Origin: Clostridia bacterium
Lineage (GTDB): Bacteria; Bacillota; Clostridia; UMGS1883
Length of the DNA stretch: 64,000 nucleotides
NCBI GenBank assembly: GCA_045656865.1
Contig: JAZOSB010000025.1
Location: 8,032 to 72,031, forward strand
Direction of reading: 5' to 3'
Shown: piece by piece, positions 1 through 64,000 of the stretch
Position numbering within the stretch: position 1 is the first letter of the stretch
Layout: each line of letters opens with the position of its first letter
Position numbers and translations under genes: made by a program
The notes under the pieces: generated by a model
What the model was told of the DNA's origin: nothing
Seen by the model: only the letters and a program-made list of their open reading frames with translations
Database searches by the model: none

Positions 1-598
1 CAACAAATGCCTTTGCAGGCTCGTTGTCGATGATTACGCAGTCAACTTTACCGATTTTAAGTGCTTCAACAGCGTCAGCACCCTTGTTGAAACGGGAAAC
101 TGTGCCAAGACCTTCGTCTTCGATATCCCATGTGGAGTAAAGGTCGCCTGTTGTACCTGTCTGAACACCGATTGTGTAATTCTTATCCCCTGTAAGGTCG
201 TCAACAGTTGTGATTTCGCTGCCCTCGTTTACGATAACAACCTGAACACCTGTTGCATAGCTTTCAGAGAAATTAACCTCTTCAAGTCTTTCATCTGTAA
301 CTGTCATACCTGCCATACCCATATCATACTTGCCTGCAACGATTGCGGGGATGATAGAGTCGAATGCAGTATCAACAATTTCAAGCTCCATACCGAGCTT
401 TTCAGCGATAACTGCTGCGATTTCTGCATCAATACCTACAACCTTGTCACCCTCGTAGAATTCATAGGGAGGGAATTCAGCGTTTGTAGCCATTGTGAGA
501 ACTTTCTTCTCTGCACCGTCATTTGTCTTTTCACCGCAAGCTGCGAACACAAATACGGAAAGTGCAATTACAAGGATAAGAGAAATAATCTTTTTCAT
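1..598 (-). CDS. Amino-acid ABC transporter substrate-binding lipoprotein (C-terminus outside window)
   Basis: Not in ORF track because it is truncated. The reverse strand reads MKKIISLILVIALSVFVFAACGEK... from an ATG at 598. It has a signal peptide with a lipobox (FAAC) and family-3 SBP motifs (ATNAEFPPYEF, GIDAEIA, YDMGMAGMT). An SD-like GGAGG lies upstream. Confidence 0.85.
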   Translation of the reverse strand, partial: MKKIISLILVIALSVFVFAACGEKTNDGAEKKVLTMATNAEFPPYEFYEGDKVVGIDAEIAAVIAEKLGMELEIVDTAFDSIIPAIVAGKYDMGMAGMTVTDERLEEVNFSESYATGVQVVIVNEGSEITTVDDLTGDKNYTIGVQTGTTGDLYSTWDIEDEGLGTVSRFNKGADAVEALKIGKVDCVIIDNEPAKAFV

Positions 599-696
599 TA
601 TAAAATACCTCCAAAATTTACTTAGTATGTTTTCATTATAATACAAATGTATAAATTTGCAAGCATTTTTTGTAAATATGCGAAAATTATACAATT

Positions 697-1500
697 TTAT
701 TTCTTAAGAAACAGAGTCTTTTCGTATGCCTTGCTTATTGCATTTACTGTTGTTGCACGGAAAGCTCCCATTTCAAGAGCTTTTACCCCCTCAATCGTTG
801 TGCCACCGGGGGAACATACATTATCTTTAAGCTCACCGGGGTGCTTGTCTGTTTTAAGAACCATTTCAGCGGCTCCTTTTACTGTTTCTGCCGCATATAA
901 AAGTGCCTTGTCACGGGGAAGTCCGCACAGAACCCCGCCGTCAGAGAGGGCTTCAATGAATAAATATACAAAAGCAGGTCCGCATCCTGAAACGGCACTT
1001 GCTGCATCCATAAGCTTTTCGGGAATACGGTCGGTAATGCCTGCCTTTTTGAAAATTTCACAAAATTCTTCCGTTTCCTTAACTGTTATTTCATCATCGC
1101 AGGAGTAGAGAATTACTCCGCTGCCCACTGCTGCGGGAGTGTTGGGCATAATGCGTATAACGGGAGCGTTGAAGCCAAACGCCTTTTCAATAGACTCAAT
1201 GCTGATACCTGCCGCCATAGAAATTACGATATATCTGTCCTTTCTCTTCTTGAGAGTGGGCGCAATTTCCTTGATTGTGTCAAAAATAACCTGAGGCTTA
1301 ACCCCGAGGAATATATATTTGCAGTTTTCCGCAATGGTTTTGTTGTCGGACTTGTTTGCAAAAATTTCTTCTGCAAGTGCCTCTGCCTTTTCCTTCATAA
1401 AATCTGAAAGAAAAACAAATTTTCCGCCAATGGATTTTGCCGCCGCCTTTGCAAGTGCGCCACCCATATTGCCTGTGCCGATAAAACCTGCTGTAATCAT
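697..1500 (-). CDS. proC: Pyrroline-5-carboxylate reductase
   Basis: 267 aa. N-terminal Rossmann motif GFIGTGNMGGAL and a conserved C-terminal SPGGTT motif. Last gene of the proB-proA-proC run. Confidence 0.92.
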   Translation of the reverse strand: MITAGFIGTGNMGGALAKAAAKSIGGKFVFLSDFMKEKAEALAEEIFANKSDNKTIAENCKYIFLGVKPQVIFDTIKEIAPTLKKRKDRYIVISMAAGISIESIEKAFGFNAPVIRIMPNTPAAVGSGVILYSCDDEITVKETEEFCEIFKKAGITDRIPEKLMDAASAVSGCGPAFVYLFIEALSDGGVLCGLPRDKALLYAAETVKGAAEMVLKTDKHPGELKDNVCSPGGTTIEGVKALEMGAFRATTVNAISKAYEKTLFLKK

Positions 1501-1517
1501 AAAGTCATCTCCTTTTG

Positions 1518-2774
1518 TTATCTTATTTGTCCGTTTCCTTTTATAATATATTTGTAAGTGTTAAGTTCTCTAAGTCCCATAGGCCCTCTTGCATGAAGTC
1601 GCTGGGTAGAAATTCCCATTTCACAGCCAAGCCCAAACTCTCCGCCGTCGGTAAAACGGGTGGACGCATTCACATAAACGGATGAGCTGTCAACTGCCGC
1701 CACAAAAAGACGTGCATTTTCTTCGTTTTGTGTAAGAATACTCTCACTGTGTCCCGTTGAATGGAGTGTGATATGCTCTATTGCTTCATTTACGCTGTCA
1801 ACCACTTTCACAGCAAGGATATAGTCAAGAAATTCTGTGTCAAAATCATTTTCCCCAGCTTTTTTTGTGCCGAGGACTTTATAAGCTCTTTCATCACAGC
1901 GAAGCTCTACGGGATTTTCTGCTCTTTCATTAACAAGCCTTTCTTTTACAAGGGGAAGAAAGCTTTCTGCTATGTTTTTATGAACAATAAGGCACTCTGC
2001 CGCGTTACAAACCGAGGGACGGCTTGTTTTTGCGTTTTCAATTATGTCAAGTGCCATATTTATATCTGCACTTTCGTCAACAAATATGTGGCAGATGCCC
2101 GTTCCCGTTTGTATGCAGGGGACTTTCGCATTTTCAGTGCAAGCCTTTATAAGTCCTGCACCACCGCGTGGAATGAGTAGGTCGACATACCCTACTGCCG
2201 TCATAAGGTCAGTTGCACTCTGCCGTGTTGTGTCGGACACCAAGTTTACAAGGTCGGGAGAAAGATTGCACTCGGAAAGTGCTTCCTTAAGGGCATCTAC
2301 AATAGCTTTTGCACTGCCCCTTGCTTCTTTTCCTCCTCTAAGAACGCAGACATTTCCGCTTTTTAAGGAAAGTGCCGCCGCATCACTTGTAACGTTAGGA
2401 CGGCTTTCGTAAATAATTGCCGTAACGCCAATTGGTACGGAGGTTTTTTCTATTATAAGTCCGTTTTCACGCTGTGTTCTTTCAATAACGTTTCCTACTG
2501 GGTCGGGAAGAACGGCTACATCACGGATTCCCTTTGCCATTCCCTTAATCCTTTCAGGGGAAAGTGAGAGGCGGTCTATCATAACCTCGGAAATAATTCC
2601 TTTTGCATTTTCTACATCAATTTTGTTTGCGGCAAGAATCTTGTCGGTATGCTCAATAAGCTTATCCGCCATTTTTAAAAGTGCAGTATTTTTGGTTTGG
2701 GTATCAAGCAGCATTGCGGAAAGCTTTGCCGCTTTTGCTTTTTCAAGTATCTGTTGTGTGGTCATTTTCTTCAC
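1518..2774 (-). CDS. proA: Glutamate-5-semialdehyde dehydrogenase (gamma-glutamyl phosphate reductase)
   Basis: 418 aa, aldehyde-dehydrogenase-like. It shows typical ProA blocks (IYESRPNVT, CNAAE.LIVH, HSTGHSE). Its start overlaps the proB stop by 4 nt. Confidence 0.93.
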   Translation of the reverse strand: MKKMTTQQILEKAKAAKLSAMLLDTQTKNTALLKMADKLIEHTDKILAANKIDVENAKGIISEVMIDRLSLSPERIKGMAKGIRDVAVLPDPVGNVIERTQRENGLIIEKTSVPIGVTAIIYESRPNVTSDAAALSLKSGNVCVLRGGKEARGSAKAIVDALKEALSECNLSPDLVNLVSDTTRQSATDLMTAVGYVDLLIPRGGAGLIKACTENAKVPCIQTGTGICHIFVDESADINMALDIIENAKTSRPSVCNAAECLIVHKNIAESFLPLVKERLVNERAENPVELRCDERAYKVLGTKKAGENDFDTEFLDYILAVKVVDSVNEAIEHITLHSTGHSESILTQNEENARLFVAAVDSSSVYVNASTRFTDGGEFGLGCEMGISTQRLHARGPMGLRELNTYKYIIKGNGQIR

Positions 2775-3538
2775 CTTTTTCCCACAAATTTTGTGCCGAC
2801 GCTTTTACCCTCTACAATATCATAAAGAACATAGGGGTTTGCGCCGTTTGTGATTACCATATCAATTCCGCTTTCACTGCAAATCTGCGCTGCCTTGATT
2901 TTGGTTGCCATACCGCCCGTGCCGAGAGAAGAGCCTTTCCCACCTGCAACAGCAATGATTTCGGGGGTGATTTCGGGAACAACATCTATAAGCTTTGCAG
3001 CCTTGTCCTTGTGAGGGTCGGCTGTGTAAAGCCCATCAATATCAGATAAAAGCACTAACAAATCTGCTTCACAGCTCTTTGCAACGAGAGCAGAGAGGGT
3101 GTCGTTATCGCCTACCGAGATTTCTTCCGTTGCAACGGTGTCGTTTTCGTTTATAACGGGAAGTGCACCAAGCTCTAAAAGACGGAGCATAGTATTTTTG
3201 AAATTGCCCCCTCTTACGCTGTCCTCAATATCGGGCGAGGTTACGAGAAGCTGCGCAACGGTATGATTATATTCGGAAAAGAGCTTGTCATATGTATACA
3301 TCAGCTCGCACTGTCCTACAGCGGCAGCCGCCTGCTTGGTGGGCATATCGTCGGGGCGGGTAGAAAGGGACAGCTTTCCCATTCCCATACCTATTGCACC
3401 CGAGGATACGAGAATTATCTCGTTGCCTGCATTTTTAAGGTCGCTCAAAACCTTGCACAAGTCCTCCACGTGACGGATATTAAGATGCCCCGTTGAGTGA
3501 GCTAATGTTGATGTACCAACTTTTACTGTTATACGCAT
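2771..3538 (-). CDS. proB: Glutamate 5-kinase (short form, no PUA domain)
   Basis: The amino-acid-kinase fold begins at MRITVKVGTSTL. I chose the ATG at 3538, which is preceded by AAGGAAG, rather than the ORF-track start at 3589. The 255-aa length leaves no room for a C-terminal PUA domain. Confidence 0.9.
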   Translation of the reverse strand: MRITVKVGTSTLAHSTGHLNIRHVEDLCKVLSDLKNAGNEIILVSSGAIGMGMGKLSLSTRPDDMPTKQAAAAVGQCELMYTYDKLFSEYNHTVAQLLVTSPDIEDSVRGGNFKNTMLRLLELGALPVINENDTVATEEISVGDNDTLSALVAKSCEADLLVLLSDIDGLYTADPHKDKAAKLIDVVPEITPEIIAVAGGKGSSLGTGGMATKIKAAQICSESGIDMVITNGANPYVLYDIVEGKSVGTKFVGKR

Positions 3539-3551
3539 AATATTACTTCCT

Positions 3552-4499
3552 TTATAATAGTTCTGAGAGTATACTCTGCATTTCATCAAGTGATGTTGCC
3601 GTGTTAATTTTGTTTCGCAGTTGTGCTGCTCCGCTAAGTCCCTTTATATACCATGAGCCGTGCTTTCGTGCCTCGCGGATGCCGATATATTCACCCTTGA
3701 GCTGACACATAAGGGTTATATGCTCCATCGCAAGGGAGATTTTTTCCTCTGCCGTGGGGTTTGTCAAAACCTCGCCAAGGGAAAAAAGCTCATTAATCTG
3801 CCTGAAAATCCATGGATTCCCCTGACTCCCTCTGCCAACCATTACGGCAGAAGCACCTGTTTCTGTAAGCATACTTTTTGCATCATATGCGGTGAAAATG
3901 TCACCGTTGGCAATTACGGGGATAGAAACGGCGGCTGAGACCTTGCGGATAATGCTTCTGTCAGCTTTTCCGCTGTAATATTGCTCCCTCGTTCTGCCAT
4001 GAACGGTAACTGCCGCCGCACCGCAGTTTTCCGCAATGCGTGCAAGCTCAACGGCATTTATGTGATTATCGTCCCAACCGCTTCGCATTTTGACCGTTAC
4101 GGGCTTTGTTGCCCTTTCGCAGACTGCACCAATGATTTTTTCAGCCTTGGAAAGGTCACGCATTAACGCACTGCCCTCACCGTTTCCTGTAATTTTCGGT
4201 GCAGGACAACCCATATTTATATCGGTGAATAGTCCGTGCTTTTCAACCTCGGGAACGGCATCCGCCATTATGTCGGGGTCGCTTCCGAAAAGCTGTACCG
4301 CGGTTGGAAGATTTTCCGTCTTCATAAGAGTGCCTGTTTTTTTATCGGCAAAGGACAGCGCCTTTGCACTGACCATTTCCGTGTAGGAAAGCCCTGCGCC
4401 GAAACGGTCGCAGATTATACGGAAGGCAAGGTCGGTGACCCCTGCCATCGGGGCAAGAAATATATTGTTTTTTAGTTCTACATTACCTATTTTCATCAT
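3552..4499 (-). CDS. dusB: tRNA-dihydrouridine synthase
   Basis: 315 aa with the Dus family signature (LAPMAGVTD, NMGCPA, TVHGRT). Confidence 0.9.
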   Translation of the reverse strand: MMKIGNVELKNNIFLAPMAGVTDLAFRIICDRFGAGLSYTEMVSAKALSFADKKTGTLMKTENLPTAVQLFGSDPDIMADAVPEVEKHGLFTDINMGCPAPKITGNGEGSALMRDLSKAEKIIGAVCERATKPVTVKMRSGWDDNHINAVELARIAENCGAAAVTVHGRTREQYYSGKADRSIIRKVSAAVSIPVIANGDIFTAYDAKSMLTETGASAVMVGRGSQGNPWIFRQINELFSLGEVLTNPTAEEKISLAMEHITLMCQLKGEYIGIREARKHGSWYIKGLSGAAQLRNKINTATSLDEMQSILSELL

Positions 4500-5560
4500 A
4501 AATTAAGCTTCATATCGCCCTGCTTTATTATGTTGAGCTTCCTCATTCCCTCGGAAATCACAAGAGAAATTATTGCAGGGAAGATAAAATACATCAGAAT
4601 ATTATAAAGAAGAGCAAGCATCGGGTCCATCTTGGATGCCATTGTTTCAAAGCTCATTATCGGTCCTACAAGACCTGCCGTTCCCATACCGCTTCCCGTG
4701 GGATTACTCTCCATACGAAATACCATTGTGGAAAGAGGCCCTAAAACAGCACTTGTAAATATAGATGGAATCCAGATAAGAGGATGCCTCATAATGTTGG
4801 GAATCTGGAGCATACTTGTGCCAAGTCCCTGAGCTACAAGACCGCCAAACTTGTTTTCACGGTAGCTTGTTACTGCAAAGCCTATCATATTGGCACAGCA
4901 ACCCACTGTTGCCGCACCTGCCGCAAGTCCGTCAAGTCCCAAAATAATACCGATTGCCGCCGAGCTTATGGGGAGAGTAAGGAACATTCCCATAAGAACG
5001 CTGACAACAATACCCATAGTGAAAGGATTCTGTTTTACGCCCCAGTTTACCATAGCACCGAGGTCTGCCATAAATTTTGAAATGGGAGGGCCAACAAGAA
5101 GAGCTATTGCCGAGCCTGCAAGAATACAGCAGACGGGAGTTACTATTATATCAACCTTTGTCTTTCCGCTGACAAGCTTACCTACAAGGATTGCCGTGTA
5201 TGCCGCAATGAATGCACCCAAAGGCTCTCCGGGAGGGGTAATGGAAAATGTGCCGTTTACGAAGAGTGTGCCTGCAAGGATTTTTGCTGCATAAGCACCT
5301 ACCATACCTGCAACTGCGGCACTTACCGTTGTAAGCTGTGATGAACGGAACTTACACGCAACGCCGACACCGATACCTGCACCTGTTAAGAGAGAGGCAA
5401 TTTTACCGCTGATAATAAGGAAATTACCTGTACTGCCGCCGATAAACGAGCCTGCCTGAGTAAGAATTGTTCCTACAATCAATGTGGCAAAAAGCCCGTA
5501 AGCCATACCGCTGAGGCCGTCGATAAAGATATGGTTGAGTATTCCTTTTAATGTTCTCAT
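4496..5560 (-). CDS. PTS EIIC-like polytopic membrane protein (PfoR / COG3641-like)
   Basis: About 354 aa from the ATG at 5560 (the track start at 5581 is a TTG). It is highly hydrophobic and glycine-rich with multiple predicted helices. Assignment to the PfoR-type EIIC-related family is by recalled resemblance only. Confidence 0.6.
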   Translation of the reverse strand: MRTLKGILNHIFIDGLSGMAYGLFATLIVGTILTQAGSFIGGSTGNFLIISGKIASLLTGAGIGVGVACKFRSSQLTTVSAAVAGMVGAYAAKILAGTLFVNGTFSITPPGEPLGAFIAAYTAILVGKLVSGKTKVDIIVTPVCCILAGSAIALLVGPPISKFMADLGAMVNWGVKQNPFTMGIVVSVLMGMFLTLPISSAAIGIILGLDGLAAGAATVGCCANMIGFAVTSYRENKFGGLVAQGLGTSMLQIPNIMRHPLIWIPSIFTSAVLGPLSTMVFRMESNPTGSGMGTAGLVGPIMSFETMASKMDPMLALLYNILMYFIFPAIISLVISEGMRKLNIIKQGDMKLNL

Positions 5561-5710
5561 TTGTAACGCCCTTTCAAACAATTTCCTATATTATATATAA
5601 AAAAATCGGGCTATTCAAGTAAAAAAGGCGGAAAAGCAAAAAAAACTATTGAAATTTATGATTTTTATGCTACAATGAAAGTAACATTCTATATAAAAGA
5701 GGTGTAGACA

Positions 5711-5884
5711 ATGGCTTATATTATTAATGATGATTGCATCAGCTGTGGTGCTTGCGAGGCAGAATGCCCCTGCAGCTGCATCAGTGAAGGTGATGGAAAG
5801 TACGTAATCGACGCAGACGCTTGCGTAGAATGCGGTGCTTGCGCAGGTGTATGTCCTGTTGCTGCTCCCAACCCTGCTGAATAA
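5711..5884 (+). CDS. fdx: 2x[4Fe-4S] clostridial-type ferredoxin (57 aa)
   Basis: Missed by the ORF track because it is under 60 aa. Translation is MAYIINDDCISCGACEAECPCSCISEGDGKYVIDADACVECGACAGVCPVAAPNPAE. It carries two CxxCxxCxxxCP clusters, an AGAGGTG SD upstream and a terminator downstream. Confidence 0.92.
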   Translation: MAYIINDDCISCGACEAECPCSCISEGDGKYVIDADACVECGACAGVCPVAAPNPAE

Positions 5885-5902
5885 TTCAGTAAATAAAAAA
5901 GA

Positions 5903-5930
5903 AAAGCCGCCTTTTGGCGGCTTTTACTTT
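5903..5930 (+). terminator. Rho-independent terminator after ferredoxin
   Basis: AAAGCCGCC-TTTT-GGCGGCTTT followed by a T-rich tract. Confidence 0.8.
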
Positions 5931-5943
5931 ACAGGTGGATAAG

Positions 5944-6657
5944 ATGATATACGATTACGAAAAAGTAGAGGACTTAGGTCTTAAAGGATATAAAATAATA
6001 CAGAACAAGGACGGTTTTTGTTTTGGCAGTGACGCAGTACTTCTTGCCCGTTTTGTAAAGCTAAAAAAAGGGGCAAGGGTGCTTGATATGTGTACGGGAA
6101 CGGGGATTATCCCTGTGCTTCTGTGGGGAATGTGTGAGCTTTCGGGAATTGATGCCGTGGAAATTGTGCCTGAGGTCAGCGATATGGCAAAAAGGACAAT
6201 GGAGCTTAACTCCCTGCAGGATAAAATCCGTGTGCATAACGAGGATTTAAAAAACTGTAAGAAGCTGTTTGGTGCACATTCCTTTGATGCAGTTACCTGC
6301 AATCCGCCCTATATGAATGCAGGCGGGGGGCTTGTAAACCCAAAGGATAAGCTTGCTATTGCACGCCACGAAATCTGCTGCAGTCTTGATGATGTGGTAA
6401 GGTGTGCAAAAGAGGTGTTAAAGCCCTGCGGAAAGCTTTTTATGGTGCATCGGGCAGACAGGCTTTGCGATGTTATAACAACATTCCGCAAGTACAATAT
6501 TGAGCCAAAACGCCTTGCTGTGGTGTATTCTTCCGAGGGGAAGGGTGCAAACCTGATTCTGGTAGAGGGTGCTGAGGGCGGTAAACCCCAGCTAAAATTA
6601 GAGCCTGCCGTGTTTATGTACGACCGCGACGGAAATTACATACAGAGCTTAAAATAA
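5944..6657 (+). CDS. tRNA (adenine-N6)-methyltransferase, YabB/TrmN6-like
   Basis: SAM-binding motif LDMCTGTG and the N6-adenine MTase motif NPPY. It sits immediately upstream of rsmI, as yabB-yabC do in Bacillus. I chose the ATG at 5944. Confidence 0.8.
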   Translation: MIYDYEKVEDLGLKGYKIIQNKDGFCFGSDAVLLARFVKLKKGARVLDMCTGTGIIPVLLWGMCELSGIDAVEIVPEVSDMAKRTMELNSLQDKIRVHNEDLKNCKKLFGAHSFDAVTCNPPYMNAGGGLVNPKDKLAIARHEICCSLDDVVRCAKEVLKPCGKLFMVHRADRLCDVITTFRKYNIEPKRLAVVYSSEGKGANLILVEGAEGGKPQLKLEPAVFMYDRDGNYIQSLK

Positions 6658-6669
6658 CGGAGAATTATT

Positions 6670-7509
6670 ATGAACGGAAAATTATACTTATGTGCAACGC
6701 CCATAGGAAACCTTGGGGACATTACATACAGATGTGTTGAAACCCTCCGCACGGTTGACCTCATTGCGGCGGAGGATACGAGAAGAACGTTGGGACTGCT
6801 CAATCATCTGGAGATAGAAAAGCCCCTGACAAGCTACTTTGAACATAATAAAAAGGAAAAAGGCGAATATCTTATAAACGAAATGAAAAACGGCAAAAAC
6901 ATTGCCCTTGTCAGCGACGCAGGTACACCTGCCATAAGCGACCCCGGTGAGGATTTGGTGAAAATGTGTGCCGAGGCAGGAATAGATGTTGTCCCCGTAC
7001 CCGGTGCGGTGGCAGGAATCAATGCCCTTATTACAAGCGGATTTTCTACACAGCGGTTTGCTTTCGAGGGCTTTCTGACTGTTAATAAAAGGGGAAGAAC
7101 ACAGCATCTCAAATCCCTTGTTGACGAGCAGCGGACAATGATTTTTTACGAAGCACCGCATAAGCTGATGGCAACGCTTCGTGATATGCTTGAAACCTTT
7201 GGTGACAGGAGAATTGCTCTCTGCCGTGAGCTTACGAAAATTCACGAGGAGATTTACAGAACAACCTTTACCGAAGCAATTGCAAGGTATGAGGAAAATC
7301 CTCCAAGAGGTGAGTTTGTAATTGTTATTGAGGGGAAAAAAGCAGAGGATATCGCTTCCGAAAAGGAAGCCATATGGAATACTATGTCCGTTTCCGACCA
7401 TATTGAGATGTATATAAAGGATGGAATGACGGAAAAGGATGCCTTAAAAGCTGTGGCAAAAGACCGTGGTGTAAGTAAGCGTGACATTTATAATGAATAT
7501 AAAAGATAA
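6670..7509 (+). CDS. rsmI: 16S rRNA (cytidine1402-2'-O)-methyltransferase
   Basis: 279 aa with the tetrapyrrole-methylase fold. N-terminus LYLCATPIGNLGDIT...IAAEDTR is typical of RsmI. Confidence 0.92.
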   Translation: MNGKLYLCATPIGNLGDITYRCVETLRTVDLIAAEDTRRTLGLLNHLEIEKPLTSYFEHNKKEKGEYLINEMKNGKNIALVSDAGTPAISDPGEDLVKMCAEAGIDVVPVPGAVAGINALITSGFSTQRFAFEGFLTVNKRGRTQHLKSLVDEQRTMIFYEAPHKLMATLRDMLETFGDRRIALCRELTKIHEEIYRTTFTEAIARYEENPPRGEFVIVIEGKKAEDIASEKEAIWNTMSVSDHIEMYIKDGMTEKDALKAVAKDRGVSKRDIYNEYKR

Positions 7510-7587
7510 TTTTCTATGATTTTCCTTGACAAACCGTGTATATAATGGTAATATATCAAAAGACAAATGTACACGGGTGGTGGACAC

Positions 7588-8022
7588 ATGGAACAGAGAA
7601 AGCTTGTAATCGCCGATTTGTCGGTGCTTCCGCCGGTTTATCACAAGATTTTGAAGGTTAAGGAGCTTTTGGAATCGGGAGTGGCAGAAACGGTGAATGA
7701 AGCTGCTGATATGGCAGATGTTTCAAGAAGTGCGTATTATAAATATAAGGACTATGTATTCCCTTTCAATCAGATGCAGGGGATCCTCACGCTCCTTATC
7801 GCGGCAATTGACATAAAGGGTGTTCTCAGCGATATGCTGGCATTTATGAGTGATGCCGGCTGCAATATTTTGACAATAAATCAGAACGTTCCCATAAACG
7901 GTGTGGCAAATATCACTGTAACGATACAGACCGAACAGATGAAGGTCAGCACAGACCGACTTATTACGGGACTTCAGACTATCCGCGGTGTGCGGAAAGT
8001 AAATATACTAGCAAAACAATAA
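7588..8022 (+). CDS. ACT domain-containing protein (UPF0735-like)
   Basis: About 144 aa from MEQRK. It has an N-terminal helix-turn-helix-like segment and a C-terminal ACT fold. It is the first gene of the hom-aspartokinase operon. Confidence 0.7.
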   Translation: MEQRKLVIADLSVLPPVYHKILKVKELLESGVAETVNEAADMADVSRSAYYKYKDYVFPFNQMQGILTLLIAAIDIKGVLSDMLAFMSDAGCNILTINQNVPINGVANITVTIQTEQMKVSTDRLITGLQTIRGVRKVNILAKQ

Positions 8023-8036
8023 AGGAAGGCATACAG

Positions 8037-9239
8037 ATGAAAAAAATTGCTATTATCGGCTTCGGTGTCGTTGGCTCCGGAGTTTACGAAATCATAAGAA
8101 AAAATAAAGACATCCTCGCCAAAAAAGCAGGGGAGGAAATCGATGTCAAGCGTATTCTTGACATCCGTGACTTTGACTCTCACAAGGAGGCGCATCTTTT
8201 TACAAAGGACTTCAATGACCTTGTAAATGATGATGAAATTTCAATTATTGTGGAAACAATGGGCGGTATTAAATTCGCCTATGACTATACAAAGGCGGCT
8301 CTTTCGGCAGGAAAGAGCGTTGTTACCAGCAACAAGGAGCTTGTTGCAGCACACGGTGATGAATTTTTCCGTATTGCAAAGGAAAATAATGTCCGTTACC
8401 TTTACGAAGCAAGCGTAGGCGGTGGTATTCCCATCATCCGTCCCCTTGCAAACGACGTGAGTGCTAACTGCGTTGAGGAAATTTCAGGTATACTGAACGG
8501 TACTACAAACTACATTTTAACAAAAATGTTCAAGGAAAACGACTCCTTTGAAAGTGCCCTTAAGACGGCGCAGGAGCTTGGCTATGCGGAAAAAGACCCC
8601 ACAGCCGATGTTGACGGTATTGATGCCTGCAGAAAGATTTCTATTCTGATGTCCCTTGCAACAGGCAAGAAATTTAACAGCAGTAATGTAAATACAATCG
8701 GTATCCGCGCAGTTACTGCCGAGGATGTTCAGTATGCGGCGGCAATAGGCTGTACAATCAAGCTTATCGGCCGTGGCTTTACAAAGGATGGCAAGGCAAA
8801 TGCTTCCGTTGAGCCGATGCTTATTCCTCACAGCTGTCCTCTTTCGGGAATTGAGGATGTATTTAACGGCGTACTCTTAAAGGGTAATATGGTTGACGAG
8901 CTTCTCTTCTACGGAAGAGGTGCAGGAAAGCTCCCCACTGCAAGTGCCGTTGTGGGTGATATTGTGGATATTGTCCGTTCTCCCGAATATAACGATTATT
9001 TCACTTGGAAAGATTGCGGAACTGAAGATGTTATTCCCTACAAGGATATTGAGGCGCGCTTCTTTGTAAGAATTACTGAGGATAAGAAGGACAAAGTCAA
9101 GGAAATCTTCGGTGATTGTGAAATTATCAAGGGTGTTTCCGACTACGGCTTCGTAACAAAGAAAATGAGTGTTGCAGACCTTGAAAAGGGTATAGAAGCA
9201 CTTGGCGGTATAGTAAGTCGACTCAGACTGTTTAGATAA
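8037..9239 (+). CDS. hom: Homoserine dehydrogenase
   Basis: 400 aa. NAD-binding IGFGVVGSG, a catalytic-domain block (GILNGTTNYIL) and a C-terminal ACT-like tail. Confidence 0.93.
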   Translation: MKKIAIIGFGVVGSGVYEIIRKNKDILAKKAGEEIDVKRILDIRDFDSHKEAHLFTKDFNDLVNDDEISIIVETMGGIKFAYDYTKAALSAGKSVVTSNKELVAAHGDEFFRIAKENNVRYLYEASVGGGIPIIRPLANDVSANCVEEISGILNGTTNYILTKMFKENDSFESALKTAQELGYAEKDPTADVDGIDACRKISILMSLATGKKFNSSNVNTIGIRAVTAEDVQYAAAIGCTIKLIGRGFTKDGKANASVEPMLIPHSCPLSGIEDVFNGVLLKGNMVDELLFYGRGAGKLPTASAVVGDIVDIVRSPEYNDYFTWKDCGTEDVIPYKDIEARFFVRITEDKKDKVKEIFGDCEIIKGVSDYGFVTKKMSVADLEKGIEALGGIVSRLRLFR

Positions 9240-9259
9240 TCCCAAAGGAGGTAAATATA

Positions 9260-10471
9260 ATGGGTTTAATAGTACAAAAATTTGGCGGCAGCAGTGTTGC
9301 GGATGCTGAAAGAGTATTCCGTGTTGCAAACCGCGTGGTAGATACCTACGATGAGGGCAATGATGTAGTAGTTGTTGTTGCTGCACAGGGTGATACCACA
9401 GACGACCTGATTGCAAAGGCACAGGAAATTAACAAAAATGCATCAAAGAGAGAGATGGATGTTCTCCTCTCTGCGGGTGAGCAGATTTCCATGTCACTTC
9501 TTGCAATGGCGATTGAAAAGCTCGGCAGACCTGTTGTTTCTCTTACCGGCTGGCAGGCAGGTATGAATACTGACATCAACTACTCAAAGGCAAGAATCAA
9601 AAGAGTAGTGGGTGAAAGAATCCAGCACGAGCTTGACAAAAAGAAAATTGTTATCGTGGCAGGCTTTCAGGGTATAAATAAATTTGACGACATAACAACC
9701 CTCGGCCGCGGCGGCTCCGATACATCGGCAGTTGCAATTGCAGCGGCATTGGGTGCAGACCTTTGCCAGATATTTACGGACGTTACCGGTGTTTATACCA
9801 CAGACCCCCGAATCGTTCCCGAGGCAAGAAAGCTCAATGAAATTACTTATGATGAAATGCTTGAACTGGCAAGCGCAGGTGCAAACGTGCTTCACAACAG
9901 AAGCGTAGAGCTTGCAAAGAAATTTAATGTAAATATGGAAGTGCTGTCCAGCTTTGAAAGAGTTCCCGGCACTATTGTTAAGGAGGAAAACACTGTGGAA
10001 AAAATGTTGATCAGAGGTATTGCCCGTGATAATGATGTAGCGAGAATCGCTCTCGTGAATATTGATGATAAGCCCGGTAAGGCTTTCCAGATATTCTCAA
10101 TTCTTGCAAAGAAAAAGGTTAATGTAGACGTCATTCTTCAGTCTATCGGCCGTGACGGAAGCAAGGATATCAGCTTCACTGTAAGTAGTGACGACCTTGA
10201 AACCGCACTTAATATCATCAACGAAAACAACGCAATTATCGGCGCTGAAAAGGTTATTCACGACGAAAACGTTTCTAAGGTTTCCGTTGTTGGTGCAGGT
10301 ATGACATCCAATCCCGGTGTTGCAGCATTGATGTTTGAAGCTCTTTATGATGCAGGCATCAACATTCAGATGATTTCTACAAGTGAAATCAGAGTAAGCG
10401 TGCTTATTGACAGAAAAGATGCTGAAAAGGCTGTTAAGGCTATACATGATAAATTTGAATTAAATAATTAA
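9260..10471 (+). CDS. Aspartate kinase
   Basis: 403 aa. VQKFGGSSV N-terminus, amino-acid-kinase domain and two C-terminal ACT domains. Confidence 0.93.
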   Translation: MGLIVQKFGGSSVADAERVFRVANRVVDTYDEGNDVVVVVAAQGDTTDDLIAKAQEINKNASKREMDVLLSAGEQISMSLLAMAIEKLGRPVVSLTGWQAGMNTDINYSKARIKRVVGERIQHELDKKKIVIVAGFQGINKFDDITTLGRGGSDTSAVAIAAALGADLCQIFTDVTGVYTTDPRIVPEARKLNEITYDEMLELASAGANVLHNRSVELAKKFNVNMEVLSSFERVPGTIVKEENTVEKMLIRGIARDNDVARIALVNIDDKPGKAFQIFSILAKKKVNVDVILQSIGRDGSKDISFTVSSDDLETALNIINENNAIIGAEKVIHDENVSKVSVVGAGMTSNPGVAALMFEALYDAGINIQMISTSEIRVSVLIDRKDAEKAVKAIHDKFELNN

Positions 10472-10485
10472 AAAAGTATAACAAC

Positions 10486-10515
10486 AAAAACCGCAGGGAT
10501 TTCCCTGCGGTTTTG
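10486..10515. terminator. Bidirectional terminator between aspartokinase and cysK
   Basis: CCGCAGGGA-TT-TCCCTGCGG flanked by an A-tract on one side and a T-tract on the other, between convergent genes. Confidence 0.85.
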
Positions 10516-10523
10516 TTAGTTGT

Positions 10524-11447
10524 TTAGTTAAACAATTCTGTGCTTAAATACCTTTCTCCGCTGTCGGGCAGAAGAACAACAATTGTTTTTCCTTTATTTT
10601 CTTCTCTTTCGGCAAGGATTTTTGCACCGTGGAGTGCCGCACCTGAGGAAATTCCCACAAGAAAGCCCTCTTTGGTGGCGAGGGAACGACCTGCAGTAAA
10701 TGCATCCTCTGCCTCAATTGTGATTATTTCATCGCAGATAGCTTTGTCAAAGGTGTCGGGGATAAAGTTTGCACCTATTCCCTGTATTTTATGGCTTCCG
10801 CTTCTGCCCTCTGTTATAAGTGGGGAGGAAGCAGGCTCAATCCCCACAATTTTTATGTTGGGATTTTTTTCTTTCAGATATTTTCCCGTACCGCTTATTG
10901 TACCGCCCGTGCCGATTCCCGCAACGAATATATCAATATTTCCCTCAGTATCTTCCCATATTTCAGGGCCTGTCGTTTCATAATGTGCTTGTGGATTGTC
11001 GGGGTTTACGAATTGTCCCGCAATAAAGCTTCCTGCATATTTTTCCTTAAGCTCGTTTGCTTTTTCCACAGCACCGTTCATTCCAAGGCTTCCCTCGGTC
11101 AAAACGATTTCTGCTCCGTAGGCTTTAAGGAGATTTCTCCTTTCGACACTCATTGTGTCGGGCATAGTGAGAATCACCTTGTACCCCTTTGCCGCCGCTA
11201 CGGAGGCAAGCCCTATGCCTGTGTTTCCGCTGGTGGGCTCAATAATCACGCTGCCCTCTGTAAGAAGTCCCTTTTTCTCGGCTTCCTCAATCATTTTTAC
11301 TGCAATGCGGTCCTTTGCACTTCCCGCAGGGTTCATACATTCAAGCTTGGCAATGATTTTTGCCCCGAGATTATTCTCTTTTTCATAATTGCAAAGCTCT
11401 AAAAGTGGTGTTTTTCCCACAAGTTGGGTAATTTGTGTATATATCAT
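10524..11447 (-). CDS. cysK: Cysteine synthase A (O-acetylserine sulfhydrylase)
   Basis: 307 aa. PLP-lysine region NPAGSAKDR and the TSGNTGIGLA loop. Confidence 0.93.
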   Translation of the reverse strand: MIYTQITQLVGKTPLLELCNYEKENNLGAKIIAKLECMNPAGSAKDRIAVKMIEEAEKKGLLTEGSVIIEPTSGNTGIGLASVAAAKGYKVILTMPDTMSVERRNLLKAYGAEIVLTEGSLGMNGAVEKANELKEKYAGSFIAGQFVNPDNPQAHYETTGPEIWEDTEGNIDIFVAGIGTGGTISGTGKYLKEKNPNIKIVGIEPASSPLITEGRSGSHKIQGIGANFIPDTFDKAICDEIITIEAEDAFTAGRSLATKEGFLVGISSGAALHGAKILAEREENKGKTIVVLLPDSGERYLSTELFN

Positions 11448-11459
11448 AAAATATCACCT

Positions 11460-11951
11460 TTAATAACCTAATTTGTCACCGAGGCTATCATCATTTTCAA
11501 TCCAGTCTTTTTCAACATCGAAAATCTCATAATTATTTTCGTCACGGCGCACAATAACCTTGGCAATGCCGGCGTTTATAATATGTCTTTTACACATTGC
11601 ACAGCTTGTTGCATCGTGTACAAGCTCGCCTGTCTTACAATCCCTGCCTGCAAGATATAGCGTTGCACCAATCATATCACGGCGTGGCGCACTTATAATT
11701 GCATTTGCCTCACTATGTACGCTTCTGCACAGCTCGTAGCGTTCCCCTCTGGGAACCTGAAGCTGTTCTCTGCGACAGTAACCGAGGTCCATACAGTTTT
11801 TCCTGCCGCGTGGCGCACCTGTGTAGCCTGTGGATATAATTTCATCGTTCTTCACTATAATAGAACCGTAATTTCTGCGAAGACACGTGCCTCTCTCCAG
11901 TACGGTTGTAGCTATATCAAGATAATAATTGTGTTTGTCTCTTCTTTCCAT
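11460..11951 (-). CDS. dCMP deaminase (ComEB-type)
   Basis: 163 aa with the zinc motifs HSEANAI and CAMCKRHI. Confidence 0.88.
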   Translation of the reverse strand: MERRDKHNYYLDIATTVLERGTCLRRNYGSIIVKNDEIISTGYTGAPRGRKNCMDLGYCRREQLQVPRGERYELCRSVHSEANAIISAPRRDMIGATLYLAGRDCKTGELVHDATSCAMCKRHIINAGIAKVIVRRDENNYEIFDVEKDWIENDDSLGDKLGY

Positions 11952-12022
11952 AGGTAATATACCCCCTTTTTATATATTTTATAATATATCGGGCTTTTTG
12001 TCAATTGAAGAGGGAATAACAA

Positions 12023-12051
12023 TTGACAAATTCATTGCCGTTTGGTAAAAT
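12023..12051 (+). promoter_or_regulatory. SigA-type promoter for proS
   Basis: TTGACA, a 17-nt spacer, then TAAAAT, ending 40 nt upstream of the proS ATG. The -35 lies within an inverted repeat (TTGTCAATTG...CAATTGACAA). Confidence 0.65.
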
Positions 12052-12090
12052 ATAATAGACTTATAATATATTTCTAAGGGGATTTTAACC

Positions 12091-13527
12091 ATGAGCAAAG
12101 AAAAGAAATTAGTTGAAGAAATTACATCAATGGATGAGGATTTTGCCCGTTGGTATACCGACATTGTAAAAAAGGCAGACCTCATCGAATATACAAGCAT
12201 CAAGGGATGCTGTGTGTTCCGTCCATATGCATATGCACTGTGGGAAAACATTCAGCACGTTCTTGACAGTAAGTTCAAGGAGCTTGGTCACGAGAATGTA
12301 TATATGCCTATGTTCATTCCCGAGAGCCTTCTTGAAAAGGAAAAGGACCACGTTGAGGGCTTTGCTCCCGAGGTTGCGTGGGTAACACACGGCGGTCACG
12401 AAAAGCTTCAGGAAAGAATGTGTGTACGTCCCACAAGTGAAACGCTTTTCTGTGAGCATTACAGCAATATCATTCAGTCACACCGCGATCTGCCCAAGCT
12501 TTATAATCAGTGGTGCAGTGTTGTAAGATGGGAGAAAACAACCCGTCCATTCCTCCGCAGCATGGAATTTTTGTGGCAAGAGGGTCATACAGCACACGCA
12601 ACAGCTGAAGAAGCACAGGAAGAAACAATCCGTATGCTTAATGTATATGCAGATTTCTGTGAACAGTACCTTGCAATCCCTGTTGTTAAGGGAAGAAAGA
12701 CAGACAAGGAAAAGTTTGCAGGTGCAGTTGCAACATACACTATCGAAAGCCTTATGCACGACGGAAAGGCACTTCAGTCCGGCACAAGCCACAACTTCGG
12801 TGACGGCTTTGCAAAGGCATTCGGTATTCAGTATTCAGACAAGGATAACAAGCTTCAGCACGTATTCCAGACATCATGGGGCGTAACAACCCGTCTTATC
12901 GGTGCACTCATTATGGTACACGGTGACAACAGCGGTCTTGTACTTCCTCCACGAATTGCTCCCAAGCAGGTTATGATTGTGCCCATTGCAATGCATAAAG
13001 AGGGTGTTTGCGAGAAGGCAACAGAGCTTTGCGATATGATTAAAAAGACTCTTCGTGCGGACATTGACCTTTCTGATAAGACACCAGGCTGGAAATTTGC
13101 GGAATATGAGATGAAGGGTATCCCCGTAAGACTTGAAATAGGTCCCAAGGATATTGAAAATAACAGTTGTGTACTCGTAAGACGTGATACAGGCGAAAAA
13201 ATAAGCGCATCCCTTGACGGTATCGAGGAAACGATTGCAAAGCTTCTTGAGGATATTCAGAATAACCTCTTCAACAAGGCTCTAGAGCATCGTAATGAGC
13301 ATACTTATACCGCAACCGATTACGATTCCTTTAAGGAAATTGTGGAAACAAAGCCCGGCTTTGTAAAATCTATGTGGTGCGGTGACGAGGCGTGCGAAAA
13401 CAAGATTAAGGAAGATACAGGTGCAACCGCACGTTGTATGCCCTTTGAGCAGGAAGACTTAGGCGAAACCTGTGTTTGCTGCGGTAAAAAGGCAAAGACA
13501 ATGGTTTACTGGGGCAGAGCATATTAA
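12091..13527 (+). CDS. proS: Proline--tRNA ligase (archaeal/eukaryote-like type, no INS editing domain)
   Basis: 478 aa with class II aaRS motifs and a C-terminal zinc-binding domain (CGDEACE...CVCCGKKA). The size and ending (VYWGRAY) are typical of the short ProRS form. Confidence 0.93.
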
Positions 13528-13555
13528 TTTATAAATACACAAAAGATAAGGGGGA

Positions 13556-14614
13556 ATGAAGATGTCAGCATATTATTATGCATATGGGACACTTTTAGTT
13601 CTTTTGGCGGCGTTTATCCCGGGCATTATAGCGGCAGGAAAGGAACACCGTTTTTCAAGGTGGTATGTTTACGGGCTTTTTCTGCTTCCTGTTGCGTTTG
13701 TTCATTCCCTGATTCTTAAAAAACCCATACACATAATCAACGTTATAACTCACGACAAGGAAAACCCCACCAAAAGAAAGAGGAAATCCTATCGTGCAGT
13801 ACCTGCAGAGAAAAAGAAAATCACCATTTCCCCCAAATATCTGTATATGGTATTTTTCTCAAAACTGATATTCGGTGCGTTTGTGGCACTTTCCGTATTT
13901 GCCATATTCAGAGCATTCGTTCTGAGTACGGACTCTCTGAAATTGGCGTGTACGATTTTTGCCGTGATTTTCTCGGTGCTGCTTTCCATTGTTGAACTGT
14001 GCAGGTTTTCAAGATTGCCGCATATGGCGGACGAGATTACAAAGAGAGCATTGATAACGGTTATGATTTCCGTTTTTGCGTCACTTCCCATTTATCTTAT
14101 CAAGAAATTTGTCTTAGATAACATAGTACCTCAAAATTACTCGGATTTTGTGCGTTTTGTCTGCACAATAGTATCCTTTGTGATTTTTATAGCACTTCTT
14201 ATGCGGAAACAACAGCTTTATTATTCTGTGTTTGCACGTTTTTCAGATTACTGTATGCTGAGTATATTTGCATATGCGATTTTTGCGGCAATCTCACTTA
14301 TATGGATGTCGATTTCAGAAATCAGCCGTCTTATTTATGCAGTGGCAATGCCTATGCAGATTTTCAATATGGGATATTTCGAGGGTGTTGAAATCATAGG
14401 AAAGCTTTCCTACATATACTCAACGGCGTTTGTTCATCTGTGCATAGTAGTTTTTCTTCTTTTCTCGGGGTTGATGTGCAAAAGATATAAGAGAAAAGAG
14501 CTTGAAGCAAGAATTGAGTATCGTAGCAAGGCTTTCAGAATGTCCAGGAAGAGGATTCTTCGCAGGCATATCAGAAAGCTTGATGGTGCAGCGGCAAGAC
14601 CGCTTAGGATTTAA
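13556..14614 (+). CDS. Polytopic membrane protein of unknown function
   Basis: 352 aa with about 8 hydrophobic segments. It has a basic loop (KRKRKSYR) and a basic C-terminal tail. I recognise no family. Confidence 0.55.
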   Translation: MKMSAYYYAYGTLLVLLAAFIPGIIAAGKEHRFSRWYVYGLFLLPVAFVHSLILKKPIHIINVITHDKENPTKRKRKSYRAVPAEKKKITISPKYLYMVFFSKLIFGAFVALSVFAIFRAFVLSTDSLKLACTIFAVIFSVLLSIVELCRFSRLPHMADEITKRALITVMISVFASLPIYLIKKFVLDNIVPQNYSDFVRFVCTIVSFVIFIALLMRKQQLYYSVFARFSDYCMLSIFAYAIFAAISLIWMSISEISRLIYAVAMPMQIFNMGYFEGVEIIGKLSYIYSTAFVHLCIVVFLLFSGLMCKRYKRKELEARIEYRSKAFRMSRKRILRRHIRKLDGAAARPLRI

Positions 14615-14620
14615 ATGAAG

Positions 14621-14655
14621 AACGGAGTGAAAACTATGTTTTCACTCCGTTTTGT
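14621..14655. terminator. Bidirectional terminator between convergent genes
   Basis: AACGGAGTGAAAA(C)-TATG-TTTTCACTCCGTT followed by TTTG. Confidence 0.85.
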
Positions 14656-16013
14656 CATTTCAATGCTTCAACAATTTTCGGGAAATCCATAAAATGAGAT
14701 GCCTTGATTAAAATTGCATCACCGTCTTTTAAAATTCCGTCTGACTTTTCAAGGAATTCCTCCTTAGTGGCAAACCACAGTGCATTGCCGCCCCTTTCCA
14801 CACATCCTGTGTAAATGTGTTTTGAAAGCTCGCCGATTGCTATAAGCAGGTCAACCTTACTCTTTGCGGCATATTCACCAACACTTTTGTGAAGATATTT
14901 TTCATCAGCACCAAGCTCTCCCATATCACCGAAAATTGCAACACTTCTAAGGTAACCGTCGGTTTTTGTGAGCAGGTCAATACCGCTCATCATTGACTGG
15001 GGTGCCGCATTGTAGCAGTCGTCAATAAGGGTGTAGCGGGAAGCTTTTATTATATTTGTTCTTCCGCTTAGGGCTTTTGCGGTGGAGATACCCTCCTCAA
15101 TCTGACTGTGGGTAAGTCCGAGCCAGCTTCCTGCCGCCATTGCCGCCATTGCCGCAAAAAGAACGTGTCTGCCCGGAACGGAAATATGGCAGGAATACCT
15201 CTCACCGAACATCAGTGCAACAAAATCCGTTCCGTCAAAACCGTGTTCGTAAAAAGATTCTATGTAAATGTCGTTGTCAGATTCAAAGCCGTAATCACAG
15301 CGGTTAGGTCTGTCGAGAGTTCTTAAAAGGTCGTCGTCGCCGTTAAGTATACAGCGTGAGGTCCTGCTCATATGCTCGAAAATCTCGCTTTTTGCCTTTA
15401 GAATATTTTCCCTCGAGCCCAGGTTCTCAATATGAGATATGCCGATATTTGTCATAATACACATATTGGGAAGAGCGATGGAGGAAAGAAGCCCCATCTC
15501 ACCGAAGTGATTCATTCCCATTTCAACTACGGCAATTTCCGTATCGGGAAGAATTGACATAATCGTAAGGGGAAGTCCCAATCCGTTGTTGAAATTACCC
15601 TCGGTCTTTATAACCTTGTATTTCTGGCACAGAACGGAAGCTACAATCTCCTTTGTCGTAGTTTTTCCCACACTGCCTGTAATACCGATAACAGTAATAT
15701 TAAGCTTCTTTCTGTATGCGCGGGCAATGTCCTGAAGTGCGGTCACAGGGTCATTTACCACTACGCAGGGGTAATCGTCATAGGCACGGTCGGTAACCAC
15801 GCAAAGAGCACCCTTTTCCACCGCAGAGGGGATGTAGTTGTATCCGTCTGTCTTTTCACCCTTGATGGCAACAAAAAGGCTTCCCGGACCTGCCTTTCTG
15901 CTGTCAATTACCGTGGTGGTAATTTTTTGGTCAAGCAGGGTGCAGTCCCCTGTGAAAATACCCTTTGTTGCCGCCAATATTTCTCTTATAGTAAAATCAA
16001 TTTTTGTGGTCAT
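14655..16013 (-). CDS. murF: UDP-N-acetylmuramoyl-tripeptide--D-alanyl-D-alanine ligase
   Basis: Mur ligase P-loop GITGSVGKTTTKE. I chose the ATG at 16013 (MTTKIDF), which is preceded by GGAGG, over the track start at 16103. Confidence 0.9.
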   Translation of the reverse strand: MTTKIDFTIREILAATKGIFTGDCTLLDQKITTTVIDSRKAGPGSLFVAIKGEKTDGYNYIPSAVEKGALCVVTDRAYDDYPCVVVNDPVTALQDIARAYRKKLNITVIGITGSVGKTTTKEIVASVLCQKYKVIKTEGNFNNGLGLPLTIMSILPDTEIAVVEMGMNHFGEMGLLSSIALPNMCIMTNIGISHIENLGSRENILKAKSEIFEHMSRTSRCILNGDDDLLRTLDRPNRCDYGFESDNDIYIESFYEHGFDGTDFVALMFGERYSCHISVPGRHVLFAAMAAMAAGSWLGLTHSQIEEGISTAKALSGRTNIIKASRYTLIDDCYNAAPQSMMSGIDLLTKTDGYLRSVAIFGDMGELGADEKYLHKSVGEYAAKSKVDLLIAIGELSKHIYTGCVERGGNALWFATKEEFLEKSDGILKDGDAILIKASHFMDFPKIVEALK

Positions 16014-16138
16014 AATAATACCTCCACAATGTTTCTGGCAATCTTTTTTATAAAGAATATGCTTTGTAAAGTGGCTTATTCCGTTTTTTATACTCAAAAA
16101 CACAAACGGAGTGTCCGTGGGACACTCCGTTTTATTAC

Positions 16139-18247
16139 TTATTCTTCTTCTGCTGCGTCAGCTTCTGCTGCGAGGATAGCATCTTTTCTTGAGAAGTTGT
16201 AGCGTCCCATACGGTCAACCTCTACAAGCATTACGTTAATCTGGTCGCCTACATTTACAATGTCTGTAACCTTTTCAACTCTCTTGGTGTCAAGCTTGCT
16301 GATGTGAACAAGACCTTCCTTGCCGGGAAGATATTCAACAAATGCACCAAATTCCATAATCTTTGTAACTGTTGCGCTGAAAATATCGCCGATTTCAATG
16401 TCACCTGCAATACCGCGAACGATACGAAGTGCTTTTTCAGCTGCTTCACCGTCTGTTGTTGCAAAGAATACTGTACCGTTGTCTTCGATGTCAATCTTAA
16501 CGCCTGTTTCAGCAACAATTCTCTGAATAACTTTACCGCCGCTGCCGATAACCTCGCGAATCTTCTCAGGGTCGATTGTTGTGGAAATAATCTTGGGAGC
16601 GTACTTGGAAAGCTGATGACGAGGCTCAGAAATGCAAGGAAGCATACATTCGTCAAGAATCTTGATTCTTGCTTCTCTTGTCTTCTCTAAAGCTTCGCGG
16701 ATGATTTCGGGTGTAAGACCGTCAATCTTGATATCAACCTGAATAGCTGTGATACCGTCTTTTGTACCTGCTACCTTAAAGTCCATATCGCCGAAGAAGT
16801 CCTCAAGGCCCTGAATGTCAACCATTGTAATGTAACGGTCGCCCTCAGTTACAAGACCGCAGGAAATACCTGCAACGGGTGCCTTAATCGGAACGCCTGC
16901 ATCCATAAGTGCAAGTGTACTACCGCAGATACTACCCTGAGAGGTAGAGCCGTTGGAGGAAAGAACCTCGGATACAAGACGGAGTGTGTAGGGGAATTCC
17001 TCAGTAGAGGGAATAACGGGAACGAGAGCCTTTTCAGCAAGTGCACCGTGACCGATTTCTCTTCTTCCGGGGCCGCGGCTTGCTCTTGTTTCGCCAACGG
17101 AGTAGGAGGGGAAATTGTAGTGGTGCATATATCTCTTTGTTTCTTCGTCGTCAATACCGTCAAGAAGCTGTTCCTCGGAAACCATACCGAGAGTACAGGT
17201 TGTAAGTACCTGCGTCTGTCCGCGTGTGAACATACCGCTACCGTGTGTTCTGGGAAGAATACCAACCTCGGATGCGAGGGGACGGATGTCGTTAAGACCA
17301 CGACCGTCAACTCTCTTTCCGTCGTCAAGAATCCAGCGACGAACAACGTATTTCTGGAGCTTGTAAAGAGCTTCGTCAATTACGCCTTCCATTTCGGGGA
17401 ATCTGTCTGCGAGAGCCTCATATACGAAAGAGTAAACTTCCTTGAGATTTTCTTCACGAATGTTCTTATCATCTGTGTCAAGAGCTGCTCTTACCTTTTC
17501 AATTGCAATTTCCTTAACTGCCTCAAAAACATCTTCGGGAACTTCCATATGCTCATAATCGAACTTGGGCTTACCGATTTCTTTCTGAATACCTTCGATA
17601 AACTGACACATCTTGGAAATTTCTTTGTGTGCAGCCATAATACCCTCAAACACAAGGTCTTCGGGAACGCAGTTTGCACCTGCTTCAATCATATTAACCT
17701 TTTCCTTGGTGCCTGCAATTGTGAGGAACATCTCACTCTTGTCACGCTGTTCCTTGGTGGGGTTAACAACAACTTTTCCGTCTACAAGACCAACAGTTGC
17801 ACCTGCGATAGGACCTGCAAAGGGAACAGAAGAGATAGAAATAGCAATAGATGCACCTATCATAGCTGTTACGACGGGGTCATTATCAGGCTCAACACTC
17901 ATAACGGTTGTTACAACTGCAACATCGTTACGAAGGTCCTTGGGGAAAAGAGGACGGATGGGACGGTCGATACATCTTGAAGCAAGGATTGCCTTTTCAG
18001 TAGGACGGCCCTCTCTCTTTAAGAAGCTGCCGGGGATTTTACCAACAGCGTAAAGCTTTTCTTCATAATCTACTGCCAGAGGGAAGAAATCAACGCCCTC
18101 TCTGGGCTTTGCGGATGCTGTTGCTGTCGCGTGAACAACAGTTTCACCGTAACGAACAAGACAGCTGCCGCCTGCGAGCTGTGCCATTTTACCTGTTTCA
18201 ACAACAAGGGGTCTGCCGCAGAACTCTGTTTCAAAAGTCTTAAACAT
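16139..18247 (-). CDS. pnp: Polyribonucleotide nucleotidyltransferase (PNPase)
   Basis: 702 aa with two RNase PH domains plus KH and S1 domains. It lies downstream of rpsO, as in most bacteria. Confidence 0.96.
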   Translation of the reverse strand: MFKTFETEFCGRPLVVETGKMAQLAGGSCLVRYGETVVHATATASAKPREGVDFFPLAVDYEEKLYAVGKIPGSFLKREGRPTEKAILASRCIDRPIRPLFPKDLRNDVAVVTTVMSVEPDNDPVVTAMIGASIAISISSVPFAGPIAGATVGLVDGKVVVNPTKEQRDKSEMFLTIAGTKEKVNMIEAGANCVPEDLVFEGIMAAHKEISKMCQFIEGIQKEIGKPKFDYEHMEVPEDVFEAVKEIAIEKVRAALDTDDKNIREENLKEVYSFVYEALADRFPEMEGVIDEALYKLQKYVVRRWILDDGKRVDGRGLNDIRPLASEVGILPRTHGSGMFTRGQTQVLTTCTLGMVSEEQLLDGIDDEETKRYMHHYNFPSYSVGETRASRGPGRREIGHGALAEKALVPVIPSTEEFPYTLRLVSEVLSSNGSTSQGSICGSTLALMDAGVPIKAPVAGISCGLVTEGDRYITMVDIQGLEDFFGDMDFKVAGTKDGITAIQVDIKIDGLTPEIIREALEKTREARIKILDECMLPCISEPRHQLSKYAPKIISTTIDPEKIREVIGSGGKVIQRIVAETGVKIDIEDNGTVFFATTDGEAAEKALRIVRGIAGDIEIGDIFSATVTKIMEFGAFVEYLPGKEGLVHISKLDTKRVEKVTDIVNVGDQINVMLVEVDRMGRYNFSRKDAILAAEADAAEEE

Positions 18248-18278
18248 AACTATACCTCCAAATAAAATAAATTTTGTT

Positions 18279-18364
18279 CGAAAGGGTAGTTGTTTACCAC
18301 TTAAGAAAACTGAAAACCAAAGGGTTGTCCTCTTTCTTAAGTGCTAAGCGTAACCGCCCTTCCG
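18279..18364 (-). promoter_or_regulatory. Structured pnp 5-prime leader (nested stem)
   Basis: An 11-bp inner stem CACTTAAGAAA/TTTCTTAAGTG is enclosed by CGAAAGGG/CCCTTCCG. The single non-Watson-Crick position becomes G-U only on the minus (pnp sense) strand. Confidence 0.6.
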
Positions 18365-18388
18365 AGAAATACCTAAAAAGTCATTAAT

Positions 18389-18416
18389 ATGTCGGAGGGA
18401 ATCCTCCCTCCGACAT
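18389..18416 (-). terminator. rpsO terminator/attenuator
   Basis: A 12-bp stem ATGTCGGAGGGA/TCCCTCCGACAT with a 4-nt loop, 26 nt after the rpsO stop. Confidence 0.8.
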
Positions 18417-18441
18417 AAGACTACTGACTTCCTTATTGAGA

Positions 18442-18705
18442 TTACTTTCTGAGTCCGAGCTTTTCAACGATTGCACGGTAACGGTTGATGTCAACCTTTG
18501 TAAGGTAGTTGAGAAGACCTCTTCTCTGACCAACCATCTTAAGAAGACCGCGTCTTGAATGATGGTCCTTCTTGTAAACCTTGAGATGCTCGTTGAGGTG
18601 ATTGATTCTCTCTGTGAGAATAGCAATCTGAACCTCGGGAGAACCTGTGTCACCCTCGTGAAGCTTGTACTGGTCGATAATGCTCTGCTTTGTTTCCTTT
18701 AACAT
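18442..18705 (-). CDS. rpsO: 30S ribosomal protein S15
   Basis: 87 aa from [28 protein letters not shown]. The longer ORF-track form (to 18783) is an upstream in-frame artefact. Confidence 0.95.
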
Positions 18706-18848
18706 AGTAAAGAAACCTCCTAATAATATATTTCGGCAAAACCTCCGGAAGCCAAGATATGGGTTGGAGAAACCGCAAACCATAGTAACCGGATAATATG
18801 CCGTCTATCATCTTAACACAAGAGTATAATTTTGTCAATAGTTAAAAT

Positions 18849-19553
18849 TCATTTTTCCTTTTTGACAAAATTGAGGGGGATAAGGTCATCGTCAAGAGGG
18901 TGCATTGCGTATCCCTCACTCCGTAAAACCTCCAGTAAGTCGGGGAGAAGCCGTGCGGTACTTTTCCTGTCGTGAAGAAGTATCACGGGACTGCCCTTGC
19001 ATTTTTTAAGGTCACGGCGCAGATTTGACATAATCCTTTCAGGAATTATTTTTCCTACGCTGTCTCGTGGGTCTACATTCCAGTCCCACAGAATATATTC
19101 GTTTTCCTCGAGAATTTCAGCCTGCCTTTTTGTAAGGCGGTATCCCGAACCATAGGGTACGCGGACAAGCTTTATGTCTTCGCCCAGAAGATTGTAAAGA
19201 GCTTTGTTTGTTTTCTCCATTTCTTCCAAAGGAGAGGTAGGGGTACTGTAAATTGCCTCACTATGGCTTACCCCGTGAAGCCCGAGGGCATTTTTGCTGT
19301 AATAAATCTGCTTTATAAAGTCGGGATATTGGATTATTCTTTCCTCCAGCACGAAAAAGGTTGCCTTTGCCCCGTATTTGTCAAGAGTTTTTAAAATATC
19401 GGGGGTGTTCAGCGTAGGCCCGTCGTCAAATGTGATGTAGGCAACCTTTTCGGCGGGCTCCTTTGCAAAAGCGAATTGAAGAAAAAGAAAAAGCGGCAAC
19501 AGGAGAGTTGCCGCCAGAATATACTTTACGCGGTTTTGTTTCATAATCAGCAC
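18849..19553 (-). CDS. Polysaccharide deacetylase family protein (secreted; PdaB-like candidate)
   Basis: 234 aa with a signal peptide and NodB motifs (TFDDGP, HGVSH). It lies directly downstream of spoVAD. Confidence 0.8.
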   Translation of the reverse strand: MLIMKQNRVKYILAATLLLPLFLFLQFAFAKEPAEKVAYITFDDGPTLNTPDILKTLDKYGAKATFFVLEERIIQYPDFIKQIYYSKNALGLHGVSHSEAIYSTPTSPLEEMEKTNKALYNLLGEDIKLVRVPYGSGYRLTKRQAEILEENEYILWDWNVDPRDSVGKIIPERIMSNLRRDLKKCKGSPVILLHDRKSTARLLPDLLEVLRSEGYAMHPLDDDLIPLNFVKKEK

Positions 19554-19585
19554 CTCTTATAAAGCATATTTAATAAGAAGTAACT

Positions 19586-20590
19586 TTATGCTTCTAATGA
19601 TATTGCGTGGGAGATTGAAGGAATACTTTCTCCCTGCATTGTGGAGGTAGGACTCATAAGTGCGCCTGTTGCTGCAAAAAGAACACGGCGGAGATTACCT
19701 TTTCTCATTTCGGGCAAAATATATCCGCACAACATTGATGCGGCACATCCGCAGCCGCTTCCGCCTGCGTGGGTGTCCTGTGTTTTCTTGTCAAAAATCA
19801 GCGCACCGCAGTCGTTATATTTTCCAAGAGTGTCAATCTTGTCACGAAGGAAAAGCTCTTCAGCAATGCTTTTTCCGATAAGTCCCAAATCGCCCGACAC
19901 CACAAGGTCATAATAGGAAAAATCCCTTCCCGTAGCATTAAAATGATTTTTTATGGTATCAGTAAATGCAGGTGCCATCGCCGCACCCATATTGCCGATG
20001 TCCTTAATTCCCATATCAACAATTTTTCCGCAGGTGACACAGTCTATAAAAGGTCCGTCACCCTCGCTTCCCAACACGACACTTCCGCTTCCCGTTACAG
20101 TCCATTGTGCGTTGGGAGTCCGCTGACCGCCGTATTCGAGAGGGGTGCGGAATTGCTTTTCCGCACTGCAGAAATTACTGCTTGTCGCACAGAGAACCCG
20201 CTTTCCGCCGCCACCTCCGAGAATCAGGCTTCCCAAGAGCATACTTTCAGCCATTGTCGAGCAGGCACCATAAATCCCCAGAAAGGGAATCCCCAGACTT
20301 CTTAAAGCATAGCCAGATGAGGTGCATTGGTTAAGCAGGTCTCCCGACAGGGAAAAGTCAATATCCTCTGCTTTAAAACCGCCTTTTTTCAGGGTAAGAG
20401 CTACACTTCTGCGGAGATTTTCACTCTCTGCCTTTTCCCAGGTTTCCTGCCCGAAATATGCATCCTCCTCCACCTCATCAAAATATTTTCCGTAAGGTCC
20501 GTCACCCTCTTTTTTCCCCACAACGGCAGAAAATGACAGGACAGAAGGTCTGTTATCGAAAACAACTGTTCCGTTTCCAAGATTTTTCAT
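19586..20590 (-). CDS. spoVAD: Stage V sporulation protein AD
   Basis: 334 aa, thiolase-like. The N-terminus (VVFDNRPSVLSFSAVVGKKEGDGP) is typical of SpoVAD, and it follows spoVAC. Confidence 0.9.
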   Translation of the reverse strand: MKNLGNGTVVFDNRPSVLSFSAVVGKKEGDGPYGKYFDEVEEDAYFGQETWEKAESENLRRSVALTLKKGGFKAEDIDFSLSGDLLNQCTSSGYALRSLGIPFLGIYGACSTMAESMLLGSLILGGGGGKRVLCATSSNFCSAEKQFRTPLEYGGQRTPNAQWTVTGSGSVVLGSEGDGPFIDCVTCGKIVDMGIKDIGNMGAAMAPAFTDTIKNHFNATGRDFSYYDLVVSGDLGLIGKSIAEELFLRDKIDTLGKYNDCGALIFDKKTQDTHAGGSGCGCAASMLCGYILPEMRKGNLRRVLFAATGALMSPTSTMQGESIPSISHAISLEA

Positions 20591-20594
20591 TGTG

Positions 20595-21032
20595 TCACCT
20601 CATAAAAAGAATGTATATAATACCTGCAATTACAGATGAAAGTGTTCCGTAGACAATAACGGGGCCTGCAACCGTAAAAATTTTTGTGGCAGTACCGGGG
20701 ACCATTCCCTCTGACTTAAATTCCATAGCAGGGGAGGTAACGGCATTGGAAAAGCCCGTAATCGGGACAAGAGTGCCTGCTCCTGCATATTTTCCTATGC
20801 GGTCAAATATGCCAAAAGCAGTCAGCACCGAAGCTATAAAAATCAGGGTAATTGCCGTTGCACTTCCTGCCAAATCCTTGCCAAGCCCTGCGGAAAGGTA
20901 GGCTTTCCTGAAAATTTCCCCCAATGTGCAGATAAGTCCGCCGACAAAAAATGCACGGAATGTATCCTTTATAATGGGGGATTTCCCCGAATGCTTATCC
21001 ACAATTTTCTGATATTCTTTCTGTGTCATCAT
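20595..21032 (-). CDS. spoVAC: Stage V sporulation protein AC
   Basis: 145 aa membrane protein. It shows conserved SpoVAC blocks (FFVGGLICTLGE, VPITGFSNAV). Confidence 0.9.
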   Translation of the reverse strand: MMTQKEYQKIVDKHSGKSPIIKDTFRAFFVGGLICTLGEIFRKAYLSAGLGKDLAGSATAITLIFIASVLTAFGIFDRIGKYAGAGTLVPITGFSNAVTSPAMEFKSEGMVPGTATKIFTVAGPVIVYGTLSSVIAGIIYILFMR

Positions 21033-21042
21033 AAAAACTCTC

Positions 21043-21153
21043 CTATATAAGCGTTACCGCACTACTGATTTCAATGCTTTCCTTTACCGAAACACGGAGC
21101 ATATATGCACATAAAAACGCAATAACAATTAAAACAATTTTTAATTTTCTCAT
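21043..21153 (-). CDS. Candidate 36-aa membrane peptide upstream of spoVAC
   Basis: MRKLKIVLIVIAFLCAYMLRVSVKESIEISSAVTLI. A strong SD (AAGGAGTG) lies 7 nt upstream. Its TAG stop is embedded in the spoVAC SD (TAGGAGAG). Too short for the ORF track. Confidence 0.4.
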   Translation of the reverse strand: MRKLKIVLIVIAFLCAYMLRVSVKESIEISSAVTLI

Positions 21154-21185
21154 ATAATTCACTCCTTTGCTCATTTATTTTTCCC

Positions 21186-21226
21186 AATAAAAAAAGAAAT
21201 TCTTATTTTTCAAAGAATTTCTTTTT
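21186..21226 (-). terminator. Terminator after the SpoVB-like gene
   Basis: An 11-bp stem AAGAAATTCTT/AAGAATTTCTT with a T7 tract in the minus sense. Confidence 0.8.
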
Positions 21227-21235
21227 GGTAATTTT

Positions 21236-22843
21236 TTACTTAAATTTTTTGCCTATAATTGGTATCTGTGCAAGCTCCTCCCGACTGAACACGCGGAAAA
21301 CCCCGATAAGGGTGAGGTAAACCGCACTTACAAGCACTATTGTAAAAAGTGTGGAGAGGTGAACAGGGAATACTGCTATAAAGAGCTTGTAGACAAAGAG
21401 AGCAACTCCGCCCATTATAAGTGCTGCAAGGAGAGGCTTTAAGAAGTATTTCCCCAAAGGAAGCTTCATCGGGAGATTTTTTCTCAGCACATAAAAGCTA
21501 ATGAAAAATGCAGTTGCCTGACAGACAATACTTCCTATCGGCGCACCGTAGATATTGATTTGGGGAATCGGGATAAGGATGATGTTAAGAATCACCTTTA
21601 AAATACCGCCGCACAACACACTGAGGGCAGGAACGAAAATTTTTCCCATACCCTGAAGTGAGCCGTAGATAGTCTGGCTCAGTGCCGCAAAAAATACGGT
21701 GGGTGCAACCATTGTGAAAAGGAGCGCACCCTCGGAAGCATTGGGATAAATTGTCTGAAGAATAGGCCCAGACAAAACCATATAGCCGACTGTACAGGGC
21801 AGGGCAACTATTGTAGAGATAAGCAGGGAAAAGGAAATCTTCTCCTTTGCCGTGTCAAAATCCTTTACCGCAAGAGCACCTGCTACCGTGGGGACAAGCA
21901 CCGTGGAAAATGCCGTGTTAATCGCAAGGGGAAGATTTATAAGAACATCCGTCTTGCTGAGAATACCGCTTAACCGAACTGCTTCGTCGTCAAGTGCTCT
22001 TCCCGAAAAAACTCCGCTAAGGGCAATTTTTACACCGTGGACAACGGTGACAATGTCAACAATTCTGTTAAGAGAGGCAACAATTGCGCCGAGGGAAATG
22101 GGAATTGAAACCCACAGAATCATTTTTGCAATTTTCGGTCCTGTTCCCTGAATTTTAATTGCAGGGGCAACAGAAATTTTCTCCTTTATATCCTTTCTGT
22201 TGGAAGCGTAGAATATAAAGAGGTATACACAGCTTAAAAATGTGGAAATAGTTGTTGCCAGCGTTGCGCCTGCCGCCATATACTCAGGCTTTTGTCCCAC
22301 CATTGCAATAACAATGAGGATTGTTGACAGACTTTTTAAAAACTGCTCCAACACCTGACTTGTGTTGGTCGCTTTCATATTGTGCTGACCTGCAAAAAAA
22401 CCGCGGATTACACTTGACACCGATACGAAAATCAGCGCAGGAGATAAAACCCTGATAGTATGCACCGCAGGAGGAGCATCAAGTATGTTTGTGGCAATAA
22501 ACTGTGCTCCGAAAAACATAACTGCTGCAAAAAATGCACCCACTATTGAGAACAGAACAAGTGCCACGCGGAAAATCCGCATTGCACCCTTGTAATCGTC
22601 GAGAGCGCACCTTTCCGACACAAGCTTGGAAATGGCATTGGGAATACCGATAGAGCTTATGGCAAGGAGCAGGGTGTATATCTGGAAACCGAAATTGTAG
22701 TAGCCGTTTCCCATATCGCCGAAGCCGTCAATGTTTGTTATTACCATACGGTACACAAAACCGAGAAGCTTCACGGCAACCTGTGCAAATATAATCGCTA
22801 TTACGTTTTTAATAAAGGTTGGTGCTTTTTTATTTTTTACCAT
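21236..22843 (-). CDS. MOP-superfamily flippase (SpoVB / MurJ-like polysaccharide biosynthesis protein)
   Basis: 535 aa with about 14 TM segments. The N-terminal block (IAIIFAQVAVKLLGFVYRMVITN) is typical of SpoVB/MurJ-like proteins. Confidence 0.8.
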   Translation of the reverse strand: MVKNKKAPTFIKNVIAIIFAQVAVKLLGFVYRMVITNIDGFGDMGNGYYNFGFQIYTLLLAISSIGIPNAISKLVSERCALDDYKGAMRIFRVALVLFSIVGAFFAAVMFFGAQFIATNILDAPPAVHTIRVLSPALIFVSVSSVIRGFFAGQHNMKATNTSQVLEQFLKSLSTILIVIAMVGQKPEYMAAGATLATTISTFLSCVYLFIFYASNRKDIKEKISVAPAIKIQGTGPKIAKMILWVSIPISLGAIVASLNRIVDIVTVVHGVKIALSGVFSGRALDDEAVRLSGILSKTDVLINLPLAINTAFSTVLVPTVAGALAVKDFDTAKEKISFSLLISTIVALPCTVGYMVLSGPILQTIYPNASEGALLFTMVAPTVFFAALSQTIYGSLQGMGKIFVPALSVLCGGILKVILNIILIPIPQINIYGAPIGSIVCQATAFFISFYVLRKNLPMKLPLGKYFLKPLLAALIMGGVALFVYKLFIAVFPVHLSTLFTIVLVSAVYLTLIGVFRVFSREELAQIPIIGKKFK

Positions 22844-22863
22844 AGGAAAAACCTTTCATTTCT

Positions 22864-23424
22864 TTATCTTTGAACATCCTCTTTGAAATTGTAAATTGCT
22901 CTTTCACCGCCAATTAGTCTGGGACGGGTTTTTGCGCAAATAATAGGTGCTTCGCCAATCTTTTTAACAGAAAGTCTTACGGGAACGCACACCCTTTTAA
23001 GGTGCATACCGATAAGCGTTCCACCAATGTCAATTCCTGCGTGTCCCTTGATTTCTTCAACCACAACGGGGGTTTCAAAGCCTTTGTAGGCCGCGGTTGC
23101 AAAAGAGCCACCTGCCTTTGGATGGGGAACTACACAAACCTCTTCAAGGTTGTATTTTTCCATACATTCTCTTTCTATAACAAGGCTTCTGTTAAGATGC
23201 TCACAGCACTGTGCTGCAAGGAAAATCCCCTTTTCTTTTAAAACAGAATAGATTCCATCAAAAAGTGCCTTGCCAACCTCTTCACTGCTGTTAGTTCCGA
23301 TTTTTTCTCCGATAACCTCGCTGGAGGAACATCCAACAACTAATATGTCACCTTTTTTAAGGCTTGCAAGAGCTACAAGTTCTTCCGCAGCCTTTAGTGC
23401 CTGTGCTTTGATTTCATTTAACAT
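22864..23424 (-). CDS. TIGR01440/UPF0340 family protein
   Basis: 186 aa. The blocks ILVVGCSSSEV...AAQCCEHLNR are characteristic of the YwlG/UPF0340 family. Confidence 0.8.
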   Translation of the reverse strand: MLNEIKAQALKAAEELVALASLKKGDILVVGCSSSEVIGEKIGTNSSEEVGKALFDGIYSVLKEKGIFLAAQCCEHLNRSLVIERECMEKYNLEEVCVVPHPKAGGSFATAAYKGFETPVVVEEIKGHAGIDIGGTLIGMHLKRVCVPVRLSVKKIGEAPIICAKTRPRLIGGERAIYNFKEDVQR

Positions 23425-23535
23425 ATATATTCAAAACCTTTCGTTTTTATTTACGCTAAATTATATTATACACCCCAATTAAAAAAAAGGCAATAATTAA
23501 GTACGGTTATTCATATATTATTATGAGGTGATTTT

Positions 23536-23721
23536 ATGCAGAATGAAGAAGCAATGTGCTACATAACCTATGCCGTACCTGCAAGACTGCTCCCAAATCT
23601 TCCGCTGGGAGAGAGGGCTATGCCGATAGAAAGTGTAGAGGAAGAGACGCCAATGCTATACCCCGAGGGGTTTATGCCTGACTGGTTTCTAAACGGGAAA
23701 TTTCCCGAAGATGAAGAATAA
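23536..23721 (+). CDS. Hypothetical acidic 61-aa protein
   Basis: The ORF has a GAGGTG SD 6 nt upstream. I recognise no family. Confidence 0.4.
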   Translation: MQNEEAMCYITYAVPARLLPNLPLGERAMPIESVEEETPMLYPEGFMPDWFLNGKFPEDEE

Positions 23722-23730
23722 AAGAATATT

Positions 23731-24316
23731 CCGCTGAGTAGCGGAGGACGTTGTACTTTTGGGAGCCAAAAGTACCAAAAACGCGGGGGTTCCGATTCCC
23801 CCGCACCCCTGAAACGGCCTCGCAGGGGCGTAATGTTTTTTGGGCGTGGTTTTCTTTTACTGTATTGTTTTCATTTTTGCAAATTTTCCGTCTTTGAACC
23901 GCCGGCTTTAAGGCAACACTCAGTTGCCTGTTCGCCTGAAATTGCTCGCCTGCAGAGGAAAATGATGCTCGCAATTTCACGGTAGCCGACAGAAAATTTG
24001 CAAAAACCGTAGTTTAGTGCTTGGGAAGAATAGTCAAGTTTTGAGAAATTCTTTGTTGACTGGCGTAAAAATCGCTCGTATCAACTTCCTCTGCCGACGA
24101 GCGATTTTTAGTCCGCAAGGAAATAAGTTTTCCTTTTAGGACGGCGACACCAAAACAAATAATTTCGAAAAACAAAACCATCTTTGTTATTAAGGACAAG
24201 TTTTTGCTTTCTTACGCCCCTGCGAGGGCGTTGAGGGGTGTGGGGAGAATCGCAACTCCCCACCGCTTTTCGCCATTTTGGCGTTCAAAATGGCAAAGGT
24301 CTCTGCGACTCCGCAG
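23731..24316. repeat. Hyper-structured non-coding locus bounded by 80-nt imperfect inverted arms
   Basis: The arms 23753-23833 and 24212-24294 are reverse complements, with a perfect 16-bp core CCTCGCAGGGGCGTAA/TTACGCCCCTGCGAGG. Interior stems are TTTTTGCAAATTTTCCGTC/GACAGAAAATTTGCAAAAA, GAAATTGC/GCAATTTC, GGCAAC/GTTGCC and the 12-bp AAAAATCGCTCG/CGAGCGATTTTT. Confidence 0.75.
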
Positions 24317-24355
24317 ATTGGCTTGCATTTCTGCAAAGAAGTTTGAAGTTTTGCA

Positions 24356-24386
24356 ACCAAAAAGGGAATCCGAAAGGATTCCCTTT
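24356..24386 (-). terminator. gdhA terminator
   Basis: AAAGGGAATCC-GAAA-GGATTCCCTTT with a T-tract in the minus sense. Confidence 0.85.
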
Positions 24387-24404
24387 AATTTGTTTAAAAA
24401 GCAA

Positions 24405-25754
24405 TTAGCAAACGCCGTATGCAAGCATAGCTTCCATAACTTTCTTGAAGCCTGCAATATTAGCACCTGCAACAAGGTCATAGCCAAGGCCGTATTCTTC
24501 AGCAGCATCCGCGCTAACCTTGTGGATGTTTGTCATAATACCCTTAAGCTTTTCGTCAACTTCTTCAGCGCTCCAGCTGTAACGCATAGAGTTCTGAGCC
24601 ATTTCAAGTGCAGATACAGCAACACCGCCTGCATTAACAGCCTTGGAGGGTCCTACGATAAGACCGCTTTCCTTGAGAAGTGCAACAGCTTCATTAGTTG
24701 TGGGCATATTAGCAACTTCGATATAGTACTTTGTACCGTTAGCAATAATCTTCTTAGCTTCTTCGATACCGATTTCATTCTGTGTAGCACAGGGCATGCA
24801 GATATCTGCCTTCACGCCCCAGGGCTTTTCACCTGCAAAGAACTGGCAACCGAACTTCTCAGCATAATCCTGAGCGCGGTCACGGCCGGAAGCTCTCATT
24901 TCAAGCATATAGTCAATCTTTTCCTGAGTTGTTACGCCGTCGGGGTCATATACATAACCGTCGGGACCGGAAATTGTGATAACCTTACCGCCGAGCTGAG
25001 CAACCTTTGCAGCAACACCCCATGCAACGTTACCGAAGCCGGAAATTGCAACTGTCTTGCCCTCGATTGTTTCACCGAAATGCTTAAGCACTTCGCAAGC
25101 GTAATATGTAGCACCGTAGCCTGTTGCTTCGGGACGGATAAGAGAACCGCCGTACGGAATACCCTTACCTGTAAGAACGCCGTTTTCCCAGCATCCCTTG
25201 ATTCTCTTGTACTGTCCGTAAAGGTAACCGATTTCTCTTGCACCTACACCGATATCACCTGCAGGAACGTCAACGTCGGGACCGATATGACGGTAAAGCT
25301 CTGTCATAAAGCTCTGGCAGAAACGCATAATTTCGCCGTCAGACTTACCTCTGGGGTCGAAGTCACTACCGCCCTTACCACCGCCGATGGGAAGACCTGT
25401 AAGGCTGTTCTTGAATGTCTGCTCGAAAGCGAGGAACTTCATAATAGAAAGGTTAACGGAAGGATGGAAACGAAGACCGCCCTTGAAAGGTCCGATAGCA
25501 CCGTTGAACTGTACACGGAAACCACGGTTAACCTGAACATTGCCGTTATCGTCTACCCACGGAACACGGAAGATAATCTGTCTTTCAGGCTCAACAAGTC
25601 TTTCAAAAAGGCCTGTCTTAGCAAGCTCAGGACGCTGCTCAACAACGTGCTCAAGAGATTCAAGCACTTCTGTAACAGTCTGGATAAATTCAGGCTCGTT
25701 AGCATCTTTCTTCTTAACGTTTTCCAAAACGCTGAGTAAGTATTCGTTTTTCAT
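24405..25754 (-). CDS. gdhA: NADP-specific glutamate dehydrogenase
   Basis: 449 aa with the Glu/Leu/Phe/Val dehydrogenase active-site block LPIGGGKGGSDFDP. Confidence 0.95.
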   Translation of the reverse strand: MKNEYLLSVLENVKKKDANEPEFIQTVTEVLESLEHVVEQRPELAKTGLFERLVEPERQIIFRVPWVDDNGNVQVNRGFRVQFNGAIGPFKGGLRFHPSVNLSIMKFLAFEQTFKNSLTGLPIGGGKGGSDFDPRGKSDGEIMRFCQSFMTELYRHIGPDVDVPAGDIGVGAREIGYLYGQYKRIKGCWENGVLTGKGIPYGGSLIRPEATGYGATYYACEVLKHFGETIEGKTVAISGFGNVAWGVAAKVAQLGGKVITISGPDGYVYDPDGVTTQEKIDYMLEMRASGRDRAQDYAEKFGCQFFAGEKPWGVKADICMPCATQNEIGIEEAKKIIANGTKYYIEVANMPTTNEAVALLKESGLIVGPSKAVNAGGVAVSALEMAQNSMRYSWSAEEVDEKLKGIMTNIHKVSADAAEEYGLGYDLVAGANIAGFKKVMEAMLAYGVC

Positions 25755-25794
25755 AATAAAAAACCTCCATTTTACAAAATTCTACATTAGGGAT

Positions 25795-25823
25795 ATTATA
25801 ACACCGTGAAAAAATGATGTCAA
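25795..25823 (-). promoter_or_regulatory. Consensus SigA promoter for gdhA
   Basis: In the minus sense: TTGACA, a 17-nt spacer, then TATAAT (perfect consensus), about 40 nt upstream of the gdhA ATG. Confidence 0.75.
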
Positions 25824-25871
25824 CATATTTTTACGGTTTGAAATGTGCACATATTCACGATTGTTGCTTTT

Positions 25872-28250
25872 TTATTTTATTTCAACCACGGTAACGCCTG
25901 CTTCACCCTCTCCGTAGCGACCGGGACGGAAGCTTCTTGCGTGGGGATGGTGGCGAAGCATATCGGAAATGGCACTGCGGAGTGCCCCTGTACCCTTGCC
26001 GTGAATAATGGTAACTGTTTCAAAATGCGAAAGTGCCGCGTCGTCGAGGTATTTGTCAACAAGAAGCAGTGCATCATCAACGGTTTCACCGCGGAGGTCA
26101 AGCTCCATCTTCACATCGCTGTACATACGGCTTTCACTTGAAATGTAGCTTTGTGCTTCTTTCTTTTTCTTCTCTTCCTTGGCAGGGGCAAGGGCATTTA
26201 CATTTGTTTTTATCTTCAGAATACCTACCTGCACCGTAATGTCCCCCTTTTTGTCGGGGAGAGTCAGTACATTGCCGGTAGAGTTCATAGTTGTAACCTC
26301 AACCACCTGACCGAGCGTAATTTTTTTAGGGTCAAGACGTTTTTTGGACTTGTTCTTAAACACATCCTCAGAAAGCTTTCCCTCGGCTTTGTCAAGCCCC
26401 TTCTTAAGCTCGCGTCTGCCTTCCTCAATAGCGGCACGGTTATTGCTTGCCGATTCTTCAAAGAGCTTCTGCATCTTTTTAACGATTTCATCGGCTTCCT
26501 TTTTCGCCTGCTCGTATATCTTTTTCGCATCACGGCGGGCATCATTAAGAAGCTTTTCCCTCTGTGCCTTGATACGGCTTCTTTCCTTTTCCGCCTCCTG
26601 CTTCTGGGCAAGGGACTGTGCCTTTGCCTCCGTGGCTTCGTCCAGTTCCTGCTGTGCCTTTGCGCGGTGCTCCTCAAGTGAAGTAATTACATCCTCAAAA
26701 CGGGTATTTTCCCCGTCGATAAGCTCTCTTGCGCGGTCAATAACATCATCCGACAGACCAAGCCTTTTGGAAATGGCAAAAGCATTACTCTTTCCCGGTA
26801 CGCCTATAAGAAGCTTATAGGTGGGGCGGAGTGATGCCACATCAAACTCGCACGCGGCATTTTCAACACGGTCGGTTGAAAGTGCGTACAGCTTGATTTC
26901 GCTGTAATGAGTGGTTGCGGCAACCTTTGCACCAAGGCTTCTTGCCCTCTCTAAAATGGCAATTGCAAGTGCCGCACCCTCTGTCGGGTCAGTACCCGAG
27001 CAAAGCTCGTCAAAAAGAATAAGGGAGTTGTAGTTTGCATTATCGAGAATTTTTATAATGTTTGTCATATGTGCCGAGAAGGTGCTAAGTGATTGCTCAA
27101 TTGACTGTTCGTCACCAATATCGGCAAAAACGCTGTCAAATACGGAAATCTGACTTCCGCTTCCAGCAGGAATTGCAAGTCCCGATTGTGCCATCAGAGT
27201 AAAAAGCCCCAATGTTTTAAGTGAAACGGTTTTACCGCCCGTGTTGGGACCTGTTATCACCAGTGTATCAAAGTCTTTTCCTAAATATATGTCTGTGGGA
27301 ACGACCTTTTTTGCGTCAATCAGGGGGTGTCTGCCCTTTTTTATATTAATAATTCCGTCGTGGTTAAGCTCCGGCACGGAAGCATTCATTTTTCGTGAAA
27401 GCTTTCCCTTGGCAAATGCAAAGTCAAGGTCGATAATTGTCCTGTAATTTGTTGATACGTCATCTGCAAATTCGCTGACAAACGAGGAAAGCTCCATCAG
27501 GATTTTTTCAATCTCGTCCTTTTCCTGAGAGTGAAGCTCCCGGAGTTTGTTGTTTATTTCCACTGCCGCCATAGGCTCGACGAAAAGCGTTGCACCGCTG
27601 GCAGAGCTGTCGTGTACAACACCAGGAACCTGTCCCTTGTGTTCGCTCTTCACGGGGATAACGTATCTGTCACCGCGCATTGATACAATCGGCTCCTGCA
27701 AAAGATTGGAGTAGGAGGGGGAGTGTACCATATCGTTTAAGACATCACGGATTTTGGAGTGGAGAGAACGCATCTTTCTGCGGATTGCAAGAAGGTCCGA
27801 AGATGCATCATCAGCTATTTCCTCATCACTTAAAATTGCAGAAAAAATGGCATTTTCGAGCTTTTTGTTTTCTGTAAGTGTTGAAAAGAGGTTGTTTAAA
27901 GTCGGAAAAAGTTCGCTGTAGCCGTCCTCTTCAAAATAACGGATAAGCCCTCTTGCCATTCTTAGCGTATGGGCAACAGACAGAAGCTCACTCATAGAAA
28001 GTGTGCCGCCTGCGGCACTTCTTTTTGCGGGACCCAAGACATTTCTGACAGGGCTTATGGGCGGAGTTCCTTTCTTTATAATAAGACTCTCTGCCTCGCT
28101 TGTAAAGGAAAGAAGCTCTCTTGCCTCGTAGATATTTTCCACAGGCAACAATGCGCCGCAGAGCTCTCGCGTCTGGGCGCATATTGCCTGTTCTTTAAGC
28201 ATTTCACGTATTGAATTGAATTCAAGAACTCTTAATGTGCGGTCATCCAT
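25872..28250 (-). CDS. mutS2: Endonuclease MutS2
   Basis: 792 aa. MutS ATPase P-loop GPNTGGKTV, a coiled-coil Lys/Glu-rich linker and a C-terminal Smr domain (IIHGKGTGALR). Confidence 0.94.
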   Translation of the reverse strand: MDDRTLRVLEFNSIREMLKEQAICAQTRELCGALLPVENIYEARELLSFTSEAESLIIKKGTPPISPVRNVLGPAKRSAAGGTLSMSELLSVAHTLRMARGLIRYFEEDGYSELFPTLNNLFSTLTENKKLENAIFSAILSDEEIADDASSDLLAIRRKMRSLHSKIRDVLNDMVHSPSYSNLLQEPIVSMRGDRYVIPVKSEHKGQVPGVVHDSSASGATLFVEPMAAVEINNKLRELHSQEKDEIEKILMELSSFVSEFADDVSTNYRTIIDLDFAFAKGKLSRKMNASVPELNHDGIINIKKGRHPLIDAKKVVPTDIYLGKDFDTLVITGPNTGGKTVSLKTLGLFTLMAQSGLAIPAGSGSQISVFDSVFADIGDEQSIEQSLSTFSAHMTNIIKILDNANYNSLILFDELCSGTDPTEGAALAIAILERARSLGAKVAATTHYSEIKLYALSTDRVENAACEFDVASLRPTYKLLIGVPGKSNAFAISKRLGLSDDVIDRARELIDGENTRFEDVITSLEEHRAKAQQELDEATEAKAQSLAQKQEAEKERSRIKAQREKLLNDARRDAKKIYEQAKKEADEIVKKMQKLFEESASNNRAAIEEGRRELKKGLDKAEGKLSEDVFKNKSKKRLDPKKITLGQVVEVTTMNSTGNVLTLPDKKGDITVQVGILKIKTNVNALAPAKEEKKKKEAQSYISSESRMYSDVKMELDLRGETVDDALLLVDKYLDDAALSHFETVTIIHGKGTGALRSAISDMLRHHPHARSFRPGRYGEGEAGVTVVEIK

Positions 28251-28393
28251 TGGGTATCAGTCCTTTTTGCGGGGTTTGTTAAGGGGACACCCCTTAACAG
28301 TAAAATCCGTCAAAAACGGGGGCGTGTACCTCGTTTTTGACACCTTGCAAGGGCTACCGCGGTGAGCGGTGCGCGAGCGAAAGGATGACCTTG

Positions 28394-29626
28394 TCATCCG
28401 AGTTTAATGTGCTGGGGAAGTCCATTCACTGTAAGCTGTGAAAGCTCGCCCTCGATAAGGGGACGGACATATTTAATAAATTCTTCTGTTACATAGTCGC
28501 CGTTTTCGTTAATCATACTCTGGGGAACTTCCTTGGCAAGGTTTGCAACCTCTCTTACATCATGTGTATCTGTTACACAGATGTAGGGGTTATTGGAAAC
28601 TCTCTTAAGAAGTGCCATTTTGCCTGTTTCACCCTCGGAAGCCGCTTTAACAGCCGCCTGACCGACTGCAAAAGATTCGGAAATATCAGTTGCTGATGCA
28701 ATGTGTGATGCACAACGCTGAAGTGTTGAAAGCTCAACTGCACGGGTCTTGATGCCGAGGTCGTTTTTAAGCATTGTGGCAATTGTCTGCGCTGTTCCTG
28801 TAAGCATTGTGTGACCGAATGCATCTGTACCCTTTTGGCTTCCAAGCTCGCAAACATATTTGCCGTCTTTTGTTCTTACGCCTTCGGAAACGGTGATTAC
28901 AAGGGATTTGCTTCCTTCCTCCATAAGCTCTGCAATACGGTTTTTAACATATTCGTAGTCAAAGGGAACTTCAGGGAGAAGAATCATTGCGGCGCCCTCA
29001 CAATCGTCGCCCTTTGCAAGTGCACTTGCACCTGTGAGCCAGCCTGCATCTCTGCCCATAATTTCCACGATTGTTACGCTCTTAAGGTCATAAACAAGGC
29101 TGTCACGAACAAGCTCCTTGGTAACTGTTGCAACAAATTTTGCCGCACTGCCAAAGCCCGGAGTATGGTCTGTTACAACAAGGTCATTGTCAATTGTCTT
29201 GGGAACACCCATAAACTTTATATCTGTTTTCTTGTATTCATCGTTGTAAATGCTGAGCTTCTTAACGGTATCCATTGAGTCGTTGCCGCCAATGTAGAAG
29301 AAGCCCTTGATGTTATGCTTTTCAAAAATCTTGAAAAGCTTTTCGTAAACTTCGTTGCCCTCCTGAGGTTCGGGAAGCTTGAAACGGCAGGAGCCGAGAT
29401 AGGAAGAGGGAGTTCTCTTGAGAAGCTCCAGATCACGGTCTGTTGTGATTTTTTCACACATATCAATGAAGTTTTCCTGAAGAAGCCCTTCAACACCGCC
29501 GAGCATACCGTAAACCTTGCCCTCGGTGAGCTTCCTGCCTGCATCAAAAACACCTGCAAGTGTAGCGTTGATTGCAGCGGTGGGACCGCCTGACTGTCCT
29601 ATAATAATATTTCCTTTGATTTTCAA
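28394..29626 (-). CDS. pfp: Pyrophosphate-dependent 6-phosphofructokinase (predicted from signature residues)
   Basis: 410 aa PFK fold. GGNDS replaces the GGDGS of ATP-PFKs (Asp at the E. coli Gly104 position), and PKTIDND carries Lys at the Gly124 position. Both are PPi-PFK signatures. Confidence 0.8.
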   Translation of the reverse strand: MKIKGNIIIGQSGGPTAAINATLAGVFDAGRKLTEGKVYGMLGGVEGLLQENFIDMCEKITTDRDLELLKRTPSSYLGSCRFKLPEPQEGNEVYEKLFKIFEKHNIKGFFYIGGNDSMDTVKKLSIYNDEYKKTDIKFMGVPKTIDNDLVVTDHTPGFGSAAKFVATVTKELVRDSLVYDLKSVTIVEIMGRDAGWLTGASALAKGDDCEGAAMILLPEVPFDYEYVKNRIAELMEEGSKSLVITVSEGVRTKDGKYVCELGSQKGTDAFGHTMLTGTAQTIATMLKNDLGIKTRAVELSTLQRCASHIASATDISESFAVGQAAVKAASEGETGKMALLKRVSNNPYICVTDTHDVREVANLAKEVPQSMINENGDYVTEEFIKYVRPLIEGELSQLTVNGLPQHIKLG

Positions 29627-29652
29627 TTATAAACATTCCTTCCCTGATTGTT

Positions 29653-30579
29653 TTATTTTAAGTTAGAATAAAGTAATGCCGCACCGATTATTCCCGCATC
29701 GCCACCGATTTTGGACATTTCAATCTTCGGCTTGGAAAGTATTTCAGAGCAGAATGCGTTCTTATTCACATAATCAATAACAGGGAGGAGAATTGTGTCG
29801 CCCTCCTTTGAAATTGCACCGCCAATTAAAATCTGGTCGGGCTGGAAGATGTTTACCATATCAACAATTCCTATGGCAATTTCCTCAATCCACATATCTC
29901 GGATTCTTTCAGCATCCTTGTCGCCTTTGCGTGCAAGGTCAAACACCGTTCTTCCCGAAATTTCCTCGTCGGGAGAAAGTGATTTTATTTCATCCCTATG
30001 CTCTTTTGTGGTTTCGATAAGCCCTGTTACGGATGCATATGTTTCCCAACAGCCACGTCTTCCGCAGCCACACGGTCTGCCGTTTGTATGGGTCACTATA
30101 TGACCAAGCTCCCCTGCAGCACCGTTGGTGCCAAGGTACAGCTTGCCATTTATGATAATTCCTCCGCCAACGCCTGTGCCAAGAGTAATAAAAATAAAGT
30201 TGTTGGAGCTTTCTGCCTTATAATACTCACCAAGAGCCGCGCAGTTGGCATCATTTTCCACCAGAACGGGAATATTGCCAAGGTGCTTCTGCAGAAATTC
30301 GCGGACGGGAACATTGGAAAATCCAATATTGGTTGCCTCCGATAAAATGCCCTTGTCACGGTCTGCAACACCGGGATTTCCGATTCCGACAGCCTTAATT
30401 TCGCTTTTCTGTATACCTGCTTCCTCAATTGCCCTATCTATGCTTTCAAGCACTGCATTAAGAAATGCTTCATTATCGTTTTTTGGGGTGGGAACGGCGT
30501 GCTTTGCAAGGATGTCCCCGTTTTCGTTGACAACACCTGCTTTTATGCTCATACCACCGATGTCAATACCTATGTACAT
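29653..30579 (-). CDS. glk: ROK family glucokinase
   Basis: 308 aa. N-terminal GIDIGGMSIK ATPase motif and the ROK zinc motif CGCGRRGCWE. Confidence 0.88.
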   Translation of the reverse strand: MYIGIDIGGMSIKAGVVNENGDILAKHAVPTPKNDNEAFLNAVLESIDRAIEEAGIQKSEIKAVGIGNPGVADRDKGILSEATNIGFSNVPVREFLQKHLGNIPVLVENDANCAALGEYYKAESSNNFIFITLGTGVGGGIIINGKLYLGTNGAAGELGHIVTHTNGRPCGCGRRGCWETYASVTGLIETTKEHRDEIKSLSPDEEISGRTVFDLARKGDKDAERIRDMWIEEIAIGIVDMVNIFQPDQILIGGAISKEGDTILLPVIDYVNKNAFCSEILSKPKIEMSKIGGDAGIIGAALLYSNLK

Positions 30580-30651
30580 ATAAAATCTCCTTAATTTAAG
30601 ATATAATATATTCTAATATATTTAACTGAATGTGTCAATGTATTTCGTTCA

Positions 30652-31644
30652 TCAAAGTTTTTCCCAGGACTTCGGCACATAAATATTATTGTAGGTGTAA
30701 ATGGCAAATCTATCGCTCATACCTGCAATATAGTCCGAAACCGCTTTTTCCACGCCCTCTTTCCAGGCAATCTCCTGAAGATAAAGGGGCATTGCACCGG
30801 GGTTTTGTGTGTAATATTCAAAAATCCCCTTGATTATGCCGAGTACTTTCTTTTCCTCTTCCTTTGCCTTGGAGCCTACATATACAAAATCAAACATATA
30901 GTTACGAAGTCTTGTCATTGCCTCCTCAACCTCGGTACTCATAACGATTTCCCTTTTGCCGTAGGAATTTCTTACCACATCGCAAATGAGGGTGTTTATT
31001 CTCTCTGTATGGGTTTCTCCAAGCACATTGGTGATTATTTTAGGGATGTCCTTTTCGTTTATGATACCGCCTCGGCAGGCGTCATCAATGTCGTGGTTTA
31101 TGTAGGCTATTCTGTCAGCAAGCTGCAAAACTTCGCCCTCGAGCGTGCCGGGATTTCCTCCGCCGGGATGGTTGAGGATGCCGTCCCTTACCTCCCACGT
31201 CAGGTTAAGCTTTTCCAATATATCTACTGTGCGAAGACTCTGCTCACTGTGCATAAATCCATCGGAGCAAAGCTCGTTTAATGCAGCTTCACCTGCGTGA
31301 CCGAAGGGGGTATGTCCCAAATCGTGTCCCATCGCCATTGCTTCTGTCAAATCCTCGTTAAGACGAAGGCTTCTGGCAATTGTTCTGGCAATCTGCGAAA
31401 CCTCCAGCGTATGGGTAAGACGGGTTCTGTAATGGTCGCCCTCAGGAGTAATGAAAACCTGCGTTTTATGCTTCAGCCTGCGGAAAGATTTTGAGTGAAT
31501 AATCTTATCACGGTCACGCTGGAACTCTGTACGCATATCACAAAGAGGTGCCTTTTCCTCCCTGCCCTTTGTCTTTTCAGAAAGGCAGGCAAAGGGGGAC
31601 AGTGTATCCCTCTCAATTTTTTCAGTTTGTTCACGGATTGTCAT
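30652..31644 (-). CDS. dGTP triphosphohydrolase-like HD-domain protein
   Basis: HD motif (HTLEVSQI...GHDLGHTPFGH). I chose the ATG at 31644 (MTIREQ), which is preceded by AAAGGAG. Confidence 0.88.
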   Translation of the reverse strand: MTIREQTEKIERDTLSPFACLSEKTKGREEKAPLCDMRTEFQRDRDKIIHSKSFRRLKHKTQVFITPEGDHYRTRLTHTLEVSQIARTIARSLRLNEDLTEAMAMGHDLGHTPFGHAGEAALNELCSDGFMHSEQSLRTVDILEKLNLTWEVRDGILNHPGGGNPGTLEGEVLQLADRIAYINHDIDDACRGGIINEKDIPKIITNVLGETHTERINTLICDVVRNSYGKREIVMSTEVEEAMTRLRNYMFDFVYVGSKAKEEEKKVLGIIKGIFEYYTQNPGAMPLYLQEIAWKEGVEKAVSDYIAGMSDRFAIYTYNNIYVPKSWEKL

Positions 31645-31766
31645 AGTAAAAACTCCTTTCAAAGGATATATCAATTATATAAAGACTGTATAATTTAGAT
31701 GCCAATATTATTTAGAGATAGTTCGTATCAAGTTAAGACAAAACAAGATTTTAAATTCCTCAGTTC

Positions 31767-33011
31767 TTACATCAACTCAGTCTTGCCCTGTTTTTTAAAA
31801 TGTTTCTTCATAGAAAGTATACACAGTACACCCATAACAGGAAAAAGTCCTGTTAAGAGCAAACCTGCTCTCATACTAACTTGTTCTACACTTATATTAA
31901 ATATCTTTGAAATATTCAAAGCAAAACCCGTCAAGCTAAATTTATCAGATACAATTCCAAGCAACTGGGGTGCAACAGACGCTCCCATATCGCCACCTGC
32001 TGCCATAAGTGCATAAATTGCAACACCTACATTTTCAAATTTTTCTTCTACATAAATCAAAGTTCCCGGCCATAACATAGATGTAAAAATTCCCGTCAAA
32101 GCACATGCTATAATTCCAACTACAGGACTTAATGACAAACTTGCCACAAAATAGCAAACACTTGCCCCCAGCATACCATAGAGTAAAATATTAATAATTT
32201 TTTTACCGTATTTAGAATACAGAATTCTTCCCGTTCCCAGTAATGCCGCAAACAGAGCAACACCTATAACATCTCCGTAAACTTTAGGAACTCCTATTGC
32301 ATTTTCAATAAATCCCGATGCCCATTGGGACATTGTACATTCTGCTGCTCCGCCAAAAAATATACATAATGTGCATAAGATAATGCCTTTGCTGAATATT
32401 TTTGTTTGCTTTTGTTCTCCTCCCAAATTATCCATCCGAGGAAGCTTTGCTTTTAAAAACATTAGAAATGCTACAAATGGAACAATGGACCATAAGAGGG
32501 CAAGATACATCCAGTTCCTGCCGCCAAAAACTGATAAAAACAATGTGCTTAGTATTACTACACCTACTATACCCCACGCAGACATTGAGTGCAGTTTGCT
32601 CATTTCACGTTCGGGGTTTTTACTCGGGATTGCCGCAATCACAGGGCTTATCAAAACCTCGCTTAATCCTGAAGCAATAGAAAATATCACCGTTCCTAAC
32701 ACAATCCACAAAAATGCCAACTCCGGAAAAAATCTTGGTAAAACTGCATATAATACCAAACCGACAAACACAACAAGCGGGGTAGTTCTTACCGCTTTAT
32801 GTACATCAAAATATTTGGTAAAAAAAGCAAATATTAAATCAACAAATAATTGCGTAAGAAAATTAATTACCACCAAAAGACCAAGCAAAGTATAAGATAA
32901 ATTATACATATCTCTGAATATCAAGAATAAAAGAGGTGATAAATTAGCCGATATCGCCATTGTCATACCTGTAAGATAGCAAGCATTCTTCGTAAGTTTA
33001 AATTGTTCCAT
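31767..33011 (-). CDS. MFS transporter
   Basis: About 414 aa with 12 predicted TM segments. I chose the ATG at 33011, which is preceded by AGGAGAA. It is visibly more AT-rich than its neighbours. Confidence 0.75.
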   Translation of the reverse strand: MEQFKLTKNACYLTGMTMAISANLSPLLFLIFRDMYNLSYTLLGLLVVINFLTQLFVDLIFAFFTKYFDVHKAVRTTPLVVFVGLVLYAVLPRFFPELAFLWIVLGTVIFSIASGLSEVLISPVIAAIPSKNPEREMSKLHSMSAWGIVGVVILSTLFLSVFGGRNWMYLALLWSIVPFVAFLMFLKAKLPRMDNLGGEQKQTKIFSKGIILCTLCIFFGGAAECTMSQWASGFIENAIGVPKVYGDVIGVALFAALLGTGRILYSKYGKKIINILLYGMLGASVCYFVASLSLSPVVGIIACALTGIFTSMLWPGTLIYVEEKFENVGVAIYALMAAGGDMGASVAPQLLGIVSDKFSLTGFALNISKIFNISVEQVSMRAGLLLTGLFPVMGVLCILSMKKHFKKQGKTELM

Positions 33012-33168
33012 ATTATTTCTCCTTTCGCCAATATTCGACATCCATTATATACTCATATCAAGTTAAGAACAAAAATTCCGTACTTATTCATTATACCATA
33101 CCCATAACTGTGATTCAATACAAAAAAAAGAATTCGCCCTAAAGCAAATTCCTTTTTATACTTTTATT

Positions 33169-34287
33169 TTAGTCACCGAAGCAAATGCCAAGTCCCCTTG
33201 CCATCTGAACTGTTTCACATTCGGGGTCAACAAACTTATTACCATTTCCGATAACATCTTCAAGAGAAAAGCACTTAATAGTATCTCCCTGAAGGACAAC
33301 CATGTTGCCGAACTTACCCTGCATAGCGTACTCAACAGCAGCATAGCCGTAACGGGAAGAAAGCACTCTGTCATGACCGGAGGTTGTACCACCACGCTGA
33401 ACGTGACCGAGAATTGTTGCACGAGCTTCGTTATTACACAATTCTTCAAGCTGGTCTGCAACAACATTTGCAATACCGCCGAGACGGATGGGGTCCGGGC
33501 TGTCCTCTCTCACCTTGTGGATAACAGCTTCACCGCCCTTGGGCTTAGCACCCTCAGAAACTGCAACGATTGCAAAATCCTTGCCCTTTGCAAAGTCTGC
33601 CTTAATTTTATCTGCGACCTTGTTAATATCGTAAGGAATTTCGGGGATGAGGATAACGTCAGCCGCACCTGCAATACCACCATGAAGTGTAAGCCAGCCT
33701 GCACCTCTACCCATAACCTCTGCAACCATAATTCTGCCGTGGCTCTTTGCAGTTGTTCTGAGTCTGTCGAGAGATTCTGTTACGGTACCGATTGCTGTAT
33801 CGAAGCCGTATGTGTAGTCGGTACAGCTGAGGTCGTTATCTATTGTTTTGGGAATACCGATTACATTTACACCCAGACGGGCAAAGTCACGGCCGCTTGT
33901 AAGTGTGCCGTCACCGCCAAGAATGAAGAGTGCATCAATGCCTGCTTCCTTGAGGTTTTCTACTGCAGCCTGAGAAACATTTTCGTAAACGATTTTTCCG
34001 TCTTTTTTTACAATTTCACCATTTTCGTCGCGAACGGGATACTTAAAGAGGTTGTCCTTGTTGGAGCTCTTTAAAATTGTACCGCCCTCGCCGAGAATTT
34101 CCTGAACGCTGTCAAGAGTCAGCGGAATAAAATCCTTGTGATAAAGTCCATGATAACCTTTCCTGATTCCTACAACCTCAAGACCATACTTTGTTATAGC
34201 AGTCTTTACTACGGCGCGGATAACCGCATTAAGTCCCGGGCAGTCGCCGCCGCCTGTAAGAATACCTACCTTTTTAATGTTTGCCAT
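33169..34287 (-). CDS. pfkA: ATP-dependent 6-phosphofructokinase
   Basis: GILTGGGDCPGLN and GGDGT (Gly at the 104-equivalent position) with PKTIDND. The ATG at 34287 is preceded by GGAGG. The track start at 34302 is also possible. Confidence 0.88.
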   Translation of the reverse strand: MANIKKVGILTGGGDCPGLNAVIRAVVKTAITKYGLEVVGIRKGYHGLYHKDFIPLTLDSVQEILGEGGTILKSSNKDNLFKYPVRDENGEIVKKDGKIVYENVSQAAVENLKEAGIDALFILGGDGTLTSGRDFARLGVNVIGIPKTIDNDLSCTDYTYGFDTAIGTVTESLDRLRTTAKSHGRIMVAEVMGRGAGWLTLHGGIAGAADVILIPEIPYDINKVADKIKADFAKGKDFAIVAVSEGAKPKGGEAVIHKVREDSPDPIRLGGIANVVADQLEELCNNEARATILGHVQRGGTTSGHDRVLSSRYGYAAVEYAMQGKFGNMVVLQGDTIKCFSLEDVIGNGNKFVDPECETVQMARGLGICFGD

Positions 34288-34447
34288 TTCCATTTCCTCC
34301 ATTTTCTGCTATCTCGTTCATAGTACTACAAAAAAACGACAATTTCAAGCAAAAAATCCATATTTTTAAAAAAAATATAGAAAGCCGTTAAATTCGGGGT
34401 TTGAGCTTCTTTTTTTGTAAGAAAAAGTTATTGTTTTTTCAGGTTTA

Positions 34448-34481
34448 AAGAGCTATCTCAAAAAAAATGAGATAGCTCTTT
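34448..34481 (-). terminator. Hairpin after clpC
   Basis: A 14-bp stem AAAGAGCTATCTCA/TGAGATAGCTCTTT with an A7/T7 loop, 7 nt after the clpC stop. Confidence 0.6.
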
Positions 34482-34487
34482 TGTAAG

Positions 34488-36911
34488 TTACTTTACTATT
34501 TTAATTTCCCCATCTTCGGCTTTAATTATTACACTATCACCGTTTTGAATTTTTCCGTCAAGCATTTCCTCAGCAAAAAGGTCTTCTACCTTGGAGGTGA
34601 TTGCACGGCGGAGAGGTCTTGCACCGTAAACGGGGTCGAAGCCCTCTTCGGCAAGAAGCTTCACGGCACTTTCGTCAACCGTTGCCGTAATATCGTTTGC
34701 TGAAAGTCTCTTTTTCAGATTTTCAAGCATTACGAGAGCAATTTCACCAATTTCATCTTCGGTAAGCTGACTAAATACAATAATGTCGTCAACACGATTC
34801 AGAAATTCAGGTCTGAACATCTTTTTAAGCTCGTCCATTACGCTGTTTCTGATGTTTTTGTTTACGGTTTCACGGTTGTCACTGCCCGAAGCAAAGCCAA
34901 GGGACTTAGGCTCGGAAATGTTTCTTGCACCGACGTTGCTTGTCATTATTATAACACAGTTTTTAAAATCTACTCGTCTGCCCTGACTGTCGGTAAGCTG
35001 ACCGTCGTCGAGAATCTGCAGAAGAATGTTGAAAACGTCGGGATGTGCCTTTTCAATTTCGTCAAAAAGAATTACGCTGTATGGCTTTCTTCTTACTTTT
35101 TCGGTAAGCTGACCGCCCTCGTCAAAGCCCACATATCCTGGAGGTGAGCCAACCATTTTGGAAACGGAGTGCTTCTCCATATATTCGGACATATCTACTC
35201 TTATAAGTGCGTCCTCATCACCGAAAAGTGCCTCGGTAAGTGCTTTTGAAAGCTCCGTCTTACCAACGCCTGTAGGCCCGAGGAATATAAATGAGCCGAT
35301 AGGCCTCTTGGGGTCCTTGAGTCCCACTCTGCCGCGACGGATAGCCTTGGAAACGGCTTTCACAGCATCCTCCTGACCGATAACCCTCTTGTGAAGAACT
35401 TCTTCAAGGTTACGGAGCCTTTCGGATTCTTCCTCCGCAAGCTTTTTCACGGGGATTCCAGTCCAGCCCGATATGATTTCTGCAATTTCGTCCTCGCCGA
35501 TTTCACCTGCACTCTGTGAGGATTTACTCTGCCACTCTTCGCGGAGTTTAGACAGCTTTTCGCCCATTTCCTTTTCCTTGTCGCGAAGCTCTGCCGCTTT
35601 TTCAAAATCCTGAGAATTGATTGCCTCTTTCTTTTCTGCGGCAACATTTTCAAGAGAAGCTTCGAGCTCCTTTATCTCGGGAGGTGCGGTAAGTGCGCCA
35701 AGACGGACACGGCTGCACGCCTCGTCAACAAGGTCGATTGCCTTGTCGGGGAGGAAGCGGTCGGTGATGTAACGGCTGCTCATTTTTGCAGCGGCAACAA
35801 TAGCCTTGTCGGAAATTTTAACACCGTGGTGTGCCTCGTACTTTTCGCGGATTCCCTTTAAGATTTCAATTGTTTCCTCAACTGACGGCTCTCCTACGGT
35901 TACGGGCTGGAAACGGCGTTCAAGTGCCGCATCCTTTTCTACGTGCTTCCTGTATTCGTTAAGGGTGGTTGCACCAATAAGCTGAAGCTCACCGCGGGCA
36001 AGTGCCGGTTTTAAGATGTTTGCCGCATCAATTGCGCCCTCTGCCGCACCTGCACCTATTATGGTGTGCATTTCGTCAATAAAGAGGATTACATTGCCTG
36101 CCTTTATAATTTCGTCCATTGCTTTTTTCAGGCGCTCTTCAAACTCGCCACGATATTTCGCTCCTGCAACAACACCAGAAAGGTCAAGTGACACAACCCT
36201 TTTCCCTTTGAGAAGCTCGGGAACATTGCCTGCGGCAATTTCCTGTGCAAGTCCCTCGGCAACGGCTGTTTTACCTACACCCGGCTCGCCCAAAAGCACA
36301 GGATTGTTCTTCGTTCTGCGTGAAAGAATCTGTATAACTCTTTCGATTTCCTTTTGTCTGCCAATAACGGGGTCAAATTTCCCTGCCTTTGCAAACTCTG
36401 TCAAATCCCTGCCGAACTGATTAAGGGTAGGCGTATCTCCGCCTTTTTTGCCTTGTTTTTTCTCGCTTTCGGGAACTTCGCTGGTGAGCCTTTCGGAAAT
36501 TTCCTCATAAAGATTTGCGGAAGCACCAAAGCCTAAAAGTATCTTGAATGCAACGCTGTCACGCTCCCTTGCGAGGGCAAGAAGCAGATGCTCCGTACCG
36601 ATATATGCACTCTGGAATTTGTGTGCCTCGGCAAAGGATTGCTGAATTGTGCGGTTTGTTCTGGGGGTGAAGCCTGCAAAAGTGTTTGAGGGGGCAGGAT
36701 TCTGATTAAATTTTGTAATCTGTTCTATAAGCTTATCCTCGGTTATGCCAAGCTCCGCCAGATATTTTGCGGCAAATCCGCTTCCCTCTGCAAAAAGTCC
36801 GTAGAGCAAATGCTCCGTACCGATGTAATTGCAATTGGTTTTTTGGGCACATTCCTGAGAAAGGGAGATTGCCTTTTGTGCCTTTTGGGTAAATCTGTTT
36901 TCTATGTTCAT
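34488..36911 (-). CDS. clpC: ATP-dependent Clp protease ATP-binding subunit ClpC
   Basis: Two Clp_N repeats, two AAA+ modules (GEPGVGKTA, GPTGVGKTE) and a UVR linker. I chose the ATG at 36911 because the track start at 36929 is a TTG. Confidence 0.94.
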   Translation of the reverse strand: MNIENRFTQKAQKAISLSQECAQKTNCNYIGTEHLLYGLFAEGSGFAAKYLAELGITEDKLIEQITKFNQNPAPSNTFAGFTPRTNRTIQQSFAEAHKFQSAYIGTEHLLLALARERDSVAFKILLGFGASANLYEEISERLTSEVPESEKKQGKKGGDTPTLNQFGRDLTEFAKAGKFDPVIGRQKEIERVIQILSRRTKNNPVLLGEPGVGKTAVAEGLAQEIAAGNVPELLKGKRVVSLDLSGVVAGAKYRGEFEERLKKAMDEIIKAGNVILFIDEMHTIIGAGAAEGAIDAANILKPALARGELQLIGATTLNEYRKHVEKDAALERRFQPVTVGEPSVEETIEILKGIREKYEAHHGVKISDKAIVAAAKMSSRYITDRFLPDKAIDLVDEACSRVRLGALTAPPEIKELEASLENVAAEKKEAINSQDFEKAAELRDKEKEMGEKLSKLREEWQSKSSQSAGEIGEDEIAEIISGWTGIPVKKLAEEESERLRNLEEVLHKRVIGQEDAVKAVSKAIRRGRVGLKDPKRPIGSFIFLGPTGVGKTELSKALTEALFGDEDALIRVDMSEYMEKHSVSKMVGSPPGYVGFDEGGQLTEKVRRKPYSVILFDEIEKAHPDVFNILLQILDDGQLTDSQGRRVDFKNCVIIMTSNVGARNISEPKSLGFASGSDNRETVNKNIRNSVMDELKKMFRPEFLNRVDDIIVFSQLTEDEIGEIALVMLENLKKRLSANDITATVDESAVKLLAEEGFDPVYGARPLRRAITSKVEDLFAEEMLDGKIQNGDSVIIKAEDGEIKIVK

Positions 36912-36925
36912 ATATTTCAGTCCTT

Positions 36926-37930
36926 TCAATTAAGAGAATTCTGAAGAATCTGCGCTCTCTTTACATCTCTGTCCTGAGTAGTTATATTTTCATTTTCCAT
37001 AATAAGTGTTGCAGGCATGGAGGAAAACATTGCCTTGCGGAGTGCATTGAGGTCTATATTCTTAATTATACCTGCATTTGTGCCCATGCAAACATTGGAA
37101 ACGAGATTCATTGCCTCGGATGATGAAATCATATACGCATTTTTAAGTATGCCCAGACTTCTGAGGCATTTATCCTTCATTTCATATTCGTTGTTTTCAA
37201 AAAGCTGTGCACAAAGCCGTCTTTCCTCGCTGATAAGTGAGCAAGCCGCCGCACTCAGGCGGGAGAGAATGTCCTCCTCGCTTGTACCCATTGTTATCTG
37301 GTTGGAAAGCTGGAAAAGTGCGCCGCTTGCCTTGCTTCCCTCTCCGTAAAGACCGCGTACTGTCATACCGAGGTTTGCCGCCCATTTCAAAAGTGGGTTT
37401 ACCTGTCCTGATGTGCTTACGGCAGGAAGATGAAGCATCACCGAAGCTCTCAGTCCCGTTCCTGCGTTGGTGGGACAGCTAGTGAGATAACCAAACTCAC
37501 TGTCACGGTCAAAGGTTAATTTCTCGGCAAGGAGTGTTTCAATTTTCTTTGCCGTGTCGTATGCACTGTCGGGGTCGAGTCCGTCGGAAAATACCTGAAT
37601 ACGAAGATGGTCCTCTTCATTTACCATAACGGAAATTTTCTCGTCATTACTGATTATTGCCACAGATGGCACTTTTGAAGCACAAAGTTCGGGACTTATG
37701 AGATGTTTTTCAATAAGTGCCTTTTTTTCAAGGTCAGAAATTGTGCTGATTTCGATTTTGCGAAGCTCGTTTTTGAGGGGGGAGTTGTCAAAAGCACTCC
37801 ATACCGTGTCTATAAGCTCCTTTGCCTGAGCTATGCTCATTTTGCGGGGGTAAGGAATCCCCGAAATGTTTCTTGCAAGCCTGACTCTTGTGCTGACCGC
37901 AATATCAATTTCGTTGGTATGCTTATTCAT
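36926..37930 (-). CDS. mcsB: Protein arginine kinase
   Basis: 334 aa with a phosphagen-kinase-like domain (SCPTNAGTGLRAS). It lies between mcsA and clpC. Confidence 0.92.
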   Translation of the reverse strand: MNKHTNEIDIAVSTRVRLARNISGIPYPRKMSIAQAKELIDTVWSAFDNSPLKNELRKIEISTISDLEKKALIEKHLISPELCASKVPSVAIISNDEKISVMVNEEDHLRIQVFSDGLDPDSAYDTAKKIETLLAEKLTFDRDSEFGYLTSCPTNAGTGLRASVMLHLPAVSTSGQVNPLLKWAANLGMTVRGLYGEGSKASGALFQLSNQITMGTSEEDILSRLSAAACSLISEERRLCAQLFENNEYEMKDKCLRSLGILKNAYMISSSEAMNLVSNVCMGTNAGIIKNIDLNALRKAMFSSMPATLIMENENITTQDRDVKRAQILQNSLN

Positions 37931-38412
37931 TACTTACCCTCCTTGCTTCTGATTTTATCACGCAGGATTGCCGCCTGTTCGTAGTTTTCCTCGGCAATTG
38001 CCTTTTGAAGCTCTTCCTTTAATATATCAAGCTCCGACTTTTCCTTTTTTGGTTTTTCGGGGACAGGTACTTTTGGTTCCTCCTGCACACTTTCCGCTAA
38101 GTGCACCGAAGTGCCGTGAATTTTCTGGAGCATTGTCTTTGCCTGACGGCGGAAGGTTTCGTAACATTTACCGCAGCCCATTCTGCCCTTGTGAGTAAAC
38201 TCGGAAAGAGTCATTCCGCACAGAGGACATACGGAGGAAGCAGTTTCAGGGCGTGTGCCGAAAGAGAGCAATGAGCCGAAATTGTCGAAAAGCGACTCTC
38301 CTGACGCACATTGAGAGCAGAGGTTTAAGGAGCTTTTCTTTCCGTTTACTATCTGCGTGTACATAACTGATGCGTTTCTTTTTCCGCATTTTTCACATAA
38401 CATATATATCAT
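37930..38412 (-). CDS. mcsA: McsA (UvrB/UvrC-motif zinc-finger activator of McsB)
   Basis: 160 aa with CxxC pairs (CEKCGK, CSQC, CPLCG, CGKC) and a C-terminal UVR motif (EENYEQAAILRDKI). Its ATG overlaps the ctsR stop (ATGA). Confidence 0.88.
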   Translation of the reverse strand: MIYMLCEKCGKRNASVMYTQIVNGKKSSLNLCSQCASGESLFDNFGSLLSFGTRPETASSVCPLCGMTLSEFTHKGRMGCGKCYETFRRQAKTMLQKIHGTSVHLAESVQEEPKVPVPEKPKKEKSELDILKEELQKAIAEENYEQAAILRDKIRSKEGK

Positions 38413-38861
38413 CCTCTCATAAGACTTGTTATCATACTCTTGAATATTCCTGCCCGAATAACGTCGCGGACATCTGCATTAAAGGGAAGAACTTTATCAT
38501 TCACCGCACCTAAGATTATGTGCGCTTCCCTTTCGGTTATACAGTTATAATCCAGAAGATTCTGCACGAAAACTGCCGCCGTGCGGTAGGAAAGGCTGTT
38601 TCCCACGGCATTTACAATGTGCATAGGATAGGTGGAGGCATCAGTTTTTACCGTGCGGATTCGCACACCGCCGCCACCACCACGCCTGCTTTCGATTATA
38701 TACCCTCTTTCGGGGGTGAAGCGTGTCTGTATTACATAGTTAATCTGGCTTGGGACACAGTTAAGCTCCCCTGCAAGGTTGTTTCGCTGAATTTCAACAG
38801 AGCCGTCAGCTTCCTTTAGCATATCAAGGAGCATTTTTTCGATAATATCTGACATATTCAT
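38409..38861 (-). CDS. ctsR: Class III stress-gene repressor CtsR
   Basis: 150 aa. It shows the CtsR N-terminal HTH and glycine-rich loop (RRGGGGG). It is the first gene of ctsR-mcsA-mcsB-clpC. Confidence 0.92.
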   Translation of the reverse strand: MNMSDIIEKMLLDMLKEADGSVEIQRNNLAGELNCVPSQINYVIQTRFTPERGYIIESRRGGGGGVRIRTVKTDASTYPMHIVNAVGNSLSYRTAAVFVQNLLDYNCITEREAHIILGAVNDKVLPFNADVRDVIRAGIFKSMITSLMRG

Positions 38862-38886
38862 ATATAAACACCTCTTTTGTGATAAA

Positions 38887-38913
38887 GTTTGACTTTGACT
38901 TTCTTTGACTTTA
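38887..38913 (-). promoter_or_regulatory. CtsR operator (three heptad repeats)
   Basis: In the minus sense: AGTCAAA-GAA-AGTCAAA-GTCAAA, directly downstream of the -10. This matches the known CtsR box, a (A/G)GTCAAA direct repeat. Confidence 0.85.
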
Positions 38914-38941
38914 ATATATCACCTCATTTTTCATTTGTCAA
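38913..38941 (-). promoter_or_regulatory. SigA promoter of the ctsR operon
   Basis: In the minus sense: TTGACA, a 17-nt spacer, then TATATT. Confidence 0.7.
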
Positions 38942-39075
38942 TAGGTTGGGGAGAAAAATTTTTGGAGAAATTTATATTTTTTTGCAAAAACAGGAACACG
39001 TAGTTCGTGTTCCTATACTAAATATAGTGGTATGATAATCGTTGTCGAGAATATGAAAAATCGGGAGGATTTTCT

Positions 39076-39294
39076 ATGATAGTGTATTGTGTGCGTCGCG
39101 ATCAGCTAAAGGACGAGGATCTCGGGCGGTATATTTCTTTTGGAATAGATATATTAGAAGATGGTAAACCCCTCCGTGTGATAAAAGACGTTTCCCCCAA
39201 TGAAAAAGAACTCCGAAAGCTTGTATCGCTCCTCAACAAGCTGCAACCGAGCCTGATACATATAGATGATATTATAGAGGATTTTATAAGCTGA
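39076..39294 (+). CDS. Hypothetical 72-aa protein
   Basis: GGGAGG SD 7 nt upstream. The protein is small and acidic. A loose recalled resemblance to small Clostridia-specific DUF proteins is unverified. Confidence 0.5.
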   Translation: MIVYCVRRDQLKDEDLGRYISFGIDILEDGKPLRVIKDVSPNEKELRKLVSLLNKLQPSLIHIDDIIEDFIS

Positions 39295-39316
39295 AACATA
39301 TTCAAGGCAAAAAAAT

Positions 39317-39365
39317 AAGACTGCAATTCCTTTCTGCCCGTGGGGATGTTGCGGTCTTGTTTTTA
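39317..39365 (+). terminator. Terminator after the 72-aa gene
   Basis: AAGACTGCAA...TTGCGGTCTT (one G-U in the plus sense) followed by GTTTTT. Confidence 0.6.
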
Positions 39366-39581
39366 TGTGCTGTTATTTTTTTCTGAAAATTCGGCAAAAT
39401 CTATCTGAAAGAGTCTCGCGAGCTCGCATACAAGGTTGAAACCGGGATTTTTCTGACCCCGTTCCACCTTCTGATACCATCGTACCGAAATCTCCAGCAG
39501 TTCTGCTGTCTTTTCCTGAGTGAGTTTCCGTTCCCGTCTGCGTGTCCGCAGAGTTTTCGAAAGTAATTCCCGTTTAGTCAA
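39363..39581 (-). CDS. XRE-family HTH transcriptional regulator
   Basis: 72 aa with a Cro/C1-type HTH (LTQEKTAELLEISVRWYQKVERGQKNP). Confidence 0.85.
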   Translation of the reverse strand: MTKRELLSKTLRTRRRERKLTQEKTAELLEISVRWYQKVERGQKNPGFNLVCELARLFQIDFAEFSEKNNST

Positions 39582-39635
39582 TTTTTAAAATATTGCAGGG
39601 TGCATTGCACCCTGCAACACCTTCTTCCCGTAAAA

Positions 39636-40064
39636 TTAAACTATATCGCTGTACTTGGTAATGGTTTCAATAAGATTTCCATTACTGTCGTATGCCTTGT
39701 GTGTCAGCTTCAGACGGTATTGGTATCCACTCATAACAGCATAATAGTTGGAAACCATTGCGTAAGCTTCGTAACGGTCTGTCCAGGTTTTGATGGTTGT
39801 CCAGCTTGTGCCGTTTTTCTGCTGAAGCTCCACCTTTACGTAAGCTTCATAGCCATCGGGAACCTCCGTTCCGCCGTAAACCTGCAAGGTGTTGGTACCT
39901 TTCCATTCGAGAGCGGTGTCACAAGCTATTATAATAATATTTGCCGGTGCAATACTGACATTAGAGGGAATTTCTTTAGCATATGTACCTATACCGGGAA
40001 GTGCAAGGCACATTGCCGCCGCCATTACTATGGCAAGTGCTTTTTTAAAACCTTTCTTTTTCAT
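39636..40064 (-). CDS. Secreted beta-rich protein of unknown function
   Basis: 142 aa from MKKKGFKKALAIVMAAAMCLALPGIGTYA (signal peptide). The ATG at 40064 is preceded by AAGGAGGA. I recognise no family. Confidence 0.6.
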   Translation of the reverse strand: MKKKGFKKALAIVMAAAMCLALPGIGTYAKEIPSNVSIAPANIIIIACDTALEWKGTNTLQVYGGTEVPDGYEAYVKVELQQKNGTSWTTIKTWTDRYEAYAMVSNYYAVMSGYQYRLKLTHKAYDSNGNLIETITKYSDIV

Positions 40065-40184
40065 AAAAAATCCTCCTTTTGTTTCAGGTTTCATATATAT
40101 AACGTAAAAGGAGACAAAAAGGGGACAAGCTTTTATAAAAAAATAAAAAACAAGCCACAATTGTATGCGGCTTGTCTATGCTCA

Positions 40185-40883
40185 TTATTTTGCTGTTGCA
40201 GTTTTTGCTATTTTTATAAGTTCTTCTTTATCTATATTGCCTGCAAGACGAAATGTATAAACTCCATCATTCCATAAAATAACATTTGTTCCGTTGCTGA
40301 CAATATATACTCCGGCATGATTGTTGATTTTTATGTTTTCAAGAGTTCCTTTTTCTGTGTTAATGGCAGTTTTTAATTTCACAGCGCTCATATATAATTG
40401 GAAAAATTTTTCTCCGCTTTTAAATTTTAAAAACGCATTGTCTGTTCCCGTTCTATCCAATGTAATCTTAAACCCATTGGAAATATATCCAATATGCACC
40501 ATATCATTAGAATATGAATTCTGTTTTGTTTCTGTGAAAGTAATTTCCATATCGGGTGCATCTTTATCATAAAAGAAATTGAGGAATTTTGTTTTCAACG
40601 CTTCCACGCCGCGTGGTGATAGTAATACTGTTATTGCAACCAACAAAATAACAAAACATGCTACCTTACCTGTAACAACAGTTGCACGGCGGAGGTTATA
40701 TTTGTGTCGTTCCTTTCTGAAAAGCTTCTGCATATTTCTTTCGTGTTCGGGGGAGAAATTAATTTCGGGGGCGTTATAGTCTGCTTCCTTTCTGTACGCC
40801 TCTGCTGAGGCTTCGTCTATCAAGGTATCTAATACTTTATCAACGATTTTTTCTTCAGTTTTCATTCTTTTCATTCCTTTCAT
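40185..40883 (-). CDS. Anti-sigma factor, single-pass membrane, DUF4367-like extracellular domain
   Basis: 232 aa with one TM segment (ACFVILLVAITVLL). The C-terminal block (ILWNDGVYTFRLAGNIDKEELIKIA) is typical of DUF4367. Its start overlaps the sigma gene's stop. Confidence 0.75.
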   Translation of the reverse strand: MKGMKRMKTEEKIVDKVLDTLIDEASAEAYRKEADYNAPEINFSPEHERNMQKLFRKERHKYNLRRATVVTGKVACFVILLVAITVLLSPRGVEALKTKFLNFFYDKDAPDMEITFTETKQNSYSNDMVHIGYISNGFKITLDRTGTDNAFLKFKSGEKFFQLYMSAVKLKTAINTEKGTLENIKINNHAGVYIVSNGTNVILWNDGVYTFRLAGNIDKEELIKIAKTATAK

Positions 40884-41452
40884 TACAGGATTTTATCGGC
40901 GATGTTATTTTCGTTGGTTTTCATTTTTGCAAGTTCCTCTTTAATAAATTTCCTTGCACGGAAAAGCCGTTTCTTTGCGGTTTCAAAGTTAATTCCTAAC
41001 AGCTTTGCAATGGTTTCCACGCTAAGCTCATGTCCGCAGGAAAGTAGTAGCACCGATTTGTACTTAATGTCCATTCTTTCCAGTATGCTCATAACTGCGT
41101 TATAAGATTCCTTTGAAATTAAAAGATTTTCGGGATTGTATGTAGTTTCGGAAAATGAGGTGTCATTATCGTAAAGGGGTGTCACTTCCTCGCCTTTTTT
41201 CTTGCGGTACATATCGAGTGCCACGTTCCTGCAGATAACCGTCAGCAGGGCAGCTGTCTTTATCTCATCCTCTATATTCAGTCGGGCAATGTTTTTTATA
41301 AACCTTTCAAAAGTTTCCTGAACTGCATCCTGCGAAGACTCGCCGTCCTTCAGGATTTCATACGCAATCCAGTAAAGTCTGACCCTGTGAGTGTAATAAA
41401 GTGTTTCTATCAGGTCGGGTTTTGCCTGATGATTTTTCTTCTTTAAAAGCAT
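40883..41452 (-). CDS. ECF-type (sigma-70 family) RNA polymerase sigma factor
   Basis: About 189 aa from the ATG at 41452 (AAGGAG SD). Region 2 (SQDAVQETFERF) and the region 4 HTH (LSVETIAKLLGINFETAKKRLFRAR). Confidence 0.85.
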   Translation of the reverse strand: MLLKKKNHQAKPDLIETLYYTHRVRLYWIAYEILKDGESSQDAVQETFERFIKNIARLNIEDEIKTAALLTVICRNVALDMYRKKKGEEVTPLYDNDTSFSETTYNPENLLISKESYNAVMSILERMDIKYKSVLLLSCGHELSVETIAKLLGINFETAKKRLFRARKFIKEELAKMKTNENNIADKIL

Positions 41453-41528
41453 AGGAACAATTCTCCTTTTATCATTTCTATGTAAGCTCATTATATTTGA
41501 AAATTTTTCCGATTTCAAGAGGGAAGTC

Positions 41529-41568
41529 AAAAAAACACAATAACCGCAATTGGTTATTGTGTTTTTTT
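41529..41568. terminator. Terminator after the cotF-like gene
   Basis: ACACAATAACC-GCAATT-GGTTATTGTGT flanked by A6 on one side and T7 on the other. Confidence 0.85.
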
Positions 41569-41569
41569 G

Positions 41570-42034
41570 TCAACTGTACATTGAGTTTTTGCTCATATAA
41601 TCATAAAGCTGTTTTCCGTGCTCCTGCTCCTCTTTCTGAATGTGGTTGATGCTCTGGCGGATATTTTCATCCTTGAACTCAAACACACAGGTATCGTACA
41701 TATGGCTTGCGTGCTTCTCTGTCGTAAGCAGGTCATTTGCCAAAAAGCTGTCACGTGTTTTTTCCTCACTGTCGGCAGGGCCGTAGCACTCTGTAAATGT
41801 CGGGGTCTGCTGACCTTGTTGCCCGCCGCCCGAATTTTGGGCAGGGGTCTGTCCGTTTTCAATCTTGGTAAGGGTATCAAGATGCCCCTGCTCCACCTGT
41901 GCAATGCGGATGCAAAGCTGCTTTAACTGGGGGTCAAATGCTTCCTCTGCCGCCTTTGTGTACTTGTCAATGCACAGCTTTTCCGTGCCTTTCATATCTT
42001 TTAGTAATTCTGTTTCTTTCTGACTAAGCTGCAT
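41570..42034 (-). CDS. Spore coat protein, CotF-like (ferritin-like fold)
   Basis: 154 aa from MQLSQKE (GAGGTG SD). Coat_F-type repeats (LLKDMKGTEKLCIDKY, LLTTEKHASHMY) flank a Gln/Gly-rich linker. Confidence 0.75.
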   Translation of the reverse strand: MQLSQKETELLKDMKGTEKLCIDKYTKAAEEAFDPQLKQLCIRIAQVEQGHLDTLTKIENGQTPAQNSGGGQQGQQTPTFTECYGPADSEEKTRDSFLANDLLTTEKHASHMYDTCVFEFKDENIRQSINHIQKEEQEHGKQLYDYMSKNSMYS

Positions 42035-42075
42035 AAAAATCACCTCACAGGTATTTTATCCCATGAGGTGCATTT

Positions 42076-44286
42076 TTAGTCATATAAATTTTTGAAAACG
42101 TAGGTTGCACTGTCGCTTGTGATTTTGAATGACAGATAGCATACCTTTTCAATAGATTTTTCAATCGTGCTTTCGTCACGGATGCTCGCAACTGTTATAT
42201 ACCGCACACCGTCCTCGATTCTGCAGAAGTTTTCGCTTCCGCTTGAAATTACAAACACGTTTTTCGTCTTTGCCGAATCGGAAAGCATACTGTAAAATGC
42301 CTTTTTGTCAATTTCCGAGGCAAATGACGGCTCTTTATCCAGTATTACAAACACGTTTTTCTGCGAGGAATTAAGTGCCGCTAAAAGCTTTTCCCACTGT
42401 GTACCCCTTGAAATAACGCCGTCCTTTTGCTGGAGGGAAACTATTTTCGAGTGTGAGTAGCTTCTTTCGATATAGTTTCCTGCCATTACGGGGGAATTTG
42501 CAGGGGTCAGGTCAGCAGGCTTATCTCCGCCCACAACGGCAGAAACATCCGACTTTTCCAATATATCCATAGCATTTGCATAAACGACACGGTCAAAAAG
42601 CGTGTTCATTGCGGATGAACTGTAAATGTTAAAAGATGCACCTGCTTCTCTGTCACGGTTAAGATAGTCAACTGTTACAGGCATTGTTGCAGATGCTTCG
42701 CCCCCTGACGAAGTGATAACTATACTCCTCCTTGCACCGTTTCTTGAAAGATTCAGCAGTCCCGAAGTTCGGGAAGGATTAAGGAGGGAAAGGTCATTTA
42801 TAACAGCCGTATTTCCTTCTTCGTCAAAAACTTTCACCTTCCCTGAAAGTTCTGCTTCGCTACCGATTTTTTCGGGGGCAATGATTCCTGCAACCTCTCC
42901 TATTATATTTATTTTGAAAGAATCCGTTTCCTTACCATTATAATATGCGGTAACGGTGGCTTCACCGCTTCCCGTGGGGTAAAATACATTATCCTTTACC
43001 GTGCCTTTTCCGTCAGAAACTCTCCACGAAAGAGTTTCGCTTACCGATGACGGGGGATTGTAATTTTTGTCGTAGGGTGTTACCTTTATTTTTATACTGT
43101 CACCCGAAAGTACGCTTTTTTCCGAAACCTCACACAAGACCCCTACTGCCGCAAGGCTTTCGGCATTGCTCGTTATGGCAGGTGCATTTATAACCTTTCT
43201 CGTTTCCGAGGGGGAGTTAAGCGTATGCAGGGTGTTGTTTTTAAGCGTTTTTCCAACCATTGCAGTAGAGCCGCCGCCGTCAAGGTTGATGGCATTTAGC
43301 ATACCCATTTCCTTGCATATGTCAGCGAGTGCTGAAAGAGAAACACCTCCGCTGACACTCTGTCTGCCGTCAACGGTCATCATATAAATAACTGTACCGT
43401 CGGCGTTTGTTCCTATTACACTGCGTGGGTGGTTTCCGCTTACGTCGTGGGTGATTTGGGTTTTCTGTCCGTCTTTCAAAAGGAGTGTACCACCGCCAAA
43501 TGCCGTCTGCACATCCTCAATAGACGGATTTACGCTGATTTCGGTTTTAACAAAGTCGCCAATATTGAATTTTGAATCCAGAAAAGGAGTCATATTGTCA
43601 TTGATTGCAAGTATATATCCGTTTTCGGGAACGGGGATTACACCGCCCATGCTGATTCCCTTTGCAGTAACTACATCCTCGATAACCGTTACTGCCGTTA
43701 TCCCCTCGGGAAGATGGGGGGAGGTTGCGCCGTTGAAATCAGGGGTGTACATAAGCACAGCACCATAGTAATCGGTGGGTTTGTTGATATGTGCAATGGG
43801 CATCTGAGTTCCGTCGGGGGCAGTGATTTTCATAGTGAAATCTATATAGGAAAGGGAAAGCCTGTTATCCTCAAAAAAGCCTGCCGCCATATCGGAATTT
43901 ATATGGGACTGCAAAAGCTCGCCATCCTTGACCTCAATTCCCAGAGAGAAGTTCTGACTCCCCTTATATGCAGAGAAGAAGTCACCGTTTATTGCAGCGA
44001 CGGTCTGGCTGTCGCCCTTTGCGTGGTTCATAACTGTATCAACCTTGTCACTTCCGCCGCTGTTTTTAAGCAGGTCGAAGCTGAGATTTCTATTCTTCAA
44101 ATCTGCCTTTATTAAGGTTATATTCATGGCTGAATCGCCGAAAAATCGTTGCTCTTTAATAAGTGTTACCCCGTCGGTTACAATTTCCTCCGTTCTGTTT
44201 GTGTAAAGCGTTGCCGCCTGAACACAAACTGTCAGCAGGGTAACAAAAACCGTCAACAGGAAAATAATTTTTTTCAATGAAATCAC
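42076..44286 (-). CDS. Secreted phosphodiester glycosidase family protein (NAGPA/DUF2233) with Ig-like repeat
   Basis: 736 aa with a signal peptide. Motifs AAINGDFF and AINLDGGGSTAMV, followed by a BIG2-like segment and a C-terminal domain of unknown function. Confidence 0.75.
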   Translation of the reverse strand: MISLKKIIFLLTVFVTLLTVCVQAATLYTNRTEEIVTDGVTLIKEQRFFGDSAMNITLIKADLKNRNLSFDLLKNSGGSDKVDTVMNHAKGDSQTVAAINGDFFSAYKGSQNFSLGIEVKDGELLQSHINSDMAAGFFEDNRLSLSYIDFTMKITAPDGTQMPIAHINKPTDYYGAVLMYTPDFNGATSPHLPEGITAVTVIEDVVTAKGISMGGVIPVPENGYILAINDNMTPFLDSKFNIGDFVKTEISVNPSIEDVQTAFGGGTLLLKDGQKTQITHDVSGNHPRSVIGTNADGTVIYMMTVDGRQSVSGGVSLSALADICKEMGMLNAINLDGGGSTAMVGKTLKNNTLHTLNSPSETRKVINAPAITSNAESLAAVGVLCEVSEKSVLSGDSIKIKVTPYDKNYNPPSSVSETLSWRVSDGKGTVKDNVFYPTGSGEATVTAYYNGKETDSFKINIIGEVAGIIAPEKIGSEAELSGKVKVFDEEGNTAVINDLSLLNPSRTSGLLNLSRNGARRSIVITSSGGEASATMPVTVDYLNRDREAGASFNIYSSSAMNTLFDRVVYANAMDILEKSDVSAVVGGDKPADLTPANSPVMAGNYIERSYSHSKIVSLQQKDGVISRGTQWEKLLAALNSSQKNVFVILDKEPSFASEIDKKAFYSMLSDSAKTKNVFVISSGSENFCRIEDGVRYITVASIRDESTIEKSIEKVCYLSFKITSDSATYVFKNLYD

Positions 44287-44360
44287 CTCGATGTCAATTA
44301 TTTTTCTTTTTCGCTTTTTGAATGTTATACAGCACTCTTACGGAAAGTGCCTTGGGCATA

Positions 44361-44618
44361 TTACACCTCGAAGCTTTCTTCAGGAAGCACGCGGATAGCT
44401 ACATTAAGCTCCTCGCCAACCTTTTCAAGCTCTGCCGTAAGCTCATCAAGGGAAAGCTCGCTCTTTTCCATATCCACAAGGGCAATCATTGTGAAAAGAT
44501 TCTGCATCAGCTTCTGGGAAATATCTAAAATATTGATATTTTTTTCATAGAAAAGTCCGCTGACTCTTGCGATGATACCTGTTTTATCCTTACCTACTAC
44601 TGTTACTACTGCTCTCAT
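44361..44618 (-). CDS. ACT domain protein (UPF0237 family)
   Basis: 85 aa. MRAVVTVVGKDKTGIIARVS is typical of UPF0237. Confidence 0.8.
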   Translation of the reverse strand: MRAVVTVVGKDKTGIIARVSGLFYEKNINILDISQKLMQNLFTMIALVDMEKSELSLDELTAELEKVGEELNVAIRVLPEESFEV

Positions 44619-44630
44619 AACAATTCTCCT

Positions 44631-45365
44631 TTACTTTCTATTCTGTCTTACTGTTTCATATATGAAAAGTGCCGCCGCAACGGATGCGTTGAGGGAATTT
44701 ACGTCACCCTTCATAGGGATGTTCACCTTAAAATCGCACTTTTCGAGAACTAAACGGCTGATACCCTCCCCCTCAGAGCCGATAACTATTGCAACCGCAC
44801 CCTTAAGGTCGGCATCATAGATATCCTTTTCGCCCGAAGCGTCTGCACCTGTTACCCAGATGTTTTTCTTCTTGAGGTCATCAATGGTTTTGGCAAGGCT
44901 TGTCACCCTTGCCACGGGGGTGTATTCAACTGCACCTGCACTTGCCTTTGCACAAACTGACGTGAGTGATGCCGATTCGTGCTTGGAAATAATGATTCCG
45001 TGGGCGCCTGCACAGTTTGCCGTTCTTATGATAGAGCCAAGGTTTCTCGGGTCTGCAATTCTGTCAAGAATTACTATAAAGGGCGGCTCCCCTTTCTCCT
45101 CCGCACGCTTTAAAATGTCGTCAACGGTAGCGTATTCCGCAGCACTGCAAAGGGCAATTACACCCTGATGCACACCTGTTTCGCTCATTTCGTCAAGCTT
45201 TCTGCCGTCGGTTTCAGTAACGGGAATCCCCTTTTCCCTTGCCATACGGATGATGGGAATTATGCTTCCGTGCTTATCGCCTTTTTTCACATATATTTTA
45301 TCAATATTTCTGCCACTTTTAAGTGCTTCTGTGACAGGGTTTCTGCCTTCTAATTTATCGCTCAT
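44631..45365 (-). CDS. rlmB: 23S rRNA (guanosine-2'-O)-methyltransferase RlmB-like (SpoU/TrmH)
   Basis: 244 aa. SpoU substrate-binding N-domain and SPOUT motifs (DPRNLGSIIRTA, IGSEGEGIS, SLNASVAAA). Confidence 0.88.
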   Translation of the reverse strand: MSDKLEGRNPVTEALKSGRNIDKIYVKKGDKHGSIIPIIRMAREKGIPVTETDGRKLDEMSETGVHQGVIALCSAAEYATVDDILKRAEEKGEPPFIVILDRIADPRNLGSIIRTANCAGAHGIIISKHESASLTSVCAKASAGAVEYTPVARVTSLAKTIDDLKKKNIWVTGADASGEKDIYDADLKGAVAIVIGSEGEGISRLVLEKCDFKVNIPMKGDVNSLNASVAAALFIYETVRQNRK

Positions 45366-45440
45366 ATCAAAACCTCCTTGGCTTGCTATGTCATTATAAC
45401 ATACAAATGGGCAAATTTGTACCTTTGTAACATAAATTTA

Positions 45441-47462
45441 TTATTTCAGGATTTCTCCAGTAAATGGGTTGCATCCGTTATTGGCGGAGTTATACGGTAA
45501 AACTACGTAATCAGAGTCAAAACGAAGCCCTTTTTGGTGAAGGTTATTAATGTCGCCGGGGGAATATCCCTGCGGAAAAAGATAGGATTTTCCGTCATAA
45601 TAAATCTTGAGCATACGGGCATCCTTAATGGTGTAAACGGGGATGTATTCCAAGACAGCGTTTCCAAGCTGATATTTTTGGTAGTCTTTCAGCAAAATGA
45701 CCTCAATATTTTTCTCTTTGGAACGGGTCAGGAGGGTATCTCTCTTTGATTTTCGGAAAATGGGGTCAGATGCAATAATCGTGTCTATGTGATTTTCATA
45801 TAAAAGGATATGAAATGTGTTTTGTGTTGTCAGAATAACCGTGGAAAAGGGTTGTGACGAGGTATGAAGAGTGCGTGCATCATGAATCTTGGGGCAGTCC
45901 ACCAGAAATGTATTTCCGTCAGAAAGCCGTACCGCAGACATGGTTTGTATACCGTAATATGCTGAAGAAATATTTGTTTCCCTGTTGGGAAAATACAGAG
46001 CTAAGAACACCGCAATTATGGAAAAAACAGAGGCAAATCTGTATCGGCTATTTCTTGTAAGGGGATGCATATATATTAGTACAAGGAAGAAACCCCATAA
46101 AACAATGAATGTAAGACAGCTTCCCGAAATTTCCAAAAGGGAAAATGGCAAATCCCTTACAAAACCGCTTACCGAGGTTATTCCGAGGGAGAAAAGCTTC
46201 ATAGCAAAGGCTGTCCCGTTGGGAATAATTGGTATCGGTGAAGCAATAATAAGAAGCATTCCGAGGATGACATAAACTCCCGAAAGTGGTACAAGTAGAG
46301 CGTTTGAAAGTAACGACCAGGGCGCTACCGTGCCGAAATAATAAACTAATACAGGCATAACGGTAAGCTGTGCGCTTATGCTCATTGACACAACCTCCGC
46401 AAGGGCAGAGGGCATAAATTTTGATAAAACATCTAAAATTCTTTTGTTATATATAATTATGCCTGCAACAGCCAGTACAGAAAGAATAAATCCTACATTA
46501 AATACCGTAAAGGGATTTATGAAAGTCATAATAATAACCGCAACTGAAAGCGATGTGGGAGAATCATTGTCGCGGTAGATGTATTTTGAAAGGAGAAAAA
46601 TCGAGCACATAATAAATGCCCTTATTACGCTTGCTCCTGCGCCCGTGAGAAGTACTATGAAAAATGCACCTGCAAAAACCAATATGTGACCGCATCTTCG
46701 TTTCCCCACAAAAAGCCATGCGACAGACATCAGAAAAGACATTGCCACAGAAAGGTGCAGACCCGAAACCACGGCAATGTGACTTAGTCCACTTGCTTTA
46801 AGGGATGCGTCAAGGTCATCGGAAATAAGACTTTTGTCACCGATAACCATTGCGTTAAAAAGCCCGCGGTCATCTATATTGGAAAAATATTTTTCACCGA
46901 GGCTGTCTATGTAAATACGCAGGGAATACAGCTTCCCAATCAGTCCGTCAGCCTTCCCTATTGGTTGAGGCGGCTTTTCCGTATCCAAAACAAGAAAAAT
47001 GCCATTCCCTGCAAGGGTATGGGCATAACCATGGGAGAAAATTTTGCTTGTGTTGGGGGCGCAAAGAGAAAAGTCTCCCTCAATAATATCTCCTGGAGAA
47101 AAGCAGGAATCCCCTTCATAACGGAGAAGTACCTTGTGCCTTTCCCCACCGTCCTCAAAATATGCAGCAACGGATTTTTCGGACGAAAATTCCGTTGCCG
47201 TCAGCCTCATTACCTCACTTTTGCCCGAATATCCCGCAATAATTTTGTTACGGCGGGTTTCGGCAATTTCCATTCTGCCTATTCCCACAATAATCAGCAA
47301 GAAGGCAATAAAGGACGGAAAGAGCCTTTTGGTTCTCAAAAACGCAAAAGCCAACACCAACAGGCACAAAACTACCGTTATTATTAAATTTACGCTGTAT
47401 GCGGCAAGAAATATTCCAAGAACGAATAAAATTGCTACAGGTATAAGCGGTCTTTTAATCAT
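45441..47462 (-). CDS. comEC: ComEC/Rec2 competence channel protein with degenerate C-terminal domain
   Basis: 673 aa with an N-terminal DUF4131-like region and the polytopic Competence domain (LKASGLSHIAVVSGLHL). The C-terminal roughly 190 aa lacks the HxHxDH metallo-beta-lactamase motif. Confidence 0.85.
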   Translation of the reverse strand: MIKRPLIPVAILFVLGIFLAAYSVNLIITVVLCLLVLAFAFLRTKRLFPSFIAFLLIIVGIGRMEIAETRRNKIIAGYSGKSEVMRLTATEFSSEKSVAAYFEDGGERHKVLLRYEGDSCFSPGDIIEGDFSLCAPNTSKIFSHGYAHTLAGNGIFLVLDTEKPPQPIGKADGLIGKLYSLRIYIDSLGEKYFSNIDDRGLFNAMVIGDKSLISDDLDASLKASGLSHIAVVSGLHLSVAMSFLMSVAWLFVGKRRCGHILVFAGAFFIVLLTGAGASVIRAFIMCSIFLLSKYIYRDNDSPTSLSVAVIIMTFINPFTVFNVGFILSVLAVAGIIIYNKRILDVLSKFMPSALAEVVSMSISAQLTVMPVLVYYFGTVAPWSLLSNALLVPLSGVYVILGMLLIIASPIPIIPNGTAFAMKLFSLGITSVSGFVRDLPFSLLEISGSCLTFIVLWGFFLVLIYMHPLTRNSRYRFASVFSIIAVFLALYFPNRETNISSAYYGIQTMSAVRLSDGNTFLVDCPKIHDARTLHTSSQPFSTVILTTQNTFHILLYENHIDTIIASDPIFRKSKRDTLLTRSKEKNIEVILLKDYQKYQLGNAVLEYIPVYTIKDARMLKIYYDGKSYLFPQGYSPGDINNLHQKGLRFDSDYVVLPYNSANNGCNPFTGEILK

Positions 47463-47529
47463 AGGGTTACTTTATCTCCTGTTTGAGGGAATTACACAAA
47501 GAACACTCGCCAAGGGTTGGAGTGTTCTT

Positions 47530-47763
47530 TTAATCTTCATTTCTTCTCGGATACGGTGCTTTTTCATCTGTTAAGCCTGTCAAATAATCCATACTTGTTC
47601 CGAGTGCAATTGCAATTTTCCTGCATTGTTCATAAGTATAATATCGTTTTCCTCGTTCAATTTTTGAATAGTCGCTTTGGTCAATTCCTGTGAGCATTTG
47701 AATTTTTATTTGAGTAAATCCTCTTTCTTTTCTCAAAGCTCTCAATCTTTCTGCAATATTCAT
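47530..47763 (-). CDS. XRE-family HTH transcriptional regulator
   Basis: 77 aa from MNIAERLRALRKERGFTQ with a Cro/C1-type HTH. Confidence 0.85.
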   Translation of the reverse strand: MNIAERLRALRKERGFTQIKIQMLTGIDQSDYSKIERGKRYYTYEQCRKIAIALGTSMDYLTGLTDEKAPYPRRNED

Positions 47764-47824
47764 AAATATCACCCATTTAATTATGTCAAATTGACCTATT
47801 GATTTTAGGGAACTTTTGACCTAT

Positions 47825-47867
47825 AATAGTATTTGTATAATATGCATGAATTTATACAAATACTATT
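47825..47867. promoter_or_regulatory. Perfect 16-bp inverted repeat operator in the divergent XRE promoter region
   Basis: AATAGTATTTGTATAA, an 11-nt spacer, then TTATACAAATACTATT. It overlaps a TTGACC-16-TAATAT promoter for the plus-strand gene. Two TTGACCTAT direct repeats lie at 47791 and 47816. Confidence 0.7.
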
Positions 47868-47882
47868 TTTGAGGTGAACACA

Positions 47883-48110
47883 ATGAAAAACAAGAAGGAT
47901 GATGATAACTACAAGTATAGTGATAAATATGATGATGCTGTTGAATTGTTTCTTTTTTCGGTTGATGAAATAGAGAAAGCCTTAGACGGTATGAAAGTAC
48001 TGCACCTTACCCATTTAATGGAGATGTTAGGTGTAATATTGACAGAACAGAAAAAAGCAGCTTACCATCAGGGATTTATTGCAGGGAAAAATTCTTCCAA
48101 GGAGAATTAA
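47883..48110 (+). CDS. Hypothetical 75-aa protein divergent from the XRE gene
   Basis: The ATG at 47883 lies 6 nt after GAGGTG. The N-terminus is Asp/Lys-rich. I recognise no family. Confidence 0.5.
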   Translation: MKNKKDDDNYKYSDKYDDAVELFLFSVDEIEKALDGMKVLHLTHLMEMLGVILTEQKKAAYHQGFIAGKNSSKEN

Positions 48111-48161
48111 AAAAATTTTGTTGTAAAATATACTTTTTTGTTAAAAGTATGCGAAAAACTC

Positions 48162-48191
48162 TTGATTTTCACTTATTCTTAGTATTATAAT
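48162..48191 (+). promoter_or_regulatory. SigA-type promoter reading into the repeat-rich region upstream of potA
   Basis: TTGATT, an 18-nt spacer, then TATAAT (a second overlapping TATAAT at 48191-48196). There is no ORF downstream for about 860 nt. Confidence 0.55.
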
Positions 48192-48246
48192 ATAATAAGC
48201 AAATGATTTCTTTGGAATCTTAATGCGAATATAGGACCACTTCCTT

Positions 48247-48523
48247 CAACCATTACAGAATCATCCGAATCCGCCTTAAACCACGAAATTCAGGCATCTT
48301 TTGGCTTGTTGTCCTTGAAAGGCGTCAGCCTGCCTTCGTCCGCCGCGCCAAAATCTGCACAAAATTTCGGGAGTTTAAGGTTCGAAGAATTTTTTGCGAA
48401 CTATTTTTCTGCCGATACAAGGCAAAAACGTATTCCATACTGTCGTATGGGATAGGTTTTTAACGACGTAGTGACAAAAAAGAGAAAGCAAAAAACGTAA
48501 TTCGGATAATACTGTAATGGTTG
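48247..48523. repeat. Nested-palindrome intergenic element, copy B1 (277 bp)
   Basis: Termini CAACCATTACAG.../...CTGTAATGGTTG pair. With copy C it shares the blocks ATCCGAATCCGCCT, AAGGCGTCAGCCT, CCAAAATCT, ACAAGGCAAAAACG and AGAGAAAGC in the same order. Confidence 0.8.
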
Positions 48524-48640
48524 CGGAGTCGAGGCCATACGGACAGCCGGGTCCACTGCCGATTGGCGGTTTTCCGCCTTTATTGATTAAATTAGTTTTA
48601 TAAGTTGGTTACTTTATAACCGAAATGCGTAATTACGCTG

Positions 48641-48798
48641 AGCCGAACAGTAATAATCCAAACCGTGTTTTTTGCTTCCTATTTTTCGCCACTACGGCGT
48701 TAAAAGACTTGCATATACTGACGCCTTTCAAGGACGACAAATTAAAAAATGCCTAAATTTCACCGCTTGAGGCAGGTTTGGACTGTTACTGTTCGGCT
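48641..48798. repeat. Nested-palindrome element, copy B2 (158 bp, inverted and internally deleted)
   Basis: Termini AGCCGAACAGTAATAATCCAAACC / GGTTTGGACTGTTACTGTTCGGCT. Its reverse complement contains TTGTCGTCCTTGAAAGGCGTCAG (B1 has TTGTTGTCCTTGAAAGGCGTCAG) and the ...TTTTAACGCCGTAGTGGCGAAAAA... block. Confidence 0.75.
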
Positions 48799-48884
48799 GA
48801 CTTGTGAAATGGTCAATAAGAGTAGTGACTCTGTATGTCCAATATCTTAGATTTCCTTAGGGAGTCTGTCTTTTTTGAGATATT

Positions 48885-48919
48885 AACACAAGCTAAGTAA
48901 TTACGGCTTGTGTTTTTTA
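48885..48919 (+). terminator. Terminator-like hairpin in the potA leader
   Basis: AACACAAGC, a 12-nt loop, GCTTGTGTT, then TTTTT. Confidence 0.55.
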
Positions 48920-48972
48920 CTTTATGCCGTGCGAGAATTTCCTCGCCACGCTCGGAAAACGCACATGGCACA

Positions 48973-49030
48973 ACAAAGTGATTATCTCCGCACCGCAGGT
49001 GCAGTGACGGAGTCGCTTTGTTCTTTATTT
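48973..49030 (+). terminator. Three-tier hairpin plus T-rich tract just before the potA SD
   Basis: ACAAAG/CTTTGT, CTCCG/CGGAG and GCACC-GCA-GGTGC nested, followed by TCTTTATTT. The potA SD begins about 7 nt later. Confidence 0.5.
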
Positions 49031-49051
49031 ACATAAAAAGAGGTGTTTCAG

Positions 49052-50539
49052 ATGGCAAACAACGTAATCATCGAGCTTAAAAATGTATCCAAGCATTTCG
49101 GGCAGACGTATGCTGTGGAGGATTTCAATCTTTATGTCAAGAAAGGGGAATTTGTAACCTTTTTGGGGCCCAGCGGCTGTGGAAAGACTACCACCCTCCG
49201 AATGATTGCAGGATTCGAGCTTCCTACGGGCGGACAAATTCTCTTAAACGGAGAGGATATTTCCCTGCTTCCGCCGTACAAACGCCCCGTAAATACAGTT
49301 TTCCAGAAGTATGCTCTTTTTCCTCATATGGATGTGTATGACAACATCGCATTCGGTTTGAAGCTGAAGAAAATTCCTGACGGGGACAAAATGAGAAAGC
49401 TTACCAAAGAGGAAATTGACAAAAAAGTCAGGAAAGCTCTTAAAATAGTTGACCTTGAAGAGTACGAAAACCGTGATATATCCACTCTTTCAGGCGGTCA
49501 GCAGCAGAGAATTGCCATTGCCCGTGCGATTGTAAACGAGCCTGAAATTCTTCTCCTTGACGAGCCTTTGGGCGCTCTCGATTTGAAAATGAGAAAGGAT
49601 ATGCAGCTTGAGCTTAAGGAAATGCACAAAAAGCTCGGCATTACCTTTATATATGTAACCCACGACCAGGAGGAGGCACTTACCCTCTCCGACACGATTG
49701 TGGTTATGAAGGACGGTATGATTCAGCAAATCGGCACCCCTGAGGACATTTATAACGAGCCTAACAATGCCTTTGTTGCGAACTTCATCGGTGAAAGCAA
49801 TATTTACAGCGGTACGGTGACAGGTGACAAAAAAGTCAGATTTATTAACCACGTTTTCGATTGTGTTGATGAATTTCCCAAAAATGAAAAGGTCGACGTT
49901 GTTATCCGTCCTGAGGATGTGCATATTACTGATGCATCGAGTGGTATGGCAAAGGGAAAGATTGTCAGCAAAATTTTCAAAGGAATCCACTACGAATATA
50001 TTATGATGGTCGGCAGAAACGAGCTTGTCATAGTTGATACAAGGGATTTGAATGTGGACGAAACCTACGGCTTTGACATTGAGCCTGATGGTATTCACAT
50101 TATGAAAAAGGAGCTTACCGCCAATATTTATAACGATGCCTACATTGACAAGGAAAACCGTGTTGTTATTTCAGAATGTCCCTTTGAATGTGACATTACG
50201 ACCCTTGTGCAGGGCTCAATCGTTGACAGTGAGGGCTATGTTGTAGGTCCTGACGGTACACGTTATGATTTTACCGATGCGGATGTCCGTGCGGAGATAG
50301 GACTCAAGGATATTGAAATCCTTGACGACGAGGAGGCAGGTATCGTAAAGGGTGAGATTGTTTCCATTATATATAAGGGTGACCATTATCAGCTTACAAT
50401 CCGTACTCCCGAGGATGAGGATTTCGTTCTGGATACGGAATACACATATGACGAAAACGACCTTGTAGGTCTTAATGTACGGTCTCAGGACATAAAGCTT
50501 ACATTGAAAGGAGAGGCGAAGAAGTATGCGAAAAAATAA
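49052..50539 (+). CDS. potA: Spermidine/putrescine ABC transporter ATP-binding protein with duplicated C-terminal TOBE-like domain
   Basis: Walker [10 protein letters not shown], signature LSGGQQQR and Walker B LLLDEP. At 495 aa it is about 120-145 aa longer than usual PotA. The ATG at 49052 follows AGAGGTG. Confidence 0.9.
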
Positions 50540-51323
50540 ACTTTTTTCCAGAAAAACTCTCGCCCTGCCTTATGCTGTCTTTATGATTCTGTTTGTTGTG
50601 ATTCCGCTTTTCCTGATTGTGATGTACGCATTTACGGATGCAGACGGAAAGTTTACCTTTGATAATTTCCGTACATTTTTCTCCGGCGGACACAACATAA
50701 ACACATTGATGTTCAGTATATTTATAGGTATGGCGAATACGGCACTCTGCCTGCTTTTGGGCTACCCTGCCGCTTACATACTGGCGAAAAAGGAAATGGG
50801 CTTCGGCAAGGCAACAGTGCTTCTGTTTGTAATGCCAATGTGGATAAACTTCGTTCTTCGTACCGCCGCAACGAGAGACCTTCTCTTTGCAATGGGTATC
50901 TCAGGCGGTGAGCATCCCTATTTTGCCACAATGATTGGTATGGTGTATAACTACCTGCCATTTGTAATTCTGCCCCTTTACACCACTATGACAAAGATGG
51001 ATTTAAGCCTTATTGAGGCATCCTACGACCTTGGTGCAAACAAGGTGCAGACATTCTTTAAAACGGTGCTTCCTATGACTATGCCTGGGATTGCATCTGC
51101 GGCAACAATGGTGTTTATGCCCACCATGAGCAGCTTTGTAATAAGTGACGTTATGGGTGAAAGAAAGATTTCCCTTATCGGTAACAGTATTCAGCTTTAT
51201 TTCGACCAGGGCTTGTGGAATTTAGGCAGTCTTGTTGCCCTCATAATGCTTATAATTATGGCATTCGGTGCACTCTGTGCCGATTCAGAGGGTGAAAGTG
51301 ATGCGAGAGGGGGTCTGTGGTAA
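50526..51323 (+). CDS. potB: Spermidine/putrescine ABC transporter permease
   Basis: 265 aa with 6 TM segments and an EAA-type loop ([20 protein letters not shown]). It overlaps potA by 14 nt. Confidence 0.88.
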
Positions 51324-52132
51324 TGAAGAAAAAGTTTTCTTTTGCAGAGTTTCTCAGCAAATTTTACGTGTATATTCTGCTTTTGGTTATGTATGCCCCG
51401 CTATTGCTTCTGATTGTATTCAGCTTTACCAATACGAAAATTATCGGTAAATGGGACGGCTTCAGTTTGCATCTTTACAAGGCTCTCTTTAAGGATGCCG
51501 AGATTATGCAGGCATTCGGTAACACATTCTTAGTTGCAATTTCCTCTGCCGTGGTTTCTACAATCTTAGGAACAATGGGTGCAATAGGCATTTTTTACAG
51601 CGGAAAGAGAAGCAAGGCGATAATGGAGGGAATCAGCAACATTCCCGTTATAAATGCGGAAATCGTTACGGCACTTTCCCTTACCATCCTTTTTGTTATG
51701 GCGGGTGTGACATTTAACTTTATCACACTTCTTATTGGTCACGTAGTGCTGACAATCCCCTTTGTTATACTGGCTGTACGTCCTAAGCTTATGCAGATGG
51801 ACCCCAATATTTACGAGGCGGCACTTGATTTGGGTGCAACTCCCAAAAAGGCACTGAGGACAATAGTAATTCCCCAGATAATGCCGGGAATTGTGTCAGG
51901 TTTTATCCTGTCAATCACCTTAAGTCTTGATGATTACATTATTACCGCATTCACGAGAGATACGGCATTTCAGACACTCAGCACCTATGTGTACGGTGTC
52001 ACCAGCAAAAAGGGTACACTTCCGCCGTCACTTCGTGCGCTGACTACTATTATTACGCTTATTGCCCTTTTAATACTTATTATTGTGAATATTAACAGTT
52101 CCGGGGAGAAAAAGAAAAATGAAAAAATTTAG
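51323..52132 (+). CDS. potC: Spermidine/putrescine ABC transporter permease
   Basis: EAA loop (EAALDLGATPKKALRTIVIP). Its ATG overlaps the potB stop (TAATG). Confidence 0.88.
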   Translation: MKKKFSFAEFLSKFYVYILLLVMYAPLLLLIVFSFTNTKIIGKWDGFSLHLYKALFKDAEIMQAFGNTFLVAISSAVVSTILGTMGAIGIFYSGKRSKAIMEGISNIPVINAEIVTALSLTILFVMAGVTFNFITLLIGHVVLTIPFVILAVRPKLMQMDPNIYEAALDLGATPKKALRTIVIPQIMPGIVSGFILSITLSLDDYIITAFTRDTAFQTLSTYVYGVTSKKGTLPPSLRALTTIITLIALLILIIVNINSSGEKKKNEKI

Positions 52133-53555
52133 TGCATTTATACTTTGCCTTATATTATGCTTTTCCTATGCCCCCTTGTCCTTTGCGGAGGAAACGGTGC
52201 TGAAGGTTTATAACTGGCAGGACTATATTGACGAGGGGAAAGACGACGACGGTGCGAAAATTTCAGATTCAGTTATGGAGCTGTGGGAAAAGGATTACTA
52301 TACTCGCACAGGAAAAAAGGTGCGTGTTCAGTATGACACCTTTGAAACAAACGAAACGATGTTAAATACCCTGCGGACAGGGCGTTCCGACTATGACCTT
52401 GTGTGTCCGTCGGACTATGTTATCCAGAAAATGATTTCCGCGACGGAAAAAGGCAATGACGAAAATATTGCCATTGAGAAATTTGATATATCGGCAATGC
52501 CCAACTACACGAAAAATGTTTCTCCGTATATTTCAGACTTGTTTGAAAAGAACGGCTGGACAGAATATTCGGTAGCATATATGTGGGGCACGGTAGGTTT
52601 TCTCTACAATCCCGAAACGGTTTTGAGGGAAGATATTTCCACGTGGGATTTCTTCTGGAATACCGATTACAGAAACAGAATGACTTGCAAGGACGTTTCA
52701 CGTGATGCCTATGTTATAGGCTCGCTCTACGTCCACCGTAACGAATTGCGTGAAGCAAATGAAAAGTATAAAAAAGGTGAAATTTCAGCCGAAGAATTGC
52801 AGAAAATTGTAAATGCCGCGGCAAACGACACCACGGAGGAAAACATTGCAAACGTAGAAATTGCCCTTTCCGATATGAAAAAGAACATCTACGGCTTTGA
52901 GGTAGACTCCGGTAAGACCGATATTGTATCGGGAAAAATCAGCGCAAACCTTGCGTGGAGCGGTGATGCGGTTTACGCAATGGACCTTGCCGAGGAGGAG
53001 GACGGGAAAGAGCTTGAATTTGTAATTCCCAACGAAGGCAGTACCATATATTTTGACGGATGGGTTATGCCTAAAGGGGCAAATGTGGAGCTTGCTCAGG
53101 ATTTTGTTGACTTTTTGTGCAGACCGGAAATAGCTGTTATGAATATGGATTATATCGGTTATACCAGTGCTATTGCAGGTGACGAAATCTTCGACCTTGT
53201 ATGCGAAAATTACGAGGACGAGGACGGAGAGTACGAGTACGACCTTTCCTATTTTTTCAACGGAACTTTGTCCGATGACAAGTACACCGACGGAAAGGCA
53301 ATCATCCGTACAAACACATTCGGCAGACAGCTTACCACACAGTACCCCTCTACCGACGAGGTTTCACGATGCGGTATTATGGAGGATTTCGGGGACAGAA
53401 ACGAAGCAGTTCTTGAAATGTGGAGCAAGGTCAAGAGCAACAATATCACAGCATTTTCCTACGTGATGATGGCGTTCCTCGCCCTTGTTGCAGCATTTAT
53501 GCTGACATCCTCAATAAAGAAGAAATTGAAAAAGAAAAAAAGAATGAGAAGATAA
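52119..53555 (+). CDS. potD: Spermidine/putrescine-binding protein with extra C-terminal membrane anchor
   Basis: 478 aa. It has a cleavable signal peptide (LSFA/EE), the PotD/PotF SBP fold (VYNWQDYI...), then a C-terminal TM helix (AFSYVMMAFLALVAAFMLT) and a poly-Lys/Arg tail. Confidence 0.85.
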   Translation: MKKFSAFILCLILCFSYAPLSFAEETVLKVYNWQDYIDEGKDDDGAKISDSVMELWEKDYYTRTGKKVRVQYDTFETNETMLNTLRTGRSDYDLVCPSDYVIQKMISATEKGNDENIAIEKFDISAMPNYTKNVSPYISDLFEKNGWTEYSVAYMWGTVGFLYNPETVLREDISTWDFFWNTDYRNRMTCKDVSRDAYVIGSLYVHRNELREANEKYKKGEISAEELQKIVNAAANDTTEENIANVEIALSDMKKNIYGFEVDSGKTDIVSGKISANLAWSGDAVYAMDLAEEEDGKELEFVIPNEGSTIYFDGWVMPKGANVELAQDFVDFLCRPEIAVMNMDYIGYTSAIAGDEIFDLVCENYEDEDGEYEYDLSYFFNGTLSDDKYTDGKAIIRTNTFGRQLTTQYPSTDEVSRCGIMEDFGDRNEAVLEMWSKVKSNNITAFSYVMMAFLALVAAFMLTSSIKKKLKKKKRMRR

Positions 53556-53556
53556 T

Positions 53557-53590
53557 AAAAAGTGCGGTTCATTTTGAACTGCACTTTTTT
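53557..53590 (+). terminator. potABCD terminator
   Basis: AGTGCGGTTC-ATTTT-GAACTGCACT (one G-U in the plus sense) followed by T6. Confidence 0.85.
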
Positions 53591-53594
53591 GACA

Positions 53595-53682
53595 GGATGG
53601 ATTCGCTTTTCTGCGGAAAAGCCGTCTCGCGGCTCTGACAGTCCACCGGACTGTCATTCACTACCGCTCGTTCGAATCCTCC
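53595..53682. other. Multi-hairpin element containing a duplicated tRNA-Tyr 3-prime fragment
   Basis: AGGATGGATTCG (53594-53605) is identical to part of the tRNA-Tyr T-arm/acceptor (53742-53753). It pairs with CGAATCCTCC (53673-53682). The stem encloses hairpins GCTTTTC/GAAAAGC, GCCG/CGGC and GACAGTC/GACTGTC. Confidence 0.45.
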
Positions 53683-53695
53683 GTTTCTATGCACC

Positions 53696-53732
53696 ACAAG
53701 AAAAGCACTATCATACGATAGTGCTTTTCTTG
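53696..53732 (-). terminator. Hairpin after the tRNA pair
   Basis: A 17-bp stem ACAAGAAAAGCACTATC/GATAGTGCTTTTCTTGT with a 4-nt loop, immediately after the tRNA-Tyr CCA. Confidence 0.65.
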
Positions 53733-53817
53733 TGGTGGGAGAGGATGGATTCGAACCATCGAAGTCAGTGACAACAGATTTACAGTCTGCCCCCTTTGGC
53801 CGCTCGGGAACTCTCCC
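53733..53817 (-). tRNA. tRNA-Tyr (GTA), class II with long variable arm, CCA encoded
   Basis: In the minus sense: GGGAGAG TT CCCGAGCGGCCAAAGGG G GCAGA CTGTAAA TCTGT TGTCACTGACTTC GATGG TTCGAAT CCATC CTCTCCC A CCA. Confidence 0.92.
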
Positions 53818-53893
53818 TGGAGCTGGTGATGGGACTCGAACCCGCAACCTGCTGATTACAAATCAGCTGCTCTGCCAATTGAGCTACACCAGC
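53818..53893 (-). tRNA. tRNA-Thr (TGT), CCA encoded
   Basis: In the minus sense: GCTGGTG TA GCTC AATTGGCA GAGC A GCTGA TTTGTAA TCAGC AGGTT GCGGG TTCGAGT CCCAT CACCAGC T CCA. As read, the T-stem has one G-U and one C-A mismatch. Confidence 0.85.
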
Positions 53894-53930
53894 TTGTATT
53901 TAGTTTGTCACGACCCGTGACACGCATATT

Positions 53931-53959
53931 ATAATAGCACAGGAATTTCTTCTTGTCAA
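53931..53959 (-). promoter_or_regulatory. SigA promoter for the tRNA-Thr/Tyr operon
   Basis: In the minus sense: TTGACA, a 17-nt spacer, then TATTAT, ending about 37 nt upstream of the tRNA-Thr 5-prime end. Confidence 0.65.
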
Positions 53960-54103
53960 CATTTTTTTATAAATTTTTTAATTTTTTTGGACAGGCAGGT
54001 TTTTCTGCCCCAATTCAAAAATTCTTATTGCCTTTTTCGTGAAAAAAGTATAAAATAATATAATAGCGGTAGTGTACCGCTTTGGCGAAAGGACTTGATA
54101 AAG

Positions 54104-55399
54104 ATGTTACACACAAATTTGAGTATTAACGAAAAAGGACACCTCAGTTTTGCAGGTGTTGACACGGTGGAGCTTGCAAAAGAATACAAGACCCCTCTCT
54201 ACGTTCTTGACGAGGAGCGTGTTCGGGAGAAGTGCCGTGCATATATAAATTCGATGAAGAAGTATTTTGGCGAGGATGCTCAGGCACTTTATGCCAGCAA
54301 GGCACTGAGCTTCAAGGAAATATACAGAATTGTGAAGGATGAAAATATGTCCGTTGATGTAGTTTCGGGCGGAGAAATATATACCGCCAAGGAATCAGGC
54401 TTTCCTATGGATAGAGTGTATTTCCACGGAAACAACAAAACGGATGACGAAATAGCTTTTGCAATGGATTGCGGTGTAGGCTTCTTTATGGCAGACTGCC
54501 GTGAGGAGCTTTTGGCAATCAGCCGTATTGCAGGGGAAAAAGGCATCACACAGAAAATTATTATGCGTCTTACCCCCGGAATTGATACACATACCTACGA
54601 AGCGGTAAGAACAGGTCAGGTAGATTCCAAGTTCGGTACAGCAATTGAAACGGGGCAGGCTATAAAAATGGTGGAATTTGCCCTTTCTCTTCCCAACATT
54701 TCGTTGGAGGGCTTTCATTGCCACGTAGGTTCTCAGGTTTTTGACGGAGAAACCTTCTGCCAGAGTGCGGAGATTATGATAGATTTTATTGCTCTTATTA
54801 AAAAAGAGCTTGGCTACGAGGCAAAAATTCTCAACCTCGGCGGTGGCTTCGGTGTAAGATATGTGGAATCCGACCCCCATCTTGATATAGAAAACACAAT
54901 TAAGGAAATAAGTGTTTACGTAAAAAATAAATGTGCCTCTGCAAATATAAATATGCCAAAAATTCTTATGGAGCCGGGCAGAAGTATTGTTGCTGATGCA
55001 GGGCTGACTCTTTACAGTGTGGGCAGTGTAAAAACAATTACAGGTTACAAGAGCTATGCCTCGGTTGACGGCGGTATGGGTGACAATCCCCGCTATGCCC
55101 TTTATGGAAGCTTATACAGTGCCCTCATTGCAAATAAGGCAGACAAGGAAGCTTCTTTCAAATGTACAATTGCAGGAAAATGCTGTGAAAGTGGTGACCT
55201 TATTGCAGAGGACATAAAACTGCAGAAATGTGAAAAAGGTGACATCCTCGCAGTGCTTACCACAGGTGCGTACAACTACTCAATGGCATCAAACTACAAC
55301 AGAATCCCCCGTCCCCCCATTGTTATATTAAAGGACGGAAAAAGTCGTATCGGCGTAAAGAGAGAAACCTACGAAGATGTAGTTAAAAATGATATGTAA
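54104..55399 (+). CDS. lysA: Diaminopimelate decarboxylase
   Basis: About 431 aa, fold-III PLP decarboxylase (YASKA PLP-lysine region, GGGFGV, EPGRSIVA, CESGD). I chose the ATG at 54104 because the track start at 54095 is a TTG. Confidence 0.93.
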   Translation: MLHTNLSINEKGHLSFAGVDTVELAKEYKTPLYVLDEERVREKCRAYINSMKKYFGEDAQALYASKALSFKEIYRIVKDENMSVDVVSGGEIYTAKESGFPMDRVYFHGNNKTDDEIAFAMDCGVGFFMADCREELLAISRIAGEKGITQKIIMRLTPGIDTHTYEAVRTGQVDSKFGTAIETGQAIKMVEFALSLPNISLEGFHCHVGSQVFDGETFCQSAEIMIDFIALIKKELGYEAKILNLGGGFGVRYVESDPHLDIENTIKEISVYVKNKCASANINMPKILMEPGRSIVADAGLTLYSVGSVKTITGYKSYASVDGGMGDNPRYALYGSLYSALIANKADKEASFKCTIAGKCCESGDLIAEDIKLQKCEKGDILAVLTTGAYNYSMASNYNRIPRPPIVILKDGKSRIGVKRETYEDVVKNDM

Positions 55400-55410
55400 G
55401 GAGCAATCTT

Positions 55411-56103
55411 ATGATTATTAAGCTTGCAGGACTTATTATTGATGTAAAAAATAAATATCCCTATTTTAACGATTTCTGCCGTGGCTTTGAAGCGGAGGGA
55501 AAGCCCCACTTCACCGTGAAAGTACCCGACAAGGTGCTGAAAAAAGCCATAGAAAGTAACCCTGATTATTCTGACGGATATCTGGAATCTCTTGAAATCT
55601 ACCGTATAATCTGCCGTAAGATTTTGGATTACGATGCAATGCTGATGCACTGTGCCGCAGTAGCAGTTGACGGAGAGGCGTATCTTTTCACGGCAGTCAG
55701 CGGTACGGGAAAGACTACTCATATAAAGCTGTGGGCAAAAAAATTCGGCGACAGATTTTTGGTGGTAAACGGTGACAAGCCTATTCTCCGTATGCGTAAA
55801 GGAAAGTTTTTCGCCTGCGGAACACCGTGGAGAGGTAAGGAAAACTACGGACACAATGTAGTTGCACCGATTAAGGCAGTATGTATCCTTGAACGCGGTG
55901 AAACCAACGAAATCACAAAAATTGCCCCCCATGAGGCGATTTCCACGGTGCTGACACAGACCTTACGTACTGAGGATATGCGTGAAATGGAAAAAATGCT
56001 TATTCTTACGGACAAGCTTTTAGGTAGTGTGCCTTTTTACAGACTACGCTGCAATATGAACCCCGAGGCAGCGGAAGTTTCCTATAACGGAATGCAGGAG
56101 TGA
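55411..56103 (+). CDS. P-loop protein of unknown function, HPr-kinase-like core
   Basis: 230 aa. Walker A-like SGTGKTTH is followed by LVVNGDKPIL and GTPWRGKE. The layout resembles the HprK C-terminal domain / HprK-related kinases, by recall only. Confidence 0.55.
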   Translation: MIIKLAGLIIDVKNKYPYFNDFCRGFEAEGKPHFTVKVPDKVLKKAIESNPDYSDGYLESLEIYRIICRKILDYDAMLMHCAAVAVDGEAYLFTAVSGTGKTTHIKLWAKKFGDRFLVVNGDKPILRMRKGKFFACGTPWRGKENYGHNVVAPIKAVCILERGETNEITKIAPHEAISTVLTQTLRTEDMREMEKMLILTDKLLGSVPFYRLRCNMNPEAAEVSYNGMQE

Positions 56104-56107
56104 GATA

Positions 56108-56323
56108 ATGTTTAACAGAAGAAAAATTAAAGAATCCGACAGTTGCCGTTATTGCAAAAACCTTGTGAAAAATGGTGAAGAATACACCTGCAAATATGCA
56201 AAGGATGAATTTAAGCTCAGCGGAATCTGTAAGAAATATGTGTTTAATCCCTTTGCACCCAGAGTACCCAGAGTTCGCAATTTGGACACAACAATGTTTG
56301 ACCCACTCGACTTTAAGATTTAG
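56108..56323 (+). CDS. Small 4-Cys protein (71 aa) of unknown function
   Basis: CRYC...C(K)...C spacing (CxxC-x12-C-x13-C) and a basic N-terminus. It starts 4 nt after the preceding stop, which suggests co-translation. Confidence 0.5.
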   Translation: MFNRRKIKESDSCRYCKNLVKNGEEYTCKYAKDEFKLSGICKKYVFNPFAPRVPRVRNLDTTMFDPLDFKI

Positions 56324-56596
56324 CCGAAAGAGGATAATCCGAATCCGCCTGAAACGGTGTTATTTCGGTATATTTCGGCTTGTCATCTTTGCAAGGCGTC
56401 AGCCTTGCTGCATCTTCCGCACCAAAATCTACACTAAATTCCATCCGTTTCAGGTCGCAGAATTTTAAAAGTGCAGATTTTTGGTTTCACAAGGCAAAAA
56501 CGCAGGAAATACTTTGTGTATTTCCGAGTATTTTAACACAGAGAAAGCGAAAATCTGCCTTTTAAAATCGAGGCTTGGATTATTCTCTTTCGGCTA
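56321..56596. repeat. Nested-palindrome intergenic element, copy C (276 bp)
   Basis: Termini TAGCCGAAAGAGGATAATCC / GGATTATTCTCTTTCGGCTA. Internal pairs are CCTGAAACGG/CCGTTTCAGG and CCAAAATCTACAC/GTGCAGATTTTTGG, plus the hairpin GCAAGGC-GTCA-GCCTTGC. It spans the region from the upstream stop codon to the luxS SD. Confidence 0.8.
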
Positions 56597-56606
56597 AGGT
56601 GATTTT

Positions 56607-57068
56607 ATGAAACCCCAGAAAATAGAAAGCTTTAAAATAGACCATAATAAACTAAACCCCGGAATCTATGTGTCCCGTACAGACGGGGACATTGTGACTT
56701 ATGACCTCCGCACAAGGAAGCCCAATATGGGTGATTATATGGACCATGCCACAATGCACAGTGTGGAGCATATGATTGCCACATATATCCGCAGCTCATC
56801 AATCGGACAGGATATAATATATTTCGGACCTATGGGTTGCCAGACGGGATTTTATCTCCTTGTAAGAAACGGTGATAACGATGAAGTTCTTGCCGTGGTA
56901 AAGGAAACCTTGAAAAAGATTATTTCTCACGAGGGAGAGGTTTTCGGGGCATCGCAGATTGAATGCGGAAACTACAAAAATCTTGATATAACCCTTGCAA
57001 AAGAGGAATGCAGAAAATATCTGGATATTCTGGAGAGCTACACTCCAGATTTTAAATATGAGGTGTAA
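56607..57068 (+). CDS. luxS: S-ribosylhomocysteine lyase
   Basis: 153 aa with the metal motif HSVEH and a conserved GCQTGFY block. Confidence 0.94.
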   Translation: MKPQKIESFKIDHNKLNPGIYVSRTDGDIVTYDLRTRKPNMGDYMDHATMHSVEHMIATYIRSSSIGQDIIYFGPMGCQTGFYLLVRNGDNDEVLAVVKETLKKIISHEGEVFGASQIECGNYKNLDITLAKEECRKYLDILESYTPDFKYEV

Positions 57069-57070
57069 AA

Positions 57071-57742
57071 ATGATTGGTATTATCGGTGCAATGGACATT
57101 GAAATCGAACACATCAATGCCGTAATGGAAGAAAAAGAGGAATTTACCGTAAGCGGTGCTTTGTATACAAGGGGCACTATTGACGGAAAAGATGTTGTCA
57201 CAGCGGTATGCGGTATCGGCAAGGTGTTTGCCGCTATGTGTGCACAGACAATGATAGTAAAATTTGGTGCAGACACGGTTATCAACACTGGTGTTGCAGG
57301 CGGTCTTACAGATAAAACCGACATTCTTGATACAGTAGTTGCAACGGCTCTTGTTCAGCACGATATGGATACTACATATTTCGGTGACCCAAAGGGTATG
57401 ATTTCAGGCATTAATGTGGTGGAATTTCCCTGTGACAAAGCCCTTGCAGAAAAAATTACCGCTAATGTTGAGGGTAATTGTGTACGCGGTATTGTGGCAT
57501 CAGGCGACTGTTTTATTGCAGATAATGACAAAAAGAAAGAAATCAGCGAAACCTTTAAAGCCGTTGCCTGCGAAATGGAGGGTGCAGCAATTGCACAGGT
57601 GTGTTATGTGAATAAAACTCCTTTCTGTGTGCTTCGTACTATCTCCGACGGAGCAAACGGTGAAGAGATGAGTTACGAGAAATTCAGAGAAGTAGCAGCA
57701 GAAAAAGCGGCAAATATTATTATAAAAACTATAAAAGGGTGA
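57071..57742 (+). CDS. mtnN: 5'-methylthioadenosine/S-adenosylhomocysteine nucleosidase
   Basis: 223 aa, PNP_UDP_1 fold (IGIIGAMDIE, CEMEGAAIAQV). Confidence 0.92.
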   Translation: MIGIIGAMDIEIEHINAVMEEKEEFTVSGALYTRGTIDGKDVVTAVCGIGKVFAAMCAQTMIVKFGADTVINTGVAGGLTDKTDILDTVVATALVQHDMDTTYFGDPKGMISGINVVEFPCDKALAEKITANVEGNCVRGIVASGDCFIADNDKKKEISETFKAVACEMEGAAIAQVCYVNKTPFCVLRTISDGANGEEMSYEKFREVAAEKAANIIIKTIKG

Positions 57743-57749
57743 AAATGAA

Positions 57750-58490
57750 ATGAAAAGCATTGTTCTCGCGGCAGGATATGCTACAAGGCTGTATCCTCTT
57801 ACTGAAAATTTCCCCAAACCTCTTTTGGAGGTTCGGGGAAGAAGTATTCTTGACAGACTTCTTGACGACATCGACAGTATTGACGGAATTGACGAGCATA
57901 TTATAATCTCCAACCACAAGTATGTGGAGCATTTTGAAAACTGGAAGAAAGAGTGCAAGCTCAAAAACCCCGTTACAATTATTGACGACGGCTCAATCTC
58001 CAACGAAACACGGCTTGGTGCGGTTAAGGATATACAGTTTGCAATTGATACCTTGAAGCTTGACGATGACCTTCTGATTGTTGCAGGGGACAATATTCTT
58101 GATTTTTCATTCAAGCCCTTTGTAAAGCTTTTCTGGGAGAAAAACACAGCCGTTGTTATGTGCAGCTACAAGGAGGATGTAAATGCTCTTCGTAAAAGCG
58201 GTGTTATGATTCCCGACGCAGATTTTAAGGTAATTTCTATGGAGGAAAAGCCCCAGGATCCCAAGAGCAATTGGTGTGTAGGTCCGTTCTACATATACAA
58301 GAGGGAGGAGCTTCCCCTTGTAAAACAGGGTATCGAGGACGGCTGCGGTACAGATGCACCGGGCAGTTTTATCAGCTATCTGTGTCAGAAAACAGACGTG
58401 TACGCTCTTAAAATGCCCGGCGCACGTTATGATATAGGAACACTTGAAAGCTATGAAGAAGTAAAGAAAATATTTAGTGAAAAGAACTGA
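57750..58490 (+). CDS. Sugar-phosphate nucleotidyltransferase family protein
   Basis: 246 aa with the N-terminal motif LAAGYATRLYPLTENFPKPLL. The specificity is unknown. Confidence 0.75.
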   Translation: MKSIVLAAGYATRLYPLTENFPKPLLEVRGRSILDRLLDDIDSIDGIDEHIIISNHKYVEHFENWKKECKLKNPVTIIDDGSISNETRLGAVKDIQFAIDTLKLDDDLLIVAGDNILDFSFKPFVKLFWEKNTAVVMCSYKEDVNALRKSGVMIPDADFKVISMEEKPQDPKSNWCVGPFYIYKREELPLVKQGIEDGCGTDAPGSFISYLCQKTDVYALKMPGARYDIGTLESYEEVKKIFSEKN

Positions 58491-58504
58491 AAAAGAGTGC
58501 TTGG

Positions 58505-59314
58505 TTAACCAAGCACTCTTTCTGCGTTTTTATACTTAATTTTTTCTAAATCATCTTCATCAAGGTCAAGACTTAAAAGATAATCATACGCCTGACGGGG
58601 ACTTTGCCAGGGATTATCGCTTCCGAAAAGGAATTTGTCTGCACCGTGGCGGAGAATCATATCCTTGCACTTTTCTTTGTCCAGAAATCCGCAGGTCATT
58701 GAAGTATCCATATAAATATCGGTGCCTATTAAATATTTATCCACATCATCCCACAGGGAAAAACTGCCGAAATGTGCCGCAATAATATTTTTGCAGCCTG
58801 TTTTGTCAAGAAGTTTTCTAAGCCTTTCAGGGGTACATTTAAAGGGTGGTTTATATCCATAATCCTCCCCTGCGTGAAACAGCACCCACAAGCCCAGCTC
58901 TTTACATTTTTTAACAATTTTTTCTACAATAGGCTCATCAATAAAAAACGTCTGAAATTCAGGATGCATTTTTATTCCTTTAAGACCATAAGAGGCAATA
59001 TACTCCAGAGTTTCCTCCCAATCCTCCTGACGCGGATGAACGCTGCCAAAAGAAATAATCCTCTTGTTATCGGCTATTTCCTTGGCAAAGCGATTTATGG
59101 TTGTGTGCTGTGTGGGAGAGGTTGCAATAGGCATAACAATACTCATATCAACCCCGCACTCGTCCATTGAACGGAGAAGTCCTTTTAAAGTGCCGTCGGT
59201 TTGAGGCTTTAAAAGAAGTGTTCCGTGAGTATTTATAATTCCCTGCTCCAATACCTCCAATGCGCGGGAGGCAATTTTATCGGGGAATAAATGTGTGTGA
59301 AAATCAATTAACAT
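58505..59314 (-). CDS. Amidohydrolase family metal-dependent hydrolase
   Basis: 269 aa. N-terminal IDFHTHLFP motif and a TIM-barrel hydrolase pattern. Confidence 0.75.
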   Translation of the reverse strand: MLIDFHTHLFPDKIASRALEVLEQGIINTHGTLLLKPQTDGTLKGLLRSMDECGVDMSIVMPIATSPTQHTTINRFAKEIADNKRIISFGSVHPRQEDWEETLEYIASYGLKGIKMHPEFQTFFIDEPIVEKIVKKCKELGLWVLFHAGEDYGYKPPFKCTPERLRKLLDKTGCKNIIAAHFGSFSLWDDVDKYLIGTDIYMDTSMTCGFLDKEKCKDMILRHGADKFLFGSDNPWQSPRQAYDYLLSLDLDEDDLEKIKYKNAERVLG

Positions 59315-59345
59315 AATATCAGTCCTTTAAAAAGGGAGTTTAAAT

Positions 59346-59373
59346 AGAGGATGCAGAATTTCCTGCATCCTCT
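59346..59373 (-). terminator. Hairpin after valS
   Basis: AGAGGATGCAG-AATTTC-CTGCATCCTCT. The trailing T tract is weak. Confidence 0.55.
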
Positions 59374-59383
59374 ATAATTATTA

Positions 59384-62005
59384 TTAGCCTAATTTAGAAA
59401 GTGATTCAAGCACTTTTTCATACATCTCTCTGTACTTAACGCCTTTTGCCTTCTCTTCTTCAATCAGCTTCGCAGGAGCTTTTGCTACAAAGCCCTGATT
59501 GGAAAGCTTCTTTTCGACTCTGTCGATTTCAGACTGGAGACGTTCCTTTTCCTTGGTAAGACGTTCCTTTTCCTTTTCTGTGTCAATAAGCTCGTCCATG
59601 GGCATAAATATCTTTGCCCCCTCAACAATTACGCTTACGCTACCTTCAGGAACACCTGCTTCGCTGTCTGTTACCACAACATCTTTTGCACCTGCAAGCT
59701 TTTCATAGAATGCAATACCGCTTTCAAAAAGCTCCTTATTATCTGTCACGATAATCATACTTGCTCTTCTTGACGGGGGAACATTCATTTCTGTTCTCAG
59801 GTTACGAACACTCTTTATAGCATCGCAGATAACTGCCATTTTCTTTTCTTCATCGGGGAAAGAAAGAGCATCTGTGTAAAGAGGCCACTGTGATGTCATA
59901 ATTGTTTCCTCACCGGTAGGAAGTGCGCAGAAGATTTCCTCTGTGATGAAAGGCATAAAGGGATGGAGAAGCTTTAATATTCCGCTTAATACATAGCAGA
60001 GAGTTCTCTGTGCATCAAGCTTGCTTTCTGTATTCTCACCGTAAAGACGGGGCTTTACAAGCTCAATATACCAGTCACAGAATTCATCCCAGATAAAGTC
60101 GTAGAGGTTGCCGAGTGCCACGCCAAGCTCAAACTTGTCAAGGTTTTCGGTAACGGACTTAACAACGCTGTTATAACGGGAGATAATCCACTTATCCTCA
60201 GTCTGGGGTGCTTTGGGGAGGGTACATTCCTCAACCTCAAGATTCATAAGAACAAATCTTGCCGCATTCCAGATTTTGTTAGCGAAGTTTCTGCTTGATT
60301 CAACTCTTTCCCAATAGAAACGCATATCGTTACCGGGTGCGTTACCTGTTGCGAGAGTGAAACGAAGTGCATCTGCGCCGTATTTATCAATAACCTCAAG
60401 GGGGTCAATACCGTTTCCGAGGGATTTACTCATCTTTCTTCCCTGACTGTCACGGACAATACCGTGAATAAACACGTGACGGAACGGAGGCTTTTTCATA
60501 TGCTCACATCCGCTGAAAATCATTCTTGCAACCCAGAAGAAAATAATGTCATAACCCGTAACAAGAGTGCTTGTGGGATAGTAATACTTAAGCTCGGGAG
60601 TTTCATCAGGCCAGCCGAGTGTTGAGAAAGGCCAGAGTGCAGAGGAGAACCATGTATCAAGCACATCTTCTTCCTGATGCATAGGCTTGCCGCACTTGGG
60701 ACAGGTATCAAGGTCAGTCTTGCTTACAACCATTTCGCCGCAGGCATCACAGTAGAATGCAGGGATTCTGTGTCCCCACCAGAGCTGACGGGAAATACAC
60801 CAGTCGTGTACGTTTTCCATCCAGTTTGTATATGTCTTGGTGAAACGCTCGGGAACAAACTCAACCTCACCGTCACGAACAACGCGGAGAGCTTCTTCAG
60901 CAAGGGGCTTCATCTTAACAAACCACTGGTCGCTTGTGAGAGGCTCAACAGTAGTGCTGCAGCGGTAGCAAGTACCAACATTGTGAGTATAGTCCTCAAT
61001 CTTTATAAGAGCACCGCACTCTTCAAGGTCCTTAACAATCTCTTTTCTTGCCTCATAACGGTCCATACCCTCGTACTTACCGCCCTGTGCGTTGATGGAA
61101 GCATCGTCATTCATTACGTTGATAATGGGAAGATTGTGACGAAGACCAACCTCAAAGTCGTAGGGGTCGTGAGCAGGTGTAATCTTAACGGCACCTGTTC
61201 CGAAATCCTTTTCAACATATTCGTCTGCAACAATCGGAATTTCTCTTCCTACAAGGGGAAGAATACAGGTCTTGCCAACAAGGTCCTGGTATCTTTCGTC
61301 CTCAGGATGAACTGCAATGGCTGTATCGCCAAGGAGTGTTTCAGGACGGGTTGTAGCAATTTCAATATAGCGGTCGGAGTCACTCATCTTATAGCGGATG
61401 TGCCAGAAATGACCGGGCTGCTCTGTATATTCAACCTCCGCATCAGAAAGTGCAGTTGCACAGCTGGGACACCAGTTGATGATTTTGTTACCCTTGTAAA
61501 TAAGTCCCTTTTCGTAAAGGTTTACGAAAACTTCACGTACAGCTTTGGAGCAACCTTCATCCATTGTGAAACGCTCTCTCTCCCAGTCGCAGGAGCAACC
61601 GAGCTTTTTGAGCTGATTGATGATACGGTCACCAAATTTATTTTTCCAGTCCCATACTCTTTCAAGGAACTTTTCGCGGCCTAAGTCGTAACGGGTAAGC
61701 CCTTCGTTCACACGGAGGTTTTCCTCCACCTTAATCTGAGTTGCGATACCTGCGTGGTCAGTACCCGGTACCCAGAGAGCAGAGTAGCCCTGCATTCTCT
61801 TATAACGGATTAAAACGTCCTGCAAGGTTTCGTCAAGAGCGTGTCCCATATGGAGCTGACCTGTTACGTTGGGAGGAGGAATTACAATTGTGTAAGGCTC
61901 CTTCTTACTGTCGGGTTCAGCATGGAAATATCCGCCGTCAATCCATTTTTTATAAAGCTTGTCCTCGATTTCTGACGGATTATAGGTTTTTTCTAAGTTC
62001 TTCAA
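59384..62005 (-). CDS. valS: Valine--tRNA ligase
   Basis: 873 aa. Class I motifs HMGH (LHMGHAL) and KMSKS, a CP1 editing domain and a C-terminal coiled coil. Confidence 0.96.
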
Positions 62006-62023
62006 TATATATCCATCCTTTCA

Positions 62024-62194
62024 TTATTTTCCAAAGATAAATAAAAGTGAAATTGATATAACAACAATAACAAGTGCAATGACCTTTAACCTGAGCTCGG
62101 GAATATTAAGCTTATTCCCGATTGGGCGTGCCGTATAGTTAAGGGTTGCACCCAATATGGCAAATACTAAAAATATAATTCCCCTGATACTCAT
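62024..62194 (-). CDS. Small two-helix membrane protein (56 aa)
   Basis: MSIRGIIFLVFAILGATLNY...VIALVIVVISISLLFIFGK. It ends 18 nt before the valS ATG. The choice of start is uncertain. Confidence 0.45.
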   Translation of the reverse strand: MSIRGIIFLVFAILGATLNYTARPIGNKLNIPELRLKVIALVIVVISISLLFIFGK

Positions 62195-62337
62195 AAAATC
62201 ACCCACTTTACGCATTATATCATTATATAATAATACCACACAACCCAATAGTTGTCCACCATTTTTTGATTTTAATGGATAAAATGTATAGAATTTTCCT
62301 TTTATGTAAAGAATATAAACACAAAAGGAGGTTCAAT

Positions 62338-62997
62338 ATGCTGAAAAAACGAACTTTTACAGTTGTTGCGACTTTTCTTCTTCTGTTAACTGTGTGTGTA
62401 AATACTTTTGCAGTATCAAAGCCTGGCTCAAGAGGAGAAGAGGTCAAAAAAATTCAGACAAAGCTCAAAAACTGGGGCTATTACGCAGGGAGTGTAGACG
62501 GAGTTTACGGATGGCAAACGGAGAGTGCAGTCCGCAGCTTCCAGAAAAAGAACGGACTTACCGTTGACGGTATTGCAGGGACAAAAACCCTTAACGCAAT
62601 GGGGATTTCATCATCCTCATCATCAGGACAGACTGCATCCCCAAACGAGGCAAATATTGAGCTTCTTGCAAGGGTAATAAACGGTGAGGCAAGGGGCGAG
62701 CCCTACGAGGGACAGGTTGCGGTAGGAGCCGTTGTCCTTAACCGTGTTGACCACCCCTCTTTCCCAAACAGTATTTCAGGAGTGGTTTATCAAAAAGGTG
62801 CATTTACCGCCGTTGACGACGGCCAGATAAATGCCGCTATGTATGCAAGCAGCCGCCGTGCCGCACGTGACGCTCTTAATGGATGGGACCCGACAGGAGG
62901 GGCAATTTATTATTATAATCCCAGGACTGCCACCAATCAGTGGATAAGAACACGCGAGGTTATTTGCACCATAGGGGAGCATGTATTCTGCAATTGA
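62338..62997 (+). CDS. sleB: Spore cortex-lytic enzyme SleB-like (PG-binding domain + Hydrolase_2 domain)
   Basis: The ATG at 62338 follows AAGGAGG. It has a signal peptide, the PG_binding_1 repeat (VKKIQTKLKNWGYYAGSVDGVYG...) and the catalytic block VINGEARGEPYEGQVAVGAVVLNR. Confidence 0.88.
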   Translation: MLKKRTFTVVATFLLLLTVCVNTFAVSKPGSRGEEVKKIQTKLKNWGYYAGSVDGVYGWQTESAVRSFQKKNGLTVDGIAGTKTLNAMGISSSSSSGQTASPNEANIELLARVINGEARGEPYEGQVAVGAVVLNRVDHPSFPNSISGVVYQKGAFTAVDDGQINAAMYASSRRAARDALNGWDPTGGAIYYYNPRTATNQWIRTREVICTIGEHVFCN

Positions 62998-63040
62998 CAA
63001 CAAAACATTTGTTGTGATAAAATAACTGCGGTGAATTAAT

Positions 63041-63358
63041 ATGTATTATGTTTATTTAATGCGGTGCAGTGATAATTCCCTCTATTGCGGAATCACAACC
63101 GATTTATACCGCAGGTTTCGGGAACACACAAATAAAGAAAATCCTAAAGGGGCAAAATATACCCACGCGAAAGAGGTTATTTCCATTGCCGCGGCGTGGC
63201 AGACAGATGCAGGGAGAAGTGAGGCCTCAAAGCTTGAAGCTAGGCTTAAGAAACTCCCCAAAGAAAAAAAGGAAATCCTCTGTGAATTTCCCGAAAGACT
63301 TTATGAATTTTATAGTGGTGAACAAGTTTTTATAAGCATAACAATACAACCGATGTGA
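63041..63358 (+). CDS. GIY-YIG nuclease family protein (UPF0213)
   Basis: 105 aa. YYVYLMRCSDNSLYCGITTDLYRRFREH matches the GIY-YIG motif. Confidence 0.85.
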   Translation: MYYVYLMRCSDNSLYCGITTDLYRRFREHTNKENPKGAKYTHAKEVISIAAAWQTDAGRSEASKLEARLKKLPKEKKEILCEFPERLYEFYSGEQVFISITIQPM

Positions 63359-63380
63359 ATTTGTCACATCGGTTGTATTG
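63342..63380. terminator. Bidirectional terminator between convergent genes
   Basis: A perfect 17-bp stem CAATACAACCGATGTGA/TCACATCGGTTGTATTG with a 5-nt loop. Confidence 0.8.
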
Positions 63381-63665
63381 TTATTTGCATTTTTCTATAA
63401 TATTTTTGTATCCGCCGTCACCGTAGTTAAGACATCGGTTAACTCTTGAAATGGTAGTTGTGGAAGCACCCGTTGCCTGAACAATTTCGTTAAAGGTTTT
63501 TCCCCCTAAAAGCATTTTTGCGACCTGAAGGCGTTGTGTCATTGTTTCAAGCTCTTTCATTGTGCAGATGTCTTCAAAAAACAGTCTGCACTCCTCCTCA
63601 TTTCCAAGAGAAAGGATGGCGTTATATAATTCTTTGAAATCGTTGGATTTAGTCATATTCATCAA
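63381..63665 (-). CDS. YerC/YecD-family TrpR-like DNA-binding protein
   Basis: 94 aa. The conserved block ELETMTQRLQVAKML...ATGASTTTISRVNRCL is typical of the family. Confidence 0.85.
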   Translation of the reverse strand: MMNMTKSNDFKELYNAILSLGNEEECRLFFEDICTMKELETMTQRLQVAKMLLGGKTFNEIVQATGASTTTISRVNRCLNYGDGGYKNIIEKCK

Positions 63666-63671
63666 TCCCTT

Positions 63672-64000
63672 TTAATTTTCACTGAGTTTACTGAGGAAGT
63701 GCTTCGTTTTGTCATTCTTGGGGTTGTCAAGCACCTCTTCGGGAGTGCCGTCTTCAAGCACAACTCCGTCTGCCATAAATATAATTCTGTCTGCAACATT
63801 GCGTGCAAACTCTATTTCGTGTGTTACAATTACCATAGTGGTCTGCTTCTTTGCCAAATCACGGATTACACGGAGAATTTCACCCGTAAGTTCGGGGTCA
63901 AGAGCACTTGTAGGCTCGTCAAAGAACAAAACCTTGGGATTAAGTGCCAATGCGCGGGCAATAGAAACTCTCTGCTGCTGACCGCCCGAAAGCTGACAGG
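63672..64000 (-). CDS. Amino-acid ABC transporter ATP-binding protein (N-terminus outside window)
   Basis: The signature region through the C-terminus is visible ([34 protein letters not shown]). It is GlnQ-like. Confidence 0.88.
   Translation of the reverse strand, partial: CQLSGGQQQRVSIARALALNPKVLFFDEPTSALDPELTGEILRVIRDLAKKQTTMVIVTHEIEFARNVADRIIFMADGVVLEDGTPEEVLDNPKNDKTKHFLSKLSEN

Follow-up and report, generated by a model that had tools for sequence, protein, structure and literature searches.

A probable family of MITE/BIME-like mosaic repeats with hairpin-built arms in the intergenic DNA of gut Clostridia

We propose that the segment from about 23730 to 24340 of the DNA analyzed here, a 64,000-nucleotide stretch of a Clostridia bacterium genome that we call the window, is probably one copy of a dispersed, non-autonomous, mosaic, MITE/BIME-like family of mobile repeats of uncultured ruminant/gut Clostridia. 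Since the element is multi-copy, lies at other loci in relatives and has empty sites in the window, it is a repeat family and not a one-off. The family is new but of a familiar kind, selfish intergenic DNA. This reading removes a false lead, as the locus would be assembly-breaking repeat DNA and not a new ornate ncRNA gene, and it puts on record a family of structured mosaic repeats, not filed before, from the poorly studied Clostridia of the ruminant gut.

Results

The element spans about 23730 to 24337-24348. It has two arms, each about 105 nt long and made of four hairpins, and between them 378 nt of interior that form three larger stem-loops; none of its parts is assigned a strand. A preliminary description of this DNA had recognized nested inverted repeats, and every stem that it listed was found again. 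The limits that it gave were right in their symmetry and too narrow in their reach: the element continues outward to terminal hairpins at 23730-23745 and 24302-24317 and to an extra hairpin at 24323-24336. The inverted-repeat structure is far above chance, because RNAfold gave -246.9 kcal/mol (z -9.0) for the + strand and -250.4 kcal/mol (z -12.1) for the - strand, and 0 of 100 shuffles folded as stably as the element. The lack of credible coding capacity was likewise borne out: only chance ORFs of 40-102 aa are present, the one ORF tested (102 aa) had no Pfam match, and in the copy alignment homologous copies differ through paired stem changes and indels, a noncoding pattern. As in MITEs, terminal inverted repeats bound a short non-coding element, the arms being 74-78% complementary over 49-107 nt.

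The left and right arms share 74% identity across 107 nt by Blast, and 23785-23833 and 24212-24260 (49 nt) are 78% complementary. At their inner ends lies the perfect 16-bp core reported before, CCTCGCAGGGGCGTAA (23818-23833 / 24212-24227). The outermost hairpin of the left arm, hp1 (23730-23745, TCCGCT-GAGT-AGCGGA), forms in 12 of the 13 arms compared, and its stem sequence varies freely (CTGCG/CGCAG, AATCG/CGATT, TCATCG/CGATGA and others). Just outside it, at 23728/23729, the flanks split, with metagenome contigs running into different neighboring sequences. The next hairpin, hp2 (23753-23775, GTACTTTTGG-GAG-CCAAAAGTAC), contains the 10-bp stem noted earlier (23753-23762 / 23766-23775), which covaries between arm types (TAC/GTA, CCA/TGG, TCC/GGA, TGAC/GTCA). 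The G5/C5 hairpins pointed out within the arms are present too; in the left arm, hp3 (23783-23804, GCGGGGG-TTCCGATT-CCCCCGC) has a loop, TTCCGAWT, that is mostly kept. In the outward direction (- strand) hp3 is followed by GTTTTTGG, and the two together look like an intrinsic terminator pointing out of the element; a terminator-like form also occurs in hp1 of some copies.

The left arm ends in an inner core at 23804-23833 (CACCCCTGAAACGG-CCTCGCAGGGGCGTAA). This core, hp4, is an 8-6-8 palindrome (AACGSCC-TCGCAG-GGGCGTAA); it is the best conserved stretch of every arm and directly adjoins the variable interior or cargo, and its pattern was the query for our copy scans. In the right arm the inner core at 24212-24241 (TTACGCCCCTGCGAGG-GCGTTGAGGGGTG) is the mirror of 23804-23833. 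The hairpins hp3' (24240-24263), hp2' (24272-24294) and hp1' (24302-24317) also mirror the left arm, with compensatory stem differences from it; this is a beta-type arm. Beyond them, an optional outermost hairpin, hp0 (24323-24336, TTGCA-TTTC-TGCAA), is shared with the L004/L005 and L007 copies, which have it at their ends. On the right the element stops somewhere from 24337 to 24349, where relatives become homologous again. The arms are therefore conserved "inside-out," because their outer tips vary in sequence and their inner core is invariant.

The interior is made of two modules. M1 (23834-24020) is common to 7 copies; its outer stem is the 19-bp stem with 1 mismatch described before (23874-23892 / 23988-24006), which encloses the GGCAAC/GTTGCC and GAAATTGC/GCAATTTC hairpins and a conserved loop, GCAGAGGAAAATGATG. 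A small ORF in this loop (GAGGAAAATGATG, resembling a Shine-Dalgarno sequence plus ATG) was considered and rejected as not conserved, since it has only 7 codons in the window and 16 other ones in L001. M2 (24061-24211), common to 5 copies, contains a stem that had been reported as perfect and 12 bp long; it is perfect, and its length is 14 bp (24066-24079 / 24097-24110). The reported GTCC..AAGGAAA/TTTCCTT..GGAC hairpin follows at 24112-24143, and an A-rich tail comes after the hairpins. Whether stem substitutions in homologues are compensatory or random had been left as a question: compensatory double changes were found in 23 of 43 pairs of M1 (7 copies) and in 5 of 27 pairs of M2 (5 copies). 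Judged by these substitutions, the stems are maintained in evolution, and the loops and linkers beside them are conserved. Perfect palindromes can also persist by templated repair rather than by selection.

Copies beyond the window were found on 9 other contigs, at 69-95% identity over up to 500 nt. Within the 64-kb window there is no second copy: blastn-short and an nhmmer arm profile returned just the two arms. A metagenome contig scan for more copies gave only L011 and L013 as genuine extras. In gut and bovine metagenomes the depth of the element is 2-18 times that of its flanks, where copy numbers are summed contig depths of mixed communities and not those of one closed genome. For example, in the X1 metagenome, at a likeness of at least 85%, depth rose from about 115 in the flanks to 820-2046 over 23688-23909 and was 230-570 in the remainder of the element, and several different flanking sequences joined the element at 23728/29. 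At a likeness of at least 96%, the unique flank 23254-23685 had depth 0; depth was up to 1869 in the alpha arm, 180-530 in the interior and 571 in the beta arm. The element is also a place where metagenome contigs break.

Related MAGs differ in where the element is present. L004/L005, a relative at 89-93% DNA identity, is syntenic to window 40959-47494 and 48109-53555 and carries a 90%-identical copy between these two blocks. The L001 copy adjoins the equivalent of window position 7510, and the L007 copy lies immediately ahead of mutS2, at the position that corresponds to 28268. The window lacks the element at all of these insertion sites (L001, L004/L005 and L007). Dispersed copies with presence/absence differences between related genomes are a further property of MITEs. 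When the filled sites at L001, L004/5 and L007 were compared with the window to look for a target duplication, all lay in diverged or replaced hypervariable intergenic DNA, and no direct repeat was readable.

The same holds for the host locus itself. The flanks of the window copy are as first described, a 61-aa ORF and the gdhA terminator. The small ORF (23536-23721, + strand) lies outside the element and is conserved, a gene of 60-63 aa being called in relatives, with a different hairpin-bearing sequence after it in each. On the other side, the intrinsic terminator of gdhA (24361-24386, - strand), also outside the element, is kept in relatives L018 and L023; gdhA itself is at 24405-25754 (- strand). 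In four lineages of relatives the element is absent between gdhA and the small ORF, and the junctions of the window locus with relatives L017-L023 all fall in replaced or diverged DNA. The window neighbors of the element are DUF436, the small ORF and gdhA. The DUF436-bearing contigs of many relatives are short. No record of an exactly matching gdhA or DUF436 protein was found.

The copies are mosaic. The arms occur as a direct pair (L002), as solo arms (L013, L008), as two inverted arm+M1 units (L006) and on either side of a PDDEXK_4 gene (L003). In L006 and L011 an IS is inserted in hp3, in one arm variant at two loci, and in L011, behind the IS-cut arm, M2 of a copy of M1+M2 adjoins a B-like segment, one resembling the B repeats of the window. 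The two families thus do form mosaics. The interior also occurs in both orientations: the window reads alpha-M1-M2-beta and L004/5 reads beta-M1-M2-alpha, with the same 16-nt core in both. Because arm-specific differences start directly outside this shared core, exchange would be limited to it, and the crossover that swapped the orientation is best placed within it. The two orientations come from separate loci or separate genomes. Metagenome and metatranscriptome contigs contain "opposite strands" joints between 23817-23844 and 24214-24227, which other copies could also give.

We found no gene that would move the element. No transposase or recombinase linked to a copy was seen, and among the family loci examined (L001-L009, L011, L013) no arms surround a transposase. 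Ten proteins were scanned, among them eight ORFs of 150-163 aa from the window, and none of these eight matched Y1_Tnp. Three viral-contig scans for a phage association gave none or chance matches only. The PDDEXK_4 nuclease, whose gene is the only one found between arms, was considered as a mobilizing enzyme, by analogy with REPtrons, and rejected: its nearest homologues are at most 52% identical, and three contexts lack the arms and mostly have no room for them.

Discussion

We suggest a plausible scheme for how the element works as a mobile repeat. The arms would be its functional ends and would probably be recognized in their folded, hairpin form, most likely on single-stranded DNA. The inside-out conservation points to a structure-reading enzyme; the putative mover would be a structure-specific transposase or recombinase acting in trans, of the HUH/Y1 or tyrosine type rather than a DDE enzyme reading double-stranded tips, and the invariant hp4 inner core could serve as the point of exchange. 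Once in place, the outward GC hairpin and T-run (hp3, in some copies hp1) may terminate transcription and insulate neighboring genes. Copies of the family mark hot spots of hypervariable intergenic DNA, bring outward terminator-like hairpins and sometimes genes with them, and are conserved in structure only.

Neisseria Correia/NEMIS, pneumococcal BOX/RUP, B. cereus bcr1 and ERIC are bacterial MITEs or mosaic intergenic repeats. As these families are generally known, the element shares with them non-coding sequence, terminal inverted repeats, an intergenic and multi-copy distribution, presence/absence between close relatives, modularity, long stem-loops and, often, terminator-like hairpins. It differs in being larger, about 600 bp with arms of about 105 nt made of four ordered hairpins, and in that sequence is not conserved at its outer tips but is invariant at the inner arm edge. 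Moreover, it has no detected target duplication or parent IS, and its arms also stand alone or around a gene. An autonomous IS with matching ends and conserved terminal nucleotides was not seen among the loci examined, where the outermost hairpin varies freely. Our literature search found nothing specific on Clostridial MITE or REPIN families.

Other relevant systems are the REP/BIME/REPIN repeats, palindromes of 20-40 bp with an unpaired GTAG or CGTC tag (PMC3733652), and the TIRtrons, in which a HUH Y1 transposase gene lies between long TIRs and these TIRs make up families of repeats (Di Nocera et al. 2013, PMC3733652). With REP/BIME/REPIN-RAYT systems and TIRtrons the element has in common palindromic units that are conserved as structure and occur as singles, inverted dimers and clusters, often downstream of genes, as well as long TIRs with self-complementary tracts and a hypothesized HUH mover. 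The feet of its hairpins, in contrast, are GTAC, GCCA, GTCC or GCGG, with no GTAG/CGTC tag, and instead of 20-40 bp each unit has about 105 nt and comprises four different hairpins. No RAYT/TIRYT gene was seen beside its copies, and its hosts are Clostridia, not Proteobacteria or Acidobacteria. The PATEs derived from IS200/IS605 are non-autonomous, like the element, and have hairpin-bearing ends that are read in single-stranded DNA, as would be those of the element; PATEs make no target duplication, and none was readable at the filled sites compared here. PATEs, however, lack TIRs and have asymmetric ends with hairpins read on one strand, whereas the ends of the element are mirror images with the same hairpin order; no TnpA was found. 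In most arms hp4 is preceded on the outward-reading strand by TTAC, the IS608 target.

Like invertons and the pdif modules bounded by Xer sites, the element is a short segment in both orientations between inverted repeats, and its cargo varies as it does in pdif modules. It could then be a site-specific recombination module, an invertible switch or an exchangeable cassette, in which hp4 is the recombinase site, inverted sites flip the interior, direct sites excise it and cargo is swapped between arms, as happens with integron attC or pdif modules. The two interior orientations, with exchange confined to the shared 16-nt core, would fit, as would the inverted pairs, direct pair and single arms, the variable cargo and the position of copies in hypervariable hot spots. 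The same is true of hp4, which has an inverted 8-6-8 half-site layout, does not vary from arm to arm and adjoins the variable cargo, although any hairpin with a 6-nt loop mimics such a site. The opposite-strand contig joints also favor inversion, but can stem from other copies, and the two orientations are known from separate loci or genomes. Unlike those of invertons and pdif modules, the inverted repeats of the element have a great length and match imperfectly outside the 16-nt core, and no recombinase gene is adjacent to any copy. Invertons have an inside promoter and a nearby invertase; no promoter-like site was found in 23730-24340, and the neighbors are the three genes named above. There is accordingly no promoter in the interior to switch; the DUF436 operon has its own at 23493-23465, and neither window flank offers an obvious gene to be switched. 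We therefore regard a recombination module as unlikely.

In its strongest form this alternative holds that the arms are not transposon ends but folded-DNA recombination sites of an undescribed Clostridial cassette-exchange system, with hp4 as the crossover point and the outer hairpins as accessories or terminators, which we put forward as a long shot. A host recombinase or an unlinked one could then invert, excise and swap interior modules or entire genes, the PDDEXK_4 gene of L003 among them. If true, genes and modules would be exchanged in Firmicutes by a new route, analogous to integron attC or pdif modules and with recognition by structure alone.

The preliminary description favored a large ornate ncRNA. 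Much that it rested on stands: the locus is non-coding and densely structured, its stems are maintained, and it has no Rfam match. What does not stand is the discrete RNA gene, as the element is a multi-copy mobile mosaic with symmetric arms and both interior orientations. The Rfam scan proposed there, run on 23400-24500, gave no gathering-level match; at E<=10 no family was matched convincingly, the best being RefA1 with 24 bits against a gathering score of 94 bits, mostly over the gdhA terminator. None of the known ornate or housekeeping RNAs in Rfam 15 (OLE, ROOL, GOLLD, HEARO, raiA, RNase P, 6S, SRP, tmRNA, group I/II introns) was matched, and ARAGORN found no tRNA or tmRNA. The outcome named as refuting that description, that the locus would prove to be the decayed copy of an IS or intron end already known, came about in spirit, as mobile repeat DNA, though of no known family.

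A functional, multi-copy structured ncRNA, with the nested stems as its secondary structure, is nevertheless worth weighing. The folding z scores of -9 and -12 are what such an RNA would give, and stem covariation with conserved loops such as GCAGAGGAAAATGATG (23/43 and 5/27 compensatory pairs) would fit a functional RNA too. Interior sequence is present in bovine-gut metatranscriptome contigs, but these carry no strand information, and their depth is only 2-5, like that of the neighboring DUF436 gene, despite the multi-copy DNA. Read outward, the arms fold slightly better and have more G-U pairs (36/421, against 20/430 inward), but the interior has no G-U versus A-C asymmetry (in M1, about 4 G-U and 4 A-C cells of about 300), and the wobble pairs do not clearly favor one strand. 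No sigma-70-like promoter was found within 23730-24340. The element is mirror-symmetric, its interior lies either way round relative to arms and neighbors, and truncated, IS-disrupted and cargo-carrying copies exist. We hence consider an RNA gene quite improbable. A grouping of terminator hairpins by chance in a long spacer between genes, lacking homologues and a common origin, might be suggested by the adjoining gdhA terminator and by the resemblance of hp3 to GGGAATCC-type terminators elsewhere in the window, but has practically no probability, being already refuted by the homologous copies (69-95% identity, 9 other contigs) and copies at other loci, with 0/100 shuffles as stable.

The MITE/BIME-like family that we prefer is also distinct from other repeats of the window. 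B1, B2 and C (48242-48524, 48640-48795 and 56320-56597) are TIR-bounded, hairpin-rich, non-coding insertions, of which B1 and B2 are missing in L005, the syntenic relative. A kinship of the element with them had been suspected from similar blocks and is not upheld: the local alignments scored 20-26, against a mean of about 20 +/- 2.5 for dinucleotide shuffles, and B1 against C scored 103. The sole near-match, between B2 and hp2', covers 19 of 23 nt and was equaled or beaten by 4 of 200 shuffles.

Results

Between the stop codon of the 61-aa open reading frame (ORF; 23536-23721, + strand) and gdhA (24405-25754, - strand; ELFV_dehydrog, 1.2e-82), the interval 23722-24404 holds a hairpin-rich non-coding element. 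All the stems listed in the preliminary description are found in the sequence: 49-nt arms (23785-23833 and 24212-24260) that are 78% complementary and share a perfect 16-nt core, CCTCGCAGGGGCGTAA; a 19-bp stem with one mismatch (23874-23892/23988-24006); a perfect 14-bp stem (24066-24079/24097-24110); and a 10-bp stem (23753-23762/23766-23775). The mirror symmetry of the arms extends farther outward than the limits given there, to outermost hairpins at 23730-23745 and 24302-24317; a further hairpin lies at 24323-24336 and the gdhA terminator hairpin at 24361-24386. For the 599 nt folded, the energy is -246.9 kcal/mol (z -9.0) with the + strand and -250.4 kcal/mol (z -12.1) with the - strand; none of 100 dinucleotide shuffles folded as well, and this dense structure is no product of chance.

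Logan contigs from four gut/bovine metagenomes were mapped on 22800-25000 with likeness cut-offs of at least 85% and at least 96%. At the lower cut-off, sample X1 showed a depth of ~115 in the flank, 820-2046 across 23688-23909 and 230-570 across the remaining element to 24353, and several unrelated sequences joined the element at 23728/23729. At the higher cut-off, depth over the unique flank 23254-23685 was zero in the four samples, and X1 gave 1869 for the left arm, 180-530 for the interior and 571 for the right arm. From the latter depths, therefore, the element is commoner and better conserved than its surroundings, and arms are more numerous than interiors. The element is a repeat, and its locus is not unique. 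An arm-core pattern search of GTDB genomes returned nine other loci (L001-L009), all in Clostridia or Oscillospiraceae MAGs, with the source named in one record (roe-deer colon); two more real copies, L011 and L013, came from a metagenome collection and none from a viral collection.

Whole-window BLAST against these loci gave three informative cases. L004 and L005 form a single contig of MAG RGIG4160 that is 89-93% identical and syntenic to window 40959-47494 and 48109-53555, with a full element copy, 90% identical, between the two blocks. L001 is syntenic to 7510-9315, its copy adjoining the equivalent of 7510, and the L007 copy lies directly upstream of mutS2, at the equivalent of 28268. The equivalent window sites all lack the element. 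Likewise, all orthologous loci retrieved via DUF436 homologues (89-94% identity) lack it between gdhA and the small ORF. By these comparisons, the element moves. In the relatives' loci (L017-L023) this interval is a hypervariable hot spot, occupied by C_GCAxxG_C_C, Cu_amine_oxidN1, an XRE-HTH plus a 55-aa gene, or a TIR_2/WD40/Band_7 block, the last of which looks defence-like. Because the relatives' homology to the window ends at 23714-23738 on one side and 24349 on the other, the element is bounded at ~23730 and 24337-24348. All compared junctions fall in replaced DNA, so neither a clean empty site nor a target duplication is readable at them.

Of the neighbouring small genes, the 61-aa ORF is a called gene of 60-63 aa in all relatives fetched, divergent from DUF436; its conserved sequence includes ...MLYPEGFMPDWFLNGKFPEDE, and no Pfam family covers it. 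Beside a ComEC-like gene, window 47540-48110 and L004 7217-7450 differ in the small XRE-type HTH genes that they carry. Small HTH genes lie ~65 nt from repeat elements in L004 and ~260 nt in L002, and the variable interval of L020 has such a gene and lacks the element.

Two interior modules were delimited: M1 (23834-24020), common to seven copies, and M2 (24061-24211), common to five. RNAalifold found compensatory double changes in 23 of 43 pairs of M1, whose loop GCAGAGGAAAATGATG is kept, and in 5/27 pairs of M2; the structure of both is thus maintained. Inverted arm pairs enclose M1 and M2 in the window, L004/5 and L007, and in L003 the arms enclose a 424-aa PDDEXK_4 gene (PF14281, 2.6e-24). 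The arms of L002 form a direct pair, L013 is a single arm, L001 and L008 are arm-M1 units, L006 comprises two such units in inverted orientation, and in L011 a B-family segment follows M2. In L006 and L011 the arms are interrupted within hairpin hp3 by an IS, which sits at the identical point in both (L006 5981-6091, L011 495-895) and has TGTAAACTATG within its inverted ends; in L011 the start of its transposase ORF is visible at 584-895 as an HTH-type N-terminus. With alpha and beta denoting the window's left and right arm types, the order is alpha-M1-M2-beta in the window and beta-M1-M2-alpha in L004/5; L007 and L009 carry the interior inverted as in L004/5, behind an alpha arm. Since arm-specific differences begin right outside the common 16-nt core, the interior orientation was exchanged within that core.

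We aligned 16 arms, oriented from outside to inside (hairpins hp0 to hp4). Their order is an optional hp0 (TGCAA-N4-TTGCA), hp1, hp2, the linker CAAAA(A)CG, hp3, CACCCCT-N-AAACG and hp4/core, CCTCGCAGGGGCG-TAA. hp1 forms a hairpin in 12 of the 13 arms compared, with stems unrelated from arm to arm (CCGCT/AGCGG, CTGCG/CGCAG, AATCG/CGATT, TCATCG/CGATGA, CCCTCAA/TTGAGGG, CTTTTG/CAAAAG, CCTC/GAGG). hp2 retains G-NNN-TTTTG/CAAAA-NNN-C, in which NNN covaries (TAC/GTA, CCA/TGG, TCC/GGA, TGAC/GTCA), and hp3 is a G5/C5 stem whose loop, TTCCGAWT, is mostly kept. The innermost 13-16 nt are invariant, as is hp4 (AACGSCC-TCGCAG-GGGCGTAA, an 8-6-8 palindrome). Paired changes are the main difference between the window's alpha and beta arms. 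One arm each of L007 (1186-1293) and L002 (4152-4261) carries an extra ~108-nt module between hp3 and hp4; the two are 80% identical, a further mosaic building block.

Discussion

Our findings show a non-coding repeat whose arms are built of hairpins and which is dispersed, mobile and mosaic. Bacterial MITEs and mosaic intergenic repeats (Correia, BOX, bcr1 and ERIC) come nearest to it in kind; REP/BIME/REPIN-RAYT and 'TIRtron' systems are also close. In REP/REPIN-RAYT systems and TIRtrons, palindromic repeats or long TIRs flank HUH transposase genes, and these repeats or TIRs make up families that comprise singles, dimers and clusters (PMC3733652). The element differs from REPs in having no GTAG or CGTC tag and in its unit size (~105 nt versus 20-40 bp), and from the PATE definition in that its ends are mirror images. 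We class the family as new and its kind as already known.

We propose that a trans-acting enzyme would recognise the arms as folded hairpins. What is kept at the tips is structure, not sequence; this speaks against a DDE transposase that binds double-stranded termini and for a structure-reading enzyme of the HUH/Y1 or tyrosine-recombinase type. The strongest candidate exchange point is hp4, which adjoins the variable cargo and holds the orientation-swap crossover. A scan of ten proteins of the window, eight of which have 150-163 aa, found no Y1 transposase. The PDDEXK_4 gene was rejected as the mover: its homologues are at most 52% identical, and no arms occur in the three contexts retrieved.

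The preliminary description had likened the locus to large ornate non-coding RNAs. Of this reading the conserved structure stands; against it are the repeat nature of the DNA, the absence of strand preference and weak expression. The Rfam search it proposed, run against Rfam 15, matched no catalogued RNA at gathering level; at E<=10 there was noise alone, the top match, RefA1 (24 bits versus a 94-bit gathering score), mostly covering the gdhA terminator, and ARAGORN matched nothing in the element region. Bovine-gut metatranscriptome contigs, which carry no strand information, span 23881-24227 at a depth of just 2-5, a level close to that of the single-copy DUF436 gene and much lower than that of gdhA. 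No sigma-70-like promoter was found within the element; a separate promoter at 23493-23465 serves the DUF436 operon. M1 shows ~4 G-U cells versus 4 A-C cells among ~300, with one-sided pair changes almost absent, and the arms show 20/430 G-U pairs read inward and 36/421 read outward. Because wobble in M1 and the arms is without strand preference, a DNA-level palindrome constraint (folded single strands or templated correction) fits at least as well as RNA. In all arm types hp3, read outward, presents a GC-rich stem and then GTTTTTGG or CGCTTTTCG, and several copies have a T-rich tail after hp1; the arms may work as outward-facing terminators. An identical AAAGGGAATCC/GGATTCCCTTT stem, resembling hp3, occurs in hairpins at 2524-2535, 20282-20292, 24361-24386 (the gdhA terminator) and 35848-35861, which may be a small terminator-type repeat family.

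As to invertible DNA, the two interior orientations come from separate loci or genomes, and contigs with the opposite arm-interior junction, present in DNA and RNA runs, can be accounted for by other copies. That the element is a recombination-cassette system we regard as improbable, a minority possibility.

The suggested kinship with the window's other hairpin repeats, B1, B2 and C, did not hold up, the sequence similarity being not significant. B1 (48242-48524) and B2 (48640-48795) are TIR-bounded and, since both are missing from the syntenic L005 (267->274 for window 48241->48525; 376->374 for 48639->48796), are insertions in the window's genome; TG..TG borders B2, against TA in the relative. 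Window 48504-48562 (+) matches the Rfam SpF59/ldcC RNA (43.2 bits versus gathering 37.2). B1, 283 nt long and folding back on itself, appears placed within the motif's 5' stem, at a position where the relative reads GGACCACT-CTCATG-GGAGTCGAGG. The C copy of the B family (56320-56597), 74% identical to B1 along 125 nt, lies directly upstream of luxS (56607-57068; PF02664, 3.8e-48). In L018 (503-632) and L023 (305-434), the insertion between the gdhA stop and the conserved gdhA terminator is a hairpin array of yet another, third kind, in which ATATCG-like linkers separate four to five perfect hairpins, all short. Other perfect hairpins, GTCAAAAACG..CGTTTTTGAC and TTAAGGGG-TGT-CCCCTTAA, lie upstream of mutS2 at window 28270-28390, and the L006 element contains a similar TTAAGGGG..CCCCTTAA hairpin.

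Follow-up and report, generated by a model that had tools for sequence, protein, structure and literature searches.

A 277 bp, two-armed palindromic repeat of gut Oscillospiraceae and Ruminococcus: probable copies of an apparently undescribed MITE

INTRODUCTION

A 277 bp element, here called B1, lies in the window (the whole 64 kb stretch of DNA that was analysed), its 5' end, CAACCATTACAG at 48247, pairing with its 3' end, CTGTAATGGTTG finishing at 48523. An initial annotation described B1 as a fold-back element with pairing ends, a description with which the coordinates, the terminal pairing and fold z-scores of -7.2 and -8.3 agree, and offered two explanations for it: a secondary structure selected in RNA or DNA, or a palindromic mobile element of the MITE or REP kind. 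Bacterial MITEs have been defined by terminal inverted repeats, 5'-TA-3' termini, duplication of the target, the occurrence of filled and empty sites, and stable stem-loops (PMC2229807). The question raised by this locus is which of the two explanations accounts for B1 and its relatives. We consider B1 and two further copies, B2 and C, to be probable representatives of a bacterial MITE, a DNA transposon of the non-autonomous kind with a length of about 277 bp; it belongs to a large, new and apparently undescribed MITE family in gut Oscillospiraceae and Ruminococcus.

RESULTS

Three copies in the window

Three copies are found within the 64 kb window, with the following features.

48247-48523, + strand: B1, full-length copy, 277 bp, Y-shaped (sequence, fold, nhmmer 204 bits)
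48247-48270 with 48500-48523: B1 terminal stem (fold)
48273-48381: B1 arm 1, tip AGGC-GTCA-GCCT
48390-48495: B1 arm 2, tip TTCCATAC-TGTC-GTATGGGA
48639-48800, - strand: B2, deletion derivative; core 48642-48797, with TGA on either side
56321-56596, + strand: C, full-length copy, 276 bp (sequence, fold, nhmmer 268 bits)
56321-56342 with 56575-56596: C terminal stem (fold)
56347-56455: C arm 1 (fold)
about 56457-56574: C arm 2 (fold)
56321-56322 and 56595-56596: TA flanking C, around the core GCCGAAAG...CTTTCGGC

In a repeat search the B1 region matched 56331-56455, with 74% over 125 nt, and also 48638-48798 as an inverted repeat; judged by their sequences, B1, C and B2 are homologous. The fold of B1 and C is a Y and not one hairpin, a terminal stem of 22-24 bp closing two arms of 106-118 nt each. 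Both copies fold far better than dinucleotide shuffles, z on the two strands being -7.2 and -8.3 in B1, -10.1 and -10.0 in C. In B2 everything between the loops of the two arms is missing; what is left is the terminal stem together with the 5' half of arm 1, which runs as far as the GTCA loop, and the 3' half of arm 2. B2 matches positions 2-82 and 198-275 of the nhmmer profile. Five collinear blocks had been proposed as common to B1 and C, and four of these (ATCCGAATCCGCCT, AAGGCGTCAGCCT, CCAAAATCT and ACAAGGCAAAAACG) occupy homologous columns of the family alignment; the fifth, AGAGAAAGC, is present in both copies yet offset by about 14 nt, and is not homologous.

A large, modular family

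The initial annotation did not recognise the family and proposed that further copies be sought and that the element be compared with Rfam. A scan of one genome per prokaryotic species with the arm-1 core GTNNTCYTTGMAAGGCGTCAG as the search pattern gave at least 120 loci in at least 78 species-level assemblies (assemblies counted by accession prefix). Among the matches listed, the hosts are named as Ruminococcus, Acutalibacteraceae, Oscillospiraceae, Ructibacterium, Congzhengia or just Clostridia, and their sources are the guts of humans, ruminants and other animals. Complete genomes with copies include CP091729.1, NZ_CP162391.1 and NZ_CP162392.1. Searching with an nhmmer profile built on 24 copies gave, among the matches listed, 53 copies of full length (273-281 bp), along with many truncated, tandem and head-to-head (inverted) abutting copies. 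Each full-length copy has a near-perfect terminal stem (terminal inverted repeats) of 22-28 bp, and no ORF is conserved within the element, which is non-coding. To be retrieved, a genome locus had to match the arm-1 pattern exactly, which inflates the conservation of the arm-1 block in this sample; four copies found by the profile only keep the block with one to three changes. No covariance model of Rfam 15 matched the elements at the gathering score, and relaxing the threshold to E <= 5 brought up nothing above chance level; B1, C and related elements thus have no family there, the sole real Rfam match being a flanking ldcC motif (see below).

Parts of the element also occur elsewhere. The arm-1 core lies inside a single-hairpin element of ~160 bp with other ends (ATACTAATACC...GGTATTAGTAT), the arm-2 tip alone is found in a palindromic element of ~200 bp on bacterial-looking human-faecal contigs of ~57-61% GC, and a relative of the window organism (locus L231) carries another Y-shaped element with a different arm 1. 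Since the arm-1 core and arm-2 tip recur in other elements and a Y-shaped element exists with a different arm 1, the family is modular. Scans of viral contigs returned no match either to a two-block pattern or to the arm-1 core, and the family is therefore chromosomal and not phage-borne. In blastn searches there was no match in plasmid records and none between B1 and phage records; the arm-2 tip of C, and nothing else, matched UNVERIFIED human-faecal 'Bacteriophage sp.' scaffolds, which by their sequence look like bacterial DNA carrying a different palindromic element of ~200 bp. The family is not ubiquitous: luxS-carrying metagenome loci of other gut taxa (LuxS 58-69% identical), 840 kb in all, contained no copy. 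A search of the literature turned up general MITE surveys, none describing this 277 bp repeat family; a large survey names Ruminococcus and Faecalibacterium just in passing, and the 277 bp family is absent from it (PMC11602168).

Covariation is real and shared by both strands

Paired arms had been said to co-vary between copies, the example being CCTTAAAC/GTTTAAGG in B1 and CCTGAAAC/GTTTCAGG in C. These fall in one column pair of a 24-sequence alignment, in which UA occurs 12 times, GC 7, AU 3 and CG 2, and across that alignment 42 of the 65 pairs predicted by RNAalifold have compensatory changes on both sides. Observed values compare with those of shuffled alignments and of alignments with pairing partners slid by 1-3 columns as follows.

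Pairs changed on both sides: observed 42; shuffled 23.5 +/- 2.3; partners slid 16-24
Cells paired: observed 94.2%; shuffled 80.6%; partners slid 33-55%
Cells changed on both sides: observed 196; shuffled 59; partners slid 24-56

Not one of 500 shuffles attains any observed covariation measure. The covariation is real and far above chance, and the caution that it might be accidental, resting as it then did on three copies aligned by eye, no longer applies. The same comparison bears on another alternative, that the similarity and pairing arose by chance or reflect a local duplication peculiar to the window. Loci numbering at least 120, in at least 78 assemblies, together with fold z-scores of -7 to -10 and 0 of 500 shuffles reaching the observed covariation, make this alternative extremely improbable.

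The terminal stems, which had been noted to differ between copies while remaining self-complementary, behave in this way across the family. They are very diverse, beginning for instance TAGGGTGACAG.., TAGCCGAAAG.., TAAGCACACGAG.., TAGGCATAAGAG.. or CAACCATTACAG.., and in the outer 12-15 bp of the terminal repeats one subfamily is very unlike another, even in one genome; the hairpin tips are far more conserved than these outer ends. Strings resembling GGTTCGAATCC in some terminal stems led us to consider a tRNA-like origin, which was dropped as there is no T-arm pairing.

Strong covariation, a tight length of 273-281 nt and conserved loop sequences are also what might be seen in a structured non-coding RNA, or in an RNA-level cis element (a stabiliser, processing site or terminator), whose fold is selected, the copies then being paralogous RNA genes or domesticated modules. 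The majority of copies sit in spacers that are transcribed, often adjoining a ribosome-binding site, and the arm-2 tip is similar to a weak intrinsic terminator that would work in both directions (A-tract, hairpin, T-tract), both of which are in line with such a role. An RNA should, however, prefer G·U to A·C on its own strand. A count over the RNAalifold pairs (G·U:A·C of 163:34 on the plus strand and 43:249 on the minus strand) was discarded because it is circular, the plus prediction picking G·U and the minus prediction picking A·C. In its place, each arm was aligned to its own reverse complement with both transition mismatches scored equally, which gave the following counts.

All regions: G·T 357, A·C 377
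Terminal stem: G·T 58, A·C 103
Arm 1: G·T 175, A·C 142
Arm 2: G·T 124, A·C 132
Terminal stems, second alignment: G·T 56, A·C 70
27 copies between co-directional genes, oriented by transcription: G·T 190, A·C 199

G·T and A·C are balanced, as the initial annotation had held in finding no consistent strand preference, and G·U is not preferred to A·C on either strand or on the transcribed strand. Orientation is likewise near random, 35 copies being sense and 22 antisense between co-directional genes among the matches listed. Neither the mismatch counts nor the orientations give any sign of a strand-specific RNA or of a strand-specific single-stranded DNA form, and the covariation is not evidence for a strand-specific RNA. 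These counts, the lack of a matching Rfam family even at permissive thresholds and the lack of a conserved promoter or terminator at the ends weigh against an RNA-level function for the fold, which we think quite unlikely. The balance of G·T and A·C instead suggests a cause at the level of DNA, possibly a requirement for symmetric ends or correction of arm against arm in fold-back intermediates.

Filled and empty sites

The window LuxS has no exact match on record, and close relatives were found through LuxS proteins 91-95% identical to it, giving 13 loci (L219-L231). A profile search of these loci found no full copy, and the sole match, a weak one to arm 2 in L231, belongs to the divergent Y-shaped element of that genome. 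Copies of the family are present or absent at orthologous sites of close relatives.

The site of C is empty in 13 of 13 relatives (AAGATATAAGGTGATTTTATG). The relatives read ...GACTTTAAGATA-TA-AGGTGATTTTATG (AAGATA-TA-AGGTG) and the window reads ...AAGATT-TA-GCCGAAAG...CTTTCGGC-TA-AGGTGATTTTATG, the single TA now standing on both sides of the element. C was inserted in the spacer that runs from the stop codon of a 71-aa ORF to the luxS ribosome-binding site, and the TAA stop of that ORF is replaced by a TAG made of the 5' TA and the first G of the element. This empty site fits a 2 bp TA duplication; it fits equally well the insertion, with no duplication, of an element that carries one TA.

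The site of B2 is empty in L219 and L220 (ACGC-TA-ACTTG) and filled in the window (ACGC-TGA-GCCGAAC...GTTCGGC-TGA-CTTG). Read in the orientation of the element, TTA is set against TCA...TCA, for which a 3 bp TCA repeat is a better fit than a 2 bp one, needing fewer changes. A full-length orthologue of B2 occurs in a more distant genome (L065:5550-5823). Recombination may explain this distribution, because around B2 the window is nearer to L065 (93%) than to L219 (84%). The site of B1 is uninterrupted in L220, and L065 has nothing there; L219 has a 19 nt remnant, AACCATTA|TGTAATGGTTG, made of the outer 9-10 bp of each end. L219 and L220 are 92-94% identical to the window in the upstream flank and have no full B1 or B2. 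Relatives whose LuxS is 93-95% identical do without any of the three window copies, which is a further point against an RNA-level function.

Over the family, both flanks are available for 39 copies among the matches listed. Of these 39, 33 have TA on the 5' side, 33 on the 3' side and 30 on both, and the bases outside the TA vary between copies. Many copies begin at a stop codon or finish 12-21 nt before a start codon, positions that are expected if the TA in spacers between stop codon and ribosome-binding site is one of few tolerated targets. This is a multi-copy family with no protein of its own, inserting at TA in short intergenic spacers and having TA on both sides afterwards.

Decay products and conserved tips

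The same deletion is found in B2 and in an unrelated copy (L041), sequence being joined in each directly after the GTCA tetraloop of arm 1 and the TGTC tetraloop of arm 2. A third copy (L096) has lost arm 2 by deletion between the short direct repeats TTTTCGG and TCTTCAG, as seen relative to its orthologue L052, and in L219 the centre of B1 has been deleted. Such deletions are expected where a DNA hairpin or palindrome is cut, or is skipped by slippage in replication (palindrome instability). The copies would then be decaying as DNA hairpins typically do, and decay by deletion counts against an RNA-level function.

The loop-to-loop joins also raise the possibility that the element is moved as folded single-stranded DNA by a structure-specific enzyme, either of the HUH/Y1 type (RAYT, IS200/IS605) or an attC-type integrase. 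An enzyme that reads conserved tips and overall shape would explain covarying stems and fixed loops. Structure is conserved over the whole element while terminal stem sequences are very diverse; tip modules are kept in elements with unrelated termini (arm 1 in that of ~160 bp, the arm-2 tip in that of ~200 bp); and the two independent deletions join exactly after the GTCA and TGTC tetraloops, although host hairpin nucleases and end joining can also give a loop-to-loop deletion. An identical 5'->3' motif, TCATCTT or TCGTCCT, stands beside the arm-1 tip on both strands and, as read from the alignment, changes in parallel between subfamilies. Movement of this kind predicts an excess of G·T on the active strand, however, and none is seen; TA ends and long perfect inverted repeats are foreign to IS200/IS605, PATEs and REP elements, and genes of the Y1 or RAYT-like kind do not recur in the neighbourhood of the copies. 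We therefore consider it unlikely.

The tip modules themselves comprise an arm-1 core, TTGTCNTCYTTGMAAGGC-GTCA-GCCTT, and an arm-2 core, AAGGCAAAAACGCAG-stem-loop-stem-CGAGTATTTT. They recur with unrelated termini and in different architectures in Ruminococcus, Acutalibacteraceae and Oscillospiraceae, and a second group, in gut contigs of ~57-61% GC, shares the arm-2 tip only. It is tempting to speculate, although we would put this forward as doubtful, that the modules are functional units, either sites for a structure-specific enzyme on extruded hairpins or regulatory modules that the host has recruited and the element has spread. Were they enzyme sites, the two identical loop-to-loop deletions would be the footprint of the enzyme, and with functional tip modules of either kind the element would stand for a new mechanistic class among bacterial repeats.

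B1 lies within an ldcC leader

Upstream of a potABCD-like polyamine transporter operon, whose leader B1 and B2 share, the following features surround B1.

48162-48191: sigma-70-like promoter, upstream of the ldcC motif
48234-48246, + strand: 5' half of ldcC/SpF59 P1, GGACCACTTCC (48234-48244), plus two loop bases; target context, not element
48524-48562, + strand: 3' half of the ldcC/SpF59 motif (RF02440), Rfam match above gathering score
49043: start of a PotA-like ABC ATPase gene, of the potABCD-like operon downstream of the ldcC motif

In the window, Rfam places ldcC/SpF59 at 48504-48562 (43.2 bits), wrongly assigning the 5' half to the 3' arm of B1, and the uninterrupted motif in L220 scores 67.6 bits. 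From its sequence context, B1 splits the two halves of ldcC P1, the insertion lying in the apical loop of P1. The leader of a PotA-like transporter operon is one reported context of the ldcC motif (PMC5737381). The minimum-free-energy fold runs the terminal stem of B1 straight into P1, so that B1 lengthens this helix and leaves it unbroken, an arrangement that speaks for a role in RNA.

DISCUSSION

Of the two explanations first offered for B1, the mobile element is favoured by the empty sites, the TA termini, the dispersed copies and the lack of strand bias. Small size, non-coding repeated sequence, terminal inverted repeats, TA termini and filled and empty sites are all MITE properties found here. 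In other ways the element departs from the usual picture. Classical bacterial MITEs are <200 bp, whereas this one is larger at 277 bp; a usual MITE has conserved ends, whereas here, conversely, the outer ends are variable and the hairpin tips conserved; and the element is Y-shaped, with pairing maintained in the internal arms and not only at the ends. The last point counts against the MITE reading, as binding of the ends alone by a transposase leaves the covariation of the internal arms unexplained.

Our current working hypothesis is that the MITE would be mobilized in trans, the gene for its transposase lying at another place in the genome. The likeliest enzyme would be of the TA-duplicating IS630/Tc1-mariner type, the second candidate being an IS5/Harbinger-like, TNA-duplicating one; the 2 bp TA duplication of IS630/Tc1-mariner fits C exactly, and B2 fits 3 bp (TCA) with fewer changes. 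The enzyme probably reads a moderately conserved subterminal motif, ATCCGAACC...GGTTCGGAT, and not the variable outer ends. The nested palindromes (a terminal stem and two arms) would be a property of the DNA, their complementarity perhaps kept by the need for competence in transposition or by arm-to-arm correction in fold-back intermediates. Because it folds on itself, the element would be tolerated in transcripts in either orientation. The loci around the copies contain no transposase, no longer element with the same ends and no recurring gene family, about 1.2 Mb of loci searched contained no solitary terminal repeat, and a Pfam search of 54 window ORFs gave housekeeping families only among the 25 listed of 98 matched families.

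Comparison with known repeats suggests that the closest analogues are Correia, RUP and ERIC, with CIR sharing the two-arm layout. Like the present element, Correia/NEMIS elements of Neisseria are non-coding, multi-copy and intergenic, with long terminal inverted repeats and TA ends (PMC2229807), occur at sites filled or empty between strains and have size variants differing by an internal segment (PMC2229807); they are described as co-transcribed with their neighbours and as forming stable stem-loops, and a further likeness is that a transposase is named for neither (PMC2229807). Correia elements are, however, single hairpins of 107-155 bp with conserved terminal repeats, belong to Proteobacteria and have no sequence similarity to the element described here, which is a two-armed Y of ~277 bp with variable outer ends and conserved tips in Oscillospiraceae and Ruminococcus hosts. 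RUP of Streptococcus pneumoniae, an IS630-Spn1-dependent MITE, resembles it in TA insertion, terminal inverted repeats, intergenic location, multiple copies and a Firmicute host (PMC2229807), but is 107 bp long with ends that match an IS630-family insertion sequence, and no matching one was found in the loci here. ERIC/IRU and YPAL of enterobacteria are also imperfect palindromes in transcribed intergenic regions, conserved across genera (PMC2229807), for which orientation-dependent effects on mRNA stability have been proposed (PMC2229807); they differ in being single hairpins of 127-167 bp. CIR of Caulobacter and Brucella has two long inverted repeats forming two arms and a conserved motif in the terminal loop (PMC2229807), but is without terminal inverted repeats and its loop motif is the methyltransferase site GANTC, whereas here a terminal stem of 22-28 bp closes the arms and the loops are GTCA and TGTC/TTTGT.

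REP elements and REPINs (RAYT, Y1) are, like ours, intergenic palindromic repeats with covarying stems and frequent inverted pairs. In contrast, REPs measure 20-40 nt, have a conserved GTAG head and no TA ends, and go with a RAYT gene flanked by REPs, none of which is seen here. Membership of the REP/REPIN-RAYT system was rejected, the unit here being ~277 bp with TA ends and no gene family recurring near the copies. Derivation from IS200/IS605 as a PATE, in which hairpins are subterminal and strand-specific and there are neither terminal inverted repeats nor a duplication, was rejected too, given the long terminal inverted repeats and the absence of strand asymmetry.

This is a large, apparently undescribed repeat family in abundant and poorly studied gut and rumen Clostridia (Oscillospiraceae, Ruminococcus). 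In metagenome-assembled genomes a copy is often found where a contig ends, and the family therefore probably breaks assemblies. A 277 bp repeat of this kind could be mistaken for a non-coding RNA, and strong base-pair covariation alone is no proof of a functional RNA; what tells a mobile palindrome of DNA apart from an RNA gene is the symmetry of G·T and A·C, together with empty sites. With insertions in the gap between stop codon and ribosome-binding site and in the ldcC leader loop, the element may alter expression between close strains.

Two examples of positions at which a copy would be tolerated in a transcript are the gap that follows a stop codon, ahead of the next ribosome-binding site, and the ldcC leader, inside a hairpin loop. 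Two features of the family are unusual: the conservation of tip modules despite unrelated termini, and the location of B1 inside the apical loop of the ldcC RNA.

Insertion of an element copy into an ldcC/SpF59 leader

The copy B1 (48247-48523, forward strand) of the MITE-like family lies within an ldcC/SpF59 RNA motif (RF02440), which it cuts into two parts (48234-48246 and 48524-48562), the insertion point being the apical loop of hairpin P1. The motif, with B1 inside it, forms part of the leader of the polyamine transporter operon, for which the following features were placed in the window:

48162-48191, sigma-70-like promoter
49043, start of the potA-like gene of the polyamine transporter operon

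The motif scores 43.2 bits in the window, compared with 67.6 bits at L220, a locus from a relative in which it is whole. At L219, from another relative, a 19-nt palindromic remnant occupies the P1 apical loop where the window has B1, and the conserved core of the motif is entirely missing from a third such locus, L065.

A 95-nt inverted repeat, 71% complementary (49487-49581 and 63898-63992), has one arm within the potA-like ABC ATPase gene, and probably reflects a putative paralogous ABC ATPase on the opposite strand, close to the window end. A tRNA gene pair sits between the pot operon and an ornithine/arginine decarboxylase-like gene:

53736-53893, reverse strand, two tRNA genes side by side (Rfam tRNA, 53 and 67.6 bits)

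Abutting copies and loop-to-loop deletions

Copies belonging to different subfamilies often abut directly, inverted or in tandem, with the junction TA common to both, as at these loci outside the window:

L040, 2992-3537, abutting copies
L107, 5749-6297, abutting copies
L129, 3843-4387, abutting copies
L048, 1127-1675, abutting copies
L074, 2-418, abutting copies

In the window, B1 and the deleted copy B2 represent a looser form of this arrangement, with a gap of 115 bp. Such pairs suggest either insertion into or beside existing copies or the use of shared hot spots.

An identical internal deletion is present in B2 (junction at 48718) and in L041 (309-465), with the sequence joined directly after the loops of arm 1 (GTCA) and arm 2 (TGTC). 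That two independent copies are joined at the same loop positions suggests that extruded hairpin tips were cleaved, or that template switching took place there. The arm-1 tip hairpin is flanked by one heptamer, read 5' to 3' on both strands (family alignment A2, columns ~64-72 and ~92-100), some subfamilies having TCATCTT...TCATCTT and others TCGTCCT...TCGTCCT; the two heptamers vary in parallel as a direct repeat, and base pairing accounts for this only in part.

Other palindromic elements

Palindromic elements of ~200 bp were found in L001 and L002 (MT838915 and MT837840) and in the IMG/VR contigs L003-L018, at a density of up to three copies per 10 kb. Their ends are TTAGGCAATACCGCATAATTC...GAATTGTGCGGTGTTGCCTTA, and they have only the arm-2 tip (CGCAG-stem-TTTGT-stem-CGAG) in common with copy C. 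The database entries for the carriers are UNVERIFIED 'Bacteriophage sp.' scaffolds, but the two that were read completely (~57-61% GC) look like bacterial DNA.

Another Y-shaped element, ~285 bp long and bounded by GCGGCGTTCACATAGGGAT...ATCCCTATGTGAACGCCGC, is present in a relative of the window organism (L231, 8545-8830). It has the topology of the B1/C family, and one of its hairpins is arm-2-like, but its arm 1 differs; the spacer that holds it measures only 60 nt in another relative (L229).

The window itself contains another nested-palindrome element of ~540 bp (~23752-24295), unrelated in sequence to B1 and C, with terminal arms of 49 nt that are 78% complementary. An 82%-identical copy in L065 (6100-6662) has a different context, adjoining the B2 orthologue, and L110 holds a partial copy; this element probably belongs to a separate mobile repeat family.

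Follow-up and report, generated by a model that had tools for sequence, protein, structure and literature searches.

The element that occupies the space directly upstream of luxS, which we call copy C, is best explained overall as a MITE-type non-autonomous repeat that inserted into a TAA stop codon beside the luxS Shine-Dalgarno (SD) sequence and is passive in the transcript. We put the probability of this reading at roughly 0.7. Copy C belongs to a family of ~275-bp, TA-flanked repeats that consist of a terminal stem and two hairpins and that occur in many copies in uncultured gut Clostridia. The family is MITE-like and apparently undescribed. Two further copies, A and B, are present in the window, i.e., the entire stretch of 64,000 nucleotides that was analysed. 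The positions of the three copies and of the features that belong to copy C are given in Table 1.

Table 1. Copies of the repeat family in the window, and the genes and structural features associated with copy C
Feature	Position	Strand	Remarks
Copy C, complete	56321..56596	+	276 bp including both flanking TA; 274 bp absent from empty sites
Left TA of duplicated target	56321..56322	.	Followed by the element's first G, which gives TAG as the stop of the 71-aa ORF; TAA in the empty site
Right TA of duplicated target	56595..56596	.	luxS SD directly next
71-aa Cys-rich ORF	56108..56323	+	Stop codon is the insertion target; L051 orthologue ends ...ATT TAA
luxS RBS and luxS	56597..57068	+	AAGGTGA at 56597-56603; ATG at 56607; Pfam LuxS, E = 3.8e-48
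Left terminal inverted repeat (5′ strand of terminal stem P1)	56321..56342	+	Fold, repeat search, family covariation
Right terminal inverted repeat (3′ strand of P1)	56575..56596	+	Fold, repeat search, family covariation
Internal hairpin 1	56347..56455	+	Basal helix CCTGAAACGG/CCGTTTCAGG; apex CAAGGC-GTCA-GCCTTG; helices 2 and 4 covary
Internal hairpin 2	56461..56570	+	Helices 5-7 covary
Most conserved family core	56490..56537	+	CAAGGCAAAAACGCAG, 8-bp covarying stem-loop, CGAGTATTTTAAC; weakly terminator-like on both strands
Copy A, full length	48247..48523	+	CA...TG ends; interrupts the ldcC-type leader RNA that precedes potA, within the loop of its first hairpin
Copy B, internally deleted	~48639..48800	-	TGA...TGA flanks; reversed relative to potA

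An earlier note on this DNA had the element extend from the TAG stop codon of the 71-aa ORF to the base before the luxS SD, and these boundaries were confirmed when the coordinates were re-checked. The 3′ end of copy C reads ...CTCTTTCGGCTA, and is followed by the SD and then by the luxS start codon at position 56607. With its ~275 bp and its lack of coding capacity, copy C has the size expected of a MITE; the ORFs inside the element are short and are not conserved across alignment A2. Among the surrounding genes, the one downstream of luxS matches the MTA/SAH-nucleosidase family in Pfam, and the lysA-like gene upstream matches the PLP-dependent decarboxylases of the Orn/DAP/Arg family. Neither the 230-aa P-loop protein nor the 71-aa Cys-rich protein had a match in Pfam, and an exact-sequence look-up of LuxS returned no record. 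The plus-strand genes between positions 54095 and 58490 are separated by gaps of only 2-11 nt, except for the 283 nt that hold copy C, and this array is followed by a bidirectional, terminator-like hairpin at 58492-58521. The earlier note was therefore right that the flanking genes lie on the same (plus) strand without an obvious promoter, in that the array is tight and there is no promoter-like site between the element and luxS.

Related strains have the same locus in an empty form. We aligned contigs of four bovine or gut metagenomes to the locus, with relatives that are mostly 85-95% identical. Some contigs of related strains skip positions 56321-56594 and join 56320 to 56595 via one shared TA. 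In more diverged strains, the Cys-protein gene is joined to luxS by ATAAGGAGAGTTTC-ATG, and the orthologous empty site in the related MAG L051 (78% identical) reads ...AAAATT TAA GGAGAAAAAT ATG. The pattern ...ATT-TA-AGGxGA...ATG, with a single TA, was found in three sets of related sequences. A single TA is present at the empty sites of X3/X4 and L051, and X1/X2 show a comparable TAA junction (ATAAGGAG...). The native junction in its empty form is TAAGGTGA.

Given the empty sites in related strains and L051, the ancestral junction was a TAA stop codon that touched the SD. The filled site has two TA, as opposed to one in the empty site, which is a target-site duplication. At the level of sequence, this comparison establishes that the insertion duplicated the TA and turned the TAA stop into TAG without altering the SD or the start codon. 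The striking fit of the element between stop codon and SD is thus the consequence of a mobile repeat whose target was the TA within a TAA stop directly next to the SD. In the earlier note, this position had been read as a possible sign of a role for luxS, an idea that loses its basis given that insertion of a mobile repeat explains the position and that relatives show empty sites. In the four bovine or gut metagenomes, read depth over copy C was 10-60 times the depth of its flanks.

Copies A and B are also insertion polymorphisms. Copy A, which is ~75% identical and has the architecture of copy C, is missing in related strains and in the L051 orthologue. Copy B, which lacks the 3′ half of hairpin 1 and, in hairpin 2, both the apex and the 5′ arm, is missing in related strains (4 of 4 runs) and in L051. 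L051 has an independent copy of the family between the terminator of the potA leader and the potA SD. Several family copies, including this one, are placed between a leader terminator and an SD, and sense-oriented copies would therefore have to allow read-through.

In total, we found ~190 homologues from ~160 contigs of gut Clostridia. A pattern based on the core retrieved 108 loci in species-representative genomes, all 108 of which are homologues according to nhmmer. A second pattern, from the opposite side of the core, retrieved 78 metagenome loci, of which 53 have family copies (nhmmer). Each half of the core is also conserved among the loci that were retrieved via the other half. The genome loci come from MAGs labelled Clostridia, Acutalibacteraceae, Oscillospiraceae, Ructibacterium, Faecousia and Congzhengia, and their sources are horse, sheep, goat, deer, yak and human gut. 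The family is dispersed in many copies, and the flanks of these copies are mutually unrelated, as are the functions of the downstream genes. Together with the insertion polymorphism, the dispersal and the unrelated flanks are properties of MITEs. Nested, tandem, adjacent-inverted and internally deleted copies exist, and many matches are located at contig ends.

The flanking TA is common to nearly all copies. At the left end, the T is present in 47 of 55 copies and the A in 53 of 55; the corresponding values at the right end are 65 of 66 and 62 of 66. These values amount to a TA at 85-98% of family ends, and the exceptions include copy B, with TGA, and copies A and L050, with CA...TG. No Rfam model reached its gathering score in the window (unrelated models gave the best E-value, 0.4), and no Rfam match overlapped any family copy at 15 other loci. 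Plasmids had no match to the family. Phages had one 44-nt match to the core only, on an unannotated, phage-labelled faecal contig, and viral contigs had no match to the core pattern, while their 6 matches to the first pattern were due to chance. When the core sequences were looked for in the full text of the literature, the only matches were coincidental primers.

The ends of copy C are complementary. The sequence TAGCCGAAAGAGGATAATCC at position 56321 returns as its reverse complement at 56577-56596 with one mismatch, where no match is expected by chance. The terminal inverted repeat of copy C has 20/20 and 19/20 matches, compared with 0 expected by chance. Its arms of 21-26 nt are 95% complementary in copy C, and terminal inverted repeats are present in all 70 aligned copies. 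The plus strand of copy C folds with a predicted free energy of -111.4 kcal/mol, versus -61.3 ± 4.8 for shuffled sequences (z -10.5), and the minus strand is nearly equal (-107.9 kcal/mol, z -10.3). In the minimum-energy and centroid folds, which agree, a 22-bp P1 closes a three-way junction with two hairpins of ~110 nt. The earlier note had envisaged a single hairpin with arms of roughly 135 bp, but when this rod form is forced it is 16 kcal/mol worse than the three-way junction.

We evaluated the conservation of this structure in an alignment of 70 full copies, whose consensus was determined by RNAalifold. The consensus has 62 pairs, and compensatory double changes occur in 46 of them. Standard pairs are found in 93.6% of alignment cells, as compared with 35-46% when the partners are slid by 1-3 columns, and 785 cells have double changes, versus 125-155 after sliding, where these cell counts are not counts of events, given that the copies are related by descent. 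None of 500 shuffles reached the observed pairing values. Repair between the arms of a hairpin is a process that could mimic selection for pairing.

Covariation is extensive in P1, where 22 of 24 pairs exhibit compensatory double changes in the family. The outer P1 sequence varies by subfamily (TAGCCGAAAG, TAGCCTAACAAG, TAGCCAAAGCATT, TAGCGTGACAGT, TAGGGTAACCCG, TAAGGTAAGCGG and others), yet the 3′ end is always its complement. Up to three types of terminal stem occur within one genome. The most conserved region in the family is the apex of hairpin 2, which consists of RGGCAAAAACGCAG, an 8-bp covarying stem-loop and CGAGTATTTTAAC.

The covariation raises the question of which nucleic acid is folded. 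The earlier note had argued for a fold in the plus-strand RNA on the basis of G-U pairs in the terminal stem. This observation is accurate for copy C, in which both non-Watson-Crick positions are G-U on the plus strand and mismatched on the minus strand. Across the family, however, the P1 cells of the 70 copies include 70 G-U and 67 A-C combinations. Among pairs predicted on both strands, there are 87 G-U versus 72 A-C, and the G-U-rich columns that result from folding the plus strand are matched by an equivalent set from the minus strand (191 vs 189). The minus strand is slightly more stable in 53 of 70 copies. The pairing is maintained in a strand-neutral manner and is compatible with RNA or single-stranded DNA. 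Since the strand neutrality extends across the family, the plus-strand G-U argument fails to generalise.

The copies are not placed at random with regard to genes. We determined the arrangement of the flanking genes as the nearest long ORFs, read in the orientation of the element. Flanking genes are co-directional and in sense, i.e., (+,+), for 25 copies; they are co-directional and reversed, i.e., (-,-), for 7, divergent for 7 and convergent for 5. Copies are thus co-oriented with neighbouring genes at ~3.5:1 (25 vs 7). About half of the upstream genes stop at most 10 nt from the left end or slightly inside the element, and several use the element's own TAG as their stop codon.

We also counted adjacent SDs with a script that accepts an SD core followed by a start codon within ~35 nt, under a strict and a loose motif. 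An SD and start follow 30 of 104 right ends under the strict motif and 47 of 104 under the loose one (29-45%), as compared with 7 of 79 and 12 of 79 left ends (pooled p = 8e-4 strict and 1.4e-5 loose). The opposite strand served as a control, with 2/104 (strict) and 16/104 (loose) for right flanks and 3/79 and 8/79 for left flanks. The genome sample is significant by itself (p = 0.005 strict, 3e-6 loose), and the difference goes in the same direction, albeit without significance, in the metagenome sample (14/38 vs 4/24). The family is therefore enriched on stop/SD junctions in sense orientation. The bias towards sense orientation and the adjacency to SDs could reflect function instead of mere tolerance.

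One potential reason for the scarcity of reversed copies is that the reverse orientation stops or destabilises transcripts, via a terminator in the core or an exposed RNase site. Only sense copies would then survive in operons, and reversed ones would need a downstream promoter. In keeping with this idea, the downstream start is at least 32 nt from the element in 7 of 7 (-,-) cases, and the reversed copy B in the potA leader lacks exactly this core, although that case is anecdotal. The core hairpin also lies between a conserved A-tract and U-tract, and a simple scan flags it on both strands. However, the hairpin is AU-rich, its U-tract begins 3-4 nt past the stem, and a terminator score was negative in all 104 forward copies and in 102 of the 104 reverse ones, with a small difference between strands (p = 0.05). 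We consider this explanation quite unlikely. As to termination in general, we rejected a SPRITE-type intrinsic terminator, which would have a stable, GC-rich hairpin with a U-tract directly behind it: despite the flags of the simple scan, the hairpin is AU-rich with an offset U-tract, and the score was <0 in 206 of 208 strand-copies, where the formula follows d'Aubenton-Carafa and is approximate. A promoter within the element, as another potential cause of the orientation bias, has no conserved motif in its favour.

The mechanism of movement is suggested by the ends. The TA duplication and the terminal inverted repeats indicate a transposase of the IS630/Tc1-mariner type that acts in trans, and movement is presumably catalysed in this way. 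The window and 186 loci (~1.2 Mb) were searched for conserved inner pairs of terminal inverted repeats 330-4000 bp apart, for generic inverted repeats of 800-2600 bp and for recurrent neighbouring ORFs, and neither an autonomous element nor a transposase with matching ends was found. The only ORF families that recur near copies are ABC (UvrA-like), AraC HTH and MATE-like. The family resembles the MITEs of IS630/Tc1-mariner elements, such as the cyanobacterial Nezha and the plant Stowaway, in its TA duplication, its terminal inverted repeats and the ability of the whole element to form hairpins. It differs from them in that no matching IS630-like partner was found in the window and 186 loci, and in that one copy has a TGA duplication.

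Three observations fit poorly with the IS630/Tc1 picture: copy B is flanked by TGA, copies A and L050 have CA...TG ends in common, and the terminal repeats change quickly yet are kept strictly complementary. A sequence-specific DDE transposase does not demand complementary turnover of its terminal repeats. In view of these flanks, ends and strict complementarity, we keep a structure-dependent mechanism under consideration. The family might move as a folded single strand, in the manner of REPIN/RAYT, IS200/IS605 or attC, with the stem required structurally. Such movement would fit the complete turnover of the terminal-stem sequence between subfamilies with complementarity kept, the covarying internal helices, the strand-neutral pairing and the fact that no DDE partner was found in the window and 186 loci. 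Formally, TA...TA also equals a cut after TA at each end. On the other hand, covariation could be mimicked without selection by the arm-to-arm repair mentioned above, no HUH or RAYT-like gene recurs near copies, and one TA in the empty site versus two in the filled site is the classic IS630/Tc1 signature.

The orientation of the copies bears on the same issue. In a clade with roughly 80% of its genes on the leading strand, complete strand specificity would yield ~78% co-orientation. An insertion that is strand-specific with respect to replication or transcription would by itself give this level of co-orientation with genes, and the observed 25:7 resembles the leading-strand gene fraction that is usual in Clostridia. 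However, GC skew agrees with the orientation of the element in only 73 of 119 loci, a weak signal that is confounded with gene direction. All in all, we regard movement as a folded single strand as rather improbable. We assign a similarly low likelihood to a broader model, in which the family would be a structure-dependent mobile module. In this model, the ends would pair in a single-stranded DNA or RNA intermediate, insertion would be strand-specific at the TA of stop/SD junctions and in the loops of leader RNAs, and the core would affect the host transcript according to orientation.

One system for comparison is that of REPINs, which are REP doublets mobilised by RAYT transposases. Bertels and Rainey (2011) reportedly observed that compensatory changes preserve the pairing of REPIN hairpins, which suggests recognition of a folded single strand. 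The clostridial family shares this preservation of hairpin pairing by compensatory change. Unlike this family, REPINs lack a target duplication, are shorter and have a conserved GTAG motif as well as a RAYT gene flanked by REPs, none of which was seen here. We rejected an assignment of the family to the REPIN/RAYT or IS200/IS605 type, based on the TA duplication at copy C and the finding that no HUH (Y1)/RAYT-like gene recurs beside the copies.

We now turn to what the insertion may mean for luxS. Co-transcription of copy C with luxS is the likeliest state, judging by the tight gene array, the lack of a promoter-like site between the element and luxS and the occurrence of family members in metatranscriptomes. 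These members were found in gut and bovine metatranscriptome assemblies, which are unstranded and could include carried-over DNA. One family RNA contig passes through a right end into the adjoining flank (in an unstranded metatranscriptome). In the raw-read RNA runs X40 and X41, 0 reads were found. A promoter inside the element was considered and rejected, in that candidates have only 9 of 12 consensus matches and their positions are not conserved in alignment A2.

The element could also be interpreted as a small RNA gene that is transcribed on its own, from one strand or the other. A stable fold, a conserved core and the presence of the family in metatranscriptome assemblies are all properties that such a gene would have. 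However, the scan and alignment A2 revealed a conserved promoter on neither strand, and there was no Rfam match. The TA...TA flanks, the insertion polymorphism and the nested and deleted copies are instead the behaviour of mobile DNA. A small RNA gene is therefore extremely improbable.

The earlier note had also proposed that the element acts as a translational gate, which would imply sequestration of the luxS SD. The predicted probability that this SD is unpaired is 0.30 both with and without the element, and since it does not change, folding gives no support for such a gate. The distance from the preceding stop codon to the luxS start codon is ~9-12 nt in the empty form and 283 nt with copy C. 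Weaker translational coupling is therefore expected, although P1 would bring the two sites together spatially. By analogy with Correia elements, the 22-bp helix of P1 is a plausible substrate of RNase III.

We found no evidence that copy C is a dedicated regulator of luxS. It is nonetheless conceivable that the element is a cis-regulatory RNA for this gene, i.e., an RNase III site, an mRNA stabiliser or a translation gate, and was retained for this reason. Its near-perfect, 22-bp terminal helix ends one base before the SD, covariation keeps the structure, and copies in general are preferentially in sense and directly upstream of SDs. There is also precedent in the cuts made by RNase III in Correia RNA and in the orientation-dependent effect of ERIC on mRNA stability (PMC10969869, PMC3049150). 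Regulation of luxS is nevertheless unlikely, as the insertion is polymorphic in close relatives and the genes downstream of family members are unrelated in function. Moreover, sequestration of the SD is not predicted by folding, wobble pairs have no plus-strand bias, and there is no competitive alternative fold, with the rod form at +16 kcal/mol.

Copy C is most likely a tolerated passenger in the luxS operon transcript. Because it is located inside a tightly packed array of genes on the same strand, it would be carried passively in the transcript that runs from lysA to luxS-mtnN. In this RNA, the insert would be closed off by the 22-bp P1 and form a three-way junction of its own, with the stop codon and the SD at the two ends of the base of P1, and the SD would be as accessible as before. 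A self-contained fold of this kind could make the insertion tolerable, and would explain the placement of copies at stop/SD junctions and in leader loops. For luxS, the likely effects would be the loss of tight translational coupling and possibly cleavage by RNase III in the long stem, but not a dedicated switch.

Several known repeats resemble the family in part. Correia elements (NEMIS/CREE) of Neisseria are likewise small and non-autonomous; their terminal inverted repeats measure ~25 bp, and they duplicate a TA. They occupy many intergenic sites beside genes and are co-transcribed with them, which for the clostridial family is a prediction. Once transcribed, the inverted repeats of Correia elements pair into a long stem, where RNase III cuts the RNA (PMC10969869). 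There is no sequence similarity between the two families, and the clostridial one is about twice as long (~275 bp) and has two internal hairpins, a conserved core and terminal repeats that vary among subfamilies. Correia elements are also known to be cleaved by RNase III, to create promoters and to bind IHF, three activities that are only hypothetical in the clostridial family.

ERIC/IRU elements in enterobacteria and Yersinia are also imperfect palindromes in transcribed intergenic regions, often near stop codons, and have orientation-dependent effects on mRNA (PMC3049150, PMC10969869). By contrast with the clostridial family, they are ~127 bp long, form a single hairpin and occur in Proteobacteria, and an orientation-dependent effect involving RNase, which is known for ERIC, is only hypothesised for the clostridial family. 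The pneumococcal repeats RUP, BOX and SPRITE are, like it, Bacillota repeats with stable folds, an orientation that mirrors coding bias and insertion into one another (PMC3049150). RUP has been linked to IS630-Spn1, and the core of SPRITE is terminator-like (PMC3049150). However, BOX, RUP and SPRITE are over-represented between convergent genes (PMC3049150, Table 1 therein), whereas the clostridial family is mostly co-directional, with 25 (+,+) versus 5 convergent arrangements, and is often found on the stop/SD junction.

The exact fit of copy C between stop codon and SD requires no special regulator of luxS, and is rather the trace that a TA-targeting mobile repeat leaves in a compact operon. 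The structured repeat family to which it belongs is widespread in uncultured Clostridia of the herbivore and human gut. Given that many of its copies are at contig ends, the family breaks MAG assemblies, and as copies lie inside operons and leader RNAs, they can confuse the annotation of intergenic RNAs and riboswitches. The features of the family that merit attention are its pairing-constrained ends, its conserved core and its sense placement on stop/SD junctions. The turnover of terminal repeats that keep their complementarity makes it good material for studying how bacterial MITEs are recognised, and the frequent sense placement on stop/SD junctions makes it equally suitable for studying how MITEs are tolerated within transcripts.

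The potABCD-like operon is preceded by an ldcC-type leader RNA (Rfam RF02440, SpF59/ldcC RNA), and the loop of its first hairpin is broken by copy A, a full-length copy of the MITE-like palindromic repeat family. In L051, the orthologous locus of a related MAG, this hairpin reads CACTTC-AAAAT-GAAGTC, as opposed to CACTTCCTT[A]CGGAGTC in the window, where [A] is copy A. The L051 orthologue, which is intact, reaches an Rfam score of 71.6 bits; the interrupted leader of the window scores 43.2 bits. Gut-metagenome depth is very high over the leader motif and its 3′ extension (48510-48640 and 48800-48833).

Copy B, an internally deleted copy in the same leader region, immediately follows the perfect palindrome GCGTAATTACGC, and its flanking repeat is TGA, not TA. 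Its position is occupied by variable hairpins in other metagenome homologues. Copies A and B are both absent from the potA leader of L051, where a separate, independent copy of the family sits in sense orientation exactly between the leader terminator hairpin and the potA Shine-Dalgarno sequence (SD).

A further segment of 126 nt lies between the leader terminator and the potA SD in the window, and is absent from related strains; in three runs, position 48892 is joined directly to 49019. The segment, possibly a further mobile element of small size, has TA...TA flanks, its depth is raised in two metagenomes, and no homologue of it occurs among the loci analysed.

Upstream of luxS, neither the 230-aa protein with a Walker-A motif (GTGKT) nor the 71-aa Cys-rich protein has a Pfam match. 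The adjacency of the Cys-protein gene and luxS is kept in L051. Within the 3′ end of luxS, shortly before the start of the nucleosidase gene, is a terminator-like hairpin with a T-run. The match may have arisen by chance, or the hairpin may serve as an internal attenuator.

Family copies in other loci include nested, adjacent inverted and internally deleted ones (see the table). In L172, short fragments contain only the CGAGTATTTTAAC half of the family core, and occur between dapA/dapB-like genes and beside GC-rich hairpins. These fragments may be decayed family copies or a related shorter repeat.

The window also contains a different palindromic element, whose 49-nt terminal inverted repeats are 78% complementary and whose predicted fold has an energy of -199 kcal/mol. 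This element has homologues in two other loci (L032 and L053) and probably represents a second MITE-like family of these genomes.

Positions of the features in the window and in other loci
Locus	Positions	Strand	Feature
Window	23785-24260		palindromic element, ~476 bp
Window	48232-48562		ldcC-type leader RNA
Window	48247-48523	+	copy A
Window	48627-48638		perfect palindrome
Window	~48639-48800	-	copy B
Window	48893-49018		126-nt segment
Window	53736-53893	-	two tRNA genes, between pot operon and lysA-like gene
Window	55411-56323		Walker-A and Cys-rich protein genes
Window	57029-57049		terminator-like hairpin
L051 (JAZNYX010000062.1)	94-369	-	family copy in potA leader
L048	513-1062		two neighbouring family copies, inverted orientation
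L111	2726-3171		family copy inserted within hairpin-1 apex of another
L138	11421-11561		family copy with internal deletion, like copy B
L172 (OGRO01005849.1)	2890-4440		core-half fragments
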